Below, piece by piece: positions 1 to 64,000 of a DNA stretch of 64,000 nucleotides. The stretch is from Candidatus Aenigmatarchaeota archaeon (GTDB lineage: Archaea > Aenigmatarchaeota > Aenigmatarchaeia > GW2011-AR5). The stretch covers positions 59,171 through 123,170 of the forward strand of contig JACPRW010000001.1 of NCBI GenBank assembly GCA_016193585.1, written 5' to 3'. The translations under genes were made by a program, and so were the position numbers. A model generated the notes under the pieces. That model saw only the letters and a program-made list of their open reading frames with translations. It searched no databases and was not told the DNA's origin. How positions within the stretch are numbered: the stretch's first letter is position 1; each line of letters starts with the position of its first letter.

Positions 1-580
1 CCAGTTCCCTGTCAAGTGCGTTCCTTCCGGAAGAATCGACGATGAGCACGTCAGCCCTGACCTGCCTGAGCGCGTTGCGGACAATGGTTGCCGCATCCTT
101 TTCGTTCTTCTCCCCGTAAAACGGTACGTCTATTTTTTGCGCTAATTGCTGCAGCTGCTCATATGCGGCAGGGCGCGCGGTGTCACAGCCAATAAGCGCA
201 GGCTTCATGCCCTTCTTCTGGTAGAAGCGCGCAAGCTTGGCGGCGGTGCTCGTCTTCCCTGACCCGAACAGGCCGGCGAGCAGCACTTTCTTGTTGCTGA
301 GTTCGATGTGGGGCTTGTGCTTGCCCAGTACGTTCACCAGTTCTTCGTAGACGACGCGAATGACGTGCTCCTTGCGCGTGAGGCCTTCGGGCAGCTTCTC
401 GAACGCGCGCTGCTTTATGCGCTCGCTCAGCTGGAACACCAGTTTCACGTCTACGTCGGCAGCGATGAGCGCGCGCTGGATGTCCTTCACCAGGCCGTCG
501 ACGACGTCCTTGTCCACGGTGCCGAGCCTGGCTACCTTGTCTATCGCCTCGCGCAGCGTGTCGGAGAGCGCCTTGAGCAT
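1..580 (-). CDS. srp54: Signal recognition particle protein SRP54 (N-terminal NG domain; 3' end runs off the window start)
   Basis: Reverse-strand translation from the ATG at 580 reads MLKALSDTLREAIDKVARLG...LLAGLFGSGKTSTAAKLARFYQKKG...DSSGRNALDREL. This has the SRP54 N-domain and the GTPase G1 (GSGKT) and G2 motifs. The frame is still open at position 1. Confidence 0.85.
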   Translation of the reverse strand, partial: MLKALSDTLREAIDKVARLGTVDKDVVDGLVKDIQRALIAADVDVKLVFQLSERIKQRAFEKLPEGLTRKEHVIRVVYEELVNVLGKHKPHIELSNKKVLLAGLFGSGKTSTAAKLARFYQKKGMKPALIGCDTARPAAYEQLQQLAQKIDVPFYGEKNEKDAATIVRNALRQVRADVLIVDSSGRNALDREL

Positions 581-587
581 AGTATCA

Positions 588-812
588 CTATCCGAATTCT
601 TCTCTTGATTTTCCTGTTTGCCGTATGATGTATTTAATCACAAAGACGGTGACATCCTTATGATGGGGAACCCATGTAGTCAATACCCCTTCAGAAGTAG
701 CTTTCTTAAATGTTATATGTCTAGCAGACCTGACTTTTGTAAACCCATTGCTTAGGAGGATTTCAATAATTTTACTTTGCGGGAGAGGACGAAGTTTTCC
801 TATGTAAAACAC
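588..812 (-). CDS. hicA: HicA-like mRNA interferase toxin
   Basis: 74 aa with LPxxSKIIEILLSNGF...VPHHKDV..IKYIIRQTG, the HicA (YcfA) pattern. It sits in an AT-rich patch and overlaps the HicB partner. Confidence 0.7.
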   Translation of the reverse strand: MFYIGKLRPLPQSKIIEILLSNGFTKVRSARHITFKKATSEGVLTTWVPHHKDVTVFVIKYIIRQTGKSREEFG

Positions 813-1044
813 CTTCTGGTATATCTACAGGGATATTAGTCAATGAAACCGACATTATCGTCTTTATTTCAGGCTTCGTTGTGTCTGGATCATGGTAAAA
901 TTCGTTTATTAAATCCCTGATATTTTCCTTTACTTCTGCTTCTGTTCTTCCCTGCGTAGCAATATCAAGAACAGGGCACGAAGCCACATACCATTCATCT
1001 TCTTTCGCTATGAATACAGGCAATGGAATTGATATTTCTGCCAT
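772..1044 (-). CDS. hicB: HicB-like antitoxin (UPF0150 fold)
   Basis: 90 aa with EWYVASCPVLDIATQGRTEAEVKENIRDLI, which is typical of HicB/UPF0150. It lies immediately upstream of hicA with a 41-nt overlap. Confidence 0.65.
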   Translation of the reverse strand: MAEISIPLPVFIAKEDEWYVASCPVLDIATQGRTEAEVKENIRDLINEFYHDPDTTKPEIKTIMSVSLTNIPVDIPEGVLHRKTSSSPAK

Positions 1045-1094
1045 ACACCCTACTAGTGAAGCAAATGTCTTAAGCTTTGCGGCAAAGTATTCGC

Positions 1095-1481
1095 ATGGAC
1101 GTCTGCATCATTGCCGCGTCGAAATCAGACGAGGAAATTGTAGGCAACATAACGAAAATCCTTGAAGAGTACAAAATTAGCTACGAGTTGCAGTTCGCTT
1201 CGGCTCACCGGGAGCCTGAAAAGGTACAAAGCATTGTAGCACATTCCCATGCAAAGGTCTTCATCGCCGTCGCAGGGCTTGCAGCCGCGCTGCCCGGCTT
1301 TGTCGCCAGCATCACGAAGAAGCCGGTCATCGGCGTTCCCGTGTCCTCGAAACTGGGCGGCCTCGACGCGCTCCTCTCCATAGTCCAGATGCCCAGAGGC
1401 GTGCCGGTAGCGGCAGTGGGCATCGACAACGGCGAGAATGCCGCGCACCTGGCGAAGCGGATACTTGACGCTGCGCAATAG
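1095..1481 (+). CDS. purE: N5-carboxyaminoimidazole ribonucleotide mutase / AIR carboxylase catalytic subunit
   Basis: MDVCIIAASKSDEE...ASAHREPEKV...PVIGVPV..GGLDALLSIVQMPRGVPVA, the PurE signature including the SAHR motif. The ORF track starts at TTG 1077; the ATG at 1095 is preferred. Confidence 0.85.
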   Translation: MDVCIIAASKSDEEIVGNITKILEEYKISYELQFASAHREPEKVQSIVAHSHAKVFIAVAGLAAALPGFVASITKKPVIGVPVSSKLGGLDALLSIVQMPRGVPVAAVGIDNGENAAHLAKRILDAAQ

Positions 1482-1482
1482 G

Positions 1483-1579
1483 TTATAGCAATACAAGGAA
1501 ATAAACACGATATTACATTCTTGTTTGCTCTATGTGAAGCAAATGTATAATATCGGTATTATTTATTTGCTTCACTATA
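1483..1579. repeat. TATAG-terminated palindromic hairpin elements (F6-type TATAGCAATACAAGGAA... plus F1-type GTGAAGCAAAT-loop-ATTTGCTTCAC)
   Basis: It is the reverse complement of 62520-62580 (ttatagcaatacaaggaaataaaca.gata...cttgtttgct.ta). The inner hairpin is gtgaagcaaat/atttgcttcac. Confidence 0.7.
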
Positions 1580-1894
1580 TGCAGCGTGTCTTCAGAAAGA
1601 ATTAAGGGGAAATCATGATGCATGACTGCGATGACGCCACTAGCGCACGTGGAAGTGCTGATGCAGCTTCTATCCTGCAGACGGGTGAAGGAGAATCCGT
1701 GTATTTCATTTCACACGAAAACCGCATGTCGTCTGCATTACCTATGATGGCTTGCAAATAGCTATCCGCACACAATCCTCTTGAAACTGATTTCGGCATT
1801 GAGAAACTGTACAAGGGCGATAACGGCTGTATGCGTGGGCTTGTAAATAGAAATCTTTAAATACTACTATTTATAAGTAATAACAGGTGGTGGC

Positions 1895-2311
1895 ATGAGT
1901 CTTGCAAAAAAAGGAGGTCTGAATAATCTGCCAGAAGAATTTGTCAGACGCCAGCGTGAGCGTTCTGTAGCTGTAGCTTATAGTGATGTAGATTTACTCT
2001 TGAAAATTGCCTATAGACAAGTGCCAGATTCGGTTATTCAAGGAGTCAGTGAAAGCACCAGAAGAGAAGTTGCTCGTGGTCTTTACGCTACAACTGTTAG
2101 CTGTGTAAGGGCAACAGGCGAGACCCTTTCCAGAAGTTTGACGGTGCTTGGGGTGGAGGTAGGAAAAAATTTTGCTGACGAATTTGTGGAAAGGTATGCA
2201 CGTAGCCTTACGGACCTGAAGGGAAGATTATGCAGGCGCTATGGCATAGATGATATTTCCCGAAGCCTGTTAATTATTCAGTATATGCAGTTCACTACTC
2301 CTTCATCATGA
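1895..2311 (+). CDS. hypothetical protein (AT-rich, likely foreign)
   Basis: 138-aa ORF with a GGTGG SD-like motif before the ATG. GC is low relative to neighbours and I recognise no family. Confidence 0.45.
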   Translation: MSLAKKGGLNNLPEEFVRRQRERSVAVAYSDVDLLLKIAYRQVPDSVIQGVSESTRREVARGLYATTVSCVRATGETLSRSLTVLGVEVGKNFADEFVERYARSLTDLKGRLCRRYGIDDISRSLLIIQYMQFTTPSS

Positions 2312-2355
2312 TGCACTGGCTGTTCACGCATTGTGCCGTGTAGCCGCTCGTCGTG

Positions 2356-3363
2356 ATGCCGCCAGCATGCGCTTTTCAACTTTACGCTGATAATAGTTTC
2401 ATGGTTGCTGATGAAGTGCTGAGGAACCAGATCAGCAACAGCCTTCGTGAGACCAATTTCCGCTTCGGCAGCCGCTACAGGGGCAAGGTGCGCGATAATT
2501 ACACCGTCGGCGGCGAGCGCGTCATCGTTGCCACCGACAGGATTTCAGCTTTTGACGTTGTCCTCACGACGCTGCCGTTCAAAGGGCAGGTACTCAACCA
2601 GCTTGCCGCGTTCTGGTTCGACAAGACACGGCACTTGTTTCCCAACCACGTCATCGACGTCATCGACCCCAACGTCACCGTCGCGAAGGAATGCGTCCCT
2701 ATTGCTGTCGAAATGGTCGTGCGCGGCTATCTCACCGGCGTGACGCCAACGTCTGCATGGTACCACTACCAGAAGGGCGTCCGCAACTTCTGCGGCAACC
2801 TGCTGCCCGACGGCATGCGCAAAGACCAGCGATTTGATGAGCCAATTCTCACGCCGTCAACGAAAGCGCATCTCGGGCATGATGTTTCCCTGGCAAAGGA
2901 AGAGCTGCTGCGCACGGGCGTCGTGGACAGGGACACATTCGACATCATGGAGGAAGCGTCCTACAGGCTTTTTGATTTCGGTTCGCGTTTTGCGGAAAAA
3001 AACGGCCTTGTCCTTGTCGACACGAAATACGAATTCGGCGTGCACGATGGCGAAGTCGTGCTCATCGACGAAATCCACACGCCCGATTCCTCCCGTTACT
3101 GGTTCAGCAGCAGCTACGAGGAGAATTTCGAGAAGGGCATCGACCAGAAGTCGTTCGACAAGGAATACCTGCGGAAGTGGCTCAGCACGCAGGGCTTCGA
3201 TGGACGCGGCCCTGTGCCTCAGATTCCCGATGAGGTAAAAGTAGAGACGGTGAAGCGGTATGTCGAGGCATTTGCAGCGATTACCGGCGAGGAATTTAAG
3301 CCCGCACCAGGCAATGTATTAGAACGAATACAGCACGTGCTCGCGGAAAAGGGGTATCTATGA
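2356..3363 (+). CDS. purC: Phosphoribosylaminoimidazole-succinocarboxamide synthase (long form)
   Basis: GKVRDNYTVGGERVIVATDRISAFDVVL... matches the SAICAR synthetase family. The start is uncertain: GTG 2353, ATG 2356, or the internal Met at about 2401. Confidence 0.85.
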   Translation: MPPACAFQLYADNSFMVADEVLRNQISNSLRETNFRFGSRYRGKVRDNYTVGGERVIVATDRISAFDVVLTTLPFKGQVLNQLAAFWFDKTRHLFPNHVIDVIDPNVTVAKECVPIAVEMVVRGYLTGVTPTSAWYHYQKGVRNFCGNLLPDGMRKDQRFDEPILTPSTKAHLGHDVSLAKEELLRTGVVDRDTFDIMEEASYRLFDFGSRFAEKNGLVLVDTKYEFGVHDGEVVLIDEIHTPDSSRYWFSSSYEENFEKGIDQKSFDKEYLRKWLSTQGFDGRGPVPQIPDEVKVETVKRYVEAFAAITGEEFKPAPGNVLERIQHVLAEKGYL

Positions 3364-3412
3364 AAAATAAAACGGGATACGACTACTTTGCAGAAAGCAA
3401 GGGAGGGGTATT

Positions 3413-4780
3413 ATGACATTCAGTGGCATTTCGCCGTTCGATTACCGCTACCTGCGGGACAAGAAACTTGCAGAGAAGGTTGCTCCGTTCCTGTCCGAGG
3501 AAGCGCGCATCGGGTACCAGCTCAAGGTGGAATGCGCAGTTGCCAAGGGGCTGGCACGCGTCGGCGCATGCACGAGAGGCGTTGCTGATGAAATCATCGC
3601 GGCAGCAGCGGAAGTCACGGCCAAAGAGGTGTACGAGGAGGAGGACAGGATACAGCACGACATTCGCGCGCTGGTGAACTGCATCAGGAAGCGGCTCGGC
3701 GGCGAAGCAAAGCCGTTCGTGCATCTCGGCGTGACGTCGAGCGACATCATCAACACCGCTGACGCCATGCGCTACAGGGAATTCACCGGCTCGTCGCTCC
3801 TGCCGTCGCTCCTTGAACTTGAGCGGACGCTCATCAGGATTGCACGCACCGAGAAAGCGACGCTGCAGATAGGCAGGACGCACGGCCAGCATGCGGAACC
3901 CATCACGTTCGGCTTTGCGCTGACGGAATACGTGAGCAGGCTCGGCGGAAGGATACTGGCATTAGCCGAGAGCGCCGGGAACCTGCGGGGCAAGATGTCG
4001 GGAGCCGTCGGCGCGTACAATGCCCTTGCGCTTATTACCGATAATGCCGAAACGTTCGAGGCATACGTGCTCGACGAGCTCGGCCTCAAGCCGGCAACGC
4101 ATGCGACGCAGATTGTCGAGCCGGAATATCTTCTTGACTATGTTCACTGTGTTGTTGCTGCATTCGGCGTCATTGCGAACCTTGCCGACGATATGCGACA
4201 CCTGCAGCGGACAGAACTGGCAGAAATAGGCGAGTCGTTTGGCGATGAGCAGGTCGGCTCGTCGACGATGCCGCACAAGCGCAACCCTGTCAATTTCGAG
4301 AACGTGAAAAGCATGTGGAAGGCGATGATGCCGCGCATGATCACGCTGTATGCTGACCAGATATCCGAGCACCAGCGCGACCTCACCAACAGCGCTTCAG
4401 GAAGGTTCGTTCCTGAACTGCTCGCAGGCCTGCTGGTTGCCGCTGAGCGGATGCAACGAACCATGCAAAAGCTTGCGGTGGACAGGGAGCAGATGCGGCG
4501 CAATGTCGAGCGCAGCAAAAGCCGCATCATCACCGAGCCGCTGTACGTCCTGCTCGCCGTGTACGGCTGCCCTGATGCGCACGAGGCAGTGCGGCGTTTG
4601 ACGCTGCTGGAGAAGCCAATTCTGGAGGCGCTGGAACAGGATGCTGCGCTGGTGCCATACTACGCCAAGTTCACGCCGCAGCAGAAAGAAATCCTGGAGC
4701 ATCCTGAAACGTACACTGGCAGGGCAGCTGAAAAAACAGAAGCGGTGTGCAGCTACTGGGAAACAATGCTCAGCCAGTAA
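3413..4780 (+). CDS. purB: Adenylosuccinate lyase
   Basis: 455 aa with the fumarate-lyase signature GSSTMPHKRNP and an SRLGG-like region. A GGAGGGGG SD lies before the ATG. Confidence 0.9.
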   Translation: MTFSGISPFDYRYLRDKKLAEKVAPFLSEEARIGYQLKVECAVAKGLARVGACTRGVADEIIAAAAEVTAKEVYEEEDRIQHDIRALVNCIRKRLGGEAKPFVHLGVTSSDIINTADAMRYREFTGSSLLPSLLELERTLIRIARTEKATLQIGRTHGQHAEPITFGFALTEYVSRLGGRILALAESAGNLRGKMSGAVGAYNALALITDNAETFEAYVLDELGLKPATHATQIVEPEYLLDYVHCVVAAFGVIANLADDMRHLQRTELAEIGESFGDEQVGSSTMPHKRNPVNFENVKSMWKAMMPRMITLYADQISEHQRDLTNSASGRFVPELLAGLLVAAERMQRTMQKLAVDREQMRRNVERSKSRIITEPLYVLLAVYGCPDAHEAVRRLTLLEKPILEALEQDAALVPYYAKFTPQQKEILEHPETYTGRAAEKTEAVCSYWETMLSQ

Positions 4781-4806
4781 AAGCCGCTGAAAGTAAAGGA
4801 AGGCAC

Positions 4807-6051
4807 ATGAAGCTAACAAATATGCTCAGGAACCTGTTCAAGACAGAAGAAAGCAGGTTCCAGGAAGAAAAGATACTGTCGTTTGAAGAAGCCCTGCTGC
4901 TTTTCAACAGCGGGTGCGAAAGTCTGTCTGCAGAAAAGCTTAACCAGGCACTAGGGCTTTCGGAAAAGATATTTTCTGAATTTCGCATCATGGAAGAAAC
5001 ATTGTCTGCGCTTAAGCTGCAGAAGCTCGATGAAAAATACAGGAGTTCGGAAGCGATAAAAAACCAGTTCTGCGAGAAGTTTATAGCCAGAACCCAGAAG
5101 CTTGAGATGCCGGAAAAGGATAATCATGATATCAGGAGTTTTGCAGATTCCGCAGGAATGCTAGCAGCGGACACCGGAATAACGCCAAAACAGGCAATGC
5201 ACCTGAAATTCTTTTTTGAAAGCGAAATGAAGGGAATAAGCGAGAAAATAAGGCGCATTGATGCGCTGCTGGCTGAAATGAAAGGCGTTCTGAATTCAGA
5301 GATATTTCTGGCCAAAGAAAGCATAGGCAGGTCGCTTGACAAAATCATGTCATCCACACAGTATGCAGAAATCAGCAGGAAAAAGCTAAAGAATCTGGAA
5401 AGCGATATTACCGGACTCGAGAAGCTGAAAATGAAAAATCAGGAAACACTTCGCAGATTTGATGGCAGCGAGCTGCAGCTTCATCTGGCAAATATAAATG
5501 CGCTTGAAGAAGAAAAGTCCAGACATCAACAGCGGATAATTTCTGAAATCGGCTCTGTTTCAAGGCTTCTGAAAAAATACATGCACCAGAAGAACCTACA
5601 GGACAAGCTTCTGAATACATACATTTCCGACCCGGCTGGCGCAATCCATGAAGACAAGCATCTTCAGATAAAGCAGCATCTAAGCAGTGCGGTACAGATT
5701 GCAGATGAACTGGGCGTAGAGCGAAGGCACGTGGAGCGGGCACAGGCGCTGCTGAAAAATTTTGATTCGCTCGCAGAAAGCAGGGACGCCATAGCTTCCA
5801 TTGGAAGACAGATAGCTCAAAAGGAAGACTATATTTCTAAAGCCGTAACGCCCAGAATCAGGCAAAAAGAAGCTGCCGAAGACGAGCTGGTAGCGCTGGG
5901 AAAGAAACTGGAGTCAGCCATGGCCGAGAAATATGACACCGAAAAGCAGCTGGTGCATACGCAATCTGAGGTGCAGAAATTGCAGGCTTATGTAATAGAG
6001 AGAATTTCAAGCGCATTAAGCATGAAGATAAAGCTCACTTCAGAATCCTGA
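4807..6051 (+). CDS. coiled-coil protein of unknown function
   Basis: About 415 aa, rich in K/E/L with heptad-like composition. An AGGAAGG SD lies before the ATG at 4807. No enzymatic motif is recognised. Confidence 0.55.
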   Translation: MKLTNMLRNLFKTEESRFQEEKILSFEEALLLFNSGCESLSAEKLNQALGLSEKIFSEFRIMEETLSALKLQKLDEKYRSSEAIKNQFCEKFIARTQKLEMPEKDNHDIRSFADSAGMLAADTGITPKQAMHLKFFFESEMKGISEKIRRIDALLAEMKGVLNSEIFLAKESIGRSLDKIMSSTQYAEISRKKLKNLESDITGLEKLKMKNQETLRRFDGSELQLHLANINALEEEKSRHQQRIISEIGSVSRLLKKYMHQKNLQDKLLNTYISDPAGAIHEDKHLQIKQHLSSAVQIADELGVERRHVERAQALLKNFDSLAESRDAIASIGRQIAQKEDYISKAVTPRIRQKEAAEDELVALGKKLESAMAEKYDTEKQLVHTQSEVQKLQAYVIERISSALSMKIKLTSES

Positions 6052-6651
6052 CTCTTCTCCCTTCAGTGGTAATCTTGCCTTCGGCAAACAGCCTTATAGA
6101 CTTCAGGATGATTTCCTGCTCTGCCTGCTGCACCTTGGCCTTCAGCGTGTCCACTGTTTCATTTTCTTCGATGGCAACTGCCTTCTGGAGGATGACGGGT
6201 CCTGCATCAACATCTTCAGTAACAAAGTGGAGCGTGCAGCCTGTTACCTTGCTGCCGTAGCCAAGCACGTCCTTGTGCACGTCCCTGTCCATTCCGCCTC
6301 CAAACGCCGGCAGCAGCGACGGGTGGATGTTCATAATGCGGTTCCTGTACCTGTCGACAAATGGCTTTGCTATGATTTTCATGTAGCCGATGAGCAGCAC
6401 AAGCTCGACGTTTCTCTTTTCGAGCTCCCTCATGATTTCCTCATCGTACTGTTCTCTGGTCCTGCCCTTGGGATCGATGAATAGGGCATCTATGCCATGC
6501 TTTCTGGCCCTTTCCAGCGCATACGCATCGCTTTTGTTGCTGATGACGCACGCGATGCGCGCATCCAGCGTACCTGACTGTATCGCATCGATGACCGCCT
6601 GCATGTCCGTGCCGCGCGTCGAGGCGAGGACTGCTAGTGTGACGGTCATGC
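6035..6651 (-). CDS. purN: Phosphoribosylglycinamide formyltransferase
   Basis: MTVTLAVLASTRGTDMQAVIDAIQSG...NIHPSLLPAFGG...LHFVTEDVDAGPVILQ, the PurN formyl-transferase signature. The ORF's upstream extension shows no similarity. Confidence 0.85.
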
Positions 6652-6722
6652 AGCACCAACCATGTATCACCATACAAGCAAAAAGATTATAAACCCCTCT
6701 GCCCAAAAGTATAGAAGATTGT

Positions 6723-7109
6723 ATGAACCTGAAGCTGGCAGCTCTCAAGGGAGCGATGTTATGGGCGCTCGTTTTCTTCGAAGTGAGCATACTCATGTTC
6801 GGGTTCGGCGTGCAGGTGCCGTCAACGCTCTATTACATTGTCCACCTGCCGCTCCTCGCCGCGTTCACGGCATTCGCCGCGCATCTCTATTTCAGGAAAG
6901 AAAAGCGTGCAGGAGCAAAGAACGGCTTTATGCTGGGGCTGTTGTTCCTGCTGGTAGGGATAGTCCTTGACGCGCTCATTACCGTGCCGCTGTTCGTGAG
7001 AGACTATGCATTCTTCATGCGGGCAGACATCATGGTCGGCTTTGCGGTGGTGCTGGCAGCTGCAACAGCGGTCGGCATGCGTGCGCGCAGAGGGAAAAAG
7101 AAGCGATGA
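6723..7109 (+). CDS. small integral membrane protein (4 predicted TM segments)
   Basis: 128 aa, hydrophobic, with a KKKR tail. Confidence 0.5.
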   Translation: MNLKLAALKGAMLWALVFFEVSILMFGFGVQVPSTLYYIVHLPLLAAFTAFAAHLYFRKEKRAGAKNGFMLGLLFLLVGIVLDALITVPLFVRDYAFFMRADIMVGFAVVLAAATAVGMRARRGKKKR

Positions 7110-7338
7110 GATGCTGTGTCAAGTGCCTCGCTGCATGAGCAACCATAAGCTTTCTTGCAATTGAAATAGCCAGTTGCAATGTTGCCCTCTTTCATTGCAC
7201 AGCCGGTGAATACCGAGGTGTGCCATCCTGTCTAGTGCTGTGTATGAATGAAATCCCCTTGGTGACGCGCCTAAAGGCAGCAGTTTTCAAGGCATTCAAG
7301 ATAATGATGCAATGTATCGACGTAAGTCGACAAAAAGT

Positions 7339-8721
7339 CTAATTTTCAGCACTCCTCAGCCGCTTCATGTTCCCGATGCTTCCCTGTATATGTTCGTCGG
7401 ACGCGGCATCCATCCTGTTCCAGAGGTTGCCGTGTATCGCGTGCACGCCTTCCATGGAAATGCGCCGTGCCTCATGAATGGAATCGCCGATGCCGACGGC
7501 GCACACGGTGCGCGAGTTCAGCGCATACGTTTTGCCGTCCCGCAGCTCCATGGAGCACGGGTAGATGCGCAGCTGGTCGTGATAGTGGCTCGCAAGCTTT
7601 TCAGCATCATTGAGGTCCACTTCCCGTGTGCCCTCGAATGCCGGAGCCTTGCCGCCGTAGGTGGGAGGCACCTTGTAGATGGCGACCGATGCTTTGTTTC
7701 TGGTCCGTATGCCGTGCAAATTCCCGCTAATAATACTGAAGCACGTCTCGACGAAATCGTCCTGCAGCGTCGGCATGAGGCATTGCGCTTCCGGCATGCC
7801 AAATCGGGTGTTTATCTCGAAGACCTTGAGCCCTTGCGGCGCGCAGACGAACGCGAAGTACCAGACGCCGCGCAGACCAGTGTTGCTGCCAGTGCCCTTC
7901 AGCTTGGCGAACACCTTCTGGCCGATGGCGAGCGCGTCGTCCCAGTCCTGCCGTGACATGAATGGCAATATATTCCCTGCGTCTTTGTACGAGCCCATGC
8001 CGCCGGTGTTCGGCCCTTTGTCGCCATCGAACGCCCGCTTGTAGTCGCGCACCGCCGGCGTCGGCACGAGCCGCGTGCCGTCGCTCACGAACTGGAGGCT
8101 GAATTCTTCGCCTTCTATTTTTTCCTCGATGATGACCGGGCTGTGGCCGAATATGGTCAGGAAATGCTGCCATAAATCCTCGCGTGTCGCGAAGTGGTCG
8201 CCCCACACGCCGACGCCCTTGCCGAAGCCGGGCTTGTCCGGCTTGACAGCAGCCTGATTGCCGAGCTCGTCGAGCCACGAGAACACGTCTTTTCGCGCAT
8301 CATCGATGCTTGCGTAGTCTTTCCGGTCAAAAACCCTGAATCGCGGATTCACGTCAGGCGCGGCTTCATGCAGCAGCTGCCGCTGCAGCACCTTGCTCCC
8401 TTCGACGGCAAATTCCTTGGTCGGGCATAGCATCGGTATGCCCATGGGTTCGAGCACGTCGCGGATGCCGTCGATGATGGGGTTTTCAGGCCCGACAATG
8501 CCGAAATCGATGCTGCCCTTATGCTTTTTGGCGAACGCGGCAATATCCTGCACGTCCAGATTAGGAATTATTGCGTGCTCCTTCGCGCGCTTCGCGTTGA
8601 ACGGGTTCCGCTGCTTGTCGGCGATGTAGAATTCTGTGTGGTAGTCGCTCCGCGAGAGCGCGTCGATGATGGAACACGCCCGCGCGCCGTAGCTGACGAC
8701 AAGAATGCCAACGCGCTCCAT
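7339..8721 (-). CDS. purD: Phosphoribosylamine--glycine ligase
   Basis: 460 aa starting MERVGILVVSYGARA... with the GARS N domain and an ATP-grasp (A and C domains). Confidence 0.88.
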   Translation of the reverse strand: MERVGILVVSYGARACSIIDALSRSDYHTEFYIADKQRNPFNAKRAKEHAIIPNLDVQDIAAFAKKHKGSIDFGIVGPENPIIDGIRDVLEPMGIPMLCPTKEFAVEGSKVLQRQLLHEAAPDVNPRFRVFDRKDYASIDDARKDVFSWLDELGNQAAVKPDKPGFGKGVGVWGDHFATREDLWQHFLTIFGHSPVIIEEKIEGEEFSLQFVSDGTRLVPTPAVRDYKRAFDGDKGPNTGGMGSYKDAGNILPFMSRQDWDDALAIGQKVFAKLKGTGSNTGLRGVWYFAFVCAPQGLKVFEINTRFGMPEAQCLMPTLQDDFVETCFSIISGNLHGIRTRNKASVAIYKVPPTYGGKAPAFEGTREVDLNDAEKLASHYHDQLRIYPCSMELRDGKTYALNSRTVCAVGIGDSIHEARRISMEGVHAIHGNLWNRMDAASDEHIQGSIGNMKRLRSAEN

Positions 8722-8771
8722 ATCGGGTCTTTGATGAGAAACAATTTAAGATTATACGGCATCCTACTGGT

Positions 8772-9437
8772 ATGCCCATTGTCTCTCGGTTGGTATTAAC
8801 GCCAGTGGATACGCATGAGCTTCATGCACACGGCATGTATATCAGAGGAGAAGAGATACGCCTCCGGAGGGACGAGAAGGCAGAGCTGTTTGGCAGGAAT
8901 GTCAGGCAGGGTGATGTCATATCGATTGAGTACAAGCTCAACGGCACCGCTGCTGCTGTTGCATATCACATCTCATCTGCAGAACCGCCATATGGACATG
9001 TCGGCAGAAAGACGACGGTTGTTATCGAGGGTGAACGGCATGAAGGTAGAGCAGAGGCCATGCGTGCGTATGAAACGCCTTCTTCGCTCCTTGCGTTTGC
9101 CATTGACGCGGAGGTAAGGGGACTGAAAAATGACCCACATGCCGATGTGCCATTTGAACCAGAATCAGCAAGAGGAGGTCACCAAAACCCGTACCGGCAG
9201 AGAGAACCCTTAATCGACGTGATGGAAGAGAACAACGGCGTGCGGATAGTTGTCGAGGCGCCCCCAAGAAGCGTGCGAAGATTAACGTATGCATTCAAGC
9301 GTGATGCGCTTGTGCTGGTTATAGGCGGGGTACCGTACACTGTTGACATGCCTCCGCTGGAAAATCCTGTCATCACCGAGGAAAGCCGCAACCCCGCTTC
9401 TGGAATTGTAAGCCTGCGCCTTGAGAATCGCCAATGA
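8772..9437 (+). CDS. hypothetical protein (C-terminal region weakly Hsp20/alpha-crystallin-like)
   Basis: 221 aa. The C-terminal IDVMEENNGVRIVVEAPP...LVLVIGGVPYTV resembles an ACD beta-sandwich. Confidence 0.4.
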   Translation: MPIVSRLVLTPVDTHELHAHGMYIRGEEIRLRRDEKAELFGRNVRQGDVISIEYKLNGTAAAVAYHISSAEPPYGHVGRKTTVVIEGERHEGRAEAMRAYETPSSLLAFAIDAEVRGLKNDPHADVPFEPESARGGHQNPYRQREPLIDVMEENNGVRIVVEAPPRSVRRLTYAFKRDALVLVIGGVPYTVDMPPLENPVITEESRNPASGIVSLRLENRQ

Positions 9438-9837
9438 TGCATGTGCTGCGTCACTGCTTCAAAAGTTCTTCGACTTCATCGGTGTACGCCTTGAATGGGT
9501 CGGGCGTTTGCAGCGGTGGTTTATTAAGACCTCTCGCCGGCAGTGTTGTCCACGGCTGTTCAGTCGACGGCACACGCATACCTCTCTCTGCAAGCGTCCT
9601 GATGTATAGCGACCTGCCTTGCGCGCGGGTTGCCGGCGGGTTGTCCACTGCGTAGGCTATTTCCTCATCTGCCACGAGCCGCTTGACCTGTTCCCTGTTC
9701 TGCAGGGCATAGAATAAGCTGCCCTCTCCCACCTGATGTTACCTCTAAAGTCAAGAACCCTATCTTTTATTTTCATAAAGACGGTTTCAATTCCGTAATT
9801 ATGGATTCTGCTTGTTTGGTAATTCTGTATTCTATGC

Positions 9838-11241
9838 TCAATCTGTATGCTGGTAGTGCCTTCCTTCATCTGAAAGCCTGCCGTCCTCTGCAAGCCTGTT
9901 GAGCACAGCGCCGTAGGGCGTCGGGTATTCTTTCGTCAGGCAGGCAGTGCATAAATCAGGAAGCCCGATCGCTTCCTTAAGGTCATCGATAGTCTGATAC
10001 GTCAGTGAATCAGCATTGATCATTTCCCTGATTGCTTCAACACTCTTTCCATGAGCAGCCAGCTCTTTGTAGGTGGCAAAATCTATGCCATAATAACATG
10101 GCGATATAATCGGCGGGCACGTGATTGCAAGGTGCACCTCCTCGGCGCCGTGATTCCTGAGAAGCTCAATAATCTTTTTTGATGTCGTGCCGCGGACGAT
10201 GCTGTCGTCGACGATGAGCACCTTCCTGCCCTTGAGGAAATAATCGTTGACCAGATATTTCCGGGACGCATACACCTCCCGGGTCTTCTGGTCTTTCATG
10301 ATAAATGTCCTGTCAACATGCCAGTTCCTGATAAGGATGTCCCTGAAGGGCAGGCCGAGCATCTCTGCCATTTTCTGCGCTGCAGGCCGTGATGTTTCAG
10401 GAACACAGGCAACCATGTCGGCTTTGATGCCTTTCCTCATTATCTGCTTCGCAAGCTTTTCACCCAGGCGTATACGGACATCGTACACATTTCTTCCGTC
10501 AACTGTTGACGTTGGGTGCGAGAAATAGACGTACTCGAACATGCAATGATAATTCTTTTCAGTGCGGAGTTTTTTGGAAACCATGCCATCCTTGCCGATG
10601 ATGATGAGTTCTCCGGGCTCCACGTCCCTGATGTATTCAGGGTTCTCAAGCTGGAAGCAGACAGTTTCTGAGGCAGTCATCACGTGCGTGTTTGTTTTTG
10701 CAAGAAAGAGCGGCCTGATGCCTTTGGGATCGCGGAAAACGACAAGCTTGTCATTAAAAATGCAGGTGATAGAATAAGAGCCGTCAAGCATGAGCATCAT
10801 CTGGCTGACGCTTTCTGCCATATCCCCCTTGTTCTTGCTGAGAAGGTCTGCAAGAAGGTGCGCAATGAGCTCTGTGTCGTTGCCGAACTCCTGCATCCCC
10901 AGCCGCTCGGCAATCTGCATCATATTGGCTATATTGCCGTTATGGGTGAGGCAGAGCATGCCATAGGGTGTTTGGGCCGTGTACGGCTGGGAGAATTTTT
11001 CTATGTGCAGCACCGACGCGCCAGCAGTCGGGTAGCGCGTGGCGCCGATGCATACATCAGTTGTTTCATGCTCATCGATCTTGAGATTGTCCACATAGCC
11101 AAAGCATTTCTGTGTTTTAATCCCGTCAGAACTTGCCCATGCAAGGCCGGTGGCATCCTGGCCGCGGTGCGTCAGGAGTTGTAGCGGGGTTACAATATCT
11201 TTAAGGGAAATTCGTCCAAATATGCCGATAACACCGCACAC
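9838..11241 (-). CDS. purF: Amidophosphoribosyltransferase
   Basis: MCGVIGIFG... Ntn glutaminase start plus a PRTase domain (VLIVDDSIVRGTTS). Confidence 0.9.
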   Translation of the reverse strand: MCGVIGIFGRISLKDIVTPLQLLTHRGQDATGLAWASSDGIKTQKCFGYVDNLKIDEHETTDVCIGATRYPTAGASVLHIEKFSQPYTAQTPYGMLCLTHNGNIANMMQIAERLGMQEFGNDTELIAHLLADLLSKNKGDMAESVSQMMLMLDGSYSITCIFNDKLVVFRDPKGIRPLFLAKTNTHVMTASETVCFQLENPEYIRDVEPGELIIIGKDGMVSKKLRTEKNYHCMFEYVYFSHPTSTVDGRNVYDVRIRLGEKLAKQIMRKGIKADMVACVPETSRPAAQKMAEMLGLPFRDILIRNWHVDRTFIMKDQKTREVYASRKYLVNDYFLKGRKVLIVDDSIVRGTTSKKIIELLRNHGAEEVHLAITCPPIISPCYYGIDFATYKELAAHGKSVEAIREMINADSLTYQTIDDLKEAIGLPDLCTACLTKEYPTPYGAVLNRLAEDGRLSDEGRHYQHTD

Positions 11242-11327
11242 TGCGTTCCACCAGACTATTTGAGTGTACTATACCCACTACATTTTTAAAGGCCACAGAA
11301 CGCGAACGACGGACAACACCTCAATGC

Positions 11328-11424
11328 TATAGTTCTACAAGGAAAGATTTTAGATATTATTTCCTTGTGAACTATAGGTGAACCCAGTCATAACATATCC
11401 TGATTATTTACTGGGTTCCCTATA
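11328..11424. repeat. two adjacent palindromic hairpin elements (F6-variant TATAGTTCTACAAGGAAA...TTTCCTTGTGAACTATA, and F1-variant GGTGAACCCAGT-loop-ACTGGGTTCCC)
   Basis: These are inverted repeats with 20-24 nt loops. The loop is the reverse complement of the F1 loop at 14200-14225. Confidence 0.7.
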
Positions 11425-11784
11425 ACGCTTATGGTGAAACCGCTGCCGATAACCATCCCACCATGCTATCTGAGGTCCCGCAGGAAGCTGCTCACGCTGA
11501 GGCGGCGCGTGCCCCTGCACTTCAGCAAGCGCCTCGCGCATGAGGGGCACGGTATGCTTCATGTACGCATCTGCATCCATTTCAGTGCCGCCGCTCCCCC
11601 AGCCATGCGGCGCAAGCCATAACGGCGGTATACGCCCGCCTGCTATAATCTCGTTATAATGCGGGCCAAGTATAGCCTCCTTTTGGTATCTTACCGAGTC
11701 GTACTGCACGCCGTCGCTCGTCCATAATGGAAGCTGAGGCAACCCAGAACGGTAATCGCTCATAGTGATTGTATTCATGAACAT
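11404..11784 (-). CDS. hypothetical protein (3' end and stop lie inside a hairpin element)
   Basis: 126-aa ORF with no recognisable motif. It may be spurious. Confidence 0.3.
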   Translation of the reverse strand: MFMNTITMSDYRSGLPQLPLWTSDGVQYDSVRYQKEAILGPHYNEIIAGGRIPPLWLAPHGWGSGGTEMDADAYMKHTVPLMREALAEVQGHAPPQREQLPAGPQIAWWDGYRQRFHHKRYREPSK

Positions 11785-11959
11785 GAAATCTTAAATTGTT
11801 TACAACAACAGTGCATTTGGAATCTATTTATTCGATGCATCATAATTAAGCGCCTTGACCGCCTTTGGCACCGAAGGCCGTGTACATGAAGACAAAGTTC
11901 TCGGAACCTCACCGTTTCATGCATGCTACCTTTAAAAATCTTTCCGCGTATATCGCGGC

Positions 11960-12663
11960 ATGCCCTACCGTAATAACAATTACCGGGACAACAGGCTCGT
12001 TGACAGGATTGATGCTGCAGTGCTGCGCCTTCATGAAAACATTGCCCGGTACTGGCAGAATACAACCTACCGGAGCAAGGACGTTCTCGCAAAGGGCCTG
12101 AATGCGACGTCTCTCGCATGCTGCACGGTCAATATCGGCTCCATACCGCTCACGAAGAATTACGAGGATCTCATTTTTTCAATACCGCTGGGAGCAGCCC
12201 AGGCGCGCAGGCTTGTCAGCCGCGGTCGGCAGAAAACGACGTTAGAGGCTGATGCCGAAAGAATCAGAAGAGACGTATATGATGAGCTGTACGATACAAA
12301 AATACCAAGGCTTGTCGTATTGACAGGCGGGCTTTACGCATTGGGGGGGGGGGGGGGGGGGGAATTTCATATGTCGTCGACGGTATGATCAACGGCAAGC
12401 CGGATGCCATTGCAATCGGGGCAGGGGATTTCATACCCCTTGGCATCGGGATTCTCTCTGCGATGTCTGCAGGGTATATAGATCGCGTGGATATCGGCGA
12501 TCCGCCAAAACGTCCGGAAAGAAAAAGCATCAGGGAGTGGCTACAAGAGTATGCTAGGAATGCGCTTCCTTCTCTTCCCTGTTTACCAAATCCCTTTCCC
12601 AAGCCGTCTTTCGGGACGAACGCGTCTTTGCTGACCGAGGAACTGTATCGAATGTATAGATAA
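11960..12663 (+). pseudogene. hypothetical gene split by a G20 homopolymer (ORFs 11960-12388 and 12385-12663 join with +1 G)
   Basis: Both halves look protein-like (…RLVVLTGGLYALGGGGGG / …VDGMINGKPDAIAIGAGDFIPLGIG…). The frame change coincides exactly with the poly-G run. Confidence 0.4.
12343..12362. repeat. G20 homopolymer tract
   Basis: 20 consecutive G read directly from the sequence. Confidence 0.95.
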
Positions 12664-12826
12664 CTGCGTAGTTTATGTGACGTATTATTAGCAGTTATCT
12701 ATATGCAAACTGCGTTGTATGGTGAATTGCACTGGTTATGTCCTGATATTATTTGCAATTCACCTATAGAAAATTGCGCGTTAATACGACATAACAGAAA
12801 TTTTTATTTACTGGTTTCACTATAAA
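12655..12826. repeat. cluster of four TATAG-terminated hairpin elements (F2, F3-fragment, F5, F4-partial, F1-half)
   Basis: tatagataactgcgtagtttatgtgacgtattattagcagttatctata, then tgcaaactgcgttgta, then ggtgaattgca...tgcaattcacc, then aaaattgcgcgttaatacgacataa. The element supplies the stop codon (TAA 12661-12663) of the upstream ORF. Confidence 0.8.
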
Positions 12827-12849
12827 AGCTTTGCAGTTCTATCCTAACC

Positions 12850-14121
12850 ATGAAGGCGGTAGCTGTCGTCGGCATGCAGTTCGGTGACGAGGCGAAGGGC
12901 AAGATTGTCGACGTGCTCTCGAACAGTAGGGACGTTGTTGCAGGCATTCGTTTCGCCGGCGGCAACAACGCAGGACACACGGTCGTGTTCGGCGGCAAGG
13001 AATACAAGCTGCATCACATTCCTTCTTCCATCTTCCACGGCAAGCTTTCAGTCATCGGGCATGGCACCGTGGTCAATCCTGGCGTACTGCTCGATGAAAT
13101 CAGGCAGCTCGGTGCGCTTGCTGAAAACCTGCGCATCAGCCCCAATGTCCATGTCATCATGCCGTACCATATACATGAGGATGTGCTGCTCGAAGCAAAA
13201 AAAAGCAGCAAGGTCGGTACGACCGGTAGGGGCATCGGCCCGTGCTATGCCGACAAGGCGAACAGAATCGGCATCAGGATAAGGGAGCTGTTCGACGGGG
13301 AAAGCCTGAACAGGAAGCTTGAATTCCTGATTCCGCTCAAAAACAGCACGCTGCAGCACGCATACGGCTGGGACGGTGCGCTGGACAAGGACGCAATTGC
13401 GATGGAGTATGCAGCATACGGAAAATTCCTGAAAACGTATGCTTTTGATGGCACAGTACCCGAAGGAACCGTCCTGCTTGAAGGGGCACAGGGCGCACTG
13501 CTGGACATTGACATGGGAACGTACCCGTTCGTGACGTCGTCGCACCCGACTATCGGCGGAGCGCTCGCCGGTTCAGGCATGCCGAAAGCAGACGCGGTCG
13601 TGGGCGTCATGAAAGCATACACAACAAGGGTGGGCGAGGGGCCGTTCCCGACCGAGCTGACAAACGAGGTTGGCGCGAAGCTGCGGCAGGAAGGCAGGGA
13701 ATTCGGCACGACTACCGGCAGGCCGCGGCGAGTAGGATGGCTTGACATACCCATGCTGAAGTACGCGGCCCGCGTCAACGGCGTTACAGCACTTGCACTC
13801 ACCAAGCTCGATGTTCTGGCAGGCATGCCTGAAATCAAAATCGCCGTTGTCTACGATCGTGCCGGCATACAAATTAATGCACTATCCCATGCGACTGACG
13901 TGGCAGATGCAACGCCGGTTTATGAAATAGTGAAGGGATGGAAAGCGCTGTCTCAGGAACAGTGGAATGCACTTGCCCAGGAAGGCTTTGCAGCGCTCCC
14001 TGAAGAAGCGCAGGAATATGTCAGGCTTATCGAGCGCAGCCTTGCCGTGCCTGTTGCGATTGTTTCAGTTGGTGCAGACAGGAATGCAACGATATTACGG
14101 AAGCCTCTTCACGAATTATAG
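12850..14121 (+). CDS. purA: Adenylosuccinate synthetase
   Basis: MKAVAVVGMQFGDEAKGKIVD...GTTGRGIGP...GTTTGRPRR. The stop TAG (14119-14121) lies inside the TATAG terminus of the downstream element. Confidence 0.9.
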   Translation: MKAVAVVGMQFGDEAKGKIVDVLSNSRDVVAGIRFAGGNNAGHTVVFGGKEYKLHHIPSSIFHGKLSVIGHGTVVNPGVLLDEIRQLGALAENLRISPNVHVIMPYHIHEDVLLEAKKSSKVGTTGRGIGPCYADKANRIGIRIRELFDGESLNRKLEFLIPLKNSTLQHAYGWDGALDKDAIAMEYAAYGKFLKTYAFDGTVPEGTVLLEGAQGALLDIDMGTYPFVTSSHPTIGGALAGSGMPKADAVVGVMKAYTTRVGEGPFPTELTNEVGAKLRQEGREFGTTTGRPRRVGWLDIPMLKYAARVNGVTALALTKLDVLAGMPEIKIAVVYDRAGIQINALSHATDVADATPVYEIVKGWKALSQEQWNALAQEGFAALPEEAQEYVRLIERSLAVPVAIVSVGADRNATILRKPLHEL

Positions 14122-14360
14122 ATAATTGCGCAGCTTATGTCGTATTAACGCGCAATTTTCTATAGGTGAATTGCAAATAATATCAGGACATATAGTGAAC
14201 CAAGTAAATAATCAGGTATTATATCTTGGTTCACTTACACCCAAAAAGCAAAGCTTTTTGGTGCACCGGAAAACTTTGTTTTCCGCGTGTAGCGGACAAC
14301 AAAAGTATTATGTCGGTATTCTTTTGTTGGTCCACTATAACCAGTGCAATTCACCATATA
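14117..14360. repeat. hairpin-element cluster: F4, then F5 split by a nested 150-bp element
   Basis: F5 appears intact at 41585-41632 and 55822-55870. Here it is interrupted after ...caggaca by an insert with TIRs TATAGTGAACCAAG / CTTGGTCCACTATA. Confidence 0.8.
14191..14340. mobile_element. about 150-bp MITE-like element nested in an F5 hairpin (TIR TATAGTGRACCAA, TA/ATA target duplication, three internal hairpins)
   Basis: A second copy lies at 57646-57793 in opposite orientation (roughly 95% identity by eye). The F5 halves on either side reconstitute the intact element. Confidence 0.7.
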
Positions 14361-14397
14361 ATCGTACCTTTAAAAACCTGACCCATCTATAACGTAT

Positions 14398-15405
14398 ATG
14401 GCAGCAAAGGATTACAAAATCGCCACACTGGGAAGCCACACGGCGCTGCAGATTCTCAAGGGCGCCAGGGACGAGGGCTTCGAAACGATCGCCGTATGCA
14501 CCCCCCAAATGGCACCGGTATACAAAAATTTCCGCGCTGCGGACAAATTTATCGAGATTTCCTCGGTGAAGGACTTCTTCTCCGTCGAGGAGCAGCTCAT
14601 CAGGGAGAACGCCATCCTTATTCCACATGCCTCGCTCATCACGTACCTTAATCTTGACGCCATAGAACGCATGCGCGTCATGTACTACGGGAACAAAAAA
14701 ATATTGCGGTGGGAGTCGGACCGGCTGCTCGAGCGGAAGCTGCTGCAGAACGCGGGGCTGAAGCTGCCGCGCATCTTCGACTCGCCTGCCGGCATCGACC
14801 GGCCGGTCATCGTCAAGTTCTACGGCGCCAAGGGCGGCAAAGGCTATTTCGTCGTGAAGAATGAAAAGGAATTCGAGGAGAAAATGAAGCAGGAAACAAC
14901 CGGCGAGCAGTATATCATACAGGAGTACATCGTCGGCGTGCCGCTCTATGCCCATTACTTCTACTCGCGGATGAGCAGCGAACTGGAAATCATGGGCTTC
15001 GACAAGCGCTACGAATCGAACGTCGACTCCATCGGCAGGATAGCAGCGAAGGACCAGATGAACCTTAACCTTGAAACGTCGTACAACATCGTGGGCAACA
15101 TTCCGGTGGTGGTCAGGGAGTCGCTGCTGCCGCAGATTTTCTCCATGGGAACTGAGACCGTGAAAGCAGCGGAGGACGCCGGCGGCCTGTTCGGCCCTTT
15201 CTGCCTCGAGATGATCATCACGCCGCAGCTCGATTTCTACGTGTTCGAGCTTTCTGCGCGCATCGTCGCCGGCACCAATCCCTATATCGCCCATTCTCCG
15301 TACACCTACGTGCGCTACAACGAGCCGATGAGCACCGGCAGGCGCATCGCACGGGAAATCAGGGAAGCGATAGCAGCAGACAGGCTGGACGAGATTCTTG
15401 GGTAG
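14398..15405 (+). CDS. purP: 5-formaminoimidazole-4-carboxamide ribonucleotide synthetase (PurP family, ATP-grasp)
   Basis: MAAKDYKIATLGSHTALQILKGARDEGFETIAVC... is the archaeal PurP signature. Confidence 0.8.
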   Translation: MAAKDYKIATLGSHTALQILKGARDEGFETIAVCTPQMAPVYKNFRAADKFIEISSVKDFFSVEEQLIRENAILIPHASLITYLNLDAIERMRVMYYGNKKILRWESDRLLERKLLQNAGLKLPRIFDSPAGIDRPVIVKFYGAKGGKGYFVVKNEKEFEEKMKQETTGEQYIIQEYIVGVPLYAHYFYSRMSSELEIMGFDKRYESNVDSIGRIAAKDQMNLNLETSYNIVGNIPVVVRESLLPQIFSMGTETVKAAEDAGGLFGPFCLEMIITPQLDFYVFELSARIVAGTNPYIAHSPYTYVRYNEPMSTGRRIAREIREAIAADRLDEILG

Positions 15406-15409
15406 TGCT

Positions 15410-16510
15410 ATGATGAACAAAGCCGCTGGGGACGCCATCGTCAGCAAGTACAGCAGGAAGGCAATAACCATTGCAACGATCGGTTCCCACTCGGCGCTCG
15501 ACGTGTGCCGCGGCGCAAAAGATGAAGGGTTGCAGACCGTTGTCGTCTGCCAGAAAGGCAGGGAACAAACATACACGAAGCACTATAAGGTCGTAGTCGA
15601 CCACCCGCTGCTTGTCGACAAGTTCAGCGATGTCGCCAGCCCAACTGTGGTGGCGCAGCTGCAAAAGCTGAACGCGGTTTTTATCCCGAACCGCTCATTC
15701 GAAGTGTACGTGGGCGACTACAGCAGGATCGAAGCGATGGAAATCCCCTTCTTCGGCTCGCGCAGGCTCCTGCGTTTCGAGGAGCGGAACGAAAGCCCGA
15801 ACCAGTACACGCTCATGGAAAAGGCGGGCATCAGATTCCCGAAGCGTTTCGCATCGTCTGATGTTATAGATCGCCTCGTTATCGTCAAAGCAGCAGAGAG
15901 CGAGCGGAATTTCCAGCGCGAGTTCTTCTTTGCTTCATCGCCTGTAGATTTTGAGCGGAAAGCAAGGCAACTTATCGATAGGGGACTTGTTCATGGCAAG
16001 CAGCTCGACAGCGCTGTTATTGAAGAATTTGTTATCGGCGCACACATCAATTTTAATTTCTTCTACTCACCGCTCAGGAGGCGGCTGGAACTCATGGGCA
16101 CTGATTTCAGGCGGCAGACCAACCTTGATGGCTTGCTCAGGATTCCGGCGAAAGAACAGTCAGAATTTACCGTCAATCCAAGCCTCAAAGAAGCAGGCCA
16201 TGTCGCCGCGACCGTGCTCGAGAGCATGCTCGAGAAGGCATTCGGGCTGGGCGAAGCGTTTGTCGATGCGTGCCAACCCTATGGCGGCATCGTCGGCCCG
16301 TTTGCACTGCAGTCAATCATTACGCCCGGCCCGCCGAAAGAAGACATCGTCGTCTATGACGTCAGCCTGCGTATCCCCGGCTCGCCGGGCACGATGTTCA
16401 CACCCTATTCCTACTATCTACACGGCAAGCCGCTGAGCGTCGGCCGACGCATCGCCATGGAAGTGCGGGAAGCCGCGGAAACCGGGCAGCTGGAGAAGGT
16501 GGTGACGTAG
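15410..16510 (+). CDS. purP: PurP-family ATP-grasp paralogue
   Basis: KAITIATIGSHSALDVCRGAKDEGLQTVVVC... is the same family. The start is ATG 15410, or the track's GTG at 15398. Confidence 0.75.
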   Translation: MMNKAAGDAIVSKYSRKAITIATIGSHSALDVCRGAKDEGLQTVVVCQKGREQTYTKHYKVVVDHPLLVDKFSDVASPTVVAQLQKLNAVFIPNRSFEVYVGDYSRIEAMEIPFFGSRRLLRFEERNESPNQYTLMEKAGIRFPKRFASSDVIDRLVIVKAAESERNFQREFFFASSPVDFERKARQLIDRGLVHGKQLDSAVIEEFVIGAHINFNFFYSPLRRRLELMGTDFRRQTNLDGLLRIPAKEQSEFTVNPSLKEAGHVAATVLESMLEKAFGLGEAFVDACQPYGGIVGPFALQSIITPGPPKEDIVVYDVSLRIPGSPGTMFTPYSYYLHGKPLSVGRRIAMEVREAAETGQLEKVVT

Positions 16511-16618
16511 GGATTCTTTGATACATCCCTAGTAGACATAACATCTCGCAGCAGCACACAAGACGAACAAAAGTAGGCATAAGCGCTAGTTAGGCGAAAT
16601 TTATGGAGGAAGTAGAAA

Positions 16619-17353
16619 ATGGATATAAATCCTGAGAAATTCCATAGATCTATAAGTAAAGAGTTGAAGGTAATTCAGGATCGAGTTAGGAATCTTATGG
16701 GTAGTGCACATTGGGGAGAAGAAGGGAGGTATAAGGAAGCCGTATTAAGGAGCATTATAAGAAGATTCTTGCCCAAAAATGTAAGTATAGGCACAGGATT
16801 TATTTTAAAAAAAGAGGGCGACGAGATTAAAATATCAAATCAAATAGATATTATCATCTATGACAATACGTATCCAGTGCTGTTTGCAGAAGGCGATTTT
16901 TTAATAACTACACCAGCAAATGTAAAAGGAATAATAGAGGTCAAGACCAAGTTAAATTCTTCAGATGTAATGGATGTGGTTTCTAAAGCTACAAATAATG
17001 GGAAAGTAGTTGATAATGAGATATTTAGTGGAGTATTTGTTTATAACGAAGGAAATATAGTTAACAACAGCAACATAAGTGATAACCTTAAAAGTGCTTT
17101 AAAAGAGAGTAAAGGCGTTGTGAATCATATTTGTTTAGGGGAAGACATTTTCATTAAATTTTGGCCAAGGAATCCACAAAGTAACTTCCCGAATAAATAC
17201 AGTATCTACAGAATAAAAGACCTCTCCTTTTCTTATTTTATTTCTAACCTTGCTGAACAAACATCTGAGAGTAAGCTAAAAGAAAGATGGTGGTTTTTAT
17301 ATCCCATCGAAAAAGGCAAGGAGGAATATAAAATTGAGGATATTGATGTTTAA
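16619..17353 (+). CDS. PD-(D/E)xK nuclease-fold protein, possible defense/abortive-infection component
   Basis: 244 aa with SNQIDIIIYD ... GIIEVKTKL (D...ExK). The N-terminal region is helical. The gene is AT-rich with a GGAGG SD. Confidence 0.5.
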   Translation: MDINPEKFHRSISKELKVIQDRVRNLMGSAHWGEEGRYKEAVLRSIIRRFLPKNVSIGTGFILKKEGDEIKISNQIDIIIYDNTYPVLFAEGDFLITTPANVKGIIEVKTKLNSSDVMDVVSKATNNGKVVDNEIFSGVFVYNEGNIVNNSNISDNLKSALKESKGVVNHICLGEDIFIKFWPRNPQSNFPNKYSIYRIKDLSFSYFISNLAEQTSESKLKERWWFLYPIEKGKEEYKIEDIDV

Positions 17354-17559
17354 ACTTCGCCTAACATAGCATAAAAGGTTCGTGCCTCACAGCGCTCACC
17401 CAAATTTTTGCTTCGCAAAAACTTCTTTTATGCTGGAAACGTTCAACGAAATTCCGAACATTATTTCAGGCCGCCGACACGATAGCTCTTCGCTTCCAAG
17501 CCTCTGGAACGACAAGGCGAATTTATAAGGATTATCGGAAGAATTATTTATGTGATGTT

Positions 17560-18333
17560 GTGACAAGGAAGAAGGTATCCAAGAAAGATGTACATAAATT
17601 AAAAAAAGAGCCAAAATTTTCTCAAGAGATAAAAACTTCAGTAGTAATGCCTTTCAAATGTAAATTTTGTGGCAATCTTTTTGATATTGAGCACAGACTT
17701 CCAGAAAACCATACTTGTGAAGGTCTTTCTCAATGGAAAGAAAAACATTTGAAAGAATTTCATGAAGGTAAAAGTTCTATCGCATATGAAAACACGCTGG
17801 AACCAAAACATGAAGATTCAGGCTATAAAGATTCTATGAGAAACGCCCTTCGATGTGACTCAAAACAATTTTTCAAAGGAATACCAGAAAAATTCAATAA
17901 ACAGGCAATAAGATTGAATATTCATCGACTAATTCAAAAAAATATGAATGATATCGGCATATGGCTCATAGGCTTATTTATTATCTTTACAGCTTTCAAT
18001 CAGATACTAAAATACTCTATACTTGAAAGTATTTCATGGATTTTTGTTTACGTTGCAGAAATTATTTTTATATATAAGTTGATTAAGCGTGTTGACAAAA
18101 TAGAAGTAAATTCAGATTTGAGTATTTGGGGTTTAAAAATATTATCATTCATCTTTATCCTTATTGGAGTGTATATATTCTTATTCGGGTCTTTGGCATT
18201 AGCCACCGTCTATAGCCTTTATGTTCTCGGGCTTCTTGGTATAATAGCGCTAGGATTCTTTTCAATTGGCGCTTTTCTGATTTTCAAATTCAAACGAAGA
18301 AGTGGGAGCATTGTATGGGTCGGAAGAGCGTAG
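17560..18333 (+). CDS. Zn-finger (AN1-like CxxC...HxxxxxHxC) protein with two C-terminal TM helices
   Basis: [20 protein letters not shown] motif and a K-rich N-terminus, followed by two long hydrophobic helices. The start is uncertain (alternative Met at 17647). Confidence 0.45.
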
Positions 18334-18426
18334 AAGAAATTATTGTAATGAGAAAGTCGTTATAAAACTTATTTTGGCTAGCCTTAAATACTTATATAAA
18401 ATCATATATACATAAACTTATATAGA

Positions 18427-18699
18427 GTGGTAACCATGCAAAAAAGAGAAATTATACACTATCCTAACCTTAGCACAATGCTTGAAGTAGAGAAGGTCCT
18501 GAAAGAAGCAGACGGACCTATATCCAAGGAAGAACTGAAAAGGAGGCTTCCGACAAAGATTATGCACCAGACACTTAACCTTATTTTGGCATACATGGAA
18601 AACAGGGGGCTGATTTTATCAGGCCCGAAAGGCATACTCTGGACATACAATCCCAGCCCGAAACTGCAGAAAGCCATAGAAAAAGGCATTGAGATATGA
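18427..18699 (+). CDS. small winged-helix-like protein (putative antitoxin/regulator)
   Basis: 90 aa. Its stop overlaps the next gene's start (ATGA). Confidence 0.4.
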   Translation: MVTMQKREIIHYPNLSTMLEVEKVLKEADGPISKEELKRRLPTKIMHQTLNLILAYMENRGLILSGPKGILWTYNPSPKLQKAIEKGIEI

Positions 18700-19067
18700 G
18701 TAGAAATATCAACGTCATACTTAGCGAAGAAGCTACCAAGCAATATGAAGAACTGAACAGGATTGTTGGTGATGAAATAAAGAAAGGCATAACGAATTCT
18801 ATTCATCAGCAACTACTCAAATCCATAAAACAGAAATCTGAGCTTCTGAAAATCAATCCTCAGGCTGGAATACACATATCGAAAAAGCTTATACCGAAAA
18901 TCTATATAGACAAATACGATGTCGATAATCTGTGGAAAATAGATTTGTCTGGTTACTGGAGAATGACGTATACGTTGCGGACGACAGAAATAGAAATAAC
19001 GAACTTCGTTCTAGATATAGTAGATCACGTAACGTACGACAAAATACTTGGATACAAGAAAAAATAA
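18696..19067 (+). CDS. RelE/ParE-like toxin
   Basis: N-terminal ...SEEATKQYEEL...IKKGI...LKINP and C-terminal GYWRMTYTL...ITNFVLDIVDHVTY, matching the RelE/ParE fold pattern. Confidence 0.5.
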   Translation: MSRNINVILSEEATKQYEELNRIVGDEIKKGITNSIHQQLLKSIKQKSELLKINPQAGIHISKKLIPKIYIDKYDVDNLWKIDLSGYWRMTYTLRTTEIEITNFVLDIVDHVTYDKILGYKKK

Positions 19068-19466
19068 ACATCGCCTTGTAGCCAAAACCATTCTGAACCT
19101 GAAGAGCCACTTTCAGGCCGTCGGCGGTCCTGTTTTCAGTATTGTGCTGAATGCCTTGCATTCGCACATCTTCGGAGAAATATAATTTCTCCGAGATTCA
19201 GAAAATCTTCGATTTTCGAGAAATTTGCACGAACCTATGGTTCGGTGCAGTATTGTCGGAACTCTTCGCTTTCCTGCGGAAAGCTCGCTTTTCTTTCAGA
19301 AAAGTCGCTGAACAGCGATTAGAAGATCCGCTTCTGCGAAGCTCCATCCAAATGGCGATTATATAAAAAGAAATAATCGCCACTTCTTCTAATCGCATAC
19401 GTTATGCTCAATTCGTGGGCTCGCCGGTTAAAAAGTTTATTAAGCCAACTTAACTATTGATTAATT

Positions 19467-22159
19467 ATGGTAGACATTTTATATATTTTTTCAGGTTCAC
19501 CGTTGCTCTACATTCTCATATTAACATTAATTGCATTAGGTACATTCCTAATCTGGAAGTCATTCAAAACAAAATATAAATTCATTTTTTTAGGGGTTTT
19601 AGGCTTGGGAATAATCACTGTTCTCCTATTTTCTTTTATTAATACTCAACAAGGATCACCTGAACCGGATGCATCTGGAAAATCAGGCTACACATTGACT
19701 CTAAAAGAAGTGTGGGGTTCGAAGAGATGGATAAAGACCTTCGAAAGGCCCGGTAGTGATTATCCATTTGCAGTTCTGCAAACCTCTGACGGCGGGTATG
19801 TGGTTAGCGGGAGAACAAATAACGGCACGAAAGATTGCTATGGCGGGACCCCTATGATTTTAACATTCCTTTTCAAGACAGACGCGGATGGAAACAAAGT
19901 CTGGGAAAAGTTTCATTACGCTGGCAGAATAGTTTCAATCCAGCAGACTTCTGACGGAGGGCTGGTGGCTACAGGATCAATAGCTGCCACTGACACAGGA
20001 ATTGATGTTTACCTTGTAAAAACAGACGCGAAAGGCAGTATTACTTGGGAGAAGAGCTATGGTGAGAGTGATCCCGAGGGAGGATTTTCCGTCCAGCAGA
20101 CTTCTGACGGAGGGTATATCATTGCGGGGGGGGGACAGGTAGACGCTTGGGAAATCAAGGGATTTACTTGCTTAAAGTTGACAGCAACGGAAACAAATTG
20201 TGGAGCAGGATATTCGCCAAAGATTTAAAGACGGATGAGGAACCGCAACTGGTCCAGCAGGCTGCTGATGGAGGCTATATAGTTGTTGGGTGGAGGAAAT
20301 CGCAAGGAATGCCCAGCATAAAAGAAGACCCTAATGACCCATACATTGATGACGACGTCTATTTGCTAAGGACTGATTCATTAGGGAATAAGATTTGGGA
20401 GAAGACGATTGACGCATTTGGGAAGCGTGCAGACGAGAGGCTTGTGCATGATGCCTTGCAAACACCTGACGGAGGTTATGTAATTGTTGGAGGCTCAGCA
20501 CCCATTGTAAGATCAAATGGCGCACTACAAAGTTCGAGCCCCTATGTCTATTTGCTCAAGATTGATTCTGACGGGAACAAAACATGGACGAAGGATTATG
20601 GTATGGGAATTGGTCATTTAGTTCAGCTAACGTCCGACGGCGGTTACATAATCACTGGAGAGGTAATAGACAACGTGGGTCCAAATTACCTTGTGAAGAT
20701 AGGAACGGACAGTGACGGGAATAAGTTGTGGGAGAAACCCATTGAAATACTTAATACATATCAGGGCAAGGATTACCCAAATGTGGTTAAGCCAACCTTT
20801 GACAGCGGCTACATAGTCCTTGGAACCAGAGAATATGGCGACCTTATGGGATATGCCGGCATGCTGGAATCTGATACCCTGCTCATGAAGATAGAAGAAA
20901 CAGACACACTAAGATTGCCGGATTATGAGCGGGTACCGCCGCGTGAAACGAAGTTGCCCACCCAAGTTGAGCTACTGACTCCGACGGGAAAAGGATGGAT
21001 GAAGACAGTTGGAGGGAGTTTAGGCTCAAAGGCGCGAGCCGTGCAGAAGACATCTGACGGAGGCTATATAGTTGCAGGTTGGACTCATCGTAGTGTGACA
21101 GTACCTTATGGATTGAACGACACGACAGTCCTGACACAAAGGGAAGCATATATTGTTAAGACAGATGGAAATGGAAATAAAGTTTGGGAGAAGAGCTTTG
21201 GAGGAGATGGGTTTGAAGACGGGTTTTCAGTACAGCAAACCCCTGACAGCGGGTATATGGTTCTTGGAATCAAGGAGGCATATGCCTATCTGATAAAAAC
21301 AGATGCTTATGGAAACACGCAGTGGAATAAGACACTTGGTGAAAATTATGGTGATGTGGGTTTTTCACTCCTGCAGGCTTCTGACAGTGGATACATAATT
21401 GTTGGGATTACACAAGGCCATGGTGCGACCCCGTGTAACGCAAAAGAACCTGAGCGAGGCGCATCAGCTGATGTCTATATCATAAAGACTGATGCTGACG
21501 GAAACAAATTGTGGGAAAAAGTAATTGGCGGAACGCATATGGATATAGGATATTTTGTGCAGAAGACTTCTGACGGCAATTATATAATAACTGGAATGAC
21601 AGCTTCATTTAGTGAAAAAGGAGTCGAGGATGTTTACCTGCTTAAAATAGACAGCCATGGCAACAAATTGTGGGAAAAGGCAATTGGGGGGGACAAAAGC
21701 GAGATGGGCTATTCAGTACAACAAACTACTGACGGCGGTTATGTAATTGTTGGGCAAACAGTTTGGTCAATCAAAGGAGCAGATATGGGTGAAGGGGGTT
21801 ATGCTAGCCAGTCAGATATCTATTTAATAAAAACAGATACATACGGGAACAAAATCTGGGAAAAGACGTTTGGGGGGAGTTCGATGGATAGGGGATTTTC
21901 AGTGCAGCAGACTTCCGACGGCGGGTACATCATTACCGGAGACACAGACGGGCATCTTTACCTCTTCAAAACAGATGCAGACGGGAATAAAGTCTGGGAA
22001 AAGGCATTCAAAAGAGACGAGACCAAGCCATTCACGGGACGGTCTGTCAAGCAGACTACTGACGGCGGGTACATGGTTGTTGCAAATACGTTTTACACGT
22101 CAACACCTGCCTATCAGCCTATAATACTCATAAAGACAGACGCAAACGGGGATGTGTGA
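19467..22159 (+). pseudogene. secreted multi-repeat beta-propeller-like surface protein, frameshifted at a G9 tract
   Basis: It has an N-terminal TM/signal segment and 15 or more roughly 55-aa repeats (QQTSDGGYII.G....D.YL.KTD..GNK.WEK..GG). ORF 19467-20228 (frame 0) and ORF 20147-22159 (frame 2) share the same repeat and join if the G9 run at 20126-20134 gains one G. Confidence 0.6.
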
Positions 22160-23087
22160 AATTGTGAGAAAAACAATTTTTATAATCCCTTTGCTGATTT
22201 TGATTGTTTTTGTCAGTGGCTGCGTCGGGCAGGGACCTGGCATGAATCCGACTGTAATAACCGGCAAGACAACCATTGAGAAAAGCGGTTTGTACGTCTT
22301 GAACAGCGACATCTCCTGCACCGCCGAAGGTGAAATGGACGTATGCATCGATATACAGAGGCATGACGCTGTGCTTGATTGCCAGGGTCACAGCATAACT
22401 CTGGCGAATCAACAGGCCCGCCGCGGCCCTGCCAGTACCGGGATATACATAGCTGGCAGCGGCGTGGAGGACGTGACTGCCAGGAATACCGTCAGGAATT
22501 GCAGGATTGAGAACTTTGCATTCGGCATATTCCTCAAGGCCAGTTCCAACAACTTCATCAACAACACCATCAGCAACAATGGCATCGGAATCTACTACGA
22601 CGACTTTTCCTCGTACAACATTTTCATAAACAACACGGTGAGTAATAACAACAATAGAGGCATCTACCTGTTCATGCGCTCGTCCAACAACAATTTTACA
22701 GGCAACATTGTAAGAAACAATAGCATATACGGCATCATTATCACCTGCGCGGCACACCACAACACCTTTTCCAACAACGTGGTTGAAGGCAACGGATACG
22801 GCAGCACGAGTGACGAGAACGGCGGAATCTACATCCTCAACTCATACGCCAACGTCTTTTCAGGCAACGGGATATGCAACAACTCGAAAACCATTAAATG
22901 CAAGTTCGATGCCACAATGGAAGGCATAAGTGATATCTGCAGGCCGCAAGTCCTTCCAGACACCATTCCAATTGACAGGGATGCACAGGAAGCCGGAAAC
23001 CTCATTGACGGCGGGGGAAACACCTGTGGTCCGAGCTCCATGAGCTGCGACGGCACCACCATAAGCTGCATCAGGGGTTGCCCATGA
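22152..23087 (+). CDS. right-handed parallel beta-helix (NosD/pectin-lyase-like) lipoprotein
   Basis: Lipobox FVSGC, then N/G-rich approximately 22-aa repeats (NNTISNNGIGIYY, NNTVSNNNNRGIYL, ...). Confidence 0.65.
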   Translation: MCEIVRKTIFIIPLLILIVFVSGCVGQGPGMNPTVITGKTTIEKSGLYVLNSDISCTAEGEMDVCIDIQRHDAVLDCQGHSITLANQQARRGPASTGIYIAGSGVEDVTARNTVRNCRIENFAFGIFLKASSNNFINNTISNNGIGIYYDDFSSYNIFINNTVSNNNNRGIYLFMRSSNNNFTGNIVRNNSIYGIIITCAAHHNTFSNNVVEGNGYGSTSDENGGIYILNSYANVFSGNGICNNSKTIKCKFDATMEGISDICRPQVLPDTIPIDRDAQEAGNLIDGGGNTCGPSSMSCDGTTISCIRGCP

Positions 23088-24604
23088 AAAATCTGGCTAT
23101 TTTCTTTTTATTGTTTATTTCAATAGCACTTATCAGCGGCTGTGTCCAACAACCGTCTAAACTAAAGGATTCAGAAACACCGGGCTATGCATCATCAGGC
23201 ACAACCGGCAAATATCCGGAACAAAATCCAGATTGTGCAAACTCAGGTGTGAAAACCTGGGCAAAAGTGTTTGGCGGGCCTGGATTTGATTATGCAACTT
23301 CACTCCAGCAAACTCCTGATGGAGGGTATGTGGTTACTGGACTCCTTAATTCCGGACCGACGGACTCGACCGGCGAAAAGCAGTATGATGTCCTTTTGTT
23401 CAAGGTTGATATGGACGGGAACAAAGTATGGGAGAAGTCGTACGGGGGGAATGAGAACGATTTCGCATTCTCACTGCAACAGACTGCTGACGGTGGATAC
23501 ATTATCGGAGGAGAAACGCGTTCCTTTGAAGATAAAGGTGCCAATGCCTATCTTATAAAAACCGATGCCGATGGCAATCTGCAATGGAACAGGACATTCG
23601 ATATGTGCGGAGGAAACGAGTCTGACAGGGTACTCTCAGTGAGGCAGACTTCTGATGGTGGGTACATAAGTGCAGGCGTTACATTTTCCTGCAGCCAAAA
23701 GCTCTGGGGGGAACAGCTCCCATGGGACGACTCCTTCCTTCTTAAAACAGATGCAAACGGTAATATGTTGTGGGAGCGCATTTTTGGATGGAAGGAGAAC
23801 ATAGACCAGGCGCTTTCGGTCCAGCAGACCTCTGACGGAGGATTCGTGGCCATCGGATACATACACTATTATGACCCAAACGGACCTATCTATATCTATG
23901 GACGAGACATTTACTTGGTAAAAACTGATAAAGATGGAAACATACTGTGGAACAAAACATTCGGAATCGGTAACAAGACATCTCTTGGAAACGGATTGAA
24001 TAATGCGGAAGTGTTACAGCAGACTTCCGATGGAGGATATGTGGTTGCCGGACAAGGAGCCGACAGACGACTATATCTGCTGAAAGCTGATGCGAACGGC
24101 AATAAAGTCTGGGAAAAATCAATTGGAGATCTGAATTTGCATAGCAGGGGATACTCTGTAAAGGAAACAACTGACGGCGGCTACTTCATTATAGGGGCAC
24201 GATGCATTCCAGACTATGAACCGAGAACCATAATTGTCGACAGTAATGTTATTCTTGAGCATCCATGTGAGTTCTACTTCCTGAAAACTGATGCGAACGG
24301 AAACATAGTATCGGAGATGTCCGGCGGGCGCACTTTCAATGGCGTGCTATGGCCAGGCCAGCAGACTCCTGACGGGGGATACATAATTGTTGAAACTGTA
24401 TTCCCAAGAGTGAGCGCGACCCAGTATGCAAAGACGACTGACATCCTCATGATGAAGCTGAATGAGAATGGAGTTGTATGTAACCTTACTTATGGCCAAC
24501 CCTGCACACTGGTGCCTGAGCCAGAGTGGATAAACAACCCCGCATGCAAAAATCTTATTTATGATGAAGAGTACATTCACAATCCCTATCTCCCAGAGCG
24601 ATAA
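23078..24604 (+). CDS. beta-propeller repeat lipoprotein (same repeat family as 19467-22159)
   Basis: Lipobox LISGC, then repeated QQTSDGGY...YLLK.DANGNKVWEK units. Confidence 0.65.
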   Translation: MPMKNLAIFFLLFISIALISGCVQQPSKLKDSETPGYASSGTTGKYPEQNPDCANSGVKTWAKVFGGPGFDYATSLQQTPDGGYVVTGLLNSGPTDSTGEKQYDVLLFKVDMDGNKVWEKSYGGNENDFAFSLQQTADGGYIIGGETRSFEDKGANAYLIKTDADGNLQWNRTFDMCGGNESDRVLSVRQTSDGGYISAGVTFSCSQKLWGEQLPWDDSFLLKTDANGNMLWERIFGWKENIDQALSVQQTSDGGFVAIGYIHYYDPNGPIYIYGRDIYLVKTDKDGNILWNKTFGIGNKTSLGNGLNNAEVLQQTSDGGYVVAGQGADRRLYLLKADANGNKVWEKSIGDLNLHSRGYSVKETTDGGYFIIGARCIPDYEPRTIIVDSNVILEHPCEFYFLKTDANGNIVSEMSGGRTFNGVLWPGQQTPDGGYIIVETVFPRVSATQYAKTTDILMMKLNENGVVCNLTYGQPCTLVPEPEWINNPACKNLIYDEEYIHNPYLPER

Positions 24605-24668
24605 GACTCCGGGTAAATTCCATAATGGTCGATTAAAATGAGAAACGCGAAGGAAATGAGTAAAGGTA

Positions 24669-25235
24669 TTGTTAGCTTTGATTGTCTTTGTCAGCGGCTG
24701 CGTCCAAGAGGAAAAACAGGTTGAAAAGCAAGAAGAAAAACCAAAAATAGAGGAACGCTATTTTCCTGGCTGGGCACCAGCTCCGCTTGGATTGGCAATT
24801 ACCCCAGATGGAAAAACAGCCTACATTCCCTTCGGACTTGACGATGCGTTACTGGTAGTGAACTTATCAACATTTGCTGTCATCGATTCGATAGATGTAT
24901 CTGAAGCCGGCAACATGCTTCTTTTAACTGCTACAGTCTTGGGTCCAGACGGGAAAAAGCTTTACGTTTCCAACTATGGAACCAAGAACGTGATGGTGGT
25001 AGATACAGAAAACAAACGTGTTGAGAAGGTGCTTCCGTTAAATCCACTCCATGCAGCCGCCATCGCAATATCACGAGATGGAAGCAAAGCCTACGCGCCC
25101 TCAAAAGATGGGGGACTGTACGTAATAAATACTTTAGACAATTCGTATAACCGCATTTTTATACCCGGAGTTATTTTTGGCCCGGTAGTGCCTTCTTCCA
25201 GCAATCCAGAGTTAGTGTATTGGCCGACTTCATGA
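24669..25235 (+). CDS. YVTN-family beta-propeller lipoprotein
   Basis: TTG start with lipobox IVFVSGC, then ITPDGKTAYIP.../GPDGKKLYVSNYGTKNVMVVD.../SRDGSKAYAP YVTN-type blades. Confidence 0.55.
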   Translation: MLALIVFVSGCVQEEKQVEKQEEKPKIEERYFPGWAPAPLGLAITPDGKTAYIPFGLDDALLVVNLSTFAVIDSIDVSEAGNMLLLTATVLGPDGKKLYVSNYGTKNVMVVDTENKRVEKVLPLNPLHAAAIAISRDGSKAYAPSKDGGLYVINTLDNSYNRIFIPGVIFGPVVPSSSNPELVYWPTS

Positions 25236-25259
25236 AGTCCCGATACGTTGTATGCATTG

Positions 25260-26048
25260 TCACGCTACCTTCTCCCGCACATACCCCACCGCATTCCTGA
25301 AAATCTGCATGCCTCCGGCTTCCTTCGCCTCGCCGCGTGTCCAGCGCGGGTGGTTGGTAACGTCGTTAAAAGCTTCAGGGTGCGGCATCATGCCGAAGAC
25401 ACGGCCGGTTTCGTCGCAGATGCCGGCGATGCCATCAGTTGCTCCATTGGGATTCCAGGGATAGCCGGCTTCGGTTCCGTCAGGGCTGATGTACTGCAGC
25501 GCCACATGGCCGTTGTCATGCAGCCGCCGGCGCGTTGCGTTGTCAAGGGGAATCAGATTCCCCTCGCCGTGCCTGACCACCTGATACAGGCGGTCGATGC
25601 CTTTCGTGAACACGCACGGCGATTTCTTATTTGCTTTCAGGTGCACCCAGCGGTTTTCAAAGCGGCCAGACGCATTGGCCGCCAGCGTCACCGTCTGCGT
25701 GAAATAATCTTTGCCGAATGCCGGCAGCAGCCCAAGCTTTGCGATAATCTGAAACCCGTTGCATGCGCCGAATATGAGCTTGCCGTCCGCAATGAACTGC
25801 TCCAGATCAGGGCGCATTGTGTGCTTGAGTTTGATGGCAAATACCTTGCCGCCGGCGATGTCGTCCCCGAACGCAAAGCCGCCGGGTATGGCGAGAATAT
25901 GGAACGAATCGAGACTGATGTTCTTTTTCAGCAGGTCGCTGAAGTGCGCTATAGTGCTCTCCGCTCCTGCGTTCCTGAAGGAATGCGCCATTTCGTACTC
26001 GGCATTGAGGCCGTAGCCGGTGACGACAAGTACTTTGACGTTTTTCAT
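25260..26048 (-). CDS. purQ: FGAM synthase glutamine amidotransferase subunit
   Basis: MKNVKVLVVTGYGLNAEYEMA... class-I GATase. The ATG lies 2 nt after the purL stop (taactATG). Confidence 0.85.
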   Translation of the reverse strand: MKNVKVLVVTGYGLNAEYEMAHSFRNAGAESTIAHFSDLLKKNISLDSFHILAIPGGFAFGDDIAGGKVFAIKLKHTMRPDLEQFIADGKLIFGACNGFQIIAKLGLLPAFGKDYFTQTVTLAANASGRFENRWVHLKANKKSPCVFTKGIDRLYQVVRHGEGNLIPLDNATRRRLHDNGHVALQYISPDGTEAGYPWNPNGATDGIAGICDETGRVFGMMPHPEAFNDVTNHPRWTRGEAKEAGGMQIFRNAVGYVREKVA

Positions 26049-26050
26049 AG

Positions 26051-28957
26051 TTACCATCTCAGCGTTTGCTGCCACGACTCCTTCAGCTCGTTGACAGATG
26101 CACTGATAACTTCGTTTCCGTCAAGACCGCATACGGAAAACAAGCCATCAGGAGTCACGGTACCGATGCACGCCACAACACTGCCAGCTATGGTATGCTC
26201 GAATGCAACCCTGCTTTCAGGTAGGATGGTGACTATGAATCTCGATTGCGTCTCCGAGAAGAGCACGTAGTCATTGCGCTGTTCGCCGTTGTAGGGAACT
26301 TTTCTGAGGTCTATGCTCATCCCTAAATCACCTGCAAACGCCGTTTCAGCGAGCGCCACGCCAAGGCCGCCGTCAGAGCAGTCGTGACACGAAGCGACAA
26401 GCCCTGCTGTCATGGCTTTGTGCAAGCCTTTGTAGAGATTTTTTGCCGCAGGTGCGCTTACCCGTGGTACCTTATTGCCAACAAGGCTATGGTGCGCGAA
26501 ATATTCCGAGCCTCCGAGCTCGTCCTTTGTCTCGCCCAGAATGTACACAAGGTCGCCTGGATGCTTCGCGTCCATGGTGACCGCCGTGCGCACGTCAGCA
26601 ATCTTGCCGACGACGCTGAACAGCAGCGTGGGTGGTATGGAAATCCTTGTTTCGCCCCTGAAGTCGTTCTTCATGCTGTCCTTGCCTGAAATGCACGGAA
26701 CGCCGAAAGCAGTGGTGTAGTCGTACAGCGCCTTGTTCGCCCTCACGAGCTGCCCAAGCTTGTGCGCATCCTGTGTCGGGTCGGGCCAGCAGAAGTTGTC
26801 CAGCGCAGCAAGACAGTCAGGGTCAGCACCGACAGCAACTGCATTGCGTATCGCTTCGTCAAGCGCGCATGCGGCCATGTGGTACGCGTCGATGTCCCCA
26901 TACTTCGGGCAGATGCCGTGGCTGATGGCAATGCCTTCGTTCGATTCGAGCAGCGGCCGGACGACTGCTGCATCGCTTGGCCCGTCGTTGTGCGCGCCGG
27001 TGAGCGGCTTCACGACGCTGCCTCCCTGAACCTCGTGGTCGTACTGGCGTATGACGTATTCCTTCGAGCAGATGTTGAGACGGGAAAGTAATGCCATTAA
27101 TGCGTCCTTCAGGTCAGGCTCGGCAAAGCTGGCATCTGGCCATTGTTTCTCTTCCCACCGGGCGCTGAGCTTCATTCGCGGTGCCCCGTCGTGGAGGAAT
27201 TCCATGTCGAGGTACGCGACCGTTGCGCCGTTGTGCAGTGCATGGAATTTTCCTGTGCCGGTGAATGTGCCGATGGCCGTCGCCTCGACGCTGCGCAGCT
27301 TCGCCAGTTCCATGAATTCCTTTTCCTTGTCCCTGCTCACTGCAAGCACCATGCGCTCCTGCGATTCCGAGAGCAGTATCTCCCATGGCGCGAGTCCCGG
27401 GTACTTGAGCGGGCATTTGTCCAGGTGAATTTCGCAGCCGCCGCTCACGCGCGCGGTCTCGCCGACTGCTGATGACAAGCCGCCGCCACCGACGTCGGTG
27501 ATGAACCGGTACAGGCCCTTGTCCCGCGCCTCGAGCAGAAAATCGTACATGATTTTCTGGGTTATGGGATCGCCGAGCTGCACGGCGCTCACCGGCGAGC
27601 TTTCGCTTATTTCTGCGGACGAAAAGGTGGCGCCGTGGATGCCATCCTTTCCTGTCCTACCGCCTGCGACAACAATGAGGTCGCCGGGAACGACCGTCTT
27701 CGCATGAGACGGTTTCCCGTTGATGGCGTGCGGCATGATGCCGCAGGTGCCGCAGTACACCAGCGGCCTGCCGAGGAAACGGTCGTCGAAAACGATGCTG
27801 CCGTTCACCGTCGGAATGCCGAGCTTGTTGCCGCCGTGCTCGACGCCGCGCCGCACGCCCTCGAAAATGCGCTTCGGGTGCAGGACTCCTTTGGGCAGCG
27901 GCTTGTCGTAGTAGGGGCTTGCGAAGCAAAAAACATCGGTGTTGCACACAAGCCGTGCGCCAAGCCCGGCGCCGATGACGTCGCGGTTGACGCCGACGAT
28001 GCCGGTGAGCGCCCCGCCGTACGGCTCGAGCGCGGAGGGCGCGTTGTGCGTTTCCACCTTCATCGCAATGTTCCAGTTATCATTAAAGCGTATGATGCCG
28101 GCATTGTCCGAAAAGACCGAGACGAGCCACGGCTTCGCAATTTCCTTTGTCGATTTTTTGACGTAGGTGTCGAACAGGGAATCTATCCGCTCTTCGTTTC
28201 CGTCTTCCCTGTAGGTGATTGCTGCGTTGAAAATCTTGTGCTTGCAGTGCTCGCTCCACGTCTGCGCGAGCGCCTCGAGCTCGACGTCGGTAGGGTCCGC
28301 AAGTCCCAGAGCTTCACGCTGTGCACGCACGTCAGGGTTCGAAAAGTGGCGCCTGATGGCCTGCATTTCCCCAAGGGTGAGTGACAGGAGCTTCGATGAA
28401 CTGAGCTGCACCAGCTCATTGTCCGGCAGGTCGACGCTGACCGGTTCTGCATGCGGCGTGCGGTAGAGCTCGACTTTTGGCATCATTGTTGTAGTCGCGT
28501 CGCTTGGGCTCCTGACTTCCCAGCGCTCGATGAGCTCGTTTGCGAGCAGCTTGGTCGCGATGCGTTCCGCGTCGCCTCTGCTCAACGTCCCGCTGACAGC
28601 ATACTGGCGTGATGTATACACATCAGCAGCAATGCCGAGCATGTCGGTTATCGCTTCTTTTGATGTCTTCCCGACGTTGTCGGTGACGCCAGGCTTGAAG
28701 CCGACTTCAATGAGCCAGTTATAGCCACCAAGAACTGGCGCATCGATGGCGAACGTCTGGGTGACAGCATCGGCAAAGAGCTGCGCCGCAAGCGTGGTGA
28801 GCTGCTCATAGCGGAGGTTCGCATCAACAGTATAGACATCAGCAGTTCGCACCGAACCGACATGAAGACTGAGGTCGGCTTCTATTCGCTTGGCGACGGC
28901 ATTGCCGAGCGCGTCCGGGATTGCCGGCTTGCATGCCACTTCGATGCGGTGCGCCAT
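26051..28957 (-). CDS. purL: FGAM synthase PurL with two N-terminal PurS-like domains (PurS-PurL fusion)
   Basis: 968 aa. The N-terminal roughly 170 aa contains two PurS-like units (KPAIPDALGNAVAKRIE... and KPGVTDNVGKTSKEAITDMLG...LANELIERWEV), followed by the AIRS/AIRS_C duplicated FGAM synthetase body. Confidence 0.85.
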   Translation of the reverse strand: MAHRIEVACKPAIPDALGNAVAKRIEADLSLHVGSVRTADVYTVDANLRYEQLTTLAAQLFADAVTQTFAIDAPVLGGYNWLIEVGFKPGVTDNVGKTSKEAITDMLGIAADVYTSRQYAVSGTLSRGDAERIATKLLANELIERWEVRSPSDATTTMMPKVELYRTPHAEPVSVDLPDNELVQLSSSKLLSLTLGEMQAIRRHFSNPDVRAQREALGLADPTDVELEALAQTWSEHCKHKIFNAAITYREDGNEERIDSLFDTYVKKSTKEIAKPWLVSVFSDNAGIIRFNDNWNIAMKVETHNAPSALEPYGGALTGIVGVNRDVIGAGLGARLVCNTDVFCFASPYYDKPLPKGVLHPKRIFEGVRRGVEHGGNKLGIPTVNGSIVFDDRFLGRPLVYCGTCGIMPHAINGKPSHAKTVVPGDLIVVAGGRTGKDGIHGATFSSAEISESSPVSAVQLGDPITQKIMYDFLLEARDKGLYRFITDVGGGGLSSAVGETARVSGGCEIHLDKCPLKYPGLAPWEILLSESQERMVLAVSRDKEKEFMELAKLRSVEATAIGTFTGTGKFHALHNGATVAYLDMEFLHDGAPRMKLSARWEEKQWPDASFAEPDLKDALMALLSRLNICSKEYVIRQYDHEVQGGSVVKPLTGAHNDGPSDAAVVRPLLESNEGIAISHGICPKYGDIDAYHMAACALDEAIRNAVAVGADPDCLAALDNFCWPDPTQDAHKLGQLVRANKALYDYTTAFGVPCISGKDSMKNDFRGETRISIPPTLLFSVVGKIADVRTAVTMDAKHPGDLVYILGETKDELGGSEYFAHHSLVGNKVPRVSAPAAKNLYKGLHKAMTAGLVASCHDCSDGGLGVALAETAFAGDLGMSIDLRKVPYNGEQRNDYVLFSETQSRFIVTILPESRVAFEHTIAGSVVACIGTVTPDGLFSVCGLDGNEVISASVNELKESWQQTLRW

Positions 28958-28960
28958 CGT

Positions 28961-29989
28961 TTACACCAGGACCATATCCTTCTTTTCATGACTGATGATA
29001 ATATGCTGTTTTCCGGTAACCGATCCTATGATTTCGGCGTGCTTGAGCAGGCCGAGAGCAGTGTCGCTGTCTTCTTGCCTGACGATTACCGCAAATCCCC
29101 ATCCCATGTTGAACGTCGAGAACATTTCCTTTGCCGTGATGTTGCCGGCTTCCTGAATAACATGGAATATTGATTGCGGATGGAAATTAGAAAATGCGAA
29201 GCCTTTGCCCGGAGCCTGCATCAGTTTCCCAAATTTGAGGTAGGCATCACCGGTGATGTTGACTGCGGCAAGGACAGTAACTTCTTTCATGAGCTTCATG
29301 AAATCCTGGACATAAATGGCCGTCGGCTCAAGCGCCTCGAAGACGAGCTCCCTGTCCATGCCATCGACGGTGCTATGCGCCTCGTACGCGCCTCCCCATT
29401 CCCTGAACAGCACTTTTCTCGCGAGCGACATGCCGTTTGCGTGAAGGCCGGAACTTCGCAAACCGATGACAGCGTCCCCCTGCTGCAGCGCAGTCCCGTA
29501 AATTATCGACTCTTTTTGCACTTCTCCCACGCAGTCGCAGCCGATGTCATAGGCTGCCGCGAGCAGCTCAGGAACGTCGGCAATCTCCCCGCCTACCATC
29601 GGGCACCGTGCGGCAGCGGCGCCGTCTGCAAGTCCCTTCTGCAGCTTCCCGATAAGCCCTGCGTCAGATTTTCTGACGCTCAGCGTATTAGTTAATGCAA
29701 TCGGCTCGGCGCCGCTGCGGATGCAGTCGTTGACGACCATAGCAACCGCGTCGATGCCAATGGTGTCGTGCTTGCCGGCGAGCTGAGCAAGCATCGCTTT
29801 CGTGCCGACGGTGTCAGCTGTTTTTACCTGATATGCCGTGGCGGTGGGATAGAGCGTGTTGAACGGTGTGGAAACAAGCGGCCCGTATTTGCTGTAGGAA
29901 TGCGTGCCGTCGAACGCAAGGAGCTTTTTCGCTGCCGCGCGCGCCTCGCGGTCGACCCCTGCGTCCTTGTACGTTGGCATAATAACCAT
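28961..29989 (-). CDS. purM: Phosphoribosylformylglycinamidine cyclo-ligase (AIR synthetase)
   Basis: (MVI)MPTYKDAGVD...AIRS family. The start is ATG 29989 or 29980. Confidence 0.88.
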   Translation of the reverse strand: MVIMPTYKDAGVDREARAAAKKLLAFDGTHSYSKYGPLVSTPFNTLYPTATAYQVKTADTVGTKAMLAQLAGKHDTIGIDAVAMVVNDCIRSGAEPIALTNTLSVRKSDAGLIGKLQKGLADGAAAARCPMVGGEIADVPELLAAAYDIGCDCVGEVQKESIIYGTALQQGDAVIGLRSSGLHANGMSLARKVLFREWGGAYEAHSTVDGMDRELVFEALEPTAIYVQDFMKLMKEVTVLAAVNITGDAYLKFGKLMQAPGKGFAFSNFHPQSIFHVIQEAGNITAKEMFSTFNMGWGFAVIVRQEDSDTALGLLKHAEIIGSVTGKQHIIISHEKKDMVLV

Positions 29990-30037
29990 TCTGATGAATC
30001 CTTTAATCTTTTTATTGGGAAGCTGCCATGTGGTAGC

Positions 30038-30886
30038 ATGCAGGAAGCTCTGAAACCGTTTCTCAGGGACTTCAAGCGATGCCTGCACGAATCAAGATTC
30101 AGGAACGACATCGTTTCAGTAGTGCTCCTCGGCTCAGGTGCGCGCGGGGACTGGATAAGGGGCGAAAGCGATATCGACTTCATCGTCGTCGTGAAAGACA
30201 GGAGGATGAAGCGTCCTGTTGCCGCATTTCTGTGGAAACTTGTCAAGAAGCTTGACAGGAAGCACAAGCTCCGGCTGAACCTCAGTGATAAGACCTATAA
30301 CAGCATTCTTTTAAATGCAATCATGAAAGTCGAGGCGTTCTTCCTGCAGCGGGTGCCGCTGTACGTGCTCGCTGAAGAGGAGTTCGACCTGGTGAACAGG
30401 AAAATTCGCGAGCCGCGCATATGGTTCATCGCCACAGTTATAGGCTCGCTGCCGCAGTTCCTTCTCAACCTGAAGCATACCGGGAAGACGATGTACGGGA
30501 AGGATTTGCTGAAGGATATCAGGGTTTCGTTCGGGTTGCTTGATGAGCTGAAAATCATCCTAATTCCCTACTATTATCTCGGACTTGCAGCCTTGCTGCT
30601 GCCCTTTTCGCCAAAGCAGGCAGCGCAGCACGCGATTAAGGCATGCCTTCTCGAGACAGACGATGAACTGCTTCTGCTCCACAGGAAGCTGGGAAGCTAC
30701 CGGAGAGACGAGCAGCTGTACGAACGCCTCTTCCGCGGAAGCCCGACAATACAGCATATCCGGAAGTGCCTGCGCTATCGCAGGATGCTCAGCCGCAAAA
30801 TTATCGGCTACGAGGAAGCGACGGAGTTCGTGCTCGATTCCGCCAGGTTTGTCGCACGAAGCCGTATCATGGTCTGCAGGCCATAG
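30038..30886 (+). CDS. minimal nucleotidyltransferase (MNT) domain protein with a C-terminal HEPN-like Rx6H motif
   Basis: LLGSGARGDWIRGESDIDFIVVV is the pol-beta NTase motif. The C-terminal RGSPTIQH fits the HEPN Rx4-6H motif. Confidence 0.6.
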   Translation: MQEALKPFLRDFKRCLHESRFRNDIVSVVLLGSGARGDWIRGESDIDFIVVVKDRRMKRPVAAFLWKLVKKLDRKHKLRLNLSDKTYNSILLNAIMKVEAFFLQRVPLYVLAEEEFDLVNRKIREPRIWFIATVIGSLPQFLLNLKHTGKTMYGKDLLKDIRVSFGLLDELKIILIPYYYLGLAALLLPFSPKQAAQHAIKACLLETDDELLLLHRKLGSYRRDEQLYERLFRGSPTIQHIRKCLRYRRMLSRKIIGYEEATEFVLDSARFVARSRIMVCRP

Positions 30887-31202
30887 CCAGCGTACATCTC
30901 TCCGCAACGGTGGTACTGGTGATGATTACCTGCTTGCCTGCAGGCATGCCGATGGAGCTTCTGCGCGGGCTTTTTCCAATCGTCCTGTAAGGTCGGTGCA
31001 GGAATCGCGCATAAAGCGGAAAAAATCACCGGCTTCTATTTCTACCCTGTCTATTTCCCAGGACCCCGTGAATATGCATAGAAATCCAGAACAAGAGGAT
31101 CCTCGTATCCTTGCGCCAGCAGTCCATTGAGCAATTCCCTGCAACGCATTTGCGGGTTTCCATGTGCCTATTCGTGTCTCATTCCCTGTGCTCTACGATG
31201 TG

Positions 31203-31784
31203 CTATGCAACCATCTCTCCTTTTGCCTGCGCTGCGCGCTCTTCCTTGGTCATCAGATAGTCCCTTCCCTGCAGCACAGCCGCAGAGGCGATGAGCACGA
31301 TGAGCAGGACGACGCCGGCCTGGTAGACGCCCGGCGACAGGACGACGTTGCCCGTCATCATGCTCTGCAGGTCTTCCCGTGATCCTTCAAGCGCAGCCTT
31401 CTGCCCGGTAAGGTTTGACAACGTAGCTTCGTAATAGTGCTTCTGCGTCACGAGCGTTTCCAGCGCAAGCTCGCGCTCCATCTTCAGCTGCTGCATGCCA
31501 GTGCTGAGGTTGTGCAGCTGCAGAATTTCCCTATCGATGCGAGAGCTTTCCAGGCCTGCTGCATCAATGGAGTTGCTGAGTTCAGCTATCGCCGAAAGAT
31601 TCTCGACGACATAGATCCTCGACCGCGCGTTGCTCACATCATCCGCCCCCAGGAACAGTACCCTGTAGGTCGCATTGCCGTCAGTGACCGTGCCGTTGCT
31701 GACATGCGATTCGTCAAGCGTAAGGCTCCTGGCATCTGCTGCTGCGACGACAGCCAGCACAGCAAGGAATATCTGCATCTTCAT
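31203..31784 (-). CDS. secreted/anchored glycoprotein (signal peptide, coiled coil, C-terminal TM)
   Basis: MKMQIFLAVLAVVAAADA signal, many NxT/S sequons and a C-terminal hydrophobic anchor. Confidence 0.5.
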   Translation of the reverse strand: MKMQIFLAVLAVVAAADARSLTLDESHVSNGTVTDGNATYRVLFLGADDVSNARSRIYVVENLSAIAELSNSIDAAGLESSRIDREILQLHNLSTGMQQLKMERELALETLVTQKHYYEATLSNLTGQKAALEGSREDLQSMMTGNVVLSPGVYQAGVVLLIVLIASAAVLQGRDYLMTKEERAAQAKGEMVA

Positions 31785-32758
31785 GTTTTTTTCACCTTTC
31801 GCACAAACAGGAGCGCGTCGGCGAGGAGAACCGCGGCGATGAATCCCGTCATAAGTGCAATCGAGACGTTCGAAGGCGCAAGAAGCACGTTGGCGGTTAC
31901 GCTGTTCCTGTATGCGGTCACGTTGGCATCCAGCAAAATGTTCGCCTCGCGGGCATCGCTGATGCGCGCTTCAAGAGAGCTGCGGTCAAAGCGAAGCGCA
32001 TCAATCCTGTCGCTCAGGTTCCTGACATCAGCCTGCAGGATGGCGAGCGGGGCTTCGATGCGGGCCGCTTCCCGGTGCTTCCCAAGCGTTGCCGACCTCG
32101 ATGACGACAGGCTGTTTTTCAGCGTTTCAATATGTTCGGTATCTTCGATGAAATGGGTGTCGAGGCTTTCCCAGAATATATAGACCTTTTCCGGCATCTG
32201 GTCGGAACTTATCAGTAACAGACGCTGCGTGTCATCATACGTCCATGCAAGAGTTGCATTGCCGGTAACGAGCACCGGCCCGCTCTTCCTGCCGGTATAG
32301 ATAGAGAGTTCCCTGAGACCAGGCCTGCCAAATGTCACGATAAGCTCGTTTCCTTCGAGATAAAATGACGTTTTCTCAGGTATGATGCCGATATTGGTTC
32401 TGGGAACAATAAGCATGCCGTTGAGCTGAGCGTAGGTGTACGTCCCTGGCTGGATGGTCATGTTGAAATAAACGGCCTTGTCCTCGCTGTGAAGCACCAG
32501 CGTCAGGTTCTTCTCATCGTCGCTGGCAATCGTGTACATTCTGAGTGCAAGACCGTTCTGCGTTATGCGCGCTTCATCGTTCCTCATGACAGGACCCGCA
32601 GGCGTTGTTTCGTTATAGGGTGCAGCCGCCAGCTGGCTGCTTGCTACGTGCGTGACAGGCACCTCAGATGCAGCAGCCTGCTGGAACGATGCGGCAGTAG
32701 CTACGGCCATCGCTCCACATATGACAAGAATCATGACATAGTACAATTTCGTGTCCAT
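31781..32758 (-). CDS. surface glycoprotein (N-terminal TM/signal, many N-glycosylation sequons, C-terminal TM anchor)
   Basis: Start MDTKLYYVMILVICGAMAVATA. It has the same architecture as the downstream gene and the two overlap by 4 nt. Confidence 0.5.
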   Translation of the reverse strand: MDTKLYYVMILVICGAMAVATAASFQQAAASEVPVTHVASSQLAAAPYNETTPAGPVMRNDEARITQNGLALRMYTIASDDEKNLTLVLHSEDKAVYFNMTIQPGTYTYAQLNGMLIVPRTNIGIIPEKTSFYLEGNELIVTFGRPGLRELSIYTGRKSGPVLVTGNATLAWTYDDTQRLLLISSDQMPEKVYIFWESLDTHFIEDTEHIETLKNSLSSSRSATLGKHREAARIEAPLAILQADVRNLSDRIDALRFDRSSLEARISDAREANILLDANVTAYRNSVTANVLLAPSNVSIALMTGFIAAVLLADALLFVRKVKKT

Positions 32759-32786
32759 TGAGAGAACACCACTGATTTCTAGGAGC

Positions 32787-33023
32787 TCATTTCCTTTTTT
32801 TCCTGAACCTGAATTCCTTCTCCCTGATGACGCGGTGCGCGACATAAGCTACGATTATTGCTGCGAGCAGAACAGCAAATGCGACGCGCGTATCGTTCGT
32901 CGTCGCCGTTATCAGCCCGATGTTGTGGTCGGCAGCTGCTCCGGTATGGGCAAACAGCACAAGCAACAGGAGGGCCACAATTCCCATAACACTAATCTTC
33001 CAGCCAAAATTTATAAACCTCAC
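32787..33023 (-). CDS. small membrane protein
   Basis: 78 aa with two hydrophobic helices and a KKRK tail. Confidence 0.35.
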   Translation of the reverse strand: MRFINFGWKISVMGIVALLLLVLFAHTGAAADHNIGLITATTNDTRVAFAVLLAAIIVAYVAHRVIREKEFRFRKKRK

Positions 33024-33059
33024 GCGCCATGGAAGGAAAGTGCAATGGCAGCGTGATTG

Positions 33060-34328
33060 CTATGTAATGAGGTTGCTTGCAATCTCCCCGGCAACAAACT
33101 CCTTGAGCTCGCCATACTCCTGACCTGTCCCGAGAAAGAGCACCGGTTTCCTGAGCGTATACGCAGCCGAGAGCGCGGCGCCGCCTTTTTCGTACACGTC
33201 GACCTTGGTGAGGATGACTGCATCGACGCCGACAGCAGCGTCGAAGAGCTTTGACTGGCTGTAGATGTCGTTGCCCGTCAGGGAATCGAGCACGAGTATC
33301 TTCAGGTCGGGTTTGTTGACCTTGCAGACCTTCTTGAGCTCGTCCATGAGGTTCGTGTTCGCATGGCTCCTGCCGGCGGTGTCCGCAAGGACGAGCCTGC
33401 TGCCCGATGCCGACGCATGCCTGACCGCATCGAAGATTACCGCTGCCGAATCTGCGCCGTACGTATGCTTGATGACGCGCGCGCCAAGCCTCCTTCCATG
33501 CTCCTCGAGCTGCTCGATGCTTGCAGCCCTGAACGTGTCGCCCGCAGCGAGCACCGGTCTGTGCTGCCTGAAGCGGTGCGCAAACTTTGCGATTGTTGTC
33601 GTCTTTCCCACCCCGTTGAACCCGAAGAATACCGCGACGAGCGGCTTGTCGCGGCTCGCGATGAGCGCGTCAATATCGATGGTTTCCTGCTGCATGACGT
33701 GCAGCAGCGCTTCCCTGAGCGCTGTTTTTATGGTTGCTTCGACGTTGCCGCGGCCGACGCGCGTGCCGATGAGACGGTTGCGCACGTCGCTGCAGATTGC
33801 TTCGGCTACCTCGAGGGCGACATCATTCTCGAGAAGGGCGAGCTTGAGCTCGTCGAGCAGTTTGTCAACCGCAGGTGCATCGAGCGTCGTTTCGGTGATG
33901 CGCTGCAGGACGCCGGCAAGAATGCCCTTCCTCTCGGCGGGTTTCCTGATGCGCGCCTCAGTTGGCTCGGCGTGCACAGCTCCAGCAGGCTCCTGAATGC
34001 GCGGCGCCGGCTTCACTGCTCTTTTCTTTTCTTTCGGCAGCACAGGTTCCTTGGTCGGCTCTTCGGCGGGCCCGAGCACCGGCGCTGGAGATCCGGCAGC
34101 TGTGCTTATCGGTGGTTCCGGTATTGGAACAGGAGGCTCTCTGGCAGGCTTGGATTCCCCCCGGCGCACAGGAACATCCTCTTCATGCCTCGGCACAGAA
34201 ACCTGGGAATCAGGCATGGTGACGTCAGGCGCCTGCATGGACTTTTCAGGCCGTGCCTCCTCCTTCGAGATGATGCCGGTTACCTTTTCAACAGCCTGCT
34301 TTAGTCGTTTCTTTAACGAATCGAACAT
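33060..34328 (-). CDS. ftsY: Signal recognition particle receptor FtsY
   Basis: GFNGVGKTTTIAKFA...ADTAGRSHANTNLMDELKKV...TKVD SRP-GTPase motifs with a charged/Pro-rich N-terminal region. Confidence 0.9.
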   Translation of the reverse strand: MFDSLKKRLKQAVEKVTGIISKEEARPEKSMQAPDVTMPDSQVSVPRHEEDVPVRRGESKPAREPPVPIPEPPISTAAGSPAPVLGPAEEPTKEPVLPKEKKRAVKPAPRIQEPAGAVHAEPTEARIRKPAERKGILAGVLQRITETTLDAPAVDKLLDELKLALLENDVALEVAEAICSDVRNRLIGTRVGRGNVEATIKTALREALLHVMQQETIDIDALIASRDKPLVAVFFGFNGVGKTTTIAKFAHRFRQHRPVLAAGDTFRAASIEQLEEHGRRLGARVIKHTYGADSAAVIFDAVRHASASGSRLVLADTAGRSHANTNLMDELKKVCKVNKPDLKILVLDSLTGNDIYSQSKLFDAAVGVDAVILTKVDVYEKGGAALSAAYTLRKPVLFLGTGQEYGELKEFVAGEIASNLIT

Positions 34329-34346
34329 AGGGTCACGTACGTAGTG

Positions 34347-34445
34347 TATAGATAACTGCGTAGTTTATGTGACGTATTATTAGCAGTTATCTATATGCAA
34401 ACTGCGTTGTAGTATGTAACCTAAGTAACGCAGTTTACTATATAG
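34347..34445. repeat. hairpin elements F2 + F3 (tatagataactgcg...gcagttatctata; tgcaaactgcgttgta...taacgcagtttacta)
   Basis: F2 is identical to the element at 12657-12705. It lies at the junction of the conserved ftsY-pfdA block. Confidence 0.8.
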
Positions 34446-34486
34446 CAGATGCAGCTTAAAAAAACAGGATTGCATTTCGGGCAGTA

Positions 34487-34897
34487 TCATTTTTCCTGCT
34501 CGACGAGGCGCTCGACCTCAGGTTCCAGCTTGCTTATCTGCTGGGCGAGCTTGCTCATCTCAGCGAGGAGTTCCTTGTCGAGGTCGATGAGCTCCTTGAG
34601 GCGCCCTTGCAGCATGGTGATGGATTCTTCCCGGGGCTTTCTGACCACAACACCTGCGCCGACGCTCATCAGGATACTCGCCGTGTCCTTGACGTCGCTC
34701 CGGACAAAAGCACCCGAACCGACTGAAGACCACATCTCGTCGCCAGTGCTGATTGTTTCCATCTTTTCCAGGGCGCTGATGGTCGTCGCCACTTCGCTGG
34801 TTTTCTCGTCGAGCATGCTTTTTTGCTCGACAAAACTGGTGAACTGCTGCTTCATTATCTGCAGCTGGATGTATTTTTTCTGGGCTTCCCGTTCCAT
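34487..34897 (-). CDS. pfdA: Prefoldin alpha subunit
   Basis: Coiled coil, then GSGAFVRSDVKDTASILMSVGAGVVV (beta hairpin), then coiled coil. The ORF could start at 34939. Confidence 0.75.
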   Translation of the reverse strand: MEREAQKKYIQLQIMKQQFTSFVEQKSMLDEKTSEVATTISALEKMETISTGDEMWSSVGSGAFVRSDVKDTASILMSVGAGVVVRKPREESITMLQGRLKELIDLDKELLAEMSKLAQQISKLEPEVERLVEQEK

Positions 34898-35147
34898 GCG
34901 TAAGGTATGCACCGATACGCTTAAATTGCCGAACAGCAAAAACGTTTCGTTTTTGCTGCGGGCAGGCGCCGCGCCACCTTTCCGTCTCCTATGGATACGC
35001 TTTTAAAGATTACTACTGTATAGTGACTGCACTCTGCATGCACTTCAGGCGCATGCTGACGCAATAAAATGGGATACACGCAGTTGCAATGCCTCTGCTG
35101 ATCCAAAAAGCGCGTGCCCTCTGTGCACGACACCAAAGGTGGGGTAT

Positions 35148-35294
35148 ATGGGAATGCTCACGGTTCAGGTTCGTCTGACTGAAAAGCAGATAAAAGGTCT
35201 TGACATATTCGTGAAGAAGGGCGTCTATCCTAATCGCAGCGAGGCGGTCAGGGACGCGGTACGCAAGCTCATTATCAACGGCAGCGCGCAGTGA
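35148..35294 (+). CDS. ribbon-helix-helix (CopG/Arc family) DNA-binding protein
   Basis: The 48-aa MGMLTVQVRLTEKQIKGLDIFVKKGVYPNRSEAVRDAVRKLIINGSAQ is a classic RHH. A GGTGGGG SD precedes it. It is too short for the ORF track. Confidence 0.6.
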   Translation: MGMLTVQVRLTEKQIKGLDIFVKKGVYPNRSEAVRDAVRKLIINGSAQ

Positions 35295-35696
35295 CCGTCA
35301 TTGGTGATGCGCCACGCATGGATTTAAAAACTTTGCGCACAGTTTGCTCATCACGAAGCATATTCCCATGCGCTGCATGGTTACACTATCAGAGGCATCT
35401 CAATGGCTTTATTCTATGTATTCATTGACCGTGCACGGGTGCAGGAACTGGGCGTAGATATCCGGCGGTTCCAAGGCCCTCATGACGTATTGAACGAACT
35501 GCCATGAGATGCATATGTCATGATTACTTATCATAGCGCTCGGCGTAGCATCCGATACCAAGAACTCAACAATGAGTCACAGGGCGAGAACCCCAGATAT
35601 GTGAAAATAACCGTTTCTGGCAATTAAACAAAGCCCAGTGTTTCGCTGATTCTTCCCAGCTCGGGTCTAGTTGAAGCATAATTATAGAGGGGAAAA

Positions 35697-36884
35697 ATGC
35701 CACTACAAGAGCTTCAGCAACTCAACAGGCGGTACGGCAAGCACATACGGGCGAGGCCGCTCGAGTTTGCTGATGATGCGGAGGACAGAATGGCAGCGGC
35801 AAAAAAATGGGTCAACTCCCTTCCCCGGGCTTCGCGCCGTTACAAGAGAGACGCCGCAGCCGTGGGAAGGCAACAGGAGATTGCAGACATTATCAGGGAA
35901 GCTGAACAAGAGGATACACCACTCACGTACATGGACCTGTACGGTGTTCTCGCGCTGCGGCACGGCCTCGATGAGCTTGGCCAATACGGGAGCGCATTAA
36001 ATGCGATGACACAACGGGGAATCGTCAGAAGTGAGGGCTGCGGCAGTGTACGGAATGCGCTAACAAGAGGCATCGTAAAGCATATACATGGGTACGTGCA
36101 GTCGCATAGCGGCACATTCACCATTCACGATATTGAAAGTGAACTGGAACTTCCTCGTAATGAGTACTATAGAAAGTTGTCTAATGTGAGCTTAAACCTC
36201 CTTGATATGGTCCATGAAGTTGTGAAATTGCCGGTAAGGTCTGACAGGGATGGTACCCCATGTGCGTGGATAGGTCCAGACAATAGGCATTCAGAACAAA
36301 CTATTCCCTACTGGAACGCAAAATATGCAGTCCTGCTGGCGCTGCGTGAAACCGTCCGGGCAGCAAAGAGCGATTTAGCTGCCAACAAACGGATTGCAGA
36401 ACTGGTTTTTATAAGGGAAGCCCCCGGCGGCCGGTACACGTGCGCAAGCATAGACGCTGCGTTAGATGACTTAATCCATACCGGCCTTGTTGCACCCGGA
36501 ACGGAGTGGAGAAGAAGAACGGTACGCATATATGCAATTACCCCGGAAGGAAAAAGAGCAGTCGATGCAACAGAAGAACAGCGGTATTTGGACGAGGACC
36601 TGAGAAGATGGCTGCTCGGAGAACGATATACCGGCCTAACGCCCTCAGAAATGTTCACCCTGGAAAAAGTAAGGAGAGTAGGACGCATCTACGATTCGTG
36701 GATGAAGGGCGGGAACTATATAGCAAGGATAAGCGAAAGCACATCGTATGCCAATGAGATAACCACGGGGAAAAGGGACCCACTGCACGATATGAACGCC
36801 ACAACGCTCATGGGAAAATATTTCCCGCATCTTGATGCCCGGGAACAGCAGGGGGTTCTATTCTATGTGCACAGGCGGACCTAA
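35697..36884 (+). CDS. hypothetical protein, probably multi winged-helix (inserted between aIF6 and pfdA)
   Basis: 395 aa with several wH-like segments (e.g. RIYAITPEGKRAVD). I recognise no family. Confidence 0.5.
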   Translation: MPLQELQQLNRRYGKHIRARPLEFADDAEDRMAAAKKWVNSLPRASRRYKRDAAAVGRQQEIADIIREAEQEDTPLTYMDLYGVLALRHGLDELGQYGSALNAMTQRGIVRSEGCGSVRNALTRGIVKHIHGYVQSHSGTFTIHDIESELELPRNEYYRKLSNVSLNLLDMVHEVVKLPVRSDRDGTPCAWIGPDNRHSEQTIPYWNAKYAVLLALRETVRAAKSDLAANKRIAELVFIREAPGGRYTCASIDAALDDLIHTGLVAPGTEWRRRTVRIYAITPEGKRAVDATEEQRYLDEDLRRWLLGERYTGLTPSEMFTLEKVRRVGRIYDSWMKGGNYIARISESTSYANEITTGKRDPLHDMNATTLMGKYFPHLDAREQQGVLFYVHRRT

Positions 36885-36911
36885 TTACCGAATCGGCTAT
36901 CAGTACACGCA

Positions 36912-37580
36912 TCACCCAGGGGGCGTGGATGCAAACTCCCCCAGTACATCATTAATCCTTCCCAGCTCTGGCCCTGAGCAGCGATTGGAAACAATGACGC
37001 CGTGCGAATTGGCGATGATGCCCGACCTGACGTACGGCGAGCCGAAGCTCACCGTGCCGATGTCCACGTCAACGGCCAGCGTTTCCTTGATGGCATTTTT
37101 TTCATCAGGCTTCAGCTTCGGGTGCGCAAGGCATCCCCTGTTTGTGGTGACGGCTGCGGAGCCGATGATGGAAAGACCTGCAATCGTCGTCACCGCTGCC
37201 GGGATGCCGAAGAAATCAGCGAGCTCTTTCCTGTTCCGCCGCAGGAGCGGCGAAACGAGCACGCCCCTGTCATTCATGAGTAACAGATTGCCGAGCGCTG
37301 TATACCGGGTGTCCAGAACGAGAACGTGATTGAAAAGCTTGCGGAGCGCATGCAACTCGTATTCCTCCGCTATTTTTGGCACGACGATGCCGTGGCTGTT
37401 GCCGGTTGCGAACAGGGAAACGAGGCTTGTGTAGAGCAGCGACGATACGACCGGTTTCACGTGCAGCTTTTCGCCTATCGCATGCTCGCTTTTGACTTTC
37501 ATGCCGAGCAGGCAGTACGCGTCAGAAGCGAAGCCGTGCAGCCCTATGTTGTAGTCTCCCTGGAAATTCGTCCTGTACAT
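36912..37580 (-). CDS. eif6: Translation initiation factor 6 (aIF6)
   Basis: 222 aa with the internally repetitive pentein-like pattern ...GNLLLMNDRGVLVSP...NSHGVIVS.., in the conserved position next to rpl31e. Confidence 0.75.
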   Translation of the reverse strand: MYRTNFQGDYNIGLHGFASDAYCLLGMKVKSEHAIGEKLHVKPVVSSLLYTSLVSLFATGNSHGIVVPKIAEEYELHALRKLFNHVLVLDTRYTALGNLLLMNDRGVLVSPLLRRNRKELADFFGIPAAVTTIAGLSIIGSAAVTTNRGCLAHPKLKPDEKNAIKETLAVDVDIGTVSFGSPYVRSGIIANSHGVIVSNRCSGPELGRINDVLGEFASTPPG

Positions 37581-37589
37581 AGCGCATCC

Positions 37590-38057
37590 TTAGCTCTTCA
37601 TGACCTGTGCTTCGCGGCCGTACAGGCGCTTGAGCAGCCCGGCGCCCGGGATTTTGAACTTCTGGCCGGTTTTTTTCAGCGAATCGAACGTGACAACCAC
37701 GTCGTCGCCGTCCTGCATGGAAAGCGTGTCCTTGAGGCTTTCATGGTAGACGATTTCGAGTATGTCGTTGCCGTAGACGCCCCGCGCCTGCCGCATCGCC
37801 CAGCAACTGATATCCTTGTCCTTGAACGTCAGCGTCACTGGCGCCAGATAGGCGTCGATGTTGTGCGTGCCGTCGGTAAGGATGTGTTCAACCTTTTTTG
37901 TCGCATGCAGCCGTATGTCGATAGGCCGCTCGAGCTTGACGTTGAGCGTGCCTTTGTACGGATGGAAGCCGAGCATGCCGACGAGCCGCGGATGGATTAT
38001 CTCGATGAAAATCGAGCCCCGCAGCACGCCGGAAACAACGGTGCCTCTGACCTTCAT
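37590..38057 (-). CDS. ribK: CTP-dependent riboflavin kinase (archaeal RibK, DUF120)
   Basis: MKVRGTVVSGVLRGSIFIEI...LGFHPYKGTLNVKLERPIDI matches the MJ0056-type RibK N-terminus (GEVVSGLGEG..F....GFEPYEGTLNLKLD). Confidence 0.7.
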   Translation of the reverse strand: MKVRGTVVSGVLRGSIFIEIIHPRLVGMLGFHPYKGTLNVKLERPIDIRLHATKKVEHILTDGTHNIDAYLAPVTLTFKDKDISCWAMRQARGVYGNDILEIVYHESLKDTLSMQDGDDVVVTFDSLKKTGQKFKIPGAGLLKRLYGREAQVMKS

Positions 38058-38148
38058 GGTATCACGTATACCCTATTGCCAAACGGATTAAAAAGGCATG
38101 CCGTGCGCACCGCCGAAGATATTTAAGCTCTCGTGCGATAGGAATCCC

Positions 38149-38523
38149 ATGGAAGTCAAGGATCCTCGGGCAACTGCCCAAAGACTTCTTTTCCGTGCGT
38201 ATGCATCCCTGCGGGATGGCAACGTTGCTGCTGCGGAGCGCGCGTACCGTCATGCACTGTGGCTCGACCCTGGGCTCGGGCTTATCGGTGAAATGCCGCC
38301 ATATCGTGTCCGTGCCGGTTCAGGAACGACTGCCGATACGCGCCGTTCCATGCAGAACGCCCCACGACAAGCAAATGAACCTGACCAGCGCTATTACTGG
38401 ACAAAGGCATGGCAGGCGGACGAGGCAGAAGCAGATAGGGAACTTGCTGAAGGCCGTGTGATTTCGTTCCCGACTCTCGGAGAGGCACTGCGGTACCTCA
38501 CCAGCAACGCGAGTCAATCCTAA
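38149..38523 (+). CDS. hypothetical protein
   Basis: The start is uncertain (ORF from 38098) and I recognise no family. Confidence 0.3.
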   Translation: MEVKDPRATAQRLLFRAYASLRDGNVAAAERAYRHALWLDPGLGLIGEMPPYRVRAGSGTTADTRRSMQNAPRQANEPDQRYYWTKAWQADEAEADRELAEGRVISFPTLGEALRYLTSNASQS

Positions 38524-38597
38524 CGTAGAAACGCTGCTCCGTCCATGCTTTCTTCTGGGGTTCCTTCCCGCCTCTTCGGATTTTACGCTGACGATGG

Positions 38598-39143
38598 TTA
38601 CTCCAGCACGTAATCCCATCCGGGCTGCCACGCTTTCTTTTTTCTCCAGTCCCCGGCGAACGCCTGCTGCCACGTCTTCTTTCGCAGCAGCACATCAAGG
38701 GCGAGCTGCGGCGCTTTGTGGGCGACGAGAGCGACGCGCTTGCCGTCGTAGTTTTTCTTCAGGGAATCGAGAAAACCGGCGACTCTCTTTTTGACGTCCT
38801 CGTAGCTTTCTCCCTCGGGAAATTTCCTGTCTATGCAGCGTTCCTGCAGCGGCTCGACGATTGCAGATGGCTTGCCGTTGTATGCCCCGTAGTTGCACTC
38901 CCGCAGGCGCGCGTCCTTGACGACCGGCACCGTTCCGTCGAATATCAGCTGTGCGGAATCAGCAGCCCTCTGCAAGTCAGAACAAAAAACCGCATCAAAC
39001 TTCTTTCCCGCGATGCGCTTTTTCAGTTCAATTGACTGCCTGATGCCCAGTTCGGAAAGCCCGGCATCATGCCAGCCAGATGACAGAGAACGTTCGTTGT
39101 CTGTCGTAGTCCCGTGGACAAAATAGGTGATGGCAACAACCAT
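38598..39143 (-). CDS. histidine phosphatase superfamily (phosphoglycerate-mutase-like) protein
   Basis: N-terminal VHGTT (RHG-type) motif and an H in ...LVAHKAP. Confidence 0.65.
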   Translation of the reverse strand: MVVAITYFVHGTTTDNERSLSSGWHDAGLSELGIRQSIELKKRIAGKKFDAVFCSDLQRAADSAQLIFDGTVPVVKDARLRECNYGAYNGKPSAIVEPLQERCIDRKFPEGESYEDVKKRVAGFLDSLKKNYDGKRVALVAHKAPQLALDVLLRKKTWQQAFAGDWRKKKAWQPGWDYVLE

Positions 39144-39195
39144 ATATAGCTCTACAAGGAAACAAACTTAAGTGTTATGAAGGGCAAACAATGCG

Positions 39196-39666
39196 TTATT
39201 CAGACTCGACCTTCTGCTGCTCGATTTTCGGCGCTTCCTCGGGCTTCTTGGTGCCTTCGGCAGCCTTTTCTTCCTCCTGCTTCTTCACCGCCTTCGGCCC
39301 CAGCCGCTCCATGAGCTTTTCTTTCATGCCCTTCTTCTCGGTCTTTGGTGTTGCCTTGAATTCCTCGTAGGAGAAGCCGAGCAGCTCGGCCCTGACTGTT
39401 TCGCCGTCCCTGACTGCCCTTACCCTGACCTTGCGCGGCGGGCGCTTGATGCCCCGTGTCCATACCGCTTCGTTGAGGTTCCTGCCGAGCCTCACGTCGC
39501 CTGACTTCATGTGGCGTGCCAGGTAGCTCCTGATGAGCTGCATCGCGTACGGCGTCCGCTTGAAGTACATCTTGCGGAACGCCTTCCTGAGCGGTATCGT
39601 GTACACGCGCTCATGCTGCGCCTGCGCAGGAGCTTCGCGCTTCGGTTCTGTTTTTTCGTCCGCCAC
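39196..39666 (-). CDS. rpl31e: 50S ribosomal protein L31e (with long K/E-rich C-terminal extension)
   Basis: ERVYTIPLRKA...YLARHMK...VRLGRNLNEAVWTRGIKRPPRKVRVRAVR is the L31e core. About 60 extra C-terminal residues are KE-rich. Confidence 0.85.
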   Translation of the reverse strand: MADEKTEPKREAPAQAQHERVYTIPLRKAFRKMYFKRTPYAMQLIRSYLARHMKSGDVRLGRNLNEAVWTRGIKRPPRKVRVRAVRDGETVRAELLGFSYEEFKATPKTEKKGMKEKLMERLGPKAVKKQEEEKAAEGTKKPEEAPKIEQQKVESE

Positions 39667-39678
39667 GTTTCATCGACC

Positions 39679-39778
39679 TATATACTAAACTGCGAAACTT
39701 ATATGACGCAGATTCGCAGTTTGTATACAGATAACTGCTCATAATATGTCATGCAAATTATGCAGTTATCTATATCTT
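39679..39778. repeat. hairpin elements F3-variant + F2-variant (tatactaaactgcgaa...ttcgcagtttgtata ; cagataactgctcataatatgtcatgcaaattatgcagttatctata)
   Basis: It is identical to 62388-62478. It overlaps the 3' end and stop of rpl39e. Confidence 0.8.
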
Positions 39779-39934
39779 GTTCCGTCCCCTTCTCCAGTGC
39801 TTCGCGGTGACGCGCACGCGCCTTGTCCGCGCCCGCTTGAGCGAGTGCTTCTTGATGTCCGCCCAGCGCGGAGCGCTTCGCCTGCGAGCGGCGATGAGCT
39901 TGAGCTTCTTGCCGTATGCTTTCCGTGATGCCAT
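39770..39934 (-). CDS. rpl39e: 50S ribosomal protein L39e
   Basis: The 54-aa MASRKAYGKKLKLIAARRRSAPRWADIKKHSLKRARTRRVRVTAKHWRRGRNKI matches L39e. The last codons and the stop lie inside the hairpin element. Confidence 0.8.
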   Translation of the reverse strand: MASRKAYGKKLKLIAARRRSAPRWADIKKHSLKRARTRRVRVTAKHWRRGRNKI

Positions 39935-40115
39935 ATCAGAACCCATCATGTTACGCTTTAATTATCGGTTCCGATACCTCCGGTATTATCAGAACCCATC
40001 CATTTTATTCATAAACACTTTGTGTTTATCAGCTTCTCCAAAGCTGGAATGTAGCCGGTTCCCGAACCTCCGCTACTCAGATTTCCCGCTTGGTGCCGTA
40101 TTACTTTTTGCTAAG

Positions 40116-40424
40116 CTATTTCCTCCGTATCCGGATGTCGCGCTTGCTACTCAGCTTCTTAAGGATGGCTATGAGCTGCTCCTCGCTGATTCTGCCCCTC
40201 AGCTGCCCTGCATGGTGCAGCTGCGCAAGGTACGCCTCGAGTTGCATCGCCATGTCAGGCTTCACCACCTTGAGGTTCGCCAGTCGCTCGCGCGCTCTCG
40301 GCTCGAGTATCTGCATCGAAATCGTCTTGAGCGTCGCTTCGATCTGCTGTTGCTGCATCTGTTGCTGCATCTGTTGCTGCAGGAGCCTCTTCTTGATTTC
40401 TTCTTCCTCCATATAGGAACCCAT
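40116..40424 (-). CDS. PDCD5/TFAR19-like dsDNA-binding protein (archaeal DNA-binding protein family)
   Basis: It has a QQQM low-complexity stretch, then EATLKTISMQILEPRARERLANLKVVKPDMAMQLEAYL, and sits in the conserved slot between rps19e and rpl39e. Confidence 0.7.
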   Translation of the reverse strand: MGSYMEEEEIKKRLLQQQMQQQMQQQQIEATLKTISMQILEPRARERLANLKVVKPDMAMQLEAYLAQLHHAGQLRGRISEEQLIAILKKLSSKRDIRIRRK

Positions 40425-40430
40425 CCATTT

Positions 40431-40527
40431 TATAGTAAACTGCGTTACTTAGGTTACATACTACAACGCAGTTTGCATATAAATAACTGCTAATAATACG
40501 TCACATAAACTACGCAGTTATTCATAT
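40431..40527. repeat. hairpin elements F3 + F2 (reverse orientation)
   Basis: tatagtaaactgcgttacttaggttacatactacaacgcagtttgcatata + aataactgctaataatacgtcacataaactacgcagttattcata. Confidence 0.8.
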
Positions 40528-40711
40528 TTTCACATCTTTCAGATGTGCCAGCCTCTCCGAGACTGCACTATAGTCAGTTCCTATTACCTCCGACAGGAAC
40601 CACACGCTTCACTATGCTGGACACACCGACGGTGCGTCAGCTCGTTTTCAGTCCTGAGACCCCCTGTTACAGGAAGGCGGCGAAACCTTGTAATCAATCC
40701 CAGGAATGATT

Positions 40712-41125
40712 TCACGCGACGCTTTTGGCGACAGCATTGAGGAACCGCTTGCCATCGGCAGTGAGTATCCTGCCCTTCTTCGGCTTGTCAACTTTCTGGA
40801 CAAATCCCGCTTTCTCAAGGTCCTGGAGGATGACGCGGACAATCTTGCCGCCGCCCCTGGCGAAATGCGCCGGCTTGTGGCCGCGCCTGTGGAGACCGCC
40901 GTAATAGGTTCGCAGCCGCTCGACGCCAACAGGGCCGTTCAGGTGGATGCGGCGCATGATGCTTGCTGCACGGACGTACCACCAGTCGGGATTTTCAGGG
41001 ACCCGGTCCCGCGAGACGCCTGTCTTCACGTAGAGGGACCACGACGGCGCGCTCATTTTTTTCTTGAGTTCATCCGAAGCCTTCGCTACAAGGAGCTGCG
41101 GATTTTTGTCGTAGATTGAGACCAT
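40712..41125 (-). CDS. rps19e: 30S ribosomal protein S19e
   Basis: 137 aa with ...WYVRAASIMRRIHLNGPVGVERLRTYYGG...KPAHFARGGGKIVR. Confidence 0.9.
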   Translation of the reverse strand: MVSIYDKNPQLLVAKASDELKKKMSAPSWSLYVKTGVSRDRVPENPDWWYVRAASIMRRIHLNGPVGVERLRTYYGGLHRRGHKPAHFARGGGKIVRVILQDLEKAGFVQKVDKPKKGRILTADGKRFLNAVAKSVA

Positions 41126-41196
41126 GTTGCGTCACATCATCCGGTATGGAAAATGCACCAGAGCACGCTGCACCACGGCTGCAGGCACATGGTGCG

Positions 41197-41511
41197 CTAC
41201 AGCTGTTTTTTTGGCTTGTACGGTATTCTCATTATCTTACCGCACGAAAAGCATTTAATAGTTATGACACCATCCCTGAGCCTGCGCTGCGCATTCTCTG
41301 CCGTGAAATATGCATGGCAGTGTTTGCAGAAGGCGCGCTTCAGCTTGCCGAGCCTCACATTATACCGCATGCCGATTCGCTTTGCCAGCGAGGTGTACCG
41401 CTTTGCCAGTACAGGCTCCCTGGCCGACGCCTTTTTCGCCTCGTCGAGAAGAATCCGTATCCGTTCCTTGGCTATCCTGACCTGGTATTCAGGCTTCCCG
41501 CGCGAGCGCAT
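41197..41511 (-). CDS. rnp4: RNase P protein component 4 (Rpp21/Rnp4)
   Basis: RIRILLDEAKK...AKRYTSLAKRI..RYNVRL...CKHCHAY...IKCFSCGKIMR, a Zn-ribbon Rpp21 pattern. Confidence 0.8.
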   Translation of the reverse strand: MRSRGKPEYQVRIAKERIRILLDEAKKASAREPVLAKRYTSLAKRIGMRYNVRLGKLKRAFCKHCHAYFTAENAQRRLRDGVITIKCFSCGKIMRIPYKPKKQL

Positions 41512-41537
41512 GGGAATACCATGCAGGAACGAGGATT

Positions 41538-41634
41538 TATAGATAATTGCGCAGCTTATGTCGTATTAACGCGCAATTTTCTATAGGTGAATTGCAAATA
41601 ATATCAGGACATAACCAGTGCAATTCACCATATA
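41538..41634. repeat. hairpin elements F4 + F5 (intact F5)
   Basis: tatagataattgcgcagcttatgtcgtattaacgcgcaattttctata + ggtgaattgcaaataatatcaggacataaccagtgcaattcaccata. Confidence 0.8.
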
Positions 41635-41705
41635 ACCATCAAAAGAAATAACCGGCATGCAGGGCGCAGCGTTGTGTCTCCCGAAAGAGACACCGGACAT
41701 GCTTT

Positions 41706-41960
41706 CTACAGCGTATCGTATATCCGGGGTCTTTTATCAATTTTTGTAACAAGAACGATTTTTTGTTTCTCCGTAACCTTGTACAAAGCTCTGTAATCTC
41801 CAATGCGGCATCGGAAGACCGATTCGCCGTCTTTATCCCTCGTTATAAACTTTGCGTCAGAAGGAATTGGCACCTCTGCCAGCTTTTTGAGCCGCTTCTC
41901 AATTCGCTCGCGAAGATGCATGTCTAACTTGTCTAAGAATTCTGTAGCCCGCTGGGACAA
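41706..41960 (-). CDS. relE: RelE/ParE family toxin
   Basis: 84 aa with ...FRCRIGDYRALYKVTEKQKIVLVTKIDKRPRIY. Confidence 0.7.
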   Translation of the reverse strand: MSQRATEFLDKLDMHLRERIEKRLKKLAEVPIPSDAKFITRDKDGESVFRCRIGDYRALYKVTEKQKIVLVTKIDKRPRIYDTL

Positions 41961-41975
41961 TTCAACTGCATAAAT

Positions 41976-42164
41976 TTAAACCAGCCTCTTGGTTCTTCCT
42001 TCCTTGAGGTCCTTTTCAGCGTTCCGTATTGATTCCACATCGTCATCGGTAAGCATAATATCCACGTCCTTTATGCGGACTTTTATGAAATCCAAGTCCG
42101 CCCTAATCTCCTTTAGCTCCTTCAGAATCTGTTCTGTTTCAGTAACCATAGTATTGCTACGCAT
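41976..42164 (-). CDS. putative antitoxin partner of RelE
   Basis: A small charged protein directly upstream of relE in the same orientation. Confidence 0.4.
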   Translation of the reverse strand: MRSNTMVTETEQILKELKEIRADLDFIKVRIKDVDIMLTDDDVESIRNAEKDLKEGRTKRLV

Positions 42165-42262
42165 TTGTACTTTATAAATCTACCCTGTGCCACTGGACAC
42201 TTGTCCTTGGGAACACTTTTTTGCTGGATGTGAAGGTAAATCAGGCAACAGGTGCTGCAGGC

Positions 42263-43714
42263 CTAAATTGCCCTCTTCCGCCACCGGGGCCCATAGGGCG
42301 TGTCCTCGACGTGTACGCCGCGGAGCTGCAGCTCCTTCCGCAGCGCATCAGCTTTCTTGTAGTCTTTCTTCATGCGGAAGGATTCCCGCTCCCTGATGAG
42401 TCGTGCCTCTTCGGCGTCGAGCGGCTCGTCAGGCTGCATGATGTCGAGGATGCCGTCGACCATCATAAGGAAGCCAAGGACGTTGCGGAGCGACGCGGCA
42501 TCGGCGCGGCGCTCGTCTATCTCCCTGTTTACCACGGTAAACATCCGGTACAGGGCGGCGAGCGCCTCAGGAACGTTCAGGTCGTCGTTCATGTGGTCCT
42601 CGAAGAGTATCTTCGCATCATAGAGCGCCAGCTCTATCGTTTCGTTCAGCTTGCGCACGGTAGACTGCGCAGCCGTGTCCTCGAGCTTCCTGACGAACGC
42701 GTTGAAATTGTCGACGGTACGCTGGGCAGCCTCGAGCTCGCTGAACGTGAAGTTGAGCTGGCTGCGGTAGTGCGTCGCGAGCAGCAGGTAGCGCAAAGCA
42801 ACAGGGGAATGGCCTTTCGCAAGAATGTCCCGCAGCGTGAAAAAATTGCCCAGGCTCTTCGACATCTTCTTGCCGTCGACGATGAGATGGTCGCAGTGCA
42901 CCCAGCATTTCGCGAACTGCGCGCCGGTCGCGCCTTCGCTTTGCGCTATTTCGTTCTCGTGATGAGGAAAGATGAGGTCGACGCCGCCGCCATGAATGTC
43001 GACAGCACCGAGGTGCTTGAGCGACATCGCGCTGCATTCGATATGCCAGCCGGGCCTGCCCTTGATCTGTTCGCCGCCGATGATAACATTCCAGAAAACG
43101 CCGCCGTCTTCCGGAGCGTACGCTTTCCACAGGGCGAAATCCTGCATCTGGTCTTTTGTGTATTCGTCGTGGCGTATCCGCGCGCCTGCTTTCAGCTCCT
43201 GCAGCTTCAGCTTTGAAAGCTTGCCGTAGCCGCCGAAACGGGATATGTCGAAATAGATGGACCCGTCGTCGCCCTTGTACGCACAGCCGTTCTTCAGCAG
43301 GCTGTTGATGAGGCCGACCATTTCCCCGATGTGTTCTGTCGCGCGGGGGTACACCGAAGCCGGCTTGATGCGCAGCGCGCTGATGTCCTCGAAGAAAGCC
43401 TTCTCATACCGCATCGTAAAGTCCTTGAGCGATATCCCCTGCTTCTGGGAATTCGTGATGGTCTTGTCGTCGACATCCGTAACGTTCATGGCCATCTTGA
43501 CGGCAAAGCCGAGGTATTCGAGATAGCGGCGAAGGAGGTCGGCAAAGGTGTACGCGCGCAAGTTGCCGATATGGACATAGTCGTAGACGGTCGGCCCGCA
43601 GAAATAGAAGGTGACGATTTTTCCGCTGGCTGCGAACGCATCTTTGCCCCTCGTCAGGGTGTTGAAAAGCCTGAATGACGTTGGCTTGAGCGCCTCATGT
43701 GATGAAGGCTGCAT
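42263..43714 (-). CDS. cysS: Cysteine--tRNA ligase
   Basis: HIGN-type (HIGNLRAYTFADLL) and KMSKS (KMSKSLGN) class-I signatures, 483 aa. Confidence 0.9.
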   Translation of the reverse strand: MQPSSHEALKPTSFRLFNTLTRGKDAFAASGKIVTFYFCGPTVYDYVHIGNLRAYTFADLLRRYLEYLGFAVKMAMNVTDVDDKTITNSQKQGISLKDFTMRYEKAFFEDISALRIKPASVYPRATEHIGEMVGLINSLLKNGCAYKGDDGSIYFDISRFGGYGKLSKLKLQELKAGARIRHDEYTKDQMQDFALWKAYAPEDGGVFWNVIIGGEQIKGRPGWHIECSAMSLKHLGAVDIHGGGVDLIFPHHENEIAQSEGATGAQFAKCWVHCDHLIVDGKKMSKSLGNFFTLRDILAKGHSPVALRYLLLATHYRSQLNFTFSELEAAQRTVDNFNAFVRKLEDTAAQSTVRKLNETIELALYDAKILFEDHMNDDLNVPEALAALYRMFTVVNREIDERRADAASLRNVLGFLMMVDGILDIMQPDEPLDAEEARLIRERESFRMKKDYKKADALRKELQLRGVHVEDTPYGPRWRKRAI

Positions 43715-43930
43715 AGGTCTTCTTTCATCCTGATGTTATTAAAATGTTTCACTTGCATTTTTTGCAACTGGCGATGATGTCCTGATAGGGAGAAAGGAGT
43801 ACAGGATGGCGGGTATTCAATAAGGCAAAACCACGATTCTTCCGTTTCGTAAGACGGCAGCATCCCCTGCCCGTATGCCCCTGTATTCCTGCACGATTGG
43901 AGTTCCTATGGCGGTCACGTACGGTCTCTT

Positions 43931-44728
43931 TCACAGCTTCTTGAGCATATCCCTGATTTCCTCGGCCTTGCGCAGCGCGATGTCGATGACCTCTTCTATT
44001 TCCTTCTGCGAGAAGCCGCCCGGACCCCCCTTCTGCATCGAGCAGAGATGAACCTGGTTGTCGCGGTCGACACTGCCAATGGTCAGGCGCGCATGGGCGG
44101 CCATTTCCTCGGCAAAGCTCGGGTCGACGAGCATCCTGTTGCTGACCTTCGCAACCGTTGCGGAGAGCGGAATGCCGTTGAGTTGCAGTTTGTGGTAGCC
44201 TTTTTCCGTGTACACCGGCTTGTCGTTTTCCAGCTCGGGAATCCGCGCGTCAAGCAACGCAGCGGCAGCTGCAATTCCCGCAGCGTCAATGAGGTTTCCG
44301 TCATTGTCGAGGACATCGATGTCGATGTAAATCATCCAGACCTTTTCTCCCGGCGTCAGGCACAGCTTTTTCATGTCAAGTGCTTTCGACTCGCGGATGG
44401 CGCGGTCCACGACACGCGAAACCTCGATGGCTTCTTCTCTAGGCGGTCCTGCCTCGAAATCAGGCGATGCAAGCGGCACGAATTCTGTCGCGACCATGAG
44501 CACGCCTTCGTCAGGCGTGTCGGGAAACGGCTCGCCCACGTCCATTTTAACGCCTGCGACGACCTCGGTTCCGCCGAGGCGGACGCGCGCAGAGCCTTCT
44601 GCGCTTGATACAAAGCCCTGCTCAACCTGAACATTTCGGTATTCCTCGAAGTTCCTGCGGTCGAGCCGCTCGCCTTTGTCGGTCATTTCACATATCAGGT
44701 TCGTGTCAATTTCTATGATAGTAATCAC
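43931..44728 (-). CDS. rrp42: Exosome complex component Rrp42
   Basis: The RNase PH-like ...KGERLDRRNFEEYRNVQVEQGFVSSAEGSARVRLGGTEVVAG aligns with Rrp42. The start is probably GTG 44728, 7 nt after the rrp41 stop. Alternatively ATG 44686. Confidence 0.75.
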   Translation of the reverse strand: MITIIEIDTNLICEMTDKGERLDRRNFEEYRNVQVEQGFVSSAEGSARVRLGGTEVVAGVKMDVGEPFPDTPDEGVLMVATEFVPLASPDFEAGPPREEAIEVSRVVDRAIRESKALDMKKLCLTPGEKVWMIYIDIDVLDNDGNLIDAAGIAAAAALLDARIPELENDKPVYTEKGYHKLQLNGIPLSATVAKVSNRMLVDPSFAEEMAAHARLTIGSVDRDNQVHLCSMQKGGPGGFSQKEIEEVIDIALRKAEEIRDMLKKL

Positions 44729-44735
44729 CTCGTCA

Positions 44736-45464
44736 TCATATCGCTTCGGCCAGTTCGTACTTTTTCCTGAGCGCCTCCTTCTGCTTTGCGTAGATGGCTT
44801 CGCACCCCTTGAGCCCCAGGTGTAGTATCTTCTTGACCTCTTCCTTGCTTGCAAGCCCGTCCATCTGCAGCAGCGTTATCTGTTTGCTCTTCGGGTAGAG
44901 CGCAACCGGCATGTCAAGGTCCCCTTCGGTGTCCTCCTTTCCGCTCACGTCGAGCAGGATGTGGCCTTCGACCTTCCCTGCGCTGCACGAAGCCACGAGG
45001 TCCTTCATCGGCACGCCGGCATCGGCGAGCGCAAGCGCTGCTGCGTTGATGCCAACGCACCGCGTCGATGCATCTGCCTGAAGAACCTCGATGTGCACGT
45101 CGATAGCTGTCTTCGGGAATTCGTCGAGGAATATGACCGGGAGCAGTGCCTGGCGCGTGACAAGGGAGATTTCAACGCTGCGTCGCGACGGTCCCGGCCT
45201 GCTGCGTTCCGTCGTTGCGAACGCGGCCATGCTGTAGCGCGTGCGGAGTATCGCCCGCTCTGCATCCTCGTCGTGGCGCGGGTGGACGGTGCGCGGGCCG
45301 TAGACGCCCGCAATGGCAATGGTATTGCCGAGCCTGAAGAATGCGGAACCGTCGGCATTCTTGAGCACGCCGACGCGCGCCTCCATCGGCCGAATCTCGT
45401 CGAGCGCCCTGCCGTCCAGCCTCTTGCCATTCTGTATAAGTTTTGCTTTTTCTTTCATGTACAT
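44736..45464 (-). CDS. rrp41: Exosome complex exonuclease Rrp41
   Basis: GKRLDGRALDEIRPMEARVGVLKNADGSAFFRLGNT... RNase PH domain, 242 aa. Confidence 0.88.
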   Translation of the reverse strand: MYMKEKAKLIQNGKRLDGRALDEIRPMEARVGVLKNADGSAFFRLGNTIAIAGVYGPRTVHPRHDEDAERAILRTRYSMAAFATTERSRPGPSRRSVEISLVTRQALLPVIFLDEFPKTAIDVHIEVLQADASTRCVGINAAALALADAGVPMKDLVASCSAGKVEGHILLDVSGKEDTEGDLDMPVALYPKSKQITLLQMDGLASKEEVKKILHLGLKGCEAIYAKQKEALRKKYELAEAI

Positions 45465-45470
45465 CGCCTC

Positions 45471-45797
45471 TTACGCTATTCTTCGTTCCTCCTGTTGAAA
45501 GTAGGATTCGCATGCCTGCTGCACGTTCCATAGCTGCTGCAATAACGCACTATTGGATGCTACAGTGTGCATTCTCGATGGACGGAGCGTATCAGCGCCC
45601 CATTCCGTATCAAGCGTGTATTCGACAACGATGCCGCCTTCTGTATCGCGCAGCTCGACCAGCCGCACCGTGCAAGACGTTTCCTTGCCGAACGCCATGC
45701 AGGTTGGCGTCTGGTGCACGCCGTCATTTGCAGCATATCCTGCCTCGTGAAACATGGCATCTATCATTGCTCCGTATCGTTTAAGCATTCTCATCAA
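45471..45797 (-). CDS. hypothetical small protein between rrp4 and rrp41
   Basis: 108-aa ORF filling an approximately 316-nt gap in an otherwise tight operon. I recognise no family and it could be spurious. Confidence 0.3.
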   Translation of the reverse strand: MMRMLKRYGAMIDAMFHEAGYAANDGVHQTPTCMAFGKETSCTVRLVELRDTEGGIVVEYTLDTEWGADTLRPSRMHTVASNSALLQQLWNVQQACESYFQQEERRIA

Positions 45798-46494
45798 CAG
45801 CAGCCTCAGCTCTTGGTGATGTTCCCATTGCAGTGGTGAGCATATCCTTGATGCGGTCGGTCAGGCCGCTCACGTGCGACATTTCCTCGATGGTGTGAAT
45901 CGCCTCGACGGCAATGTGCTCGTTGTCTCCCTTCACCCAGACAATGCCGTTCTGTCCCACGACAATCTGGGTACCGGTCAGCTCCTTGATCATCTCGACC
46001 ATCGAACCTGATTTGCCGATGATGCGCGGCACTTTTGCTGGCGTCACCTTGATGAGCCTGCCGCCGCGCAGCTTCCGGCATTTCCTGTTTTTCATCGAGA
46101 GCTGCACGTTCTTCGTCTTCGAGACGTTCGATATCTCGGCGAATATTACCTCGCCGTAGTCGAAATACTTGGTGAGGTCGGTCCTCGTCATGTCGATGAA
46201 TTCGTCGGTCGCCTCGCTCAGCGGCAGCACCGCCTCGTACGGGGAGTTGATGTCAACCAGCCACTTCGAGAAAATGACGTCTGCTATCTTGCCGATGACG
46301 CCGTCCCCGCGCTTGGGGTTGTAGATGCCGGTGAGCGGTATGACGACATGCATGTCGCCCTTCTGCTCGGCAAGCCCGATGTATTTCGCATGCACCCTGC
46401 CGTGCTCTTCATACGCGCCGTGCCCCGCCTTGCCGTCGCCAAGCACTTCGCCGACAATGACCAGTTTCCGTTTCGCCTGTCCATTTTCTTCCAT
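45781..46494 (-). CDS. rrp4: Exosome complex RNA-binding protein Rrp4
   Basis: The start is MEENGQAKRKLVIVGEVLG. It has N-terminal, S1 and KH domains (KVPRIIGKSGSMVEMIKELTGTQIVVGQNG). Confidence 0.85.
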   Translation of the reverse strand: MEENGQAKRKLVIVGEVLGDGKAGHGAYEEHGRVHAKYIGLAEQKGDMHVVIPLTGIYNPKRGDGVIGKIADVIFSKWLVDINSPYEAVLPLSEATDEFIDMTRTDLTKYFDYGEVIFAEISNVSKTKNVQLSMKNRKCRKLRGGRLIKVTPAKVPRIIGKSGSMVEMIKELTGTQIVVGQNGIVWVKGDNEHIAVEAIHTIEEMSHVSGLTDRIKDMLTTAMGTSPRAEAAVDENA

Positions 46495-46505
46495 ATGATC
46501 ACCGT

Positions 46506-47243
46506 TTATTTTTTCGCTTCTTCGCTTATCCTCGCGTTGCCGTCCGTGACTGCATTGAGCTTGCGGTACACGGACTCGCGAAGGCCAGCTGGAAACACCA
46601 GCTTGATGATGAGTGCCCCGCTGCCGAGCCACTGCTGGTCCTTGAGCTCGCCGAGGTCTTTTACGATACCGTATGCTCTCCCGGCGTACTGCGCGGGAAT
46701 TTCCGCTGTCACCGTGAGCTGCTCCACGCTGATAGGCAGTATCGGCTTGAGCGCCTTGATGATGTCCTCCGCCTGCTGCTCGGCAGGCTTGAACGGGTCG
46801 ATGTTGACGCGCGCCTGGCCCATGGCATTCAGGATGCGGTCGGGCGGGTGGGGCAGCTTGGTCTGGGGGTTGATAGCATATTTACTGATGATGCCTGCAA
46901 TCTGCTTCCTTCGCTCCTCGGTCTTCTTGCGCCGGAAGTCGGTCGTGAGCTGCACGTCGCCCTTTTTGACAATCTCCTCGGCTATCTGCTCGGGGTCGTG
47001 GCTGCCGAACGCTTTTGCAACGTCCGCAGGCGACGCCTTGACCGCCTTCCGCGCGTCAGTGAACACCATGTTCGTTGCCAGCATGCGCGACAGAGAAACG
47101 GTTTTGCCTTCCTTCAGGTCGTAGGCGATATCAGGATCCACGAGAACTTCGAAGTGCTTCCCTTCCTTTGCACAGCGTGCTATGACCGCTTGGTCGACGG
47201 TAACCATAATATCACGTAAGGTGAGCCCCTGCGGCGTACTCAA
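46506..47243 (-). CDS. sdo1: Ribosome maturation protein SDO1/SBDS homologue
   Basis: 245 aa with ...KHFEVLVDPDIAYDLKEGK... FYSH-domain start. It occupies the conserved position upstream of rrp4. Confidence 0.8.
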   Translation of the reverse strand: MSTPQGLTLRDIMVTVDQAVIARCAKEGKHFEVLVDPDIAYDLKEGKTVSLSRMLATNMVFTDARKAVKASPADVAKAFGSHDPEQIAEEIVKKGDVQLTTDFRRKKTEERRKQIAGIISKYAINPQTKLPHPPDRILNAMGQARVNIDPFKPAEQQAEDIIKALKPILPISVEQLTVTAEIPAQYAGRAYGIVKDLGELKDQQWLGSGALIIKLVFPAGLRESVYRKLNAVTDGNARISEEAKK

Positions 47244-47313
47244 AATATAGGTAACTCAGGGCTCATTATGTAACGGAATTATGTATAAAGCAAAGCTTAA
47301 AAAGGGACCGGCA

Positions 47314-48333
47314 CTAGCCAAAGAAATCTTCCGGGAGCACTGTTCTTTCGAAGGGATATGCAATCATCTGCGCTGCTGCATTGACCGCAGCATCTTTTTC
47401 CTTATATGAAGGGTGCCGGCCCCAGAGATAGCCGTGAACCGAAGGGCCTTGCGGCGACCTCCCGATAAGAAAACCGTCGAATAAGCATGCAGTTGGTGTC
47501 CCCATGTCGTCTGCAAGCGCCTTGAATGCAACGCAGTTCATCTGCGTTTCAGGATTCGTGTAAATATCGCGTATTCTCCTCATGAGCGCCGGGATGCCAC
47601 CGTCAGGCACTTCTGCAGGGAGGCTGTGTGCACTTCCTGCTGTCAGCACGCCATGCAACATATGGAAACTTTCGGGCGGCAATTCAAACAGTTTCAGCGC
47701 ATGCTCTCCTGTTTCTCCCCGGAGCTGTTTCATTGCAAAGACATTCAGTACCGAAACAGCTTCTGCGAGCAGCAATTTCTCGTTCCACGGATATGCCTGT
47801 GCCCGGGCGCCGCCTGTATAGTAAACGCTTCCGTATGGCCGCTTCTCCTGACCAATGAGCGCAATGTAGCGGTCGCTGAGCACCAGCCGCCTTTCGATGT
47901 CATCAGTGAAATACGGTGAAGGCAGGACTGGCTTTTCTATCGTCGTGCGCTCACCCTCCTGTGCCAATTCCCTCATGCGCTTTTCTACATACTCATGTTC
48001 CGCTTCGAGCATAGCGCCTTCCGGCAGTATCTGAACTGAAACGCGGAGCGGAACATTCCAGTAGGCTTCCGTGCGTTTTTGCGCAGAAGCTACAATGCGC
48101 TCCATATCATTTTTTCTCAGACGTCCTTGCTTCAGAAGCCCTTGTTCCAGCATCGTATTGTATCGCGTGCCGACCGCATGAGCATAGTGAGGAAGCGATT
48201 CAGGTGCAAGGTAGCGCCGCAGCCAGTAAAACTTGTTCGCCTCCACAATTCGGCGCTCGCCATCGAGCATTTCATGAAGCGTCGGTACTCTTCCGCGAAG
48301 AAAGATGTATTCCCGTATTCCACTGGTGGCCAT
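47314..48333 (-). CDS. hypothetical protein
   Basis: 339 aa with no recognised motif. Confidence 0.45.
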   Translation of the reverse strand: MATSGIREYIFLRGRVPTLHEMLDGERRIVEANKFYWLRRYLAPESLPHYAHAVGTRYNTMLEQGLLKQGRLRKNDMERIVASAQKRTEAYWNVPLRVSVQILPEGAMLEAEHEYVEKRMRELAQEGERTTIEKPVLPSPYFTDDIERRLVLSDRYIALIGQEKRPYGSVYYTGGARAQAYPWNEKLLLAEAVSVLNVFAMKQLRGETGEHALKLFELPPESFHMLHGVLTAGSAHSLPAEVPDGGIPALMRRIRDIYTNPETQMNCVAFKALADDMGTPTACLFDGFLIGRSPQGPSVHGYLWGRHPSYKEKDAAVNAAAQMIAYPFERTVLPEDFFG

Positions 48334-48400
48334 GCTGTAACCATTCGGTGAAATTATATAAAATGGAAAAGATGTTCAACAGGTTCTTAAGCAGATTGTA

Positions 48401-49009
48401 TCAGAGCTCATCCAGCCATTCTTCTGCTCCGATTGCCGTTGCCTCGCCGTGCCCCGGGTACACCGTTGTCTTCTTTGGCAGCGCCGCAAGCCGCTGCAGG
48501 CTCGCGCGCATCTGCCGGTCGTCGCCGCCGGGGAAATCAGTCCTGCCGTATGTCCCTGAGAAGAGCACGTCGCCGGTGAAAACGACATGTTCGTTGTTCT
48601 CGTAAAGGCAGATGCTTCCCGGCGTGTGGCCGGGCGTGTGCAGCACGGCGAAAGAAAGCCCGCCGACCGTTATGGTATTGCCGCTTTCAAGATACACGTC
48701 AGCTCGCGATGGCGCAACGGGAATCGGCGGCTTCATCAGGGCTGAAGGATTTCGCAGCCTGTCTTCATCAAGCTTGTGGCATGCAATCCGTGCGTTCGTT
48801 TTCTCCCTGAGTAGCGCGTTTTCAGTGATATGGTCCCAGTGCCCATGCGTATTCACCATATACAGAAGCTTCGCATCGGCCTTGACGAGTTCGTGCACCA
48901 CCTTTTCGCTGCAGCCGTGCGGCACGTCAACAACCATTGCTTCGCTGCCGCTGACGACGAGATAACAATTGGTGTGCACCGGTCCGAGAGGAAACACGCT
49001 AAGGTCCAT
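48401..49009 (-). CDS. MBL-fold metallo-hydrolase (glyoxalase II-like)
   Basis: NTHGHWDHI motif plus downstream H/D ligands. The start ATG overlaps the upstream gene's stop (TGATG). Confidence 0.75.
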   Translation of the reverse strand: MDLSVFPLGPVHTNCYLVVSGSEAMVVDVPHGCSEKVVHELVKADAKLLYMVNTHGHWDHITENALLREKTNARIACHKLDEDRLRNPSALMKPPIPVAPSRADVYLESGNTITVGGLSFAVLHTPGHTPGSICLYENNEHVVFTGDVLFSGTYGRTDFPGGDDRQMRASLQRLAALPKKTTVYPGHGEATAIGAEEWLDEL

Positions 49010-49704
49010 CAAAAACCCCTGCCGAGCAGCATGAGCGATGCAATGGAGAGCACGCCGAAAAGGAACACCCATGAATTCCCGTTCCTGCTTTTCGGGAGCT
49101 CGTCGCGGACGACAAAATACAGCAGGATGCCGGCGAGGAATGACATGACCAGATAAAATGGCTCACCCTGCAAATTGACCGACGACGCAAGGAAGGCGCC
49201 TGCAACGTAGGACCCTGAGAGCATAAGCCTGCTCATCGCGTCTATCCTGAACGAATCGTGGATGTGCTTGATTGCCACGGACGAGCTGGACGCGCCGAGC
49301 AGCAGCGGAACGAAGATAATGAAAATCACGGGGATTGCCGAAACCGAGGCGATAAGCAGCAGGATGCTGCCGATGACGATGCCATCGAGGAAAAATCCGG
49401 CAAGATGAAGCTTCGCCAGCTCTGCTGACATCTGCGCTTTCCGGTGGTGCCGGTACACGTGCCGCTCGAGGAAATGGTAGAGGGAAAATCCGGCGAGCAT
49501 CGCGAACGGGATGTCGGTGGCATACGGCGAAGCGAAGAGAAGTGGCATAATTTCCAGCAGCAGGAGTGCCACCAGCATGCCCGAAGCAAGGCTGAGGAAT
49601 CCCTGGTGGTACTTTTCCGCACGCGAGAAACGCTCAGCGAACAGGTGGGCAGCCGAGAGCAGCAGCGCGAGTGCAAGCGGCAGCCATGGGAGCACCATGG
49701 TCAT
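49009..49704 (-). CDS. ZIP-family metal cation transporter-like membrane protein
   Basis: Polytopic, with HLAGFFLDGIVIG resembling the ZIP HNF/EGLAIG signature. The start is MTMVLPWLPLA. Confidence 0.55.
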   Translation of the reverse strand: MTMVLPWLPLALALLLSAAHLFAERFSRAEKYHQGFLSLASGMLVALLLLEIMPLLFASPYATDIPFAMLAGFSLYHFLERHVYRHHRKAQMSAELAKLHLAGFFLDGIVIGSILLLIASVSAIPVIFIIFVPLLLGASSSSVAIKHIHDSFRIDAMSRLMLSGSYVAGAFLASSVNLQGEPFYLVMSFLAGILLYFVVRDELPKSRNGNSWVFLFGVLSIASLMLLGRGF

Positions 49705-49807
49705 ACATGTACGCTGCCGCAGAAAAAGGCGGCGGTAGCATCCCATTGAACAAAATTACAGAAATCGTCATTCAAAACTGGTACTAGGTGCTTCCATGGT
49801 CGGTGGC

Positions 49808-50053
49808 TTACCCTTCCGGAAAATACGCCTTGTCAAAGCAGCCATCGCACATGCCATCATGCCAATCCTTGTTGTGCGCAGATATTTTCGCGTTGCATGC
49901 TTTGCAGCTGAAATGCAAGTCCTCGTCGTGCTTTGTATGGAACGTCTTCATTTTCTCTTTCATTTCTCTTGAATCCATAGTTTGCGTGAAAGACCCGCCT
50001 GACCAAAAACTGCCATTGTCCTTTTTCCTGCCTTCTTTTTCGTCGTCTTCCAT
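49808..50053 (-). CDS. small zinc-ribbon protein
   Basis: 81 aa with CKACN...CDGC (C4). Confidence 0.4.
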   Translation of the reverse strand: MEDDEKEGRKKDNGSFWSGGSFTQTMDSREMKEKMKTFHTKHDEDLHFSCKACNAKISAHNKDWHDGMCDGCFDKAYFPEG

Positions 50054-50070
50054 CTCTTGCCCCCCACTGC

Positions 50071-50436
50071 CTATTTTACAAACTCCACATTCTTCATGCC
50101 TGCAAAAGCATCGTCACCGGTAAGGAATTTTAAGTTATTTCCCAATGCGAACGCATACCCTATGCAGTCTGCATACGAGAGGCTTTTCTTCTTGTTTTTG
50201 AGGCGAAATGCTGCTGCGGTAAGCAGAATTTCATCAGAAACGTCGACCTCTGCATCCCTGAATCTCTGGAAAGCTCCTTTTGCAGATGCTCCGTCCAACT
50301 CGGAGAGAATTATATAAACGAGCTCCACGAGATTAAATTTTGTAGTGGCGATATCCTCCCCGATAAATTTGAGATAGTTCGGGTTGTTTTTCGTGATTTC
50401 GATAAGCGCATACGTATCAAAGAAGTAGTTTACCAT
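50071..50436 (-). CDS. vapC: PIN-domain toxin VapC
   Basis: MVNYFFDTYALIEI... and conserved acidic positions (D..E..D). Confidence 0.7.
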   Translation of the reverse strand: MVNYFFDTYALIEITKNNPNYLKFIGEDIATTKFNLVELVYIILSELDGASAKGAFQRFRDAEVDVSDEILLTAAAFRLKNKKKSLSYADCIGYAFALGNNLKFLTGDDAFAGMKNVEFVK

Positions 50437-50642
50437 CCTTTACGCGCCTCATCCTTGAGCTTTTGTGCCGGGGTTTTCCATTGTGGAAACATGCCGAAAA
50501 CGTCCTTCACTTTGACCTGTTTTTTAATGTGCACGCGTATATTCTGGTCCGGTCGTATCCCTTCTTCCTTTACCACCTCACGCGGAAGTATAATGCCTAT
50601 TGACCCGCCGATCTTTCTCGTTTTGCACACTACTTCTGCCAT
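50430..50642 (-). CDS. vapB: AbrB/MazE/SpoVT-fold antitoxin VapB
   Basis: KIGGSIGIILPREVVKEEGI swapped-hairpin motif. It overlaps vapC by 7 nt. Confidence 0.65.
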   Translation of the reverse strand: MAEVVCKTRKIGGSIGIILPREVVKEEGIRPDQNIRVHIKKQVKVKDVFGMFPQWKTPAQKLKDEARKGW

Positions 50643-50690
50643 ATGAATCTGTTACATATTGTTTAATTAAGTATAAAAAGATTTAATTCA

Positions 50691-50785
50691 AGCCACCGAA
50701 GGGAATTGAACCCTTAACCTGCAGTTCAATCGGAAGGTTTCTCCTCTTACAAAACTGCTGCTCTGCCAGGTTGAGCTACGGTGGC
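50691..50785 (-). tRNA. tRNA-Thr(UGU) with 21-nt intron in the anticodon loop
   Basis: Hand-folded as GCCACCG-TA-GCTC-AACCTGGCA-GAGC-A-GCAGT-TTTGTAA-[agaggagaaaccttccgattg]-ACTGC-AGGTT-AAGGG-TTCAATT-CCCTT-CGGTGGC-T. Every stem pairs and the anticodon is TGT. Confidence 0.8.
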
Positions 50786-50828
50786 GTCATCCAAATTGTA
50801 TTCCTGGGTGAAAATTTAAATTAAAGTT

Positions 50829-51173
50829 CTATTCTAGACCAAGACTAACAATTATGGCTTCGTCAACTTCTCGCATCTTTCTATACGACAATTTTCCATA
50901 TTTTTTTATTATTCTTGATTTGTCTATTGTCCTTATCTGGTTAAGCAGTATTGTAGACTTTTCCTTAAGCGGCGAATCTATAGTCTCGGTTTCAACATTT
51001 ATTGGAAACTGTTTGGAATATGTTTTCGTCGTTATAGGCGCTATGATGGTAGTTGGACTGTATTCGTTTCCTATGTCATTCTGAATAATTAATGCAGGTC
51101 TTGTTTTTCCTTGCTCAGAACCAGTTACAGGATCTAAATTGACAAGAACTATATCTCCACGCTTAATTTGCAT
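50829..51173 (-). CDS. mazF: MazF/PemK family endoribonuclease toxin
   Basis: MQIKRGDIVLVNLDPVTGSEQGKTRPALIIQND is the PemK/MazF N-terminal signature. Confidence 0.75.
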   Translation of the reverse strand: MQIKRGDIVLVNLDPVTGSEQGKTRPALIIQNDIGNEYSPTTIIAPITTKTYSKQFPINVETETIDSPLKEKSTILLNQIRTIDKSRIIKKYGKLSYRKMREVDEAIIVSLGLE

Positions 51174-51176
51174 AGA

Positions 51177-51413
51177 CTATTCCTCATAGTCGGCTGATTC
51201 CCATTCCCTGTTTATTTTCTTTGTATCTTTGTACATTTCTATATAGCCTTCCTTCATGAGTCTCGCCTTCTCTTTGTTTTTTTTCTTCTCTATGTAAAGA
51301 ATCAGCTCGTCCTTCAGCGTTATTTTCTCTTTTTCAAGCACGTCTTTAGGTATTATAACGCCTATCGAATTCCCCCATTTTTTTGGCTTTGCAATAACCT
51401 CCACAGGTATCAC
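51177..51413 (-). CDS. mazE: MazE/AbrB-type antitoxin
   Basis: KKWGNSIGVIIPKDVLEKEKI. It lies 3 nt upstream of mazF. Confidence 0.65.
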   Translation of the reverse strand: MIPVEVIAKPKKWGNSIGVIIPKDVLEKEKITLKDELILYIEKKKNKEKARLMKEGYIEMYKDTKKINREWESADYEE

Positions 51414-51690
51414 CGTATAACTATAGTATAACTATTATTTAAAACTACCGCGCGCACGTGGCTTCATTCCAACAGAACGGCGAAAAAGAGCGGCCATGTC
51501 ACGATGTTGCGCAATGGCAGAGCTTGACGTGTCTACCCGCGCAGCGCCGCCATCTCATCTTCCACTCGAAATAGTGGAGGTGCGCTCCGGCAGCAACATG
51601 CTTCCGCAGGCGGCGCTGTTCCATCGCGTCGAAATCAAGGTAGCCGACCATGCTGATAAAACTAATGAAAGAGGAAAAACAGAGAAAAAA

Positions 51691-51978
51691 CTAGCGCCTT
51701 CTTCGTGGCCTTGCTTTTGCCTTCGCTGCGCCCGGCCTGCCGCCGTATAATTTCCAAACGAGCGGATTCGATGCCTTCGCTACCGCGGCGAGCACCAGCA
51801 GCGCGAATGCCGCAGCCCTGAGATCGATGCTCGGCGTCTTGATGAAGTAGAGCAGCGCCCACAGGAATGCATAGCTGAACAGCAAGGTCAATGCCCAGCC
51901 CATGAGTTCGTCTGAACGCATAGTTATCACTATATATCGGTCGGGCGTGCTTATAAGCGTTTCTTGATGCGGGGACAA
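51691..51978 (-). CDS. small membrane protein (2 TM)
   Basis: 95-aa ORF with two hydrophobic helices. Low confidence. Confidence 0.3.
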   Translation of the reverse strand: MSPHQETLISTPDRYIVITMRSDELMGWALTLLFSYAFLWALLYFIKTPSIDLRAAAFALLVLAAVAKASNPLVWKLYGGRPGAAKAKARPRRRR

Positions 51979-52014
51979 CGGTGATGCGCCTGCTTTTTAT
52001 CTCTACACGGAGAA

Positions 52015-53217
52015 GTGATGCCAATGGGAGTCGATCCGTTCTCATTGCTGGTGCTGTTTGCCGTCACCGTCTTCGCCGGTTATATTAGCTCCTTTATCTT
52101 CGTGAAAACCGGCGTGTCAGACGTCATCTGGCTTCTCGGCTTCGGCAGCAGCATTGCCCTATTCGGCCTCGCTAACCCGGCACTCTTCATCATCCTGTCG
52201 CCGTTCCTGCTAGCCCTCGCCCTGCTCATCATCCTGTTCGATGCGGGCCTCAACCTGGACTTCTACCAGCTCCGCCGCGCGCCGCGGAGCCTGCTGTTCG
52301 CCGGGGCAGAGTTCGTGTTCTCCGTGCTCAGCGTCGCAGCCATCGGCATCCTGTTCCTTCACCTGCCTCCGCTGCTTGCGCTCCTGCTCGGCACCATGGT
52401 GAGCAGCGCCAGCTCGCCAGCTGCCGTCATGATTGTCGCGCAGCTGCACCTTAAGCCAGCCACCATGGCACTCCTCAATCTCGGCTCGGCCATAGCCAAC
52501 CCGCTTGCCATTGTCGCCGCGGTCGCCCTTGTCAACCTTGCAGTGCCGGCGACTACAGGCTACAGCACAGCAGCTGATGTCGTCGTTGCCTTCACCATTG
52601 GCGCAGTTGTCGGTCTCGTGGCCGGCATCTTCTGGCTCTTCGCCCTCGACCGGCTCAAAGGGAAGCCGTTCGACTACCTGCTGACGCTTGCCGTCCTTTT
52701 CGCCCTGTATGCGTTCGTCGTCACCGTGGAGGGCTCGGGCGCTGTAGCCGCGCTCTTGTTCGGTCTGGTGCTGGGCAACGGCGCAACGTTCTCCGGCATG
52801 CTCCGGCTGAAGCGGCGGCTTGCAGTGAACTACCTGCTCAAGACCTTCCAGAAGGAGTCATCGTTCTTTATCCGCTCATTCTTCTTCATCTACATCGGCG
52901 TGGTGGCAGCGGTAACCCCTGCATATGCGCTCTACGGACTGGCCATAGCAGCGGTGCTGGCTGGGCTTCGCTATCTTGCAGTGCTCATGGCAACCGTCAG
53001 GATGGAAATCACGGCATTCGAGACCAGAATAATGAGCAGCCTTGCGTCAAGGGGCCTGGCAGCTGCGGTGCTTGCGCAGCTCCCGGCTGTCTACGGCGTT
53101 GCGAACGCGGACCTCTACGTCAACATCGTCTTCGTCGTCATCGTCGCGACCGTCCTGTATACGACGGTCGCGGTGAAACTGCTGGCAGCTCCCGAAAGCC
53201 AAAAACACGAAAAATAG
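52015..53217 (+). CDS. cation:proton (Na+/H+) antiporter
   Basis: 400 aa, polytopic, with LFDAGLNLD and a CPA-family helix pattern. Confidence 0.65.
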   Translation: MMPMGVDPFSLLVLFAVTVFAGYISSFIFVKTGVSDVIWLLGFGSSIALFGLANPALFIILSPFLLALALLIILFDAGLNLDFYQLRRAPRSLLFAGAEFVFSVLSVAAIGILFLHLPPLLALLLGTMVSSASSPAAVMIVAQLHLKPATMALLNLGSAIANPLAIVAAVALVNLAVPATTGYSTAADVVVAFTIGAVVGLVAGIFWLFALDRLKGKPFDYLLTLAVLFALYAFVVTVEGSGAVAALLFGLVLGNGATFSGMLRLKRRLAVNYLLKTFQKESSFFIRSFFFIYIGVVAAVTPAYALYGLAIAAVLAGLRYLAVLMATVRMEITAFETRIMSSLASRGLAAAVLAQLPAVYGVANADLYVNIVFVVIVATVLYTTVAVKLLAAPESQKHEK

Positions 53218-53331
53218 CTTGTTCTAGCGCGGAAAAGCGTACTTCTACATCGAAACAGTGTGAAGTGTAAGAATAAAATAATATAGAAAGAAAAAAAGCA
53301 AAACTACATTGCAAACAGGGTTTTAGAGACC

Positions 53332-53703
53332 TTATTTACTCGAAGCCAGTGCCCATATCGCCTTCAAGGCGACGATGACAGCACCAGGAACCACGAAGAC
53401 AGCGACGTTATCCACGACCCTGTCCAAGAGAGCCCCGATGTTGGCAATGTTTATGACACTGAAGTTTGCTGTACCCGAAACCACGAGGGCTACGGCAGCA
53501 ATAAGGAACGGTGTGGTCTCTCGTTCAGTGATGTTCAGCATACCCACCGCGATTCCCAGCGCAACCAGGAGCAGGGTTGCTGTTCCTGCTGTGTTTGCGT
53601 CAAGCGCTCCCATCTGTGATGCGATTCCCGCAAACACGGCGATGAGGACACCTGCCAGGAATGCGTACTCTCCCATTTTCTGCATTTCCATGTTTGTTTT
53701 CAC
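53332..53703 (-). CDS. small membrane protein
   Basis: 123 aa with 3-4 hydrophobic helices. Confidence 0.4.
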   Translation of the reverse strand: MKTNMEMQKMGEYAFLAGVLIAVFAGIASQMGALDANTAGTATLLLVALGIAVGMLNITERETTPFLIAAVALVVSGTANFSVINIANIGALLDRVVDNVAVFVVPGAVIVALKAIWALASSK

Positions 53704-53730
53704 CGTTACCTCTGTTATAAATAGACATAT

Positions 53731-54441
53731 TTAAAGGTTGCGCCTTGAGGCAAGGTTTAAATATGGTACTGCCGCCGAACCAGCGCCGTTGCCGGCATGT
53801 GCAGGGCAATGCAAGCTTTCGTAGGCGCACGTGACGCTGCTTCCCCGGTCATGGGACAGCTTTTTTGCCGCGTACATAGCGGTGTCAGCCCGTCCAAGGA
53901 GTTCATGAGGGGTTGCCGGCTGTTTTCTGCGCGGGTTGTACGTTGCAGTGCCCGCTGCCAGCGTGATGCGGTGGGCACCGTCGAACGGGTAGCTGTCGAT
54001 GGAAGTTCCCAACCGGTTTGCCGCTGCTATGGCGCCGCGCCTGCCGGTTTCAGGCATGATGACGACAAATTCGTCGCCGCCATAGCGGATGACACTGTCA
54101 GAGTTCCGCATCCCGGTGACAAAGATAGCCGCGGCAGTGCGCAACAGCTCATCCCCAGCCTGATGGCCATAGGTGTCGTTGAACGGCTTGAGTCCGTTGA
54201 TGTCGAGCATGACGACAGACAATGACCGCTGGTAACGGGAGGCCCGTGCTGTTTCATCAAAGAGTATGCCATCCAGTTCCTCGCGACTGTACACGCCGGT
54301 AAGCGTGTCGTAGCGGGGCATTCGTACCTTGGTCCACCACCTGAGATTGACGAGCAGCCGCTCTGCCACCACCTGTCTGAGGAACGCGGCTACCGCTGGG
54401 TCATGCTCTGCCAACCCAATGATAGATTGTTGTATATCCAT
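53731..54441 (-). CDS. GGDEF-domain diguanylate cyclase (no obvious sensor domain)
   Basis: ...LDINGLKPFNDTYGHQAGDELL...RYGGDEFVVIM...ADTAMYAAKK are canonical GGDEF motifs. Confidence 0.75.
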   Translation of the reverse strand: MDIQQSIIGLAEHDPAVAAFLRQVVAERLLVNLRWWTKVRMPRYDTLTGVYSREELDGILFDETARASRYQRSLSVVMLDINGLKPFNDTYGHQAGDELLRTAAAIFVTGMRNSDSVIRYGGDEFVVIMPETGRRGAIAAANRLGTSIDSYPFDGAHRITLAAGTATYNPRRKQPATPHELLGRADTAMYAAKKLSHDRGSSVTCAYESLHCPAHAGNGAGSAAVPYLNLASRRNL

Positions 54442-54553
54442 GACAACCGCCTATACCATAACACTGTAGTATAAAAAAGTTCCGGTATGTGGAACTGTAG
54501 TGCTCTTTCGTTTTCCCCAAGCTTTTAGTACGCGCACGACAAAACCTTAGGAA

Positions 54554-54830
54554 GGGGTCATGGTATAACCAGGTAGTACGGCAGGCTCCAGACGGCTCCT
54601 TTTCTTCGAAAGAAAAGTAGCCGGCAGTCAAAAGAACGAACTGGAGCTTTGAGCTGCGTAGGTAGCAATGATAAGATTCCGCAGGAGGGAATCAGGAAGA
54701 ACTTGATCTTCAAAGAGCAGAGCTCTTTGAGAGCTCAAAGAAGCGAAGCTTCTTTGCAGCAACTGAAGGGAATCTGGGTTCCCTGCGGTTAAGAAACCTG
54801 CTAGTCGGGGTTCAAATCCTCGTGGCCCCA
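54554..54830 (+). tRNA. tRNA-Trp(CCA) with an approximately 204-nt intron (54592-54795) carrying C/D-box-like motifs
   Basis: Hand-folded: acceptor GGGGTCA/TGGCCCC, D-stem GTAT/GTAC, anticodon stem GCAGG ...(intron)... CCTGC, loop CTCCAG|A, T-arm CGGGG-TTCAAAT-CCTCG, discriminator A. The intron contains ATGATAA (C-box-like), CTGA (D box) and TGGAGC complementary to the anticodon region. Confidence 0.65.
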
Positions 54831-54920
54831 TGTGCTCCTTCTTTCAGTCTTCTCACCGCCTACGCGGTGCCGAGCTAGGCTGCCGAAATAGATAAATGCA
54901 CCAAGAACCAAAAGTAGCGT

Positions 54921-55214
54921 ATGGAGCTTGACCGGTTCCCTGTCTATTTCCTCATGGCGCTGCTCATCTACATTTTTGTGCTCCTTGCCGACCTCGGCAG
55001 CTTCATCTTCGCGTTCGCCAGCACCGGGCTGCTGTCGCCTGAATTTTATTTCATCAGCCTGTTCATGTTCCTGCCCCTGCTCGTTCTTGCAGCCCGCTGG
55101 AAGACGGACTTCGGCAGGAACCACGGGTCGCTGCTCGGGGTCGCGTTTGTCGCGGCCGTCCTGCTCGACATCATGGTCAACCTGGCAATCTTTCTGCCGC
55201 TGCTGCTGACTTAA
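54921..55214 (+). CDS. small membrane protein
   Basis: 97 aa with 3 hydrophobic helices. Confidence 0.4.
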   Translation: MELDRFPVYFLMALLIYIFVLLADLGSFIFAFASTGLLSPEFYFISLFMFLPLLVLAARWKTDFGRNHGSLLGVAFVAAVLLDIMVNLAIFLPLLLT

Positions 55215-55240
55215 GAACTTGACGGCATAATGGTGATACC

Positions 55241-55678
55241 ATGGAGGACTGCATCTTCTGCAAAATCGTGCGGAACGAGATACCGTCGAAGAAAGTGTAC
55301 GAGGATCCGGACGCCGTCGCGTTTCTCGACATCAACCCCGCCAACCCCGGCCATTGCTTAGTCGTCTCGAAACGGCATTACGAAAGCATTACGGACGTCG
55401 ACGACGCCGACCTCAAGAAAATGATTGCGATAGTGAAGGTCATGGCAAAGCGCATCAAGACGAGTCTGAATGCCGACGGCATCAACGTGCTGCAGAACAA
55501 TGGCAGGCACGCGGGCCAGATAGTGAACCACATCCACTTCCACGTCATTCCCCGCTTCCCGAACGACAACGTCATCATCACCTACCAGAAGGTGAACGTG
55601 CCGAACCTTGACGAGATTCAGAAGAAACTCTCTTCCACAGGAGCCAGCAGCGGCTACGAGTGGGGAACGCGCATTTAG
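55241..55678 (+). CDS. HIT (histidine triad) family hydrolase
   Basis: IFCKIV...DINPANPGHCLVVSKRH...NHIHFHVIP has the HxHxHxx motif. Confidence 0.85.
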   Translation: MEDCIFCKIVRNEIPSKKVYEDPDAVAFLDINPANPGHCLVVSKRHYESITDVDDADLKKMIAIVKVMAKRIKTSLNADGINVLQNNGRHAGQIVNHIHFHVIPRFPNDNVIITYQKVNVPNLDEIQKKLSSTGASSGYEWGTRI

Positions 55679-55743
55679 GATTAAAAGTATTTGTGACCAT
55701 CAGTATATCTGACACAGTTCTTGTGATTTTTATGGCAGAACAT

Positions 55744-55910
55744 TATAGTAAACTGCGTTACTTAGGTTACATGATATAGATAATTGCGCAGCTTATGTCG
55801 TATTAACGCGCAATTTTCTATAGGTGAATTGCAAATAATATCAGGACATAACCAGTGCAATTCACCATACAACGCAGTTTGCAGTCACATAAACTACGCA
55901 GTTATCTATA
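55744..55910. repeat. hairpin-element cluster F3(half)-F4-F5-F3(half)-F2(half)
   Basis: tatagtaaactgcgttacttaggttacatgata | tagataattgcgcagcttatgtcgtattaacgcgcaattttctata | ggtgaattgca...tgcaattcacca | acaacgcagtttgcag | cacataaactacgcagttatctata. Confidence 0.8.
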
Positions 55911-55954
55911 TGTAGTGAACATTCTGTAGGAGACAGTGCCACACCCTGAGCAAT

Positions 55955-56300
55955 GGGCACGTGAACATAGCTTTCATAGCAGGTTCACGTAATAACCAAA
56001 CTTTTCACCTGAACCTGCTATACGGTATGTTCTGCATAAAATGTTCACTAACCAACAGAACATACTATCAGTATGCACATGAACAGCTCGGAGTTTGCGC
56101 CATGAGGCATGAACAGTGCCCGCCGATAATAAGCGCCGGGTTCGTGTATCAGGTACCTGTACGTGACAGAAAAGACGTACCTCTTCTCGAACTGTGGATA
56201 TATGATAGTAAAGAACATTGATTTTGGAACATTTTATGATGTTCTTTCCCTATAGCAGATTGCAGCTAAAAGTTCCATTATTATTACAATCTGCTATAAG
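55955..56300. repeat. second family of palindromic elements (GTGAACA/TGTTCAC-type and TATAGCAGATTG...CAATCTGCTATA)
   Basis: cgtgaacatagctttcatagcaggttcacg; gtatgttctgcataaaatgttcactaaccaacagaacatac; aagaacattgattttggaacattttatgatgttctt; tatagcagattgcagctaaaagttccattattattacaatctgctata. The last two recur at 62578-62670. Confidence 0.7.
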
Positions 56301-56492
56301 ACCGACCCAGAGCAGGTGCAGCAGGCATTGCGCGGACTTGCTGAACAATACGGTAATGAAATGCCCCATGACTGCAGGGCGAAGAGCGGGAGTTAGCTGG
56401 AAGTTTATGGGAAGCTGTTGTGAACGCTTTTTGTTGTGCGCGCCGGGCTGCAGCGTCAGAGCAGGAAGCTCGCAGAAGTCTACGAGCCGGCG

Positions 56493-57599
56493 TCAGCCGG
56501 TTTTGTACTTCACGCTGCTGATATCGACCGCAGCGTTGAATACCGTCCGGTGCCTGAAGAACTGCTGGGCGAGGTAGTGCTTCCGGTAGGTATTGCCGAG
56601 ATGCTTGTGTATCAGGCTGTCGTACATCTTCAGGGTATTTTCAGAGAAATCGTTTTTCTTGAACGCCTCGTCGATTGCCTGCGCCGCAAGCTTGCCGCTC
56701 AGCATTGCCTCGCCGATGCCTTCGCCGGTGAGCGGGTCGACAAGCGCTGCCGCATCGCCGACGAGCAGCACGTTCTCGTAATAGCACTTCCGCCGCTTCG
56801 AGGCGAGCGGCAGGTTCCAGCCTTTTATCGGGGAGACGAGGCGGGCGTTCGCGAACCGCTTTGCGAAGAGCGGGTTGTCCCTGATGGTGGCGAGCATCAG
56901 GTCCTGAAGGCGCACCTTGTTCTTGATGGCGTACTTCGTGACCATGCCGATGCCGACATTGGCTTTCGTCGTGCTTAGGGGAAATATCCAGAAATAACCG
57001 GGCATCGCCTCGCTGAGGAAGTGAAGCTCGATGTCGTCGGTCAGTCCCCTGACGTTTTCGTAGTAAGCCCTGAGGGCGACGGCGTGGTGCGCTTCGTCGA
57101 CTCGGGACGTATCAAGTTTCCGCGCGATGACCGATGTCGCGCCGTCTGCGGCAACGAGCACGTGGCACGTGAGGCGGCGCGTCTGTCCGCTCGCAAGGTC
57201 CTTTCCGGTGACTGCAGGCGGATTGAAATCGGCACCCGTGACGAGGAACCGCTCTTTGGTGTCCACGAATTTTCTCGCATGCGAGAAGAGCATGTTGTCG
57301 AACGCCTCCCGGGGGCACGTGTAGCCGGTCAGCGTCTCGGCTAACGGTATGCGGACGGTTGTTCCTTTCGGCGATGAGATGAGGAATCCACGGATGCGCT
57401 TGTAGCTCCGCAATTGCTCCATGAGCCCGAGTTCCCTGAAAATCTCGACCGCATACAGCCCGATGCCGTCGCCGCACGCCTTGTCGCGGGGAAACGAATC
57501 CTTGTCCAGGAGGAGCACACGATATCCCATTTTTCCCAGGTAGGCAGCGCACGTTGACCCCGAAGGCCCGGCACCGGCAACAATCACGTCAGCGTCCAT
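56493..57599 (-). CDS. geranylgeranyl reductase family FAD-dependent oxidoreductase
   Basis: MDADVIVAGAGPSGSTCAAYL...DKACGDGIG is the GGR/FixC family Rossmann start. Confidence 0.8.
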   Translation of the reverse strand: MDADVIVAGAGPSGSTCAAYLGKMGYRVLLLDKDSFPRDKACGDGIGLYAVEIFRELGLMEQLRSYKRIRGFLISSPKGTTVRIPLAETLTGYTCPREAFDNMLFSHARKFVDTKERFLVTGADFNPPAVTGKDLASGQTRRLTCHVLVAADGATSVIARKLDTSRVDEAHHAVALRAYYENVRGLTDDIELHFLSEAMPGYFWIFPLSTTKANVGIGMVTKYAIKNKVRLQDLMLATIRDNPLFAKRFANARLVSPIKGWNLPLASKRRKCYYENVLLVGDAAALVDPLTGEGIGEAMLSGKLAAQAIDEAFKKNDFSENTLKMYDSLIHKHLGNTYRKHYLAQQFFRHRTVFNAAVDISSVKYKTG

Positions 57600-57645
57600 T
57601 AGTAGAATAATGCGTTCAAAGGCTTTATAATATAATATAGCGGAC

Positions 57646-57793
57646 CAACAAAAGAATACCGGCATATTACTTTTGTTGTCCGCTACACGCGGAAAACAAA
57701 GTTTTCCGGTGCACCAAAAAGCTTTGCTTTTTGGGTGTGTATCATATCTTGGTTCACGTACGATTATTTACTTGGTTCACTATAAATGCCAAC
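57646..57793. mobile_element. second copy of the ~150-bp MITE-like element (reverse orientation relative to 14191-14340)
   Basis: tatagcggaccaacaaaag...ccggaaaacaaagttttccgg...caccaaaaagctttgctttttgggtg...cttggttcac...ttggttcactata. It has three internal perfect hairpins and TATAG termini. Confidence 0.7.
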
Positions 57794-57934
57794 CTCTCCC
57801 GGAAGCTCGACATAACAGTTGGCGGTGCAGTTTTGATACGTGATCAGTAATTTATAGCTCTACAAGGAAACAAACAGGATATATTCCCCTGTGAGCATGT
57901 CCCTCATGGCAGCGGCATTCATGCGGTGTAAAGA

Positions 57935-58029
57935 TATAGTTAACCAAGTAAAGAATCCGGATATTATAACTTGGTTCACTATATGTGACCAACTTGTGTA
58001 ATACCTGAATATTAAGTTGGTCAGCTATA
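57935..58029. repeat. two adjacent small hairpin elements (tatagttaaccaag...cttggttcactata ; tatatgtgaccaactt...aagttggtcagctata)
   Basis: Perfect 9-10 bp inverted repeats with 20-nt loops and TATA termini. Confidence 0.75.
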
Positions 58030-58181
58030 ATCAATAAGTTCTCTGTCGTAGCCCGGTTGCTCGTCGTGTGTAAACTGGATGGAAGGTCATGTTACACCAA
58101 ACAGAGTAATGGGAGACCTTCGGCTTCGATGCTGTATGCCGAGTAGCCGTGCTCATAGCATCCGACTGAGAACAAATCGTG

Positions 58182-58934
58182 TTACCCTTCCTCGACGCGC
58201 GGCGCAAGAATGAAGGAGAGGCGCACTTTCTCAGGGACTTCGAACTGTATCTTGAGCGGATAGTCTGTCGAGAGCGCCAGCTGCGCGTGGTCGCTGATTT
58301 TGCGCGCCTTGAATATCTTTTTCAGGTAGTCGATAGAATAGCGCGCCCTGACTGGCTCGTTCATGTCAACAACCTTGAAGCTGTCTCCCTGTGGTATCTC
58401 CAGCTGCACCGACGATGCATCGCCTTCGGATTTCAGCATGAGCTGTTCCTTGCGGACGGTGAACACAACGGAGTCGGCGATGAGTTCGGCGTCGTCGATG
58501 CCTGCGGTTATGATGCCGGCGTCCGCGCTCGCAAACGAGGTGAAACCCGCCTCGAGCTTGCCGAGGTCTGGAGTCTCCTCCTTTGAGACGTCAATAAGCG
58601 GGAGGACGAACTTCCGTGTCGAGTTGCTCGCAAGGATGACGTGGAGTTTCTTGTCCTCGAGCCGCAGGGTGAGCGCATCTCCCGGCACCGCCCTTCTGAG
58701 CACCTGCATGAAGTTCAGCAGGTTGAGGCCAATCGTGGCGTCGCTTTCGTACTTGTAATCGCTGAACGCATTCCGGTGCATGAAAAAGTCGATGACCGCG
58801 ACGACTGCCTTGTCAGCAGCAACCATCTCGATGCCGCTTTCCTTGATGCGCAGCTCGGTCTCATCGATGAGTTCAGCAACAGCTCCGAGGCTGTCGCGCA
58901 GAAGTGCAATGTCGTTGAGCGTCGCTTCAAACAT
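58182..58934 (-). CDS. pcn: DNA polymerase sliding clamp PCNA
   Basis: The start is MFEATLNDIALLRDSLGAVAELIDE... About 250 aa with two-domain PCNA topology. Confidence 0.85.
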   Translation of the reverse strand: MFEATLNDIALLRDSLGAVAELIDETELRIKESGIEMVAADKAVVAVIDFFMHRNAFSDYKYESDATIGLNLLNFMQVLRRAVPGDALTLRLEDKKLHVILASNSTRKFVLPLIDVSKEETPDLGKLEAGFTSFASADAGIITAGIDDAELIADSVVFTVRKEQLMLKSEGDASSVQLEIPQGDSFKVVDMNEPVRARYSIDYLKKIFKARKISDHAQLALSTDYPLKIQFEVPEKVRLSFILAPRVEEG

Positions 58935-58938
58935 GCCG

Positions 58939-59250
58939 TCACCGTGCCACGTGCGTTGCCCGTACTTTCTGGTGCAGTTCGATGTCAAGCGCATGCATTG
59001 GCTGGACAAGCTCCGCCCGCAGTTCGTAGCCGTTTTCAAGCGGCAGGACGCGCGCAAAAACGCGCACCAGTTCGTTGTGGCGCACGTCGGTGTCAGCAAC
59101 GATTTCAGCTTTCCCGGTGCCGTCATCCAGCACCAGCACGCCGTCTGTTCTGTCAAGAACCCTGCCGAGAATGCGCACGCGGACATCGCCCTCGCGTATG
59201 TCAGCGATATTTTTGGGAACTGCTGGCAGGCGGCGGTATTCAAACGGCAT
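58939..59250 (-). CDS. OB-fold nucleic-acid-binding domain protein
   Basis: GDVRVRILGRVLDRTDGVLVLDDGTGKAEIV resembles the OB fold (tRNA_anti-codon type). It lies 4 nt upstream of pcn. Confidence 0.45.
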   Translation of the reverse strand: MPFEYRRLPAVPKNIADIREGDVRVRILGRVLDRTDGVLVLDDGTGKAEIVADTDVRHNELVRVFARVLPLENGYELRAELVQPMHALDIELHQKVRATHVAR

Positions 59251-59274
59251 AGAGATTGTTACCGCCCAAACTAT

Positions 59275-59583
59275 TTAAAATCCGGTATCCCACACCGGCT
59301 TCCCACGCTCGTCAGACAGCCGGTCGTCTGCCGGCATGTTCAGGTGTTTCTGAAGTTCCTGAAGGCTGAGAAGTCTTCCGTCTGTTTTAAACAGCGGGAA
59401 CACCTCAACGCCGCGCGTCTTGAGCGCGTCGACGACGTCGGCATGCGACCTCATCGCTTCCTTGTTGCGCATGTCAATGGAACGGATGACCGCACGGGGG
59501 AACGCGCTGCGGATGCGCATGACCGTGGCATCGAACGCAGCGGTACGGCCAATGCCCGGCATCTCGAAAATTTCGATGCGCAT
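59275..59583 (-). CDS. hypothetical protein
   Basis: 102 aa with no recognised family. Confidence 0.35.
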   Translation of the reverse strand: MRIEIFEMPGIGRTAAFDATVMRIRSAFPRAVIRSIDMRNKEAMRSHADVVDALKTRGVEVFPLFKTDGRLLSLQELQKHLNMPADDRLSDERGKPVWDTGF

Positions 59584-59647
59584 GGATTCACCGCAGTGCA
59601 GCAGGCAGGGAAAAAAAGAGAGAACAAGAGCAGAAGAATGGCGTCAT

Positions 59648-59758
59648 TTACTCCTCTTCGTCGCCGTATCCTTCTTCATCTTCATCATCCCAGTCTTCAT
59701 CATCCACGTCGTCGCCGCCTTCGTCCTGATATTTGAACTTCATTGTCTTGACCTCCAT
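59648..59758 (-). CDS. tiny highly acidic protein (D/E-rich tail)
   Basis: MEVKTMKFKYQDEGGDDVDDEDWDDEDEEGYGDEEE. It lies between pyrG and the downstream operon genes. Low confidence. Confidence 0.25.
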   Translation of the reverse strand: MEVKTMKFKYQDEGGDDVDDEDWDDEDEEGYGDEEE

Positions 59759-59848
59759 TGTTTCAAGTTCGGAAAGGTTTTGATGGTGGGACGCTGCAAA
59801 TTGATTTGCATGCTGTCCGCAAAAGTTATGTAGTAAGTGAGGCAATAA

Positions 59849-61579
59849 TTATTTAAAGCCTCTGATGCCTGAACGGGCGCACGCCTCGACGAAGCCGTAG
59901 TACAGCGGCGCAGGGTCGCTGAGCCTCGACTTAAATTCGGGATGCGCCTGTGTCCCGACAAAAAAGCGGTGGTCCGGCAGCTCGATGAACTCCATGAGCC
60001 TGGTCCCGTCGTCGCGCACGTGGAAACCGGGGAACGTCATGCCGTTCTTGACGAGCGTGCCGACAAAATCCGGATTCACTTCGTACCGGTGGCGATGACG
60101 CTCAAGGACGACAGCAGCCACCCGGTCGATGGTGCCGAGGCGGAACAGCTGGTCGGGCATGCCCCTGATGCGCTCGATGCGCGTGCTGTCCTTCTCGAGC
60201 CTGCCGGTGCGCTTGTACAAATCAAGGACACGCGACGCCCCAAGGATGGCGCTGTAGGCGCCCAGTCTCATGCTTGCGCCAATGACATGCTTCGACAGTA
60301 TTTCGCGCTGCAGGGTGAGTATGTCAATGACCGGGAAACGCGTTTCCGCGTTCACCTCGGTAGTGTGCGCACCGTCCATGCCGCACACGTTGCGCGCATA
60401 CTCGACGACAGCGAGCTGCATGCCGTAGCAGAGACCCAGAAACGGGACGTTATGCTCGCGGGCGTATTGGATGGCGGCTATCTTGCCCTCGACGCCCGAT
60501 GCGCCGAAGCCGCCGGGAACGATGATGCCGTCGTAGCCCTCCAGCCTGCTCAGGTTTGCCTTTGTTTCGAGCAGCTTCGCGTCAATCCAGTCGATGGAAA
60601 CGCCGATGTCCAGCACCGCGGTTGCGTGCTCGAGCGCCTGGTTGAGCGAGATGTACGAGTCGACGAGCGAATAGTCGCCGCTGTCGACGTACTTGCCGAC
60701 CATGGCGACCTTTACGGTGCGGGAGGGGGTTTCTATCCTGCTGACGAGAGCTTCGTATTTCTCCCATCCCGGCGATTTCCGCGGCTTCAGGTTGACTTTT
60801 GCAAGTATTTTCCTGCCGAGCTGCCCGGCTTCGAAATTGAGCGGAACGCGGTAGATGGTTTTCACGTCAGGAGCGGAGATGATGTGCTCGGAATCGATGT
60901 TGGCGTATATCTCTATTTTCTTCTTCCGTACCGTGTCGAGCGGCTTGGCTGCCCTGCACAGGACGAAGTCGGGGAATATGCCCATCTCGTTGAGCATGCG
61001 TATCGCCTGCTGCGTCGGCTTCGTTTTCATCTCGCCGATGTTCGACGGAACCGGCAGGTAGGTCACGAGTATGTGCACGACATTCTCCTTGCCCAGTTCG
61101 ACCTCGAGGCTCTTCATGGCGAACAGGAACGGAATGTTCTCGTAGTCGCCGATGGTGCCGCCGATTTCGATGAGGACGAAATCGAAGTTCTTGCCCGCCT
61201 CCCTGATGCGCCGTTTTATCTCGTCAGGGATGTGGGGGATGAACTGCACGGTCTGGCCGAGAAATTCGCCGCGGCGCTCGCGGTCGATGACTTCCTTGTA
61301 GACCTGCCCGGTGGTAATGTTGTTGCGTTTCGGTATGTCAATATCGAGAAACCGCTCGTAGTTGCCGAGGTCCTGGTCTATCTCGCCGCCGTCATCGGTA
61401 ACCCATACCTCGCCGTGTTCGGTCGGCCGCAGCGTGCCTGCGTCGTAGTTGATGTACGGGTCTATTTTGATGGCGGTGACCGAGAAGCCGTACTCCTGCA
61501 ATATTCTGCCGATGGCTGCGACGCTGGTTCCCTTGCCGACGCCGCTCATCACGCCGCCGGAAACAACAATGAGCTTCAC
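59849..61579 (-). CDS. pyrG: CTP synthase
   Basis: VKLIVVSGGVMSGVGKGTSVAAIG... plus a C-terminal GATase (GICLGMQ-like LGLCYGMQ). A GTG start at 61579 with GAGGGG 6 nt upstream is preferred; alternative ATGs lie at 61600 and 61624. Confidence 0.88.
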   Translation of the reverse strand: MKLIVVSGGVMSGVGKGTSVAAIGRILQEYGFSVTAIKIDPYINYDAGTLRPTEHGEVWVTDDGGEIDQDLGNYERFLDIDIPKRNNITTGQVYKEVIDRERRGEFLGQTVQFIPHIPDEIKRRIREAGKNFDFVLIEIGGTIGDYENIPFLFAMKSLEVELGKENVVHILVTYLPVPSNIGEMKTKPTQQAIRMLNEMGIFPDFVLCRAAKPLDTVRKKKIEIYANIDSEHIISAPDVKTIYRVPLNFEAGQLGRKILAKVNLKPRKSPGWEKYEALVSRIETPSRTVKVAMVGKYVDSGDYSLVDSYISLNQALEHATAVLDIGVSIDWIDAKLLETKANLSRLEGYDGIIVPGGFGASGVEGKIAAIQYAREHNVPFLGLCYGMQLAVVEYARNVCGMDGAHTTEVNAETRFPVIDILTLQREILSKHVIGASMRLGAYSAILGASRVLDLYKRTGRLEKDSTRIERIRGMPDQLFRLGTIDRVAAVVLERHRHRYEVNPDFVGTLVKNGMTFPGFHVRDDGTRLMEFIELPDHRFFVGTQAHPEFKSRLSDPAPLYYGFVEACARSGIRGFK

Positions 61580-61775
61580 GTAATACCCCTCGCAACGCAT
61601 CCGCTTATGCGAGTGCGTGCTCAAAGAACCTTTTGTTCTTTGGCAGCTCAGAGAGCTCTGCTCTCTGCAGCTATCCCCTATTACATCTAGTGTAACACGT
61701 CGGGAAAACTATAAAAGTGAGGAATGGGAACAAGCTTATAAATCTGCTGGACGTAGTACTATTCCGTACCCACTG

Positions 61776-62297
61776 TCAGCACACCTCCCTTGTTCTCGTC
61801 TTGTTTTCTGTTATGTTCCTGATAACCGTCATGCGCTTCTTGATGATGTTGTAACGGGTGACAGGGTCTGACTGGGCATAGATAACCCTGCCGGTAACTT
61901 CCTCGCCGGTGTCGTGGGCAAGGATGAACGTGTCAACGCTGCCGGCCTCTATGTAGTGCCGCGCGTTTTTTATTACGCTGCCGCGCTCTGCGGTGAACTC
62001 GACGATAACGGTAAACCATCCTGCTTCAGCGTCAGCGTTCCTTAGCTGCACCAAAGCCTGGGCGTACGAACCGCCGCCGGGATGCGTACCTTTTGAAAAC
62101 GTCGTGTTGACCAGTTCGTTTTTCAGGTAAACGGTATACGGCTGCTTCTCCTCATAGGTCACGTCTTCCGGATACAGGATATAGTCTTCGTACGTTTCAT
62201 TGACCTGCGAGCACTGTGGAAAAAGTCTCCCTCCTGACAGACAACCGCTCAGGACGACAATGCTTACCAGAAGGCAGGAAATCTTCATGTTCCGCAT
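61776..62297 (-). CDS. lipoprotein of unknown function
   Basis: MRNMKISCLLVSIVVLSGC lipobox. The upstream ORF extension overlaps repeat elements. Confidence 0.5.
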   Translation of the reverse strand: MRNMKISCLLVSIVVLSGCLSGGRLFPQCSQVNETYEDYILYPEDVTYEEKQPYTVYLKNELVNTTFSKGTHPGGGSYAQALVQLRNADAEAGWFTVIVEFTAERGSVIKNARHYIEAGSVDTFILAHDTGEEVTGRVIYAQSDPVTRYNIIKKRMTVIRNITENKTRTREVC

Positions 62298-62336
62298 AGA
62301 ATCTCTCTGGTCGGGCACAACACGTAGTTTTTGCCG

Positions 62337-62670
62337 TATATAGTGAAACAAGAAAAGATTCCGGATATTATTTTCTGGTTTCACATATACTAAACTGCGA
62401 AACTTATATGACGCAGATTCGCAGTTTGTATACAGATAACTGCTCATAATATGTCATGCAAATTATGCAGTTATCTATACATGGTAAAGCAAAGCATTAC
62501 CTGTACAGATGAAACGTTGTTTCACCATGTATAGCAAACAAGGAAGTTATCCTGTTTATTTCCTTGTATTGCTATAATAGTAAAGGACATTGATTCTGGA
62601 ACATTTTACAATGTTCTTTCCCTATAGCAGATTGCAGCTAAAAGTTCCATTATTATTACAATCTGCTATA
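62337..62670. repeat. large composite cluster of about 7 different hairpin elements (F1, F3v, F2v, TATACATGGT-type, F6, AAGGACAT-type, TATAGCAGATTG-type)
   Basis: 62388-62478 is identical to 39688-39778. 62520-62580 is the reverse complement of 1483-1530. 62578-62670 is near-identical to 56205-56297. Confidence 0.8.
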
Positions 62671-62701
62671 AGACTTATAAAAGCACAATACTAGTTATTT
62701 C

Positions 62702-63445
62702 ATGTTTCTCCGTACAGGACTTCCGCTGCGGCTGGAAAACAGCAGGCTCGTGTTCAGGGGCATGCCGTCCGTGGCGCCGGCGTTCAGGACGGCGAAAGAA
62801 CTGAAGGACGTCGCTACGGTAACGATGCCCGACAACGAGATTCTGTACGCGATGTACCGCAACATCCAGCGGCCGGAGCACCGGGAACTGTTCAGGCAGC
62901 GCAAAGTTCGCTACGACATCACTGTGATGCTGCCGCGCATGCTGGGCGCCGAGTATCCGAAAACAGTCGGCCACTATCACTCGCTTTCCCTCAAGGTTTC
63001 GTTCCCTGAAGTGTACGAAGTGCTCTACGGCAGGGCCCACTTCCTGCTGCAGCAAGGCAAGGGCAGGATTATCGAGGACGCGGCCGTTGTTGCGGCGCAG
63101 GCAGGCGACGTCGTCATCGTGCCGCCCGACTACGGGCACATCACCATCAACCCCTCAAGGGAGGTGCTCGTCCTGGGAAACCTTATCGCAGTCAATGCAC
63201 AGTCGGACTACAAGCTGATGCTCAAGTACCGCGGCGGGGCGTACTTCGAGACGCCGAAAGGGTTCGTTCCCAACAGGAAGCTCAAATCGCCGCCGCTCCG
63301 CCTGCTGAATGCACGGCGGCTGGGAAGGATGGGGACCAAAAGCCCGCTCTATTCGGCATTTGCAAAGAATCCCGAGACGTTCGATTTCCTCACCAATCCT
63401 GAAAAACACCTGAAGGATTTGAAGCGTGTTCTACCGAAAAAATGA
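62702..63445 (+). CDS. pgiA: cupin-type glucose-6-phosphate isomerase (archaeal cPGI)
   Basis: ...KTVGHYHSL...EVYEVLYGRAHFLLQQGKG...AGDVVIVPPDYGHITIN aligns with Pyrococcus cPGI (TKGHFH...AEVYVALKGKGG...VVYVPPYWAHRTVN). The true start may be an internal Met, which would make the protein shorter. Confidence 0.75.
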   Translation: MFLRTGLPLRLENSRLVFRGMPSVAPAFRTAKELKDVATVTMPDNEILYAMYRNIQRPEHRELFRQRKVRYDITVMLPRMLGAEYPKTVGHYHSLSLKVSFPEVYEVLYGRAHFLLQQGKGRIIEDAAVVAAQAGDVVIVPPDYGHITINPSREVLVLGNLIAVNAQSDYKLMLKYRGGAYFETPKGFVPNRKLKSPPLRLLNARRLGRMGTKSPLYSAFAKNPETFDFLTNPEKHLKDLKRVLPKK

Positions 63446-63680
63446 AATCCCCTTTGTGACCACTGCCTAAAGGCAGTGGCTTCTTGAGGATTTCTTTCGA
63501 CTTCGTGCAAAGGACTTCTTAAGAAGTCCTTTGGCGACTTAGAAAATCTCTGCTTTTCCCAAGTCTTCCCCTTCATATGGTGGAATCTCAGAGATTCCAC
63601 CTATGCAGGTGGTGTTTTACTCCACCAAGCATCCCACACCTAAAGGTGTGGGTTTTCGAAGAGGTCAAAATAAAATAAGC
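63446..63680 (+). terminator. array of five consecutive short-loop hairpins downstream of pgiA (possible terminator/structured RNA)
   Basis: ccactgcc-taaa-ggcagtgg; caaaggacttct-taa-gaagtcctttg; ggtggaatctc-aga-gattccacc; ggtgg..ccacc; cccacacc-taaa-ggtgtggg. The first, together with the preceding gaaatcccc, recurs at 7247-7280. Confidence 0.4.
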
Positions 63681-64000
63681 TTACAGGAACGGCTGCGCGA
63701 GCATGAGCAGTGCATAGGTCGTCGCTATATTCACCACGACAAAAAGTGCGTAGCCCGGTCCGAGCTGCTTGAGCGCGTAAGTGATGAGCAGCACGGAGAG
63801 CACATGGTATGCAGCGACAACGATCGCAGCGGCGGTGAAGAAGGGAAGCGTGTTAAGCGCGCCCGCAGCAACCCCCGCCATGCCGTTGAGCGGCATGACC
63901 ACGAGGGCATGCTCCCACCGGCGCGAGAAGAAGAAAAAGAGCACGGCAATTGCTGCGCCGTACGCGAGGCCCTTCAGCGGCCCCGCGAGGTAGCCGGTCA
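63681..64000 (-). CDS. integral membrane protein (5' part beyond window end)
   Basis: Hydrophobic helices. The frame is open to position 64000. Confidence 0.4.
   Translation of the reverse strand, partial: TGYLAGPLKGLAYGAAIAVLFFFFSRRWEHALVVMPLNGMAGVAAGALNTLPFFTAAAIVVAAYHVLSVLLITYALKQLGPGYALFVVVNIATTYALLMLAQPFL

Follow-up and report, generated by a model that had tools for sequence, protein, structure and literature searches.

The 64,000-nucleotide stretch of archaeal DNA analysed here (the window) carries a gene predicted to encode one fully intact bacterial-type enzyme for the synthesis of c-di-GMP. The gene resides on the archaeal chromosome and belongs to a recurrent module of related archaea, in which a GGDEF gene adjoins the gene of a small membrane protein with four transmembrane segments (4-TM), in part together with a Na+/H+ exchanger gene. 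The association of this 4-TM family with GGDEF genes in several contigs is a new finding. The explanation of the whole that is rather favoured is a soluble, catalytically competent diguanylate cyclase (DGC), coupled to a membrane partner and encoded at a locus whose gene would have been replaced in place.

Reviews and textbooks hold c-di-GMP to be exclusively bacterial, and archaeal database matches are routinely dismissed as contamination. In the literature, GGDEF, EAL, and HD-GYP domains are regarded as absent from archaea except for one Methanocella ORF, no archaeon has ever been shown to contain c-di-GMP, and the c-di-GMP genes found in archaeal metagenome-assembled genomes (MAGs) are suspected contamination (Galperin & Chou). 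This agrees with the initial annotation, which had described such proteins as uncommon in archaea. A search for literature specific to GGDEF proteins in Aenigmarchaeota or DPANN archaea found none.

The protein and its catalytic motifs

The protein is identical to NCBI MBI2970905.1 (exact database match). Its Pfam GGDEF domain (PF00990; E 3.9e-36, 124.7 bits against a cut-off of 23.8) covers positions 3-157 of the 161 in the profile, NCBIfam TIGR00254 scores 140.4 bits (cut-off 37.4), and no other Pfam domain was found in the 236 residues. About 43 residues precede the domain, and a sensor domain is absent. The AlphaFold2 model consists of a stalk and the GGDEF domain, with a pLDDT of 89-98 over the domain and 85.9 over the whole protein; the C-terminal 29 residues are disordered. 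PadC, WspR, GcbC, PleD, and DgcB are the top Foldseek matches; PadC, WspR, PleD, and the coiled-coil DgcB, all active DGCs, stand nearest in structure. The best PDB match by phmmer is 6d9m (5.5e-24).

Table 1. Features of the GGDEF locus in window coordinates.
Feature	Position	Strand	Basis or remark
Na+/H+ (cation/proton) exchanger	52015..53217	+	Pfam PF00999, 86 bits; convergent with the GGDEF-TM pair
Small 4-TM membrane protein	53332..53703	-	four hydrophobic segments (hydropathy); directly downstream of GGDEF
Right-hand homology boundary with L005	53719..53763	-	last 11 GGDEF codons, spacer, hairpin
GGDEF diguanylate cyclase gene (predicted)	53731..54441	-	ATG start, 236 aa; coordinates include stop codon
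GGDEF catalytic domain, residues 44-195	53857..54312	-	Pfam envelope
A-site, R119-Y-G-G-D-E-F125	54067..54087	-	columns invariant or nearly so, 116-sequence alignment
I-site, R112-N-S-D115 (RxxD)	54097..54108	-	sequence; R112 and D115 at least 90% conserved in alignment
N-terminal two-helix stalk, residues 2-39	54325..54438	-	AlphaFold2 helices 2-13 and 15-39, pLDDT 70-89
Archaeal-type TATA box TTTTTATA	54470..54477	-	29-36 nt upstream of GGDEF ATG
Left-hand conserved 14-mer TACTAAAAGCTTGG, common to window and L005	54517..54530	-	24-37 nt upstream of tRNA-Trp 5' end
tRNA-Trp(CCA) with ~204-nt intron (~54592-54795)	54554..54830	+	sequence reading; 3' half detected
3-TM protein, 97 aa	54921..55214	+	hydropathy

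Conservation was read from an alignment of 116 sequences, namely the window protein and 115 homologues. D80, N88, D97, and K193 occupy columns that are invariant or at least 90% conserved, and R199 is present, with a K193...R199 spacing two residues longer than in the usual KxxGR. The residues for Mg2+ and GTP were matched to PleD D327, N335, D344, K442, and R446, a correspondence assumed here rather than derived from a structural superposition. An RxxD motif placed five residues before GG(D/E)EF is the allosteric site of product inhibition, a spacing rule followed in PleD and WspR; in the window protein, exactly five residues (S-V-I-R-Y after D115) separate the two motifs. Hypr GGDEF proteins, which are cGAMP synthases, have Ser or Thr in place of the guanine-specifying Asp (the PleD D344 position). 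The window protein has Asp97 there, within GHQAGD.

The long N-terminal helix 15-39 of the AlphaFold2 monomer belongs to a stalk whose structural matches include combinations of a coiled coil with a GGDEF domain, such as the GCN4-WspR fusion 3i5c and DgcB 6ttr. Structural neighbours dimerise via such stalks, and dimerisation is the presumed role of this one.

The initial annotation had described a stand-alone protein without sensor domain, with an N-terminus of roughly 45 residues and with intact catalytic motifs (RYGGDEF and the substrate-binding D/N). This description is borne out by the single Pfam domain, by the ~43 residues folded as two helices, and by both the sequence and the alignment, where the A-site is intact rather than degenerate, as the same source had allowed it might prove. 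The RxxD I-site, absent from that annotation, is intact as well. The protein is a singleton: its closest homologue shares at most 43% identity, and all named nearest homologues are bacterial. As no homologue exceeds this identity, selection on the protein itself is not measurable.

Genomic setting and archaeal residence

The 4-TM protein has 119-123 residues (119 when counted from the ATG at 53691), and no Pfam, NCBIfam, or PADLOC family was found for it. The tRNA-Trp gene is divergent from the GGDEF gene, at a distance of 113 bp. It counts as an archaeal hallmark. ARAGORN and Rfam missed it because of its ~204-nt intron; in silico removal of the intron gives a 73-nt product that ARAGORN calls as tRNA-Trp(cca).

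The TATA box upstream of the GGDEF gene would serve as its promoter. Equivalent boxes lie at -31 to -30 of the CysRS gene, orf339, and the 4-TM gene, and the orthologous locus of the related contig L005 has its box at the same distance. Given this spacing from the ATG, a leaderless or short-leader transcript is implied. The 14-mer on the other side of the intergenic region probably corresponds to the TATA/BRE of the divergent tRNA promoter, a role suggested by its position. The region from tRNA-Tyr to tRNA-Trp also holds two low-GC toxin-antitoxin pairs. A search for att-like direct repeats or an integrase around 49.8-56.2 kb found only short repeats at chance level.

The reading of the locus as bacterial contamination, or as an assembly chimera within an archaeal MAG, is the one that the literature adopts by default for such genes. 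Galperin & Chou regard all MAG-borne archaeal HD-GYP and GGDEF cases as possible contamination, and every named nearest homologue of this protein is bacterial. However, the other identifiable genes of the window are archaeal on both sides of the GGDEF gene, with Rrp4/Rrp41/Rrp42, SBDS, PCNA, L31e, eIF6, a cupin-type GPI, and archaeal PurP as markers. There are two intron-containing tRNAs in the window, one of them being the neighbouring tRNA-Trp, and the source contig has a recorded length of 157.9 kb. The locus is reproduced exactly, with 0 mismatches, in three Logan assemblies from different runs, one of which (L003) bridges the junction of HIT, tRNA-Trp, and GGDEF. The GGDEF gene has a host-like composition (GC 0.584 and GC3 0.654, similar to neighbouring host genes), and a GGDEF gene is found at the same locus in related archaeal contigs from other projects. 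The identity of three separate assemblies excludes contamination; this reading is effectively refuted and retains a negligible probability. The GGDEF gene is truly resident on an archaeal chromosome, that of a MAG labelled Aenigmarchaeota. Three statements of the initial annotation stand: the archaeal context, the improbability of a bacterial contaminant, and the position between small membrane proteins (the 4-TM and 3-TM proteins) and tRNA-Trp.

The recurrent gene pair and the history of the locus

Homologues of the 4-TM protein number 16 in the protein database and 184 in JGI metagenomes, and the family is recognised by its conserved loop LNI-x-E-K/R-E-T-T-P-F-L. GGDEF genes adjoin its members in L005, L012-L016, L023, L024-26, and L043. 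The module is defined here as a GGDEF gene next to a 4-TM family gene on an archaeal contig. It occurs in the window, L005, L012-L016, and L024-26, all of them marked as archaeal by PCNA, exosome genes, or aEF-2; L023 and L043 also pair the two genes, and the domain of origin is not established for either. At least five contigs other than the window are demonstrably archaeal and have the adjacency. Four of them, from one lineage, carry a GAF-like-GGDEF clade, and three of the four keep the convergent Na+/H+ exchanger.

The closest relative found is L005 (identity of 86% for Rrp41, 80% for SBDS, and 76% for the TM protein), where a GGDEF gene of the GAF-like type immediately precedes the TM gene, within an exosome-linked synteny shared with the window, and the Na+/H+ antiporter is missing. 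In L012/13, L014/15, and L016, the order GGDEF, TM, and convergent exchanger is found (exchanger identity 50-56%), with different genes in the other flanks. The JGI loci L023, L043, and L024-26 provide further short GGDEF genes beside TM homologues, in either orientation, with aEF-2 on L026. Altogether, the one 4-TM family pairs with no fewer than five GGDEF types that diverge from each other (28-37% identity between types), a recurrence that favours selection on the pairing over chance. Only 5 of the 55 informative JGI loci of the TM family have a GGDEF neighbour, so that a GGDEF is no prerequisite for the TM protein.

Other candidates were set aside. A PCNA-based synteny search in the GTDB genome collection found one relative only (L004; PCNA 59%, CTP synthase 72%), whose synteny breaks after PCNA and which is uninformative on the GGDEF locus. 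Among the nearest short GGDEFs, considered as potential archaeal relatives, P0011 has a bacterial context (LysR, histidine kinase, exosortase), and P0002, a truncated ORF on a 3-kb contig, is uninformative. A role in anti-phage defence was also discarded, the PADLOC scan of the GGDEF, TM, Na+/H+ exchanger, and P0141 proteins having returned no defence-system match. The nearby HIT protein matches the generic HIT model of PADLOC.

The GAF-like-GGDEF proteins of the relatives have 334-338 residues. The clade comprises P0137 and P0139-P0141 from NCBI MAG contigs (GCA_964437845.1, GCA_053536995.1, GCA_053536475.1, and GCA_053537135.1) and P0138, known from a Logan contig only. P0137 and P0139-P0141 lie on archaeal contigs at the same locus as the window gene, upstream of the 4-TM gene and, in three of the four, with the convergent exchanger. 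GGEEF and the Mg/guanine residues are conserved in all five proteins. The differences consist of an extra N-terminal domain of ~140 residues with a GAF-like fold (a weak match, with pLDDT 60-84 and Foldseek E ~1e-4), an RxxxD I-site in place of RxxD, an 8-residue insertion, and an identity to the window protein of 28-31%. The AlphaFold2 model of the clade is poor overall (pLDDT 49, from six sequences) and usable in its N-terminal third alone, which leaves the GAF-like assignment tentative. Across the clade the catalytic residues do not vary and dN/dS amounts to 0.27-0.32, in keeping with purifying selection.

The DNA homology between the window and L005 ends at 54517 and resumes at 53763. At the right-hand boundary (blastn, 78% identity over 45 bp), the homologous stretch is essentially intergenic in L005, and the hairpin corresponds to an inverted repeat (53726-41/53750-65). 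The GGDEF coding sequence of the window is non-orthologous to that of L005 despite homologous flanks: the non-coding DNA on either side is 78-100% conserved, whereas the coding sequences share no DNA homology and 29% protein identity. From this combination, the window gene is probably a bacterial-type replacement put in place of an older GAF-like-GGDEF gene. No remnants of the GAF-like domain were found elsewhere in the window by tblastn.

Alternatively, the window gene could be a true ortholog of the 334-aa clade that lost its sensor and diverged very fast, with which the shared locus, orientation, and promoter spacing would agree. The MAFFT alignment suggested common motifs, AVxxAFxR and P-LN-R-N; on shuffling, the similarity of the N-terminus to the linker helix of the clade is marginal (p = 0.047) and that of the C-terminal tail is not significant (p = 0.63), so that homology of these parts was not accepted. 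Orthology is also hard to reconcile with flanks conserved so much better than the coding sequence. Moreover, the window protein stands nearer the bacterial consensus than the clade does (Pfam 125 versus 82 bits), whereas runaway divergence would predict the reverse. The window protein scores 120 bits, at 43% identity, against bacterial proteins and 33 bits against the archaeal-clade HMM, and in a crude NJ tree it groups with the clade in 0 of 40 bootstraps. Orthology is accordingly considered very unlikely, and replacement is the reading retained below.

Proposed function and comparison with known systems

The most likely function would be that of a stalk-dimerised, product-inhibited diguanylate cyclase coupled to a membrane partner. 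In this scheme, where we infer enzyme activity, dimerisation, the link to the TM protein and the antiporter, and the replacement alike, the gene would be transcribed from the archaeal TATA promoter and two monomers would pair via the N-terminal helical stalk. Each GGDEF domain would bind one GTP-Mg2+ (D80, N88, D97, E124, K193), the dimer would condense two GTPs to c-di-GMP, and binding of the product at the RNSD I-site would limit the output. The cyclase would act with the 4-TM protein, and probably also with the convergent Na+/H+ exchanger. The 4-TM protein could be the target of the sensor-less cyclase or else recruit or regulate it, and through this coupling c-di-GMP would be connected with membrane or ion homeostasis. 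The ancestral locus would have held a GAF-like-GGDEF gene, whose place a shorter bacterial-type GGDEF took in the lineage of the window.

The initial annotation had named EAL, HD-GYP, and PilZ proteins as partners to be sought in the genome. In the DNA covered, none of these and no MshEN-type protein occurs, either among the ~60 ORFs of the 64-kb window (Pfam) or in the ~60 kb of Pfam-annotated flanks of L005 and L012-L016. A c-di-GMP riboswitch is likewise missing from the window, where Rfam found only tRNA-Tyr. This DNA therefore contains no known route to degrade or read the signal. Together with the lack of demonstrated c-di-GMP in archaea, the missing phosphodiesterase, PilZ, and riboswitch would suit a GGDEF-fold protein without c-di-GMP signalling, be it a Hypr-type enzyme for cGAMP or another dinucleotide or a regulatory or scaffold protein whose cyclase activity would not matter in a host without receptors. 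GGDEF enzymes of altered specificity do exist (Hallberg 2016). Against this, the specificity residue is Asp (G96-D97), as in canonical DGCs, and not the Ser of Hypr, and both A-site and I-site follow the canonical pattern, which degenerate GGDEFs of the receptor type seldom do; the intact RxxD moreover implies binding of c-di-GMP itself. Such a protein is judged unlikely. An equally low probability is given to a recent, neutral, horizontally transferred passenger with no host role, beside the TM gene by the coincidence of an insertion hotspot. The singleton sequence, the two toxin-antitoxin pairs, the disordered C-terminus, and the last 11 codons running into formerly intergenic DNA would fit a passenger. 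An intact ORF with all catalytic residues, a GC3 like that of the host, and a properly spaced archaeal promoter would not, nor would a GGDEF gene at the same position in five related genomes (that of the window included), the presence of at least five unrelated GGDEF types beside the same TM family, and the failure to find flanking direct repeats or an integrase.

A membrane-coupled cyclase, as preferred here, may be extended to a broader proposal, which is doubtful though possible. The archaeal (DPANN-labelled) lineage would run its own c-di-GMP pathway, with minimal or GAF-linked GGDEFs captured repeatedly from bacteria, the hitherto undescribed 4-TM family beside them as a new membrane-embedded partner (receptor, activator, or anchor), the antiporter as part of the link to ion or pH homeostasis, and a non-canonical turnover, the latter because no EAL or HD-GYP was seen. 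If true, Archaea would gain a first c-di-GMP system, and c-di-GMP effectors a new class. Independently of it, the locus is a clean counter-example to the exclusively bacterial view, with a predicted intact cyclase on an unambiguously archaeal contig reproduced by independent assemblies; it rests also on the relatives that keep a GGDEF at the same locus and on the purifying selection acting on their GAF-like clade. Because unrelated GGDEFs pair time and again with the 4-TM family, a concrete candidate partner is available, so that the use of c-di-GMP by archaea becomes testable. The locus would also document a signalling gene swapped in place for a foreign homologue between conserved flanks.

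The sole archaeal c-di-GMP protein accepted in the literature is RCIX2274 of Methanocella arvoryzae (REC-PAS-PocR-GGDEF-HD-GYP). Like the window gene, it is a GGDEF of presumably bacterial origin in an archaeal genome; unlike it, RCIX2274 is a large sensor of several domains that brings its own HD-GYP hydrolase, in a complete methanogen genome. The window gene encodes a minimal stand-alone cyclase in a DPANN-labelled lineage, within a recurrent gene pair, the two being set apart by architecture and not by direct comparison. With PleD of Caulobacter, the reference DGC, the protein shares the catalytic, Mg-binding, and guanine-binding residues and the primary I-site (phmmer E 2.5e-22, Foldseek TM-score ~0.62-0.67, identity ~32-34%), whereas PleD carries two REC domains and depends on phosphorylation for its activation.

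The stalk or coiled-coil GGDEFs, namely WspR-GCN4 (3i5c) and SiaD (7e6g) of P. aeruginosa and DgcB (6ttr) of C. crescentus, are bacterial proteins with one GGDEF behind a helical dimerisation element, comparable to the presumed one of the window protein; the canonical GG(D/E)EF A-site and RxxD are in common with the window protein (Foldseek E 1e-16 to 1e-18), whose host is an archaeon. WspR and DgcB carry REC or other input, whereas no input is recognisable in the window protein. Against the NCBIfam model for SiaD, the domain of the window protein reaches 114 bits, and it attains no NCBIfam equivalog cut-off. SiaD is switched by its partner SiaC; the candidate partner in the window is the uncharacterised 4-TM protein.

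Domain, motifs and fold of the GGDEF protein

Judged from its sequence and structural model, the GGDEF protein of the window has the domain, motifs and fold of an active, product-inhibited diguanylate cyclase (DGC). Its 236-aa reading frame begins with ATG (ORF check). Pfam finds a single GGDEF domain in it, spanning residues 44-195 (E 3.9e-36; 124.7 bits, cut-off 23.8), and NCBIfam TIGR00254 matches at 140 bits. Neither a sensor domain nor a TM segment was detected by Pfam scan and hydropathy, and only N-terminal helices precede the domain, as expected from the initial annotation, which had described a stand-alone GGDEF protein with a short N-terminus and no sensor. Its further statement that the catalytic motifs are intact holds in a 116-sequence alignment with 115 database homologues, where RYGGDEF and the substrate-binding residues are present and all invariant or nearly invariant family positions are kept (D45, D80, N88, G92-H93, G96, R112, D115, R119, G121-G122-D123-E124-F125, D186 and K193). 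From what is known of PleD and WspR, we take D80 to be an Mg2+ ligand, N88 and D97 to bind guanine, K193 to bind phosphate, RYGGDEF to be the active site (A-site), and RNSD, separated from GGDEF by five residues, to be the canonical product-inhibition site (I-site). The specificity position is Asp, in contrast to the Ser of Hypr enzymes, which make cGAMP.

A phmmer search of PDB sequences returns GGDEF-domain proteins only, with diguanylate cyclases at the top of the list (6d9m, 5.5e-24; PleD, 2.5e-22; also WspR and DgcZ). In the AlphaFold2 model (mean pLDDT 85.9), two N-terminal helices (2-13 and 15-39) are followed by a GGDEF fold at pLDDT 89-98 and by a tail disordered from residue ~208. 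The Foldseek neighbours are PadC, GCN4-WspR, GcbC, PleD and DgcB, the last in its coiled-coil + GGDEF form.

Archaeal residence and surroundings of the gene

The GGDEF gene is a true part of the archaeal chromosome. Archaeal or archaeal-type genes of the window encode ribosomal protein L31e, eIF6, SBDS, the exosome subunits Rrp4, Rrp41 and Rrp42, PCNA, a cupin-type glucose-6-phosphate isomerase and CysRS, together with a near-complete purine pathway including the archaeal PurP (DUF1297/DUF1246). The composition of the gene is host-like (GC 0.584, GC3 0.654). A TTTTTATA box lies 29-36 nt ahead of its ATG; CysRS, orf339 and the gene of the small 4-TM membrane protein directly downstream have a box at this distance as well. 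The promoter of the GGDEF gene appears to be of native type. The protein is identical to NCBI MBI2970905.1, 'MAG: GGDEF domain-containing protein [Candidatus Aenigmarchaeota archaeon]', on a 157.9-kb contig, and three independent Logan read-set assemblies, each of a different run, show the region without a single mismatch, one of them bridging HIT, tRNA-Trp and GGDEF. A contaminant had been considered unlikely in the initial annotation because of the archaeal context; contamination and chimerism are excluded, given the archaeal flanking genes, the intron-bearing tRNA-Trp, the host-like composition and the three identical assemblies.

The adjacency to tRNA-Trp is confirmed by in-silico splicing. 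In the window, the one tRNA called by ARAGORN and Rfam is the intron-containing tRNA-Tyr, and the tRNA-Trp gene escapes ARAGORN as well as the Rfam tRNA model; removal of its ~204-nt intron (about 54592-54795, inserted after position 37/38) yields a 73-nt tRNA that ARAGORN calls Trp(cca). The intron is unusually long and holds C/D-box-like elements (AUGAUAA ... CUGA), with a weak Rfam C/D snoRNA match (21.7 bits, E 0.36). Two toxin-antitoxin pairs, both with GC below the host, flank the tRNA-Tyr (window 50071-51413). A PemK toxin very similar to the window's lies near the GGDEF-TM pair of the unrelated JGI locus L043.

The de novo purine genes are PurC, PurB, PurN, PurD, PurF, PurA, PurP, PurQ, PurL and PurM, and CTP synthase is likewise encoded. 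This is notable because the MAG is labelled Aenigmarchaeota (DPANN), a group that, to our knowledge, is usually described as being without nucleotide biosynthesis. Foreign or mobile DNA probably makes up a low-GC island (gene GC 0.32-0.43 vs ~0.55 elsewhere) that contains small ORFs and genes for a DUF6602 and an AN1 zinc-finger protein. The 21-nt motif AAACTACGCAGTTATCTATAT has 7 intergenic copies against 0 expected (12654, 34346, 39755, 40507, 55774, 55891 and 62460), those at 55774 and 55891 forming an inverted repeat 88 nt apart; it is perhaps a dispersed element of the MITE kind or a shared regulatory site. The peptide RSLCRINAQFSIGELQIISGH is common to the ORF fragments 14126-14392 and 55784-55915.

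Features of the window and GGDEF genes beside 4-TM-family genes in JGI metagenome loci
Feature	Position	Strand	Remark
GGDEF gene	53731-54441	-	
4-TM gene	53332-53703	-	
tRNA-Trp(CCA)	54554-54830	+	113 bp upstream of GGDEF start, opposite strand
tRNA-Tyr	50691-50785		intron-containing
MazE/PemK pair	51413-50829		beside tRNA-Tyr
AbrB/MazE-like antitoxin + PIN toxin	50642-50071		beside tRNA-Tyr
De novo purine genes	2353-16510, 25260-30088		
Low-GC island	~16600-20200		
GGDEF of L023			same strand as TM gene; 199 aa, coiled coil + GGEEF
GGDEF of L043			divergent from TM gene; 246 aa
GGDEF of L024-26			divergent from TM gene; 220 aa

The 4-TM partner and the origin of the window's copy

The GGDEF gene has a conserved gene partner. 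The 4-TM protein matches no Pfam, NCBIfam or PADLOC family, and homologues are found in a protein database search. The closest from another genome with readable context (P0124; 76% identity, the match covering the C-terminal 56% of the query) is encoded on contig CAYTIO010000001.1 of GCA_964437845.1 (L005), with a GGDEF gene directly upstream and the gene order of the window: orf245, metallo-beta-lactamase, SBDS (80%), Rrp4, Rrp41 (86%) and Rrp42. The L005 GGDEF protein (338 aa, RYGGEEF, Pfam 82 bits) has four relatives at 66-70% identity, three of which are placed on long archaeal contigs (L012/13, L014/15 and L016) whose PCNA and CTP synthase are 63% and 70% identical to those of the window. 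All three contigs have exactly the window order of GGDEF, 4-TM gene and convergent Na+/H+ exchanger, and their outer flanks differ. Members of this 334-aa clade all keep the catalytic residues unchanged, with dN/dS values of 0.27-0.32. An extra N-terminal domain of ~140 aa is, tentatively, GAF-like by modelled fold, which fits the nearest bacterial matches being GAF-GGDEF proteins.

A scan of JGI metagenomes with the TM-family alignment gave 184 relatives, from which 80 loci were fetched; a short GGDEF gene stands beside the TM gene in five (three distinct) of the 55 loci whose upstream sequence spans 800 bp or more. L026 is archaeal (aEF-2 674 bits vs EF-G 226). Pairwise identity among these short GGDEFs, that of the window and the 334-aa clade is only 28-37%. 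At least five divergent GGDEF types adjoin one small membrane-protein family. Reviews describe hardly any other GGDEF genes from archaea, and this recurrence points to selection for the pairing. The TM family also occurs without GGDEF (L006-L011 and most JGI loci). On a 730-kb JGI contig (Ga0209514_10000015; L034:4001-5750), the 4-TM gene and a convergent Na+/H+ exchanger have no GGDEF gene upstream, so the TM-antiporter pairing also occurs without the cyclase.

The window GGDEF protein is a singleton among 5.8 billion protein clusters. Its next best match reaches 43% identity over the domain only, and the named matches are all bacterial (Gammaproteobacteria, Omnitrophota, Chloroflexota, Nitrospirota and Syntrophobacteraceae). 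P0011, a similarly short relative, has LysR, histidine-kinase and exosortase genes around it, a bacterial context. L005 is the closest relative found; its GGDEF belongs to the 334-aa type and shares just 29% identity with that of the window. Against the HMM of this clade the window protein reaches 33 bits, compared with 125 bits for the Pfam model and 120 bits for bacterial proteins. The phylogenetic check for bacterial origin proposed in the initial annotation (NJ, 76 domains) grouped it with the archaeal clade in 0/40 bootstraps.

At the DNA level, the window and L005 are homologous across the TM gene (71%) and over 45 bp (78%) that cover the final 11 codons of the window's GGDEF gene and the spacer and are essentially intergenic in L005; a 14-mer and TATA box upstream are also common to both. 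Between 53763 and 54517 no homology to L005 was found. The window gene might be a fast-diverged ortholog of the 334-aa clade that underwent domain loss, a minor rival; under such vertical descent, non-coding flanks better conserved than coding sequence are unexpected. For this reason, the simplest reading is that a bacterial-type stalk + GGDEF gene would have taken over the position of an older GAF-like-GGDEF gene, an apparent gene displacement in place. The replacing ORF would run on into old intergenic DNA, which would also explain the disordered C-terminal tail.

A 16-nt inverted repeat at 53726-53765 (CATATTTAAAGGTTGC / GCAAGGTTTAAATATG, 8-nt loop) overlaps both the stop codon of the GGDEF gene and, before the 4-TM gene, the TTTAAATA box; this stretch is kept at 78% in the orthologous intergenic region of L005. 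On the opposite strand upstream of the L005 GGDEF gene (L005:1-120), the conserved promoter-like 14-mer is followed by a hairpin (CAAAGACTTTCTTAAGAAAGTCTTTG) resembling the beginning of the tRNA-Trp intron in the window; because the contig ends at this point, no tRNA is callable.

Possible signalling role and known cyclases

The window protein would dimerise via helix 15-39 and make c-di-GMP. As it is a cyclase without a sensor of its own, it would be controlled by, or act on, the 4-TM protein and perhaps also the cation/proton antiporter. The partner search suggested in the initial annotation (EAL, HD-GYP, PilZ) and a search for riboswitches were both negative across the 64-kb window and the annotated related loci, a fraction of each genome.

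According to reviews, c-di-GMP has not been detected in archaea and the sole GGDEF accepted for them is the multidomain protein RCIX2274 from Methanocella, in agreement with the earlier remark that such signalling proteins are uncommon there. The literature searched contains no contamination-proof archaeal GGDEF, no archaeal GGDEF-4TM(-antiporter) module and no such in-place gene displacement. The original observation is confirmed, and its interpretation is supported and extended by the 4-TM module and the replacement; archaeal c-di-GMP signalling is made directly testable by this locus. The protein itself adds one more member to a well-known family, and its architecture is nearest to that of stalk + GGDEF cyclases such as DgcB, SiaD and the catalytic unit of WspR.

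Follow-up and report, generated by a model that had tools for sequence, protein, structure and literature searches.

A long tRNA-Trp intron in an Aenigmatarchaeota archaeon with a single-K-turn module that probably guides methylation of its own tRNA

The 64,000-nucleotide stretch of DNA analyzed here (the window) contains a tRNA-Trp(CCA) gene at 54554-54830, interrupted in its anticodon loop by a 204-nt intron (Table 1). When introns were allowed, ARAGORN called the gene at exactly the coordinates proposed in the initial annotation. The exons are intact; joined, their 73 nt form a high-scoring cloverleaf (tRNA-Trp, score 122.1, ARAGORN without the intron option), with the anticodon CCA at 54588-54590 and C34 at 54588, and the 5' exon closely matches the tRNA-Trp exons of other DPANN archaea. 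Neither default ARAGORN nor Rfam at the gathering threshold called the locus, and the only tRNA that they reported in the window was at 50691-50785; both miss the tRNA-Trp gene because long introns are not modeled. Because the usual tRNA finders overlook this gene, tRNA-Trp may wrongly seem to be absent from genomes of these lineages.

The intron occupies the canonical 37/38 position, as initially annotated, both in the ARAGORN call and by comparison with 14 relatives that carry theirs at the same place. Its exact splice register is ambiguous because A residues are repeated at the cut; every register gives a 204-nt intron and a 7-nt loop, CUCCAGA or CUCCAAA. By homology with the 14 relatives, we place the predicted cuts after G37 (between 54591 and 54592) and before A38 (between 54795 and 54796). 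The pre-tRNA fold had a z of -5.5, and the intron alone a z of -4.1. Archaeal tRNA introns are quoted as 11-129 nt long with a median of 65 nt (PMC4090602), and at about three times the usual length this one is indeed large, as had been remarked.

Table 1. Features of the tRNA-Trp locus, in window coordinates
Feature	Coordinates	Strand	Basis
TTTTAGTA, possible TATA-like element of archaeal type, 24-31 nt before the tRNA 5' end	54523-54530	+	Sequence reading, inferred
5' exon, tRNA-Trp positions 1-37	54554-54591	+	ARAGORN with introns
Intron, 204 nt, canonical 37/38 position	54592-54795	+	ARAGORN with introns
5' hairpin, 13 bp, CGGCUCCUUUUCUU-CGA-AAGAAAAGUAGCCG, from intron nucleotide 2	54593-54623	+	MFE and centroid folds
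Antisense (guide) element CUGGAGCU	54641-54648	+	Read from sequence
Box D variant UUGA, directly after CUGGAGCU	54649-54652	+	Descriptor and table of introns
C-stem hairpin of the K-turn, 5 bp, GCUGC-GUAG-GUAGC	54653-54666	+	Predicted in every fold
AAUGAUAA, three-nt bulge AAU and rest of box C (A-AUGAUAA)	54667-54674	+	Descriptor and table of introns
Putative nested intron of 106 nt, delimited by an internal bulge-helix-bulge	54685-54790	+	Own bulge-helix-bulge scan; hypothesis
UAAG and AA, degenerate 3' half of the outer splice motif (partner of C32-C35 and two intron bases of the 3' bulge)	54790-54795	+	
3' exon, tRNA-Trp positions 38-73, CCA end not encoded	54796-54830	+	ARAGORN

A length beyond the quoted 11-129 nt (PMC4090602), together with a poor outer bulge-helix-bulge (BHB) motif, might point to a pseudogene or an assembly artifact, that is, to an insert that disrupts a dead tRNA gene or to a chimeric join. 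We consider this highly improbable. The whole gene recurs, letter for letter, in Logan contig L001, which stems from a different sequencing run, and a second contig (L002), reported in 10 samples, begins within the intron and matched 54 nt of it exactly; because the same sequence stands in these independently assembled contigs, an assembly artifact is unlikely. The intact exons with their high-scoring cloverleaf and the intact, conserved guide module described below likewise speak against a dead gene, as do introns of 111-278 nt, built on the same plan, in other DPANN and Altiarchaeota genes. We found no second copy of the intron in the window or in any fetched locus, and on these grounds rejected its reading as a repeated or mobile element. 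An 8-nt direct repeat, AGGGAATC, was also rejected as evidence of a target-site duplication because about 0.3 such repeats would be expected by chance in 204 nt (a rough rather than a computed estimate).

Within the intron, the antisense element CUGGAGCU is complementary to G30-G37 of the 5' exon, with seven Watson-Crick pairs and one G-U pair, and G54644, the fifth base upstream of box D, pairs with C34. The string TGGAGC (54642-54647), earlier proposed to be complementary to GCTCCA in the anticodon-loop region (54585-54590), is part of this element, and that proposal stands. Box D pairs with box C just downstream across the C-stem hairpin, which leaves the C34 guide on the upstream side of the single K-turn. 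The ATGATAA at 54668-54674 had been named as a C-like box, and it is the K-turn partner of the UUGA at 54649-54652. The order of the module is guide 34, box D, hairpin and box C, with one hairpin-closed K-turn.

At the level of sequence, the module has the features of a K-turn: G100-C113 closes the stem, and beside it lie the bulge AAU, a GA opposite a GA, a U opposite a U and an A-U pair. Tandem sheared pairing is the established geometry of K-turns in box C/D RNAs, and by analogy G54670 and A54671 would form such pairs with A54652 and G54651. Both boxes are off consensus (box C, AUGAUAA vs. RUGAUGA; box D, UUGA vs. CUGA), with the GA dinucleotides intact. A descriptor built from this arrangement (UGGAG, 2 nt, box D, a hairpin of at least 4 bp, then NNU-GA) matched once in the window, within the intron, compared with an expectation of 0.09 per 64 kb over both strands. 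No Rfam family matched the locus at the gathering threshold; the best match below it was to the C/D family sn2991 (21.7 bits, E = 0.2, vs. a gathering threshold of 60).

We did not find a second K-turn (C'/D') in the intron: no UGAUGA-like box lies 10-14 nt upstream of box D, and no NUGA lies at guide distance downstream of box C. For a position-39 guide, the only complement of C39-C43 is GCAGG (54681-54685), with no box at the right distance after it, and position 39 of this tRNA is C, not U. The initial annotation had likened the intron to the euryarchaeal guide for C34 and U39; the kind of guide and a probable C34 guide hold, and a U39 guide is not supported. Its remaining two strings are present, TTTGAGA at 54726-54732 and CTGA at 54763-54766, but neither is supported in the role suggested for it. 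The former, taken as C', lies in a lineage-specific hairpin region that is absent from relatives. The latter, taken as box D, is inside a predicted stable hairpin about 90 nt away, has no antisense element beside it and belongs to a region that relatives do not have. We rejected a pairing of ATGATAA with this CTGA because the flanking sequences capable of pairing, GAUUCC and GGGAAUC, are each 3' of their box, which is the wrong topology for a K-turn. A second C/D RNA within the 106-nt block in the 3' half of the intron was rejected as well, as its UUGAUCU and CUGA have no stem joining them.

To place the module in a comparative frame, we used relatives obtained with a pattern on the 3' exon, for which two-thirds of the genome-contig matches were to an actinobacterial tRNA with an identical 3' half. 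The tRNA-Trp genes retrieved came from Hadesarchaea, Micrarchaeota, Altiarchaeota, an Aenigmatarchaeota MAG (L066), a "Nanobdellati" MAG (L058) and further archaea; the metagenome scan gave seven tRNA-Trp loci, and the viral contigs scanned gave none. All retrieved tRNA-Trp genes have an intron after CUCCAG, 16 to 278 nt long. Metagenomes, viral contigs and searches with neighboring proteins yielded no close relative of this particular intron, so its lineage-specific parts are without comparative support.

The module itself is widely shared. It is common to 12 introns, namely that of the window and those of 11 relatives, which belong to Aenigmarch-, Micrarch- and Altiarchaeota (L131, L066, L058, L065, L067, L073, L091, L103, L105, L097 and L068); the table of modules holds the window and 10 relatives (11 introns), and L068 was added by eye. 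The common layout is UGGAG and two bases, box D (CUGA, CCGA, AUGA or UUGA), a hairpin, a bulge of three bases whose last is U, and GA with the rest of box C. In 12/12 introns, exactly 2 nt separate UGGAG from box D, so that the base facing C34 is in each case the fifth upstream of box D. The C-stem is paired in all 11 tabulated introns and varies in sequence; its first base pair is G-C in four, G-U in two, C-G in two and U-A in three. The D1:C6 pair in the tabulated introns is C-G in six and U-A in the four Aenigmarchaeota-like ones (window, L131, L066 and L058), and this change from C-G to U-A is, for the predicted pairing, a compensatory double change. The pairs were counted by script; a MAFFT alignment of the modules misplaced the hairpins. 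The rarity of the descriptor, the covariation of the stem and the compensatory change together indicate that the predicted K-turn is real and not a chance match.

Other retrieved genes depart from this layout. The canonical euryarchaeal box order is kept in Hadesarchaea (L011 and others) and in one Micrarchaeota gene (L099). Short tRNA-Trp introns without the module occur as well, 16-20 nt long in L101 and L122 and 42 nt in L012. In four introns that have the module (L066, L105, L097 and L067), a run of 6-7 nt following box C is complementary to the 3' junction and, as judged by hand, covaries with the final bases of the intron; a consistent D' is absent from these four.

These observations suggest that the intron is probably a lineage-specific form of the self-guiding archaeal tRNA-Trp intron, which targets ribose methylation to its own tRNA, and, judged from sequence, the element most likely directs methylation of that tRNA's anticodon. 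The intron guide of tRNA-Trp is the textbook example of an intron acting on the RNA that hosts it, described in Euryarchaeota with a fixed two-motif architecture. Guiding of both Cm34 and Um39 by this intron has been established experimentally in Haloferax volcanii (PMC4090602, PMC7994747). In the euryarchaeal alignment the order is terminal stem, C, guide 39, D', loop, C', the guide UGGAGCN for C34, D and terminal stem, and the published register, UGGAGCA followed by CUGA, places C34 opposite the fifth base upstream of box D (PMC2584109, supplementary file 4).

The intron described here shares with the Haloferax volcanii intron and the Pyrococcus sR50 guide the same host gene and the same 37/38 position. 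It further shares with the euryarchaeal guide a UGGAGCN antisense element directly upstream of box D with C34 opposite the fifth base, C and D boxes that form a K-turn, and an anticodon loop that has two mutually exclusive partners, the guide and the splice-motif helix. Archaeal guide RNAs normally have two K-turns (PMC2584109). Unlike the euryarchaeal guide, with its two K-turn motifs and a terminal stem at the intron ends, the present one has a single K-turn, the order guide 34, D, hairpin, C, no C'/D', no position-39 guide and the boxes UUGA and AUGAUAA.

A likeness to a permuted RNA also exists. Nanoarchaeum equitans has a permuted box C/D RNA, sRNA24, that becomes canonical only after circularization, and a C/D-like candidate in a tRNA-Met intron (PMC3491384). 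As there, the host is a DPANN archaeon and a C/D-like RNA lies within a tRNA intron, the host tRNA being Trp here and Met there. Circular permutation of a canonical RNA would yield the order found here, guide 34, D, stem, C. Unlike sRNA24, which retains all four boxes, this intron has no C' or D' near its ends, so circularization would not rebuild a canonical two-motif RNA; a circular permutation that retains C'/D' was rejected on the same ground. One functional K-turn with one guide, as in this intron, is also the composition of half-mer box C/D RNAs and of those eukaryotic snoRNAs whose C'/D' boxes are degenerate. To our knowledge, archaeal half-mer box C/D RNAs are laboratory constructs and not natural RNAs.

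The kind of guide is already known. In the open-access literature we found no report of natural single-K-turn archaeal guides, of a hairpin-closed K-turn form of the tRNA-Trp intron or of the spread of the single-K-turn form across DPANN and Altiarchaeota, and none of such introns above the 11-129 nt range or of a BHB intron inside an intron. If our reading is correct, the guide also occurs, rearranged around a single hairpin-closed K-turn and serving C34 alone, in DPANN archaea (Aenigmarchaeota and Micrarchaeota) and in Altiarchaeota. This would bear on the minimum archaeal box C/D particle and on how guide RNAs are rearranged, possibly via circular intermediates.

The same features can be read differently. 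The K-turn and the antisense element might be leftovers of an ancestral guide that no longer direct methylation, with the intron acting as a long structured spacer for the endonuclease and L7Ae binding being perhaps only a folding aid. The degenerate boxes, the single K-turn with a short antisense duplex of 8 bp and the missing position-39 guide fit such a relic. So do the short introns of L101, L122 and L012, which have no module and show that it is dispensable in some lineages. Guide function, moreover, cannot be assumed from the presence of the intron, because the H. volcanii tRNA-Trp intron is dispensable according to Joardar 2008, as cited in PMC4090602. Nevertheless, the UGGAG-NN-box D register is invariant across at least three phyla and the K-turn has undergone the compensatory change from C-G to U-A, which argues for continued selection on features that a guide needs. 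Nor does the splice motif depend on UGGAG, since it draws on a different GGAG or GAAG toward the 3' end of the intron. We judge it unlikely that the module is only a relic.

For an active guide, we envisage the following course of events. L7Ae would bind the K-turn, and Nop5 and fibrillarin would assemble on it. The 8-bp duplex of 54641-54648 with G30-G37 would present C34, and fibrillarin would methylate its 2'-OH; the intron might act in cis, while still part of the precursor, or in trans after its excision and probable circularization. The precursor would then refold, C32-C35 would pair instead with the GAAG-like segment that immediately precedes the 3' splice site, and excision of the intron by the splicing endonuclease would follow. 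Circularization of the excised intron is probable; tRNA-Trp introns are circularized elsewhere (PMC9014305). With one K-turn per RNA, one might speculate that a Nop5 dimer bridges two introns.

We also examined the splice signals. In the relatives, C32-C35 pair with GGAG, GAAG or GGUG just before the last two intron bases, with the motif at 37/38. The outer central helix H has at least 3/4 pairs in 14/14 relatives, compared with 2/4 (UAAG) in the window. The outer splice sites therefore do not cleanly form the canonical BHB that the initial annotation had named as a test. The Thr-UGU tRNA of the window, examined as a control, has a 21-nt intron with a near-canonical hBHBh' motif. A poor outer BHB does not refute splicing, because DPANN endonucleases carry a loop linked to a broad or relaxed substrate range (PMC5829648). 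Outside the module, the intron consists of lineage-specific structure, namely the 5' hairpin and the 106-nt multi-hairpin block in the 3' half. The 5' hairpin is likely a stand-in for helix h' of the 5' splice-site motif; a hairpin of different sequence begins at the same position in three long introns (L131, L068 and L091).

The 106-nt block offers another view of the weak outer motif. The best BHB of the whole precursor is internal: its 5' strand reads UU CCGC (AG/G) AGGGAAUC (54677-54693) and its 3' strand GGUUCCCU GCGG (UU/A) AG (54777-54793), where the slash marks the cut, with a helix H of CCGC/GCGG (4/4), an h' of 8 bp and both bulges of exactly 3 nt. We tentatively raise the reading, possible but not probable in our estimation, that the insert is two introns, a 106-nt BHB-bounded element (54685-54790) inside a 98-nt guide intron; this reading would add to the guide interpretation and does not compete with it. 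Removal of the inner element would change the outer H partner from UAAG (2/4) to GAAG (3/4), with the intron end reading ...CCGCAG-AAGAA/A. The inner element would have to leave first, because only then does the outer 3' region read GAAG-AA/A and pair with C32-C35. GAAG stands at the same place in L131, L065, L067, L097, L011 and L099, the outer architecture of L131 is as in the window with the block absent, and the window is the sole exception to an outer H of at least 3/4 in all 14 relatives. An inner BHB this good together with an outer H of at least 3/4 after removal arose in 0.5% of intron shuffles.

Several observations weigh against two introns. An internal BHB of such quality alone appeared in about 5% of shuffles, and the shuffle null is lenient for hairpin-rich RNA. 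The outer helix h of the internal BHB is only 2 bp, a second copy of AGGGAAUC (54767-54774) competes locally for the same partner, and the fold that contains the BHB lies about 9 kcal/mol above the best cloverleaf-constrained fold (-100.6 vs. -109.5 kcal/mol). None of the relatives has the 106-nt block for a covariation test, and we did not find a nested BHB in the other long introns.

Gain of extra BHB introns does occur in these lineages, as four of the retrieved genes carry a second intron (L066, L058, L027 and L123), and it favors the two-intron reading, as does the intron transposition reported in Thermoproteales, whose tRNA genes have multiple and transposed BHB introns and use relaxed variants (HBh', hBH) as splice signals (PMC4090602). 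The candidate resembles these in being an additional BHB-bounded insertion in a tRNA gene; unlike the Thermoproteales introns, which interrupt exons, it would lie inside the first intron. That the gene is twintron-like, with a 106-nt BHB intron in a single-K-turn (permuted or half-mer) guide intron and with its removal needed to create the outer splice motif, seems doubtful to us. If true, the twintron would impose an order, with inner splicing followed by C34 methylation or refolding and then outer splicing. It would show that BHB introns are able to colonize other introns, and would make the locus a natural system in which to study ordered splicing and how BHB introns spread.

Turning to the genomic surroundings, we found no motif match for fibrillarin, Nop5 or L7Ae within the 64-kb window. 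All three (Nop5 as COG1498) belong to the 38 archaeal single-copy genes by which genome completeness was estimated in a study with DPANN genomes among its data (PMC9258230). Scanning the window with a descriptor of canonical C/D sRNA genes returned two matches, both overlapping long ORFs, which we rejected as unconvincing evidence of C/D machinery. Synteny as a route to relatives led to HIT-protein homologs in other contexts with no tRNA beside them. The neighbors of the tRNA-Trp gene encode this HIT protein, a GGDEF protein and a 97-aa protein (locus tag HYY37_00640). The HIT protein is 100% identical to one encoded by a Candidatus Aenigmarchaeota MAG at NCBI, and the next relatives in the search bear that label too, which identifies the window as DNA of a DPANN archaeon. 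In our searches the 97-aa protein matched only itself, with no other homologs found, and the best non-self matches of the GGDEF protein were 31-45% identical, the named ones bacterial. Genes for PCNA and geranylgeranyl reductase lie nearby, and the context is archaeal.

Long tRNA-Trp introns of the window's type share a hairpin that begins at intron base 2; we observed it in the window (54593-54623) and in three of the tRNA-Trp loci retrieved for comparison (L131, L068 and L091). The position of this hairpin is constant while its sequence varies among the four introns, with a U/C-rich 5' arm and an A/G-rich 3' arm. Further downstream, the window intron carries two copies of AGGGAATC, and GGTTCCCT at 54777-54784 is a possible pairing partner for both. 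Since either copy of AGGGAATC can pair with GGTTCCCT, the 3' half of the intron could adopt two alternative folds. By its length alone, the 8-nt repeat is not significant.

Related tRNA-Trp genes differ in their introns. Among DPANN archaea, the introns of L101 and L122 from Micrarchaeota (16-20 nt) and of L012 (42 nt) are short and do not have the guide module (antisense UGGAG, 2 nt, box D, hairpin, and bulge with box C). We also observed that the anticodon loop of L012 is CCCCAGA, that is, with C at position 33. In L066 (about 2760-2790, minus strand), L058, L027 and L123, a second intron of ~20-21 nt with a bulge-helix-bulge (BHB)-like motif lies in the tRNA 5' half, immediately 3' of the D stem, in addition to the intron at 37/38. 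Such second-intron genes span Aenigmatarchaeota, Nanobdellati and some Hadesarchaea.

A second intron-containing tRNA in the window was called by ARAGORN in default mode as a 95-nt tRNA-Tyr(GTA) and, when introns were allowed, as tRNA-Thr(UGU) interrupted at 37/38 by an intron of 21 nt. The BHB of the tRNA-Thr(UGU) intron is near-canonical (outer helices h = 5 bp and h' = 4 bp; central helix H = 3/4).

For the GGDEF protein encoded beside tRNA-Trp, the top database matches, self excluded, were 31-45% identical and the named ones were bacterial, suggesting that the gene was acquired from bacteria. Elsewhere, G+C falls to 0.38-0.40 at 16001-20000 vs about 0.52 for the whole window, and this segment may be a foreign-DNA island. 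A strict four-box C/D sRNA descriptor returned two matches in the window vs 0.1 expected per shuffle; because both overlap long ORFs, these hits could reflect either chance or sRNA genes embedded there.

Coordinates of features in the window
Feature	Position	Strand	Remark
Direct repeat, 8 nt, AGGGAATC	54686-54693 and 54767-54774		
GGDEF (diguanylate cyclase) domain protein gene	53731-54441	-	Adjoins tRNA-Trp gene; DPANN archaeon
PemK/MazF-type toxin gene	50829-51173	-	One flank of tRNA-Thr(UGU)
Intron-containing tRNA, second in window	50691-50785	-	ARAGORN
PIN-domain gene	50071-50436	-	Other flank of tRNA-Thr(UGU)
C/D sRNA descriptor match	42411-42466	-	Overlaps long ORF
C/D sRNA descriptor match	2507-2567	-	Overlaps long ORF
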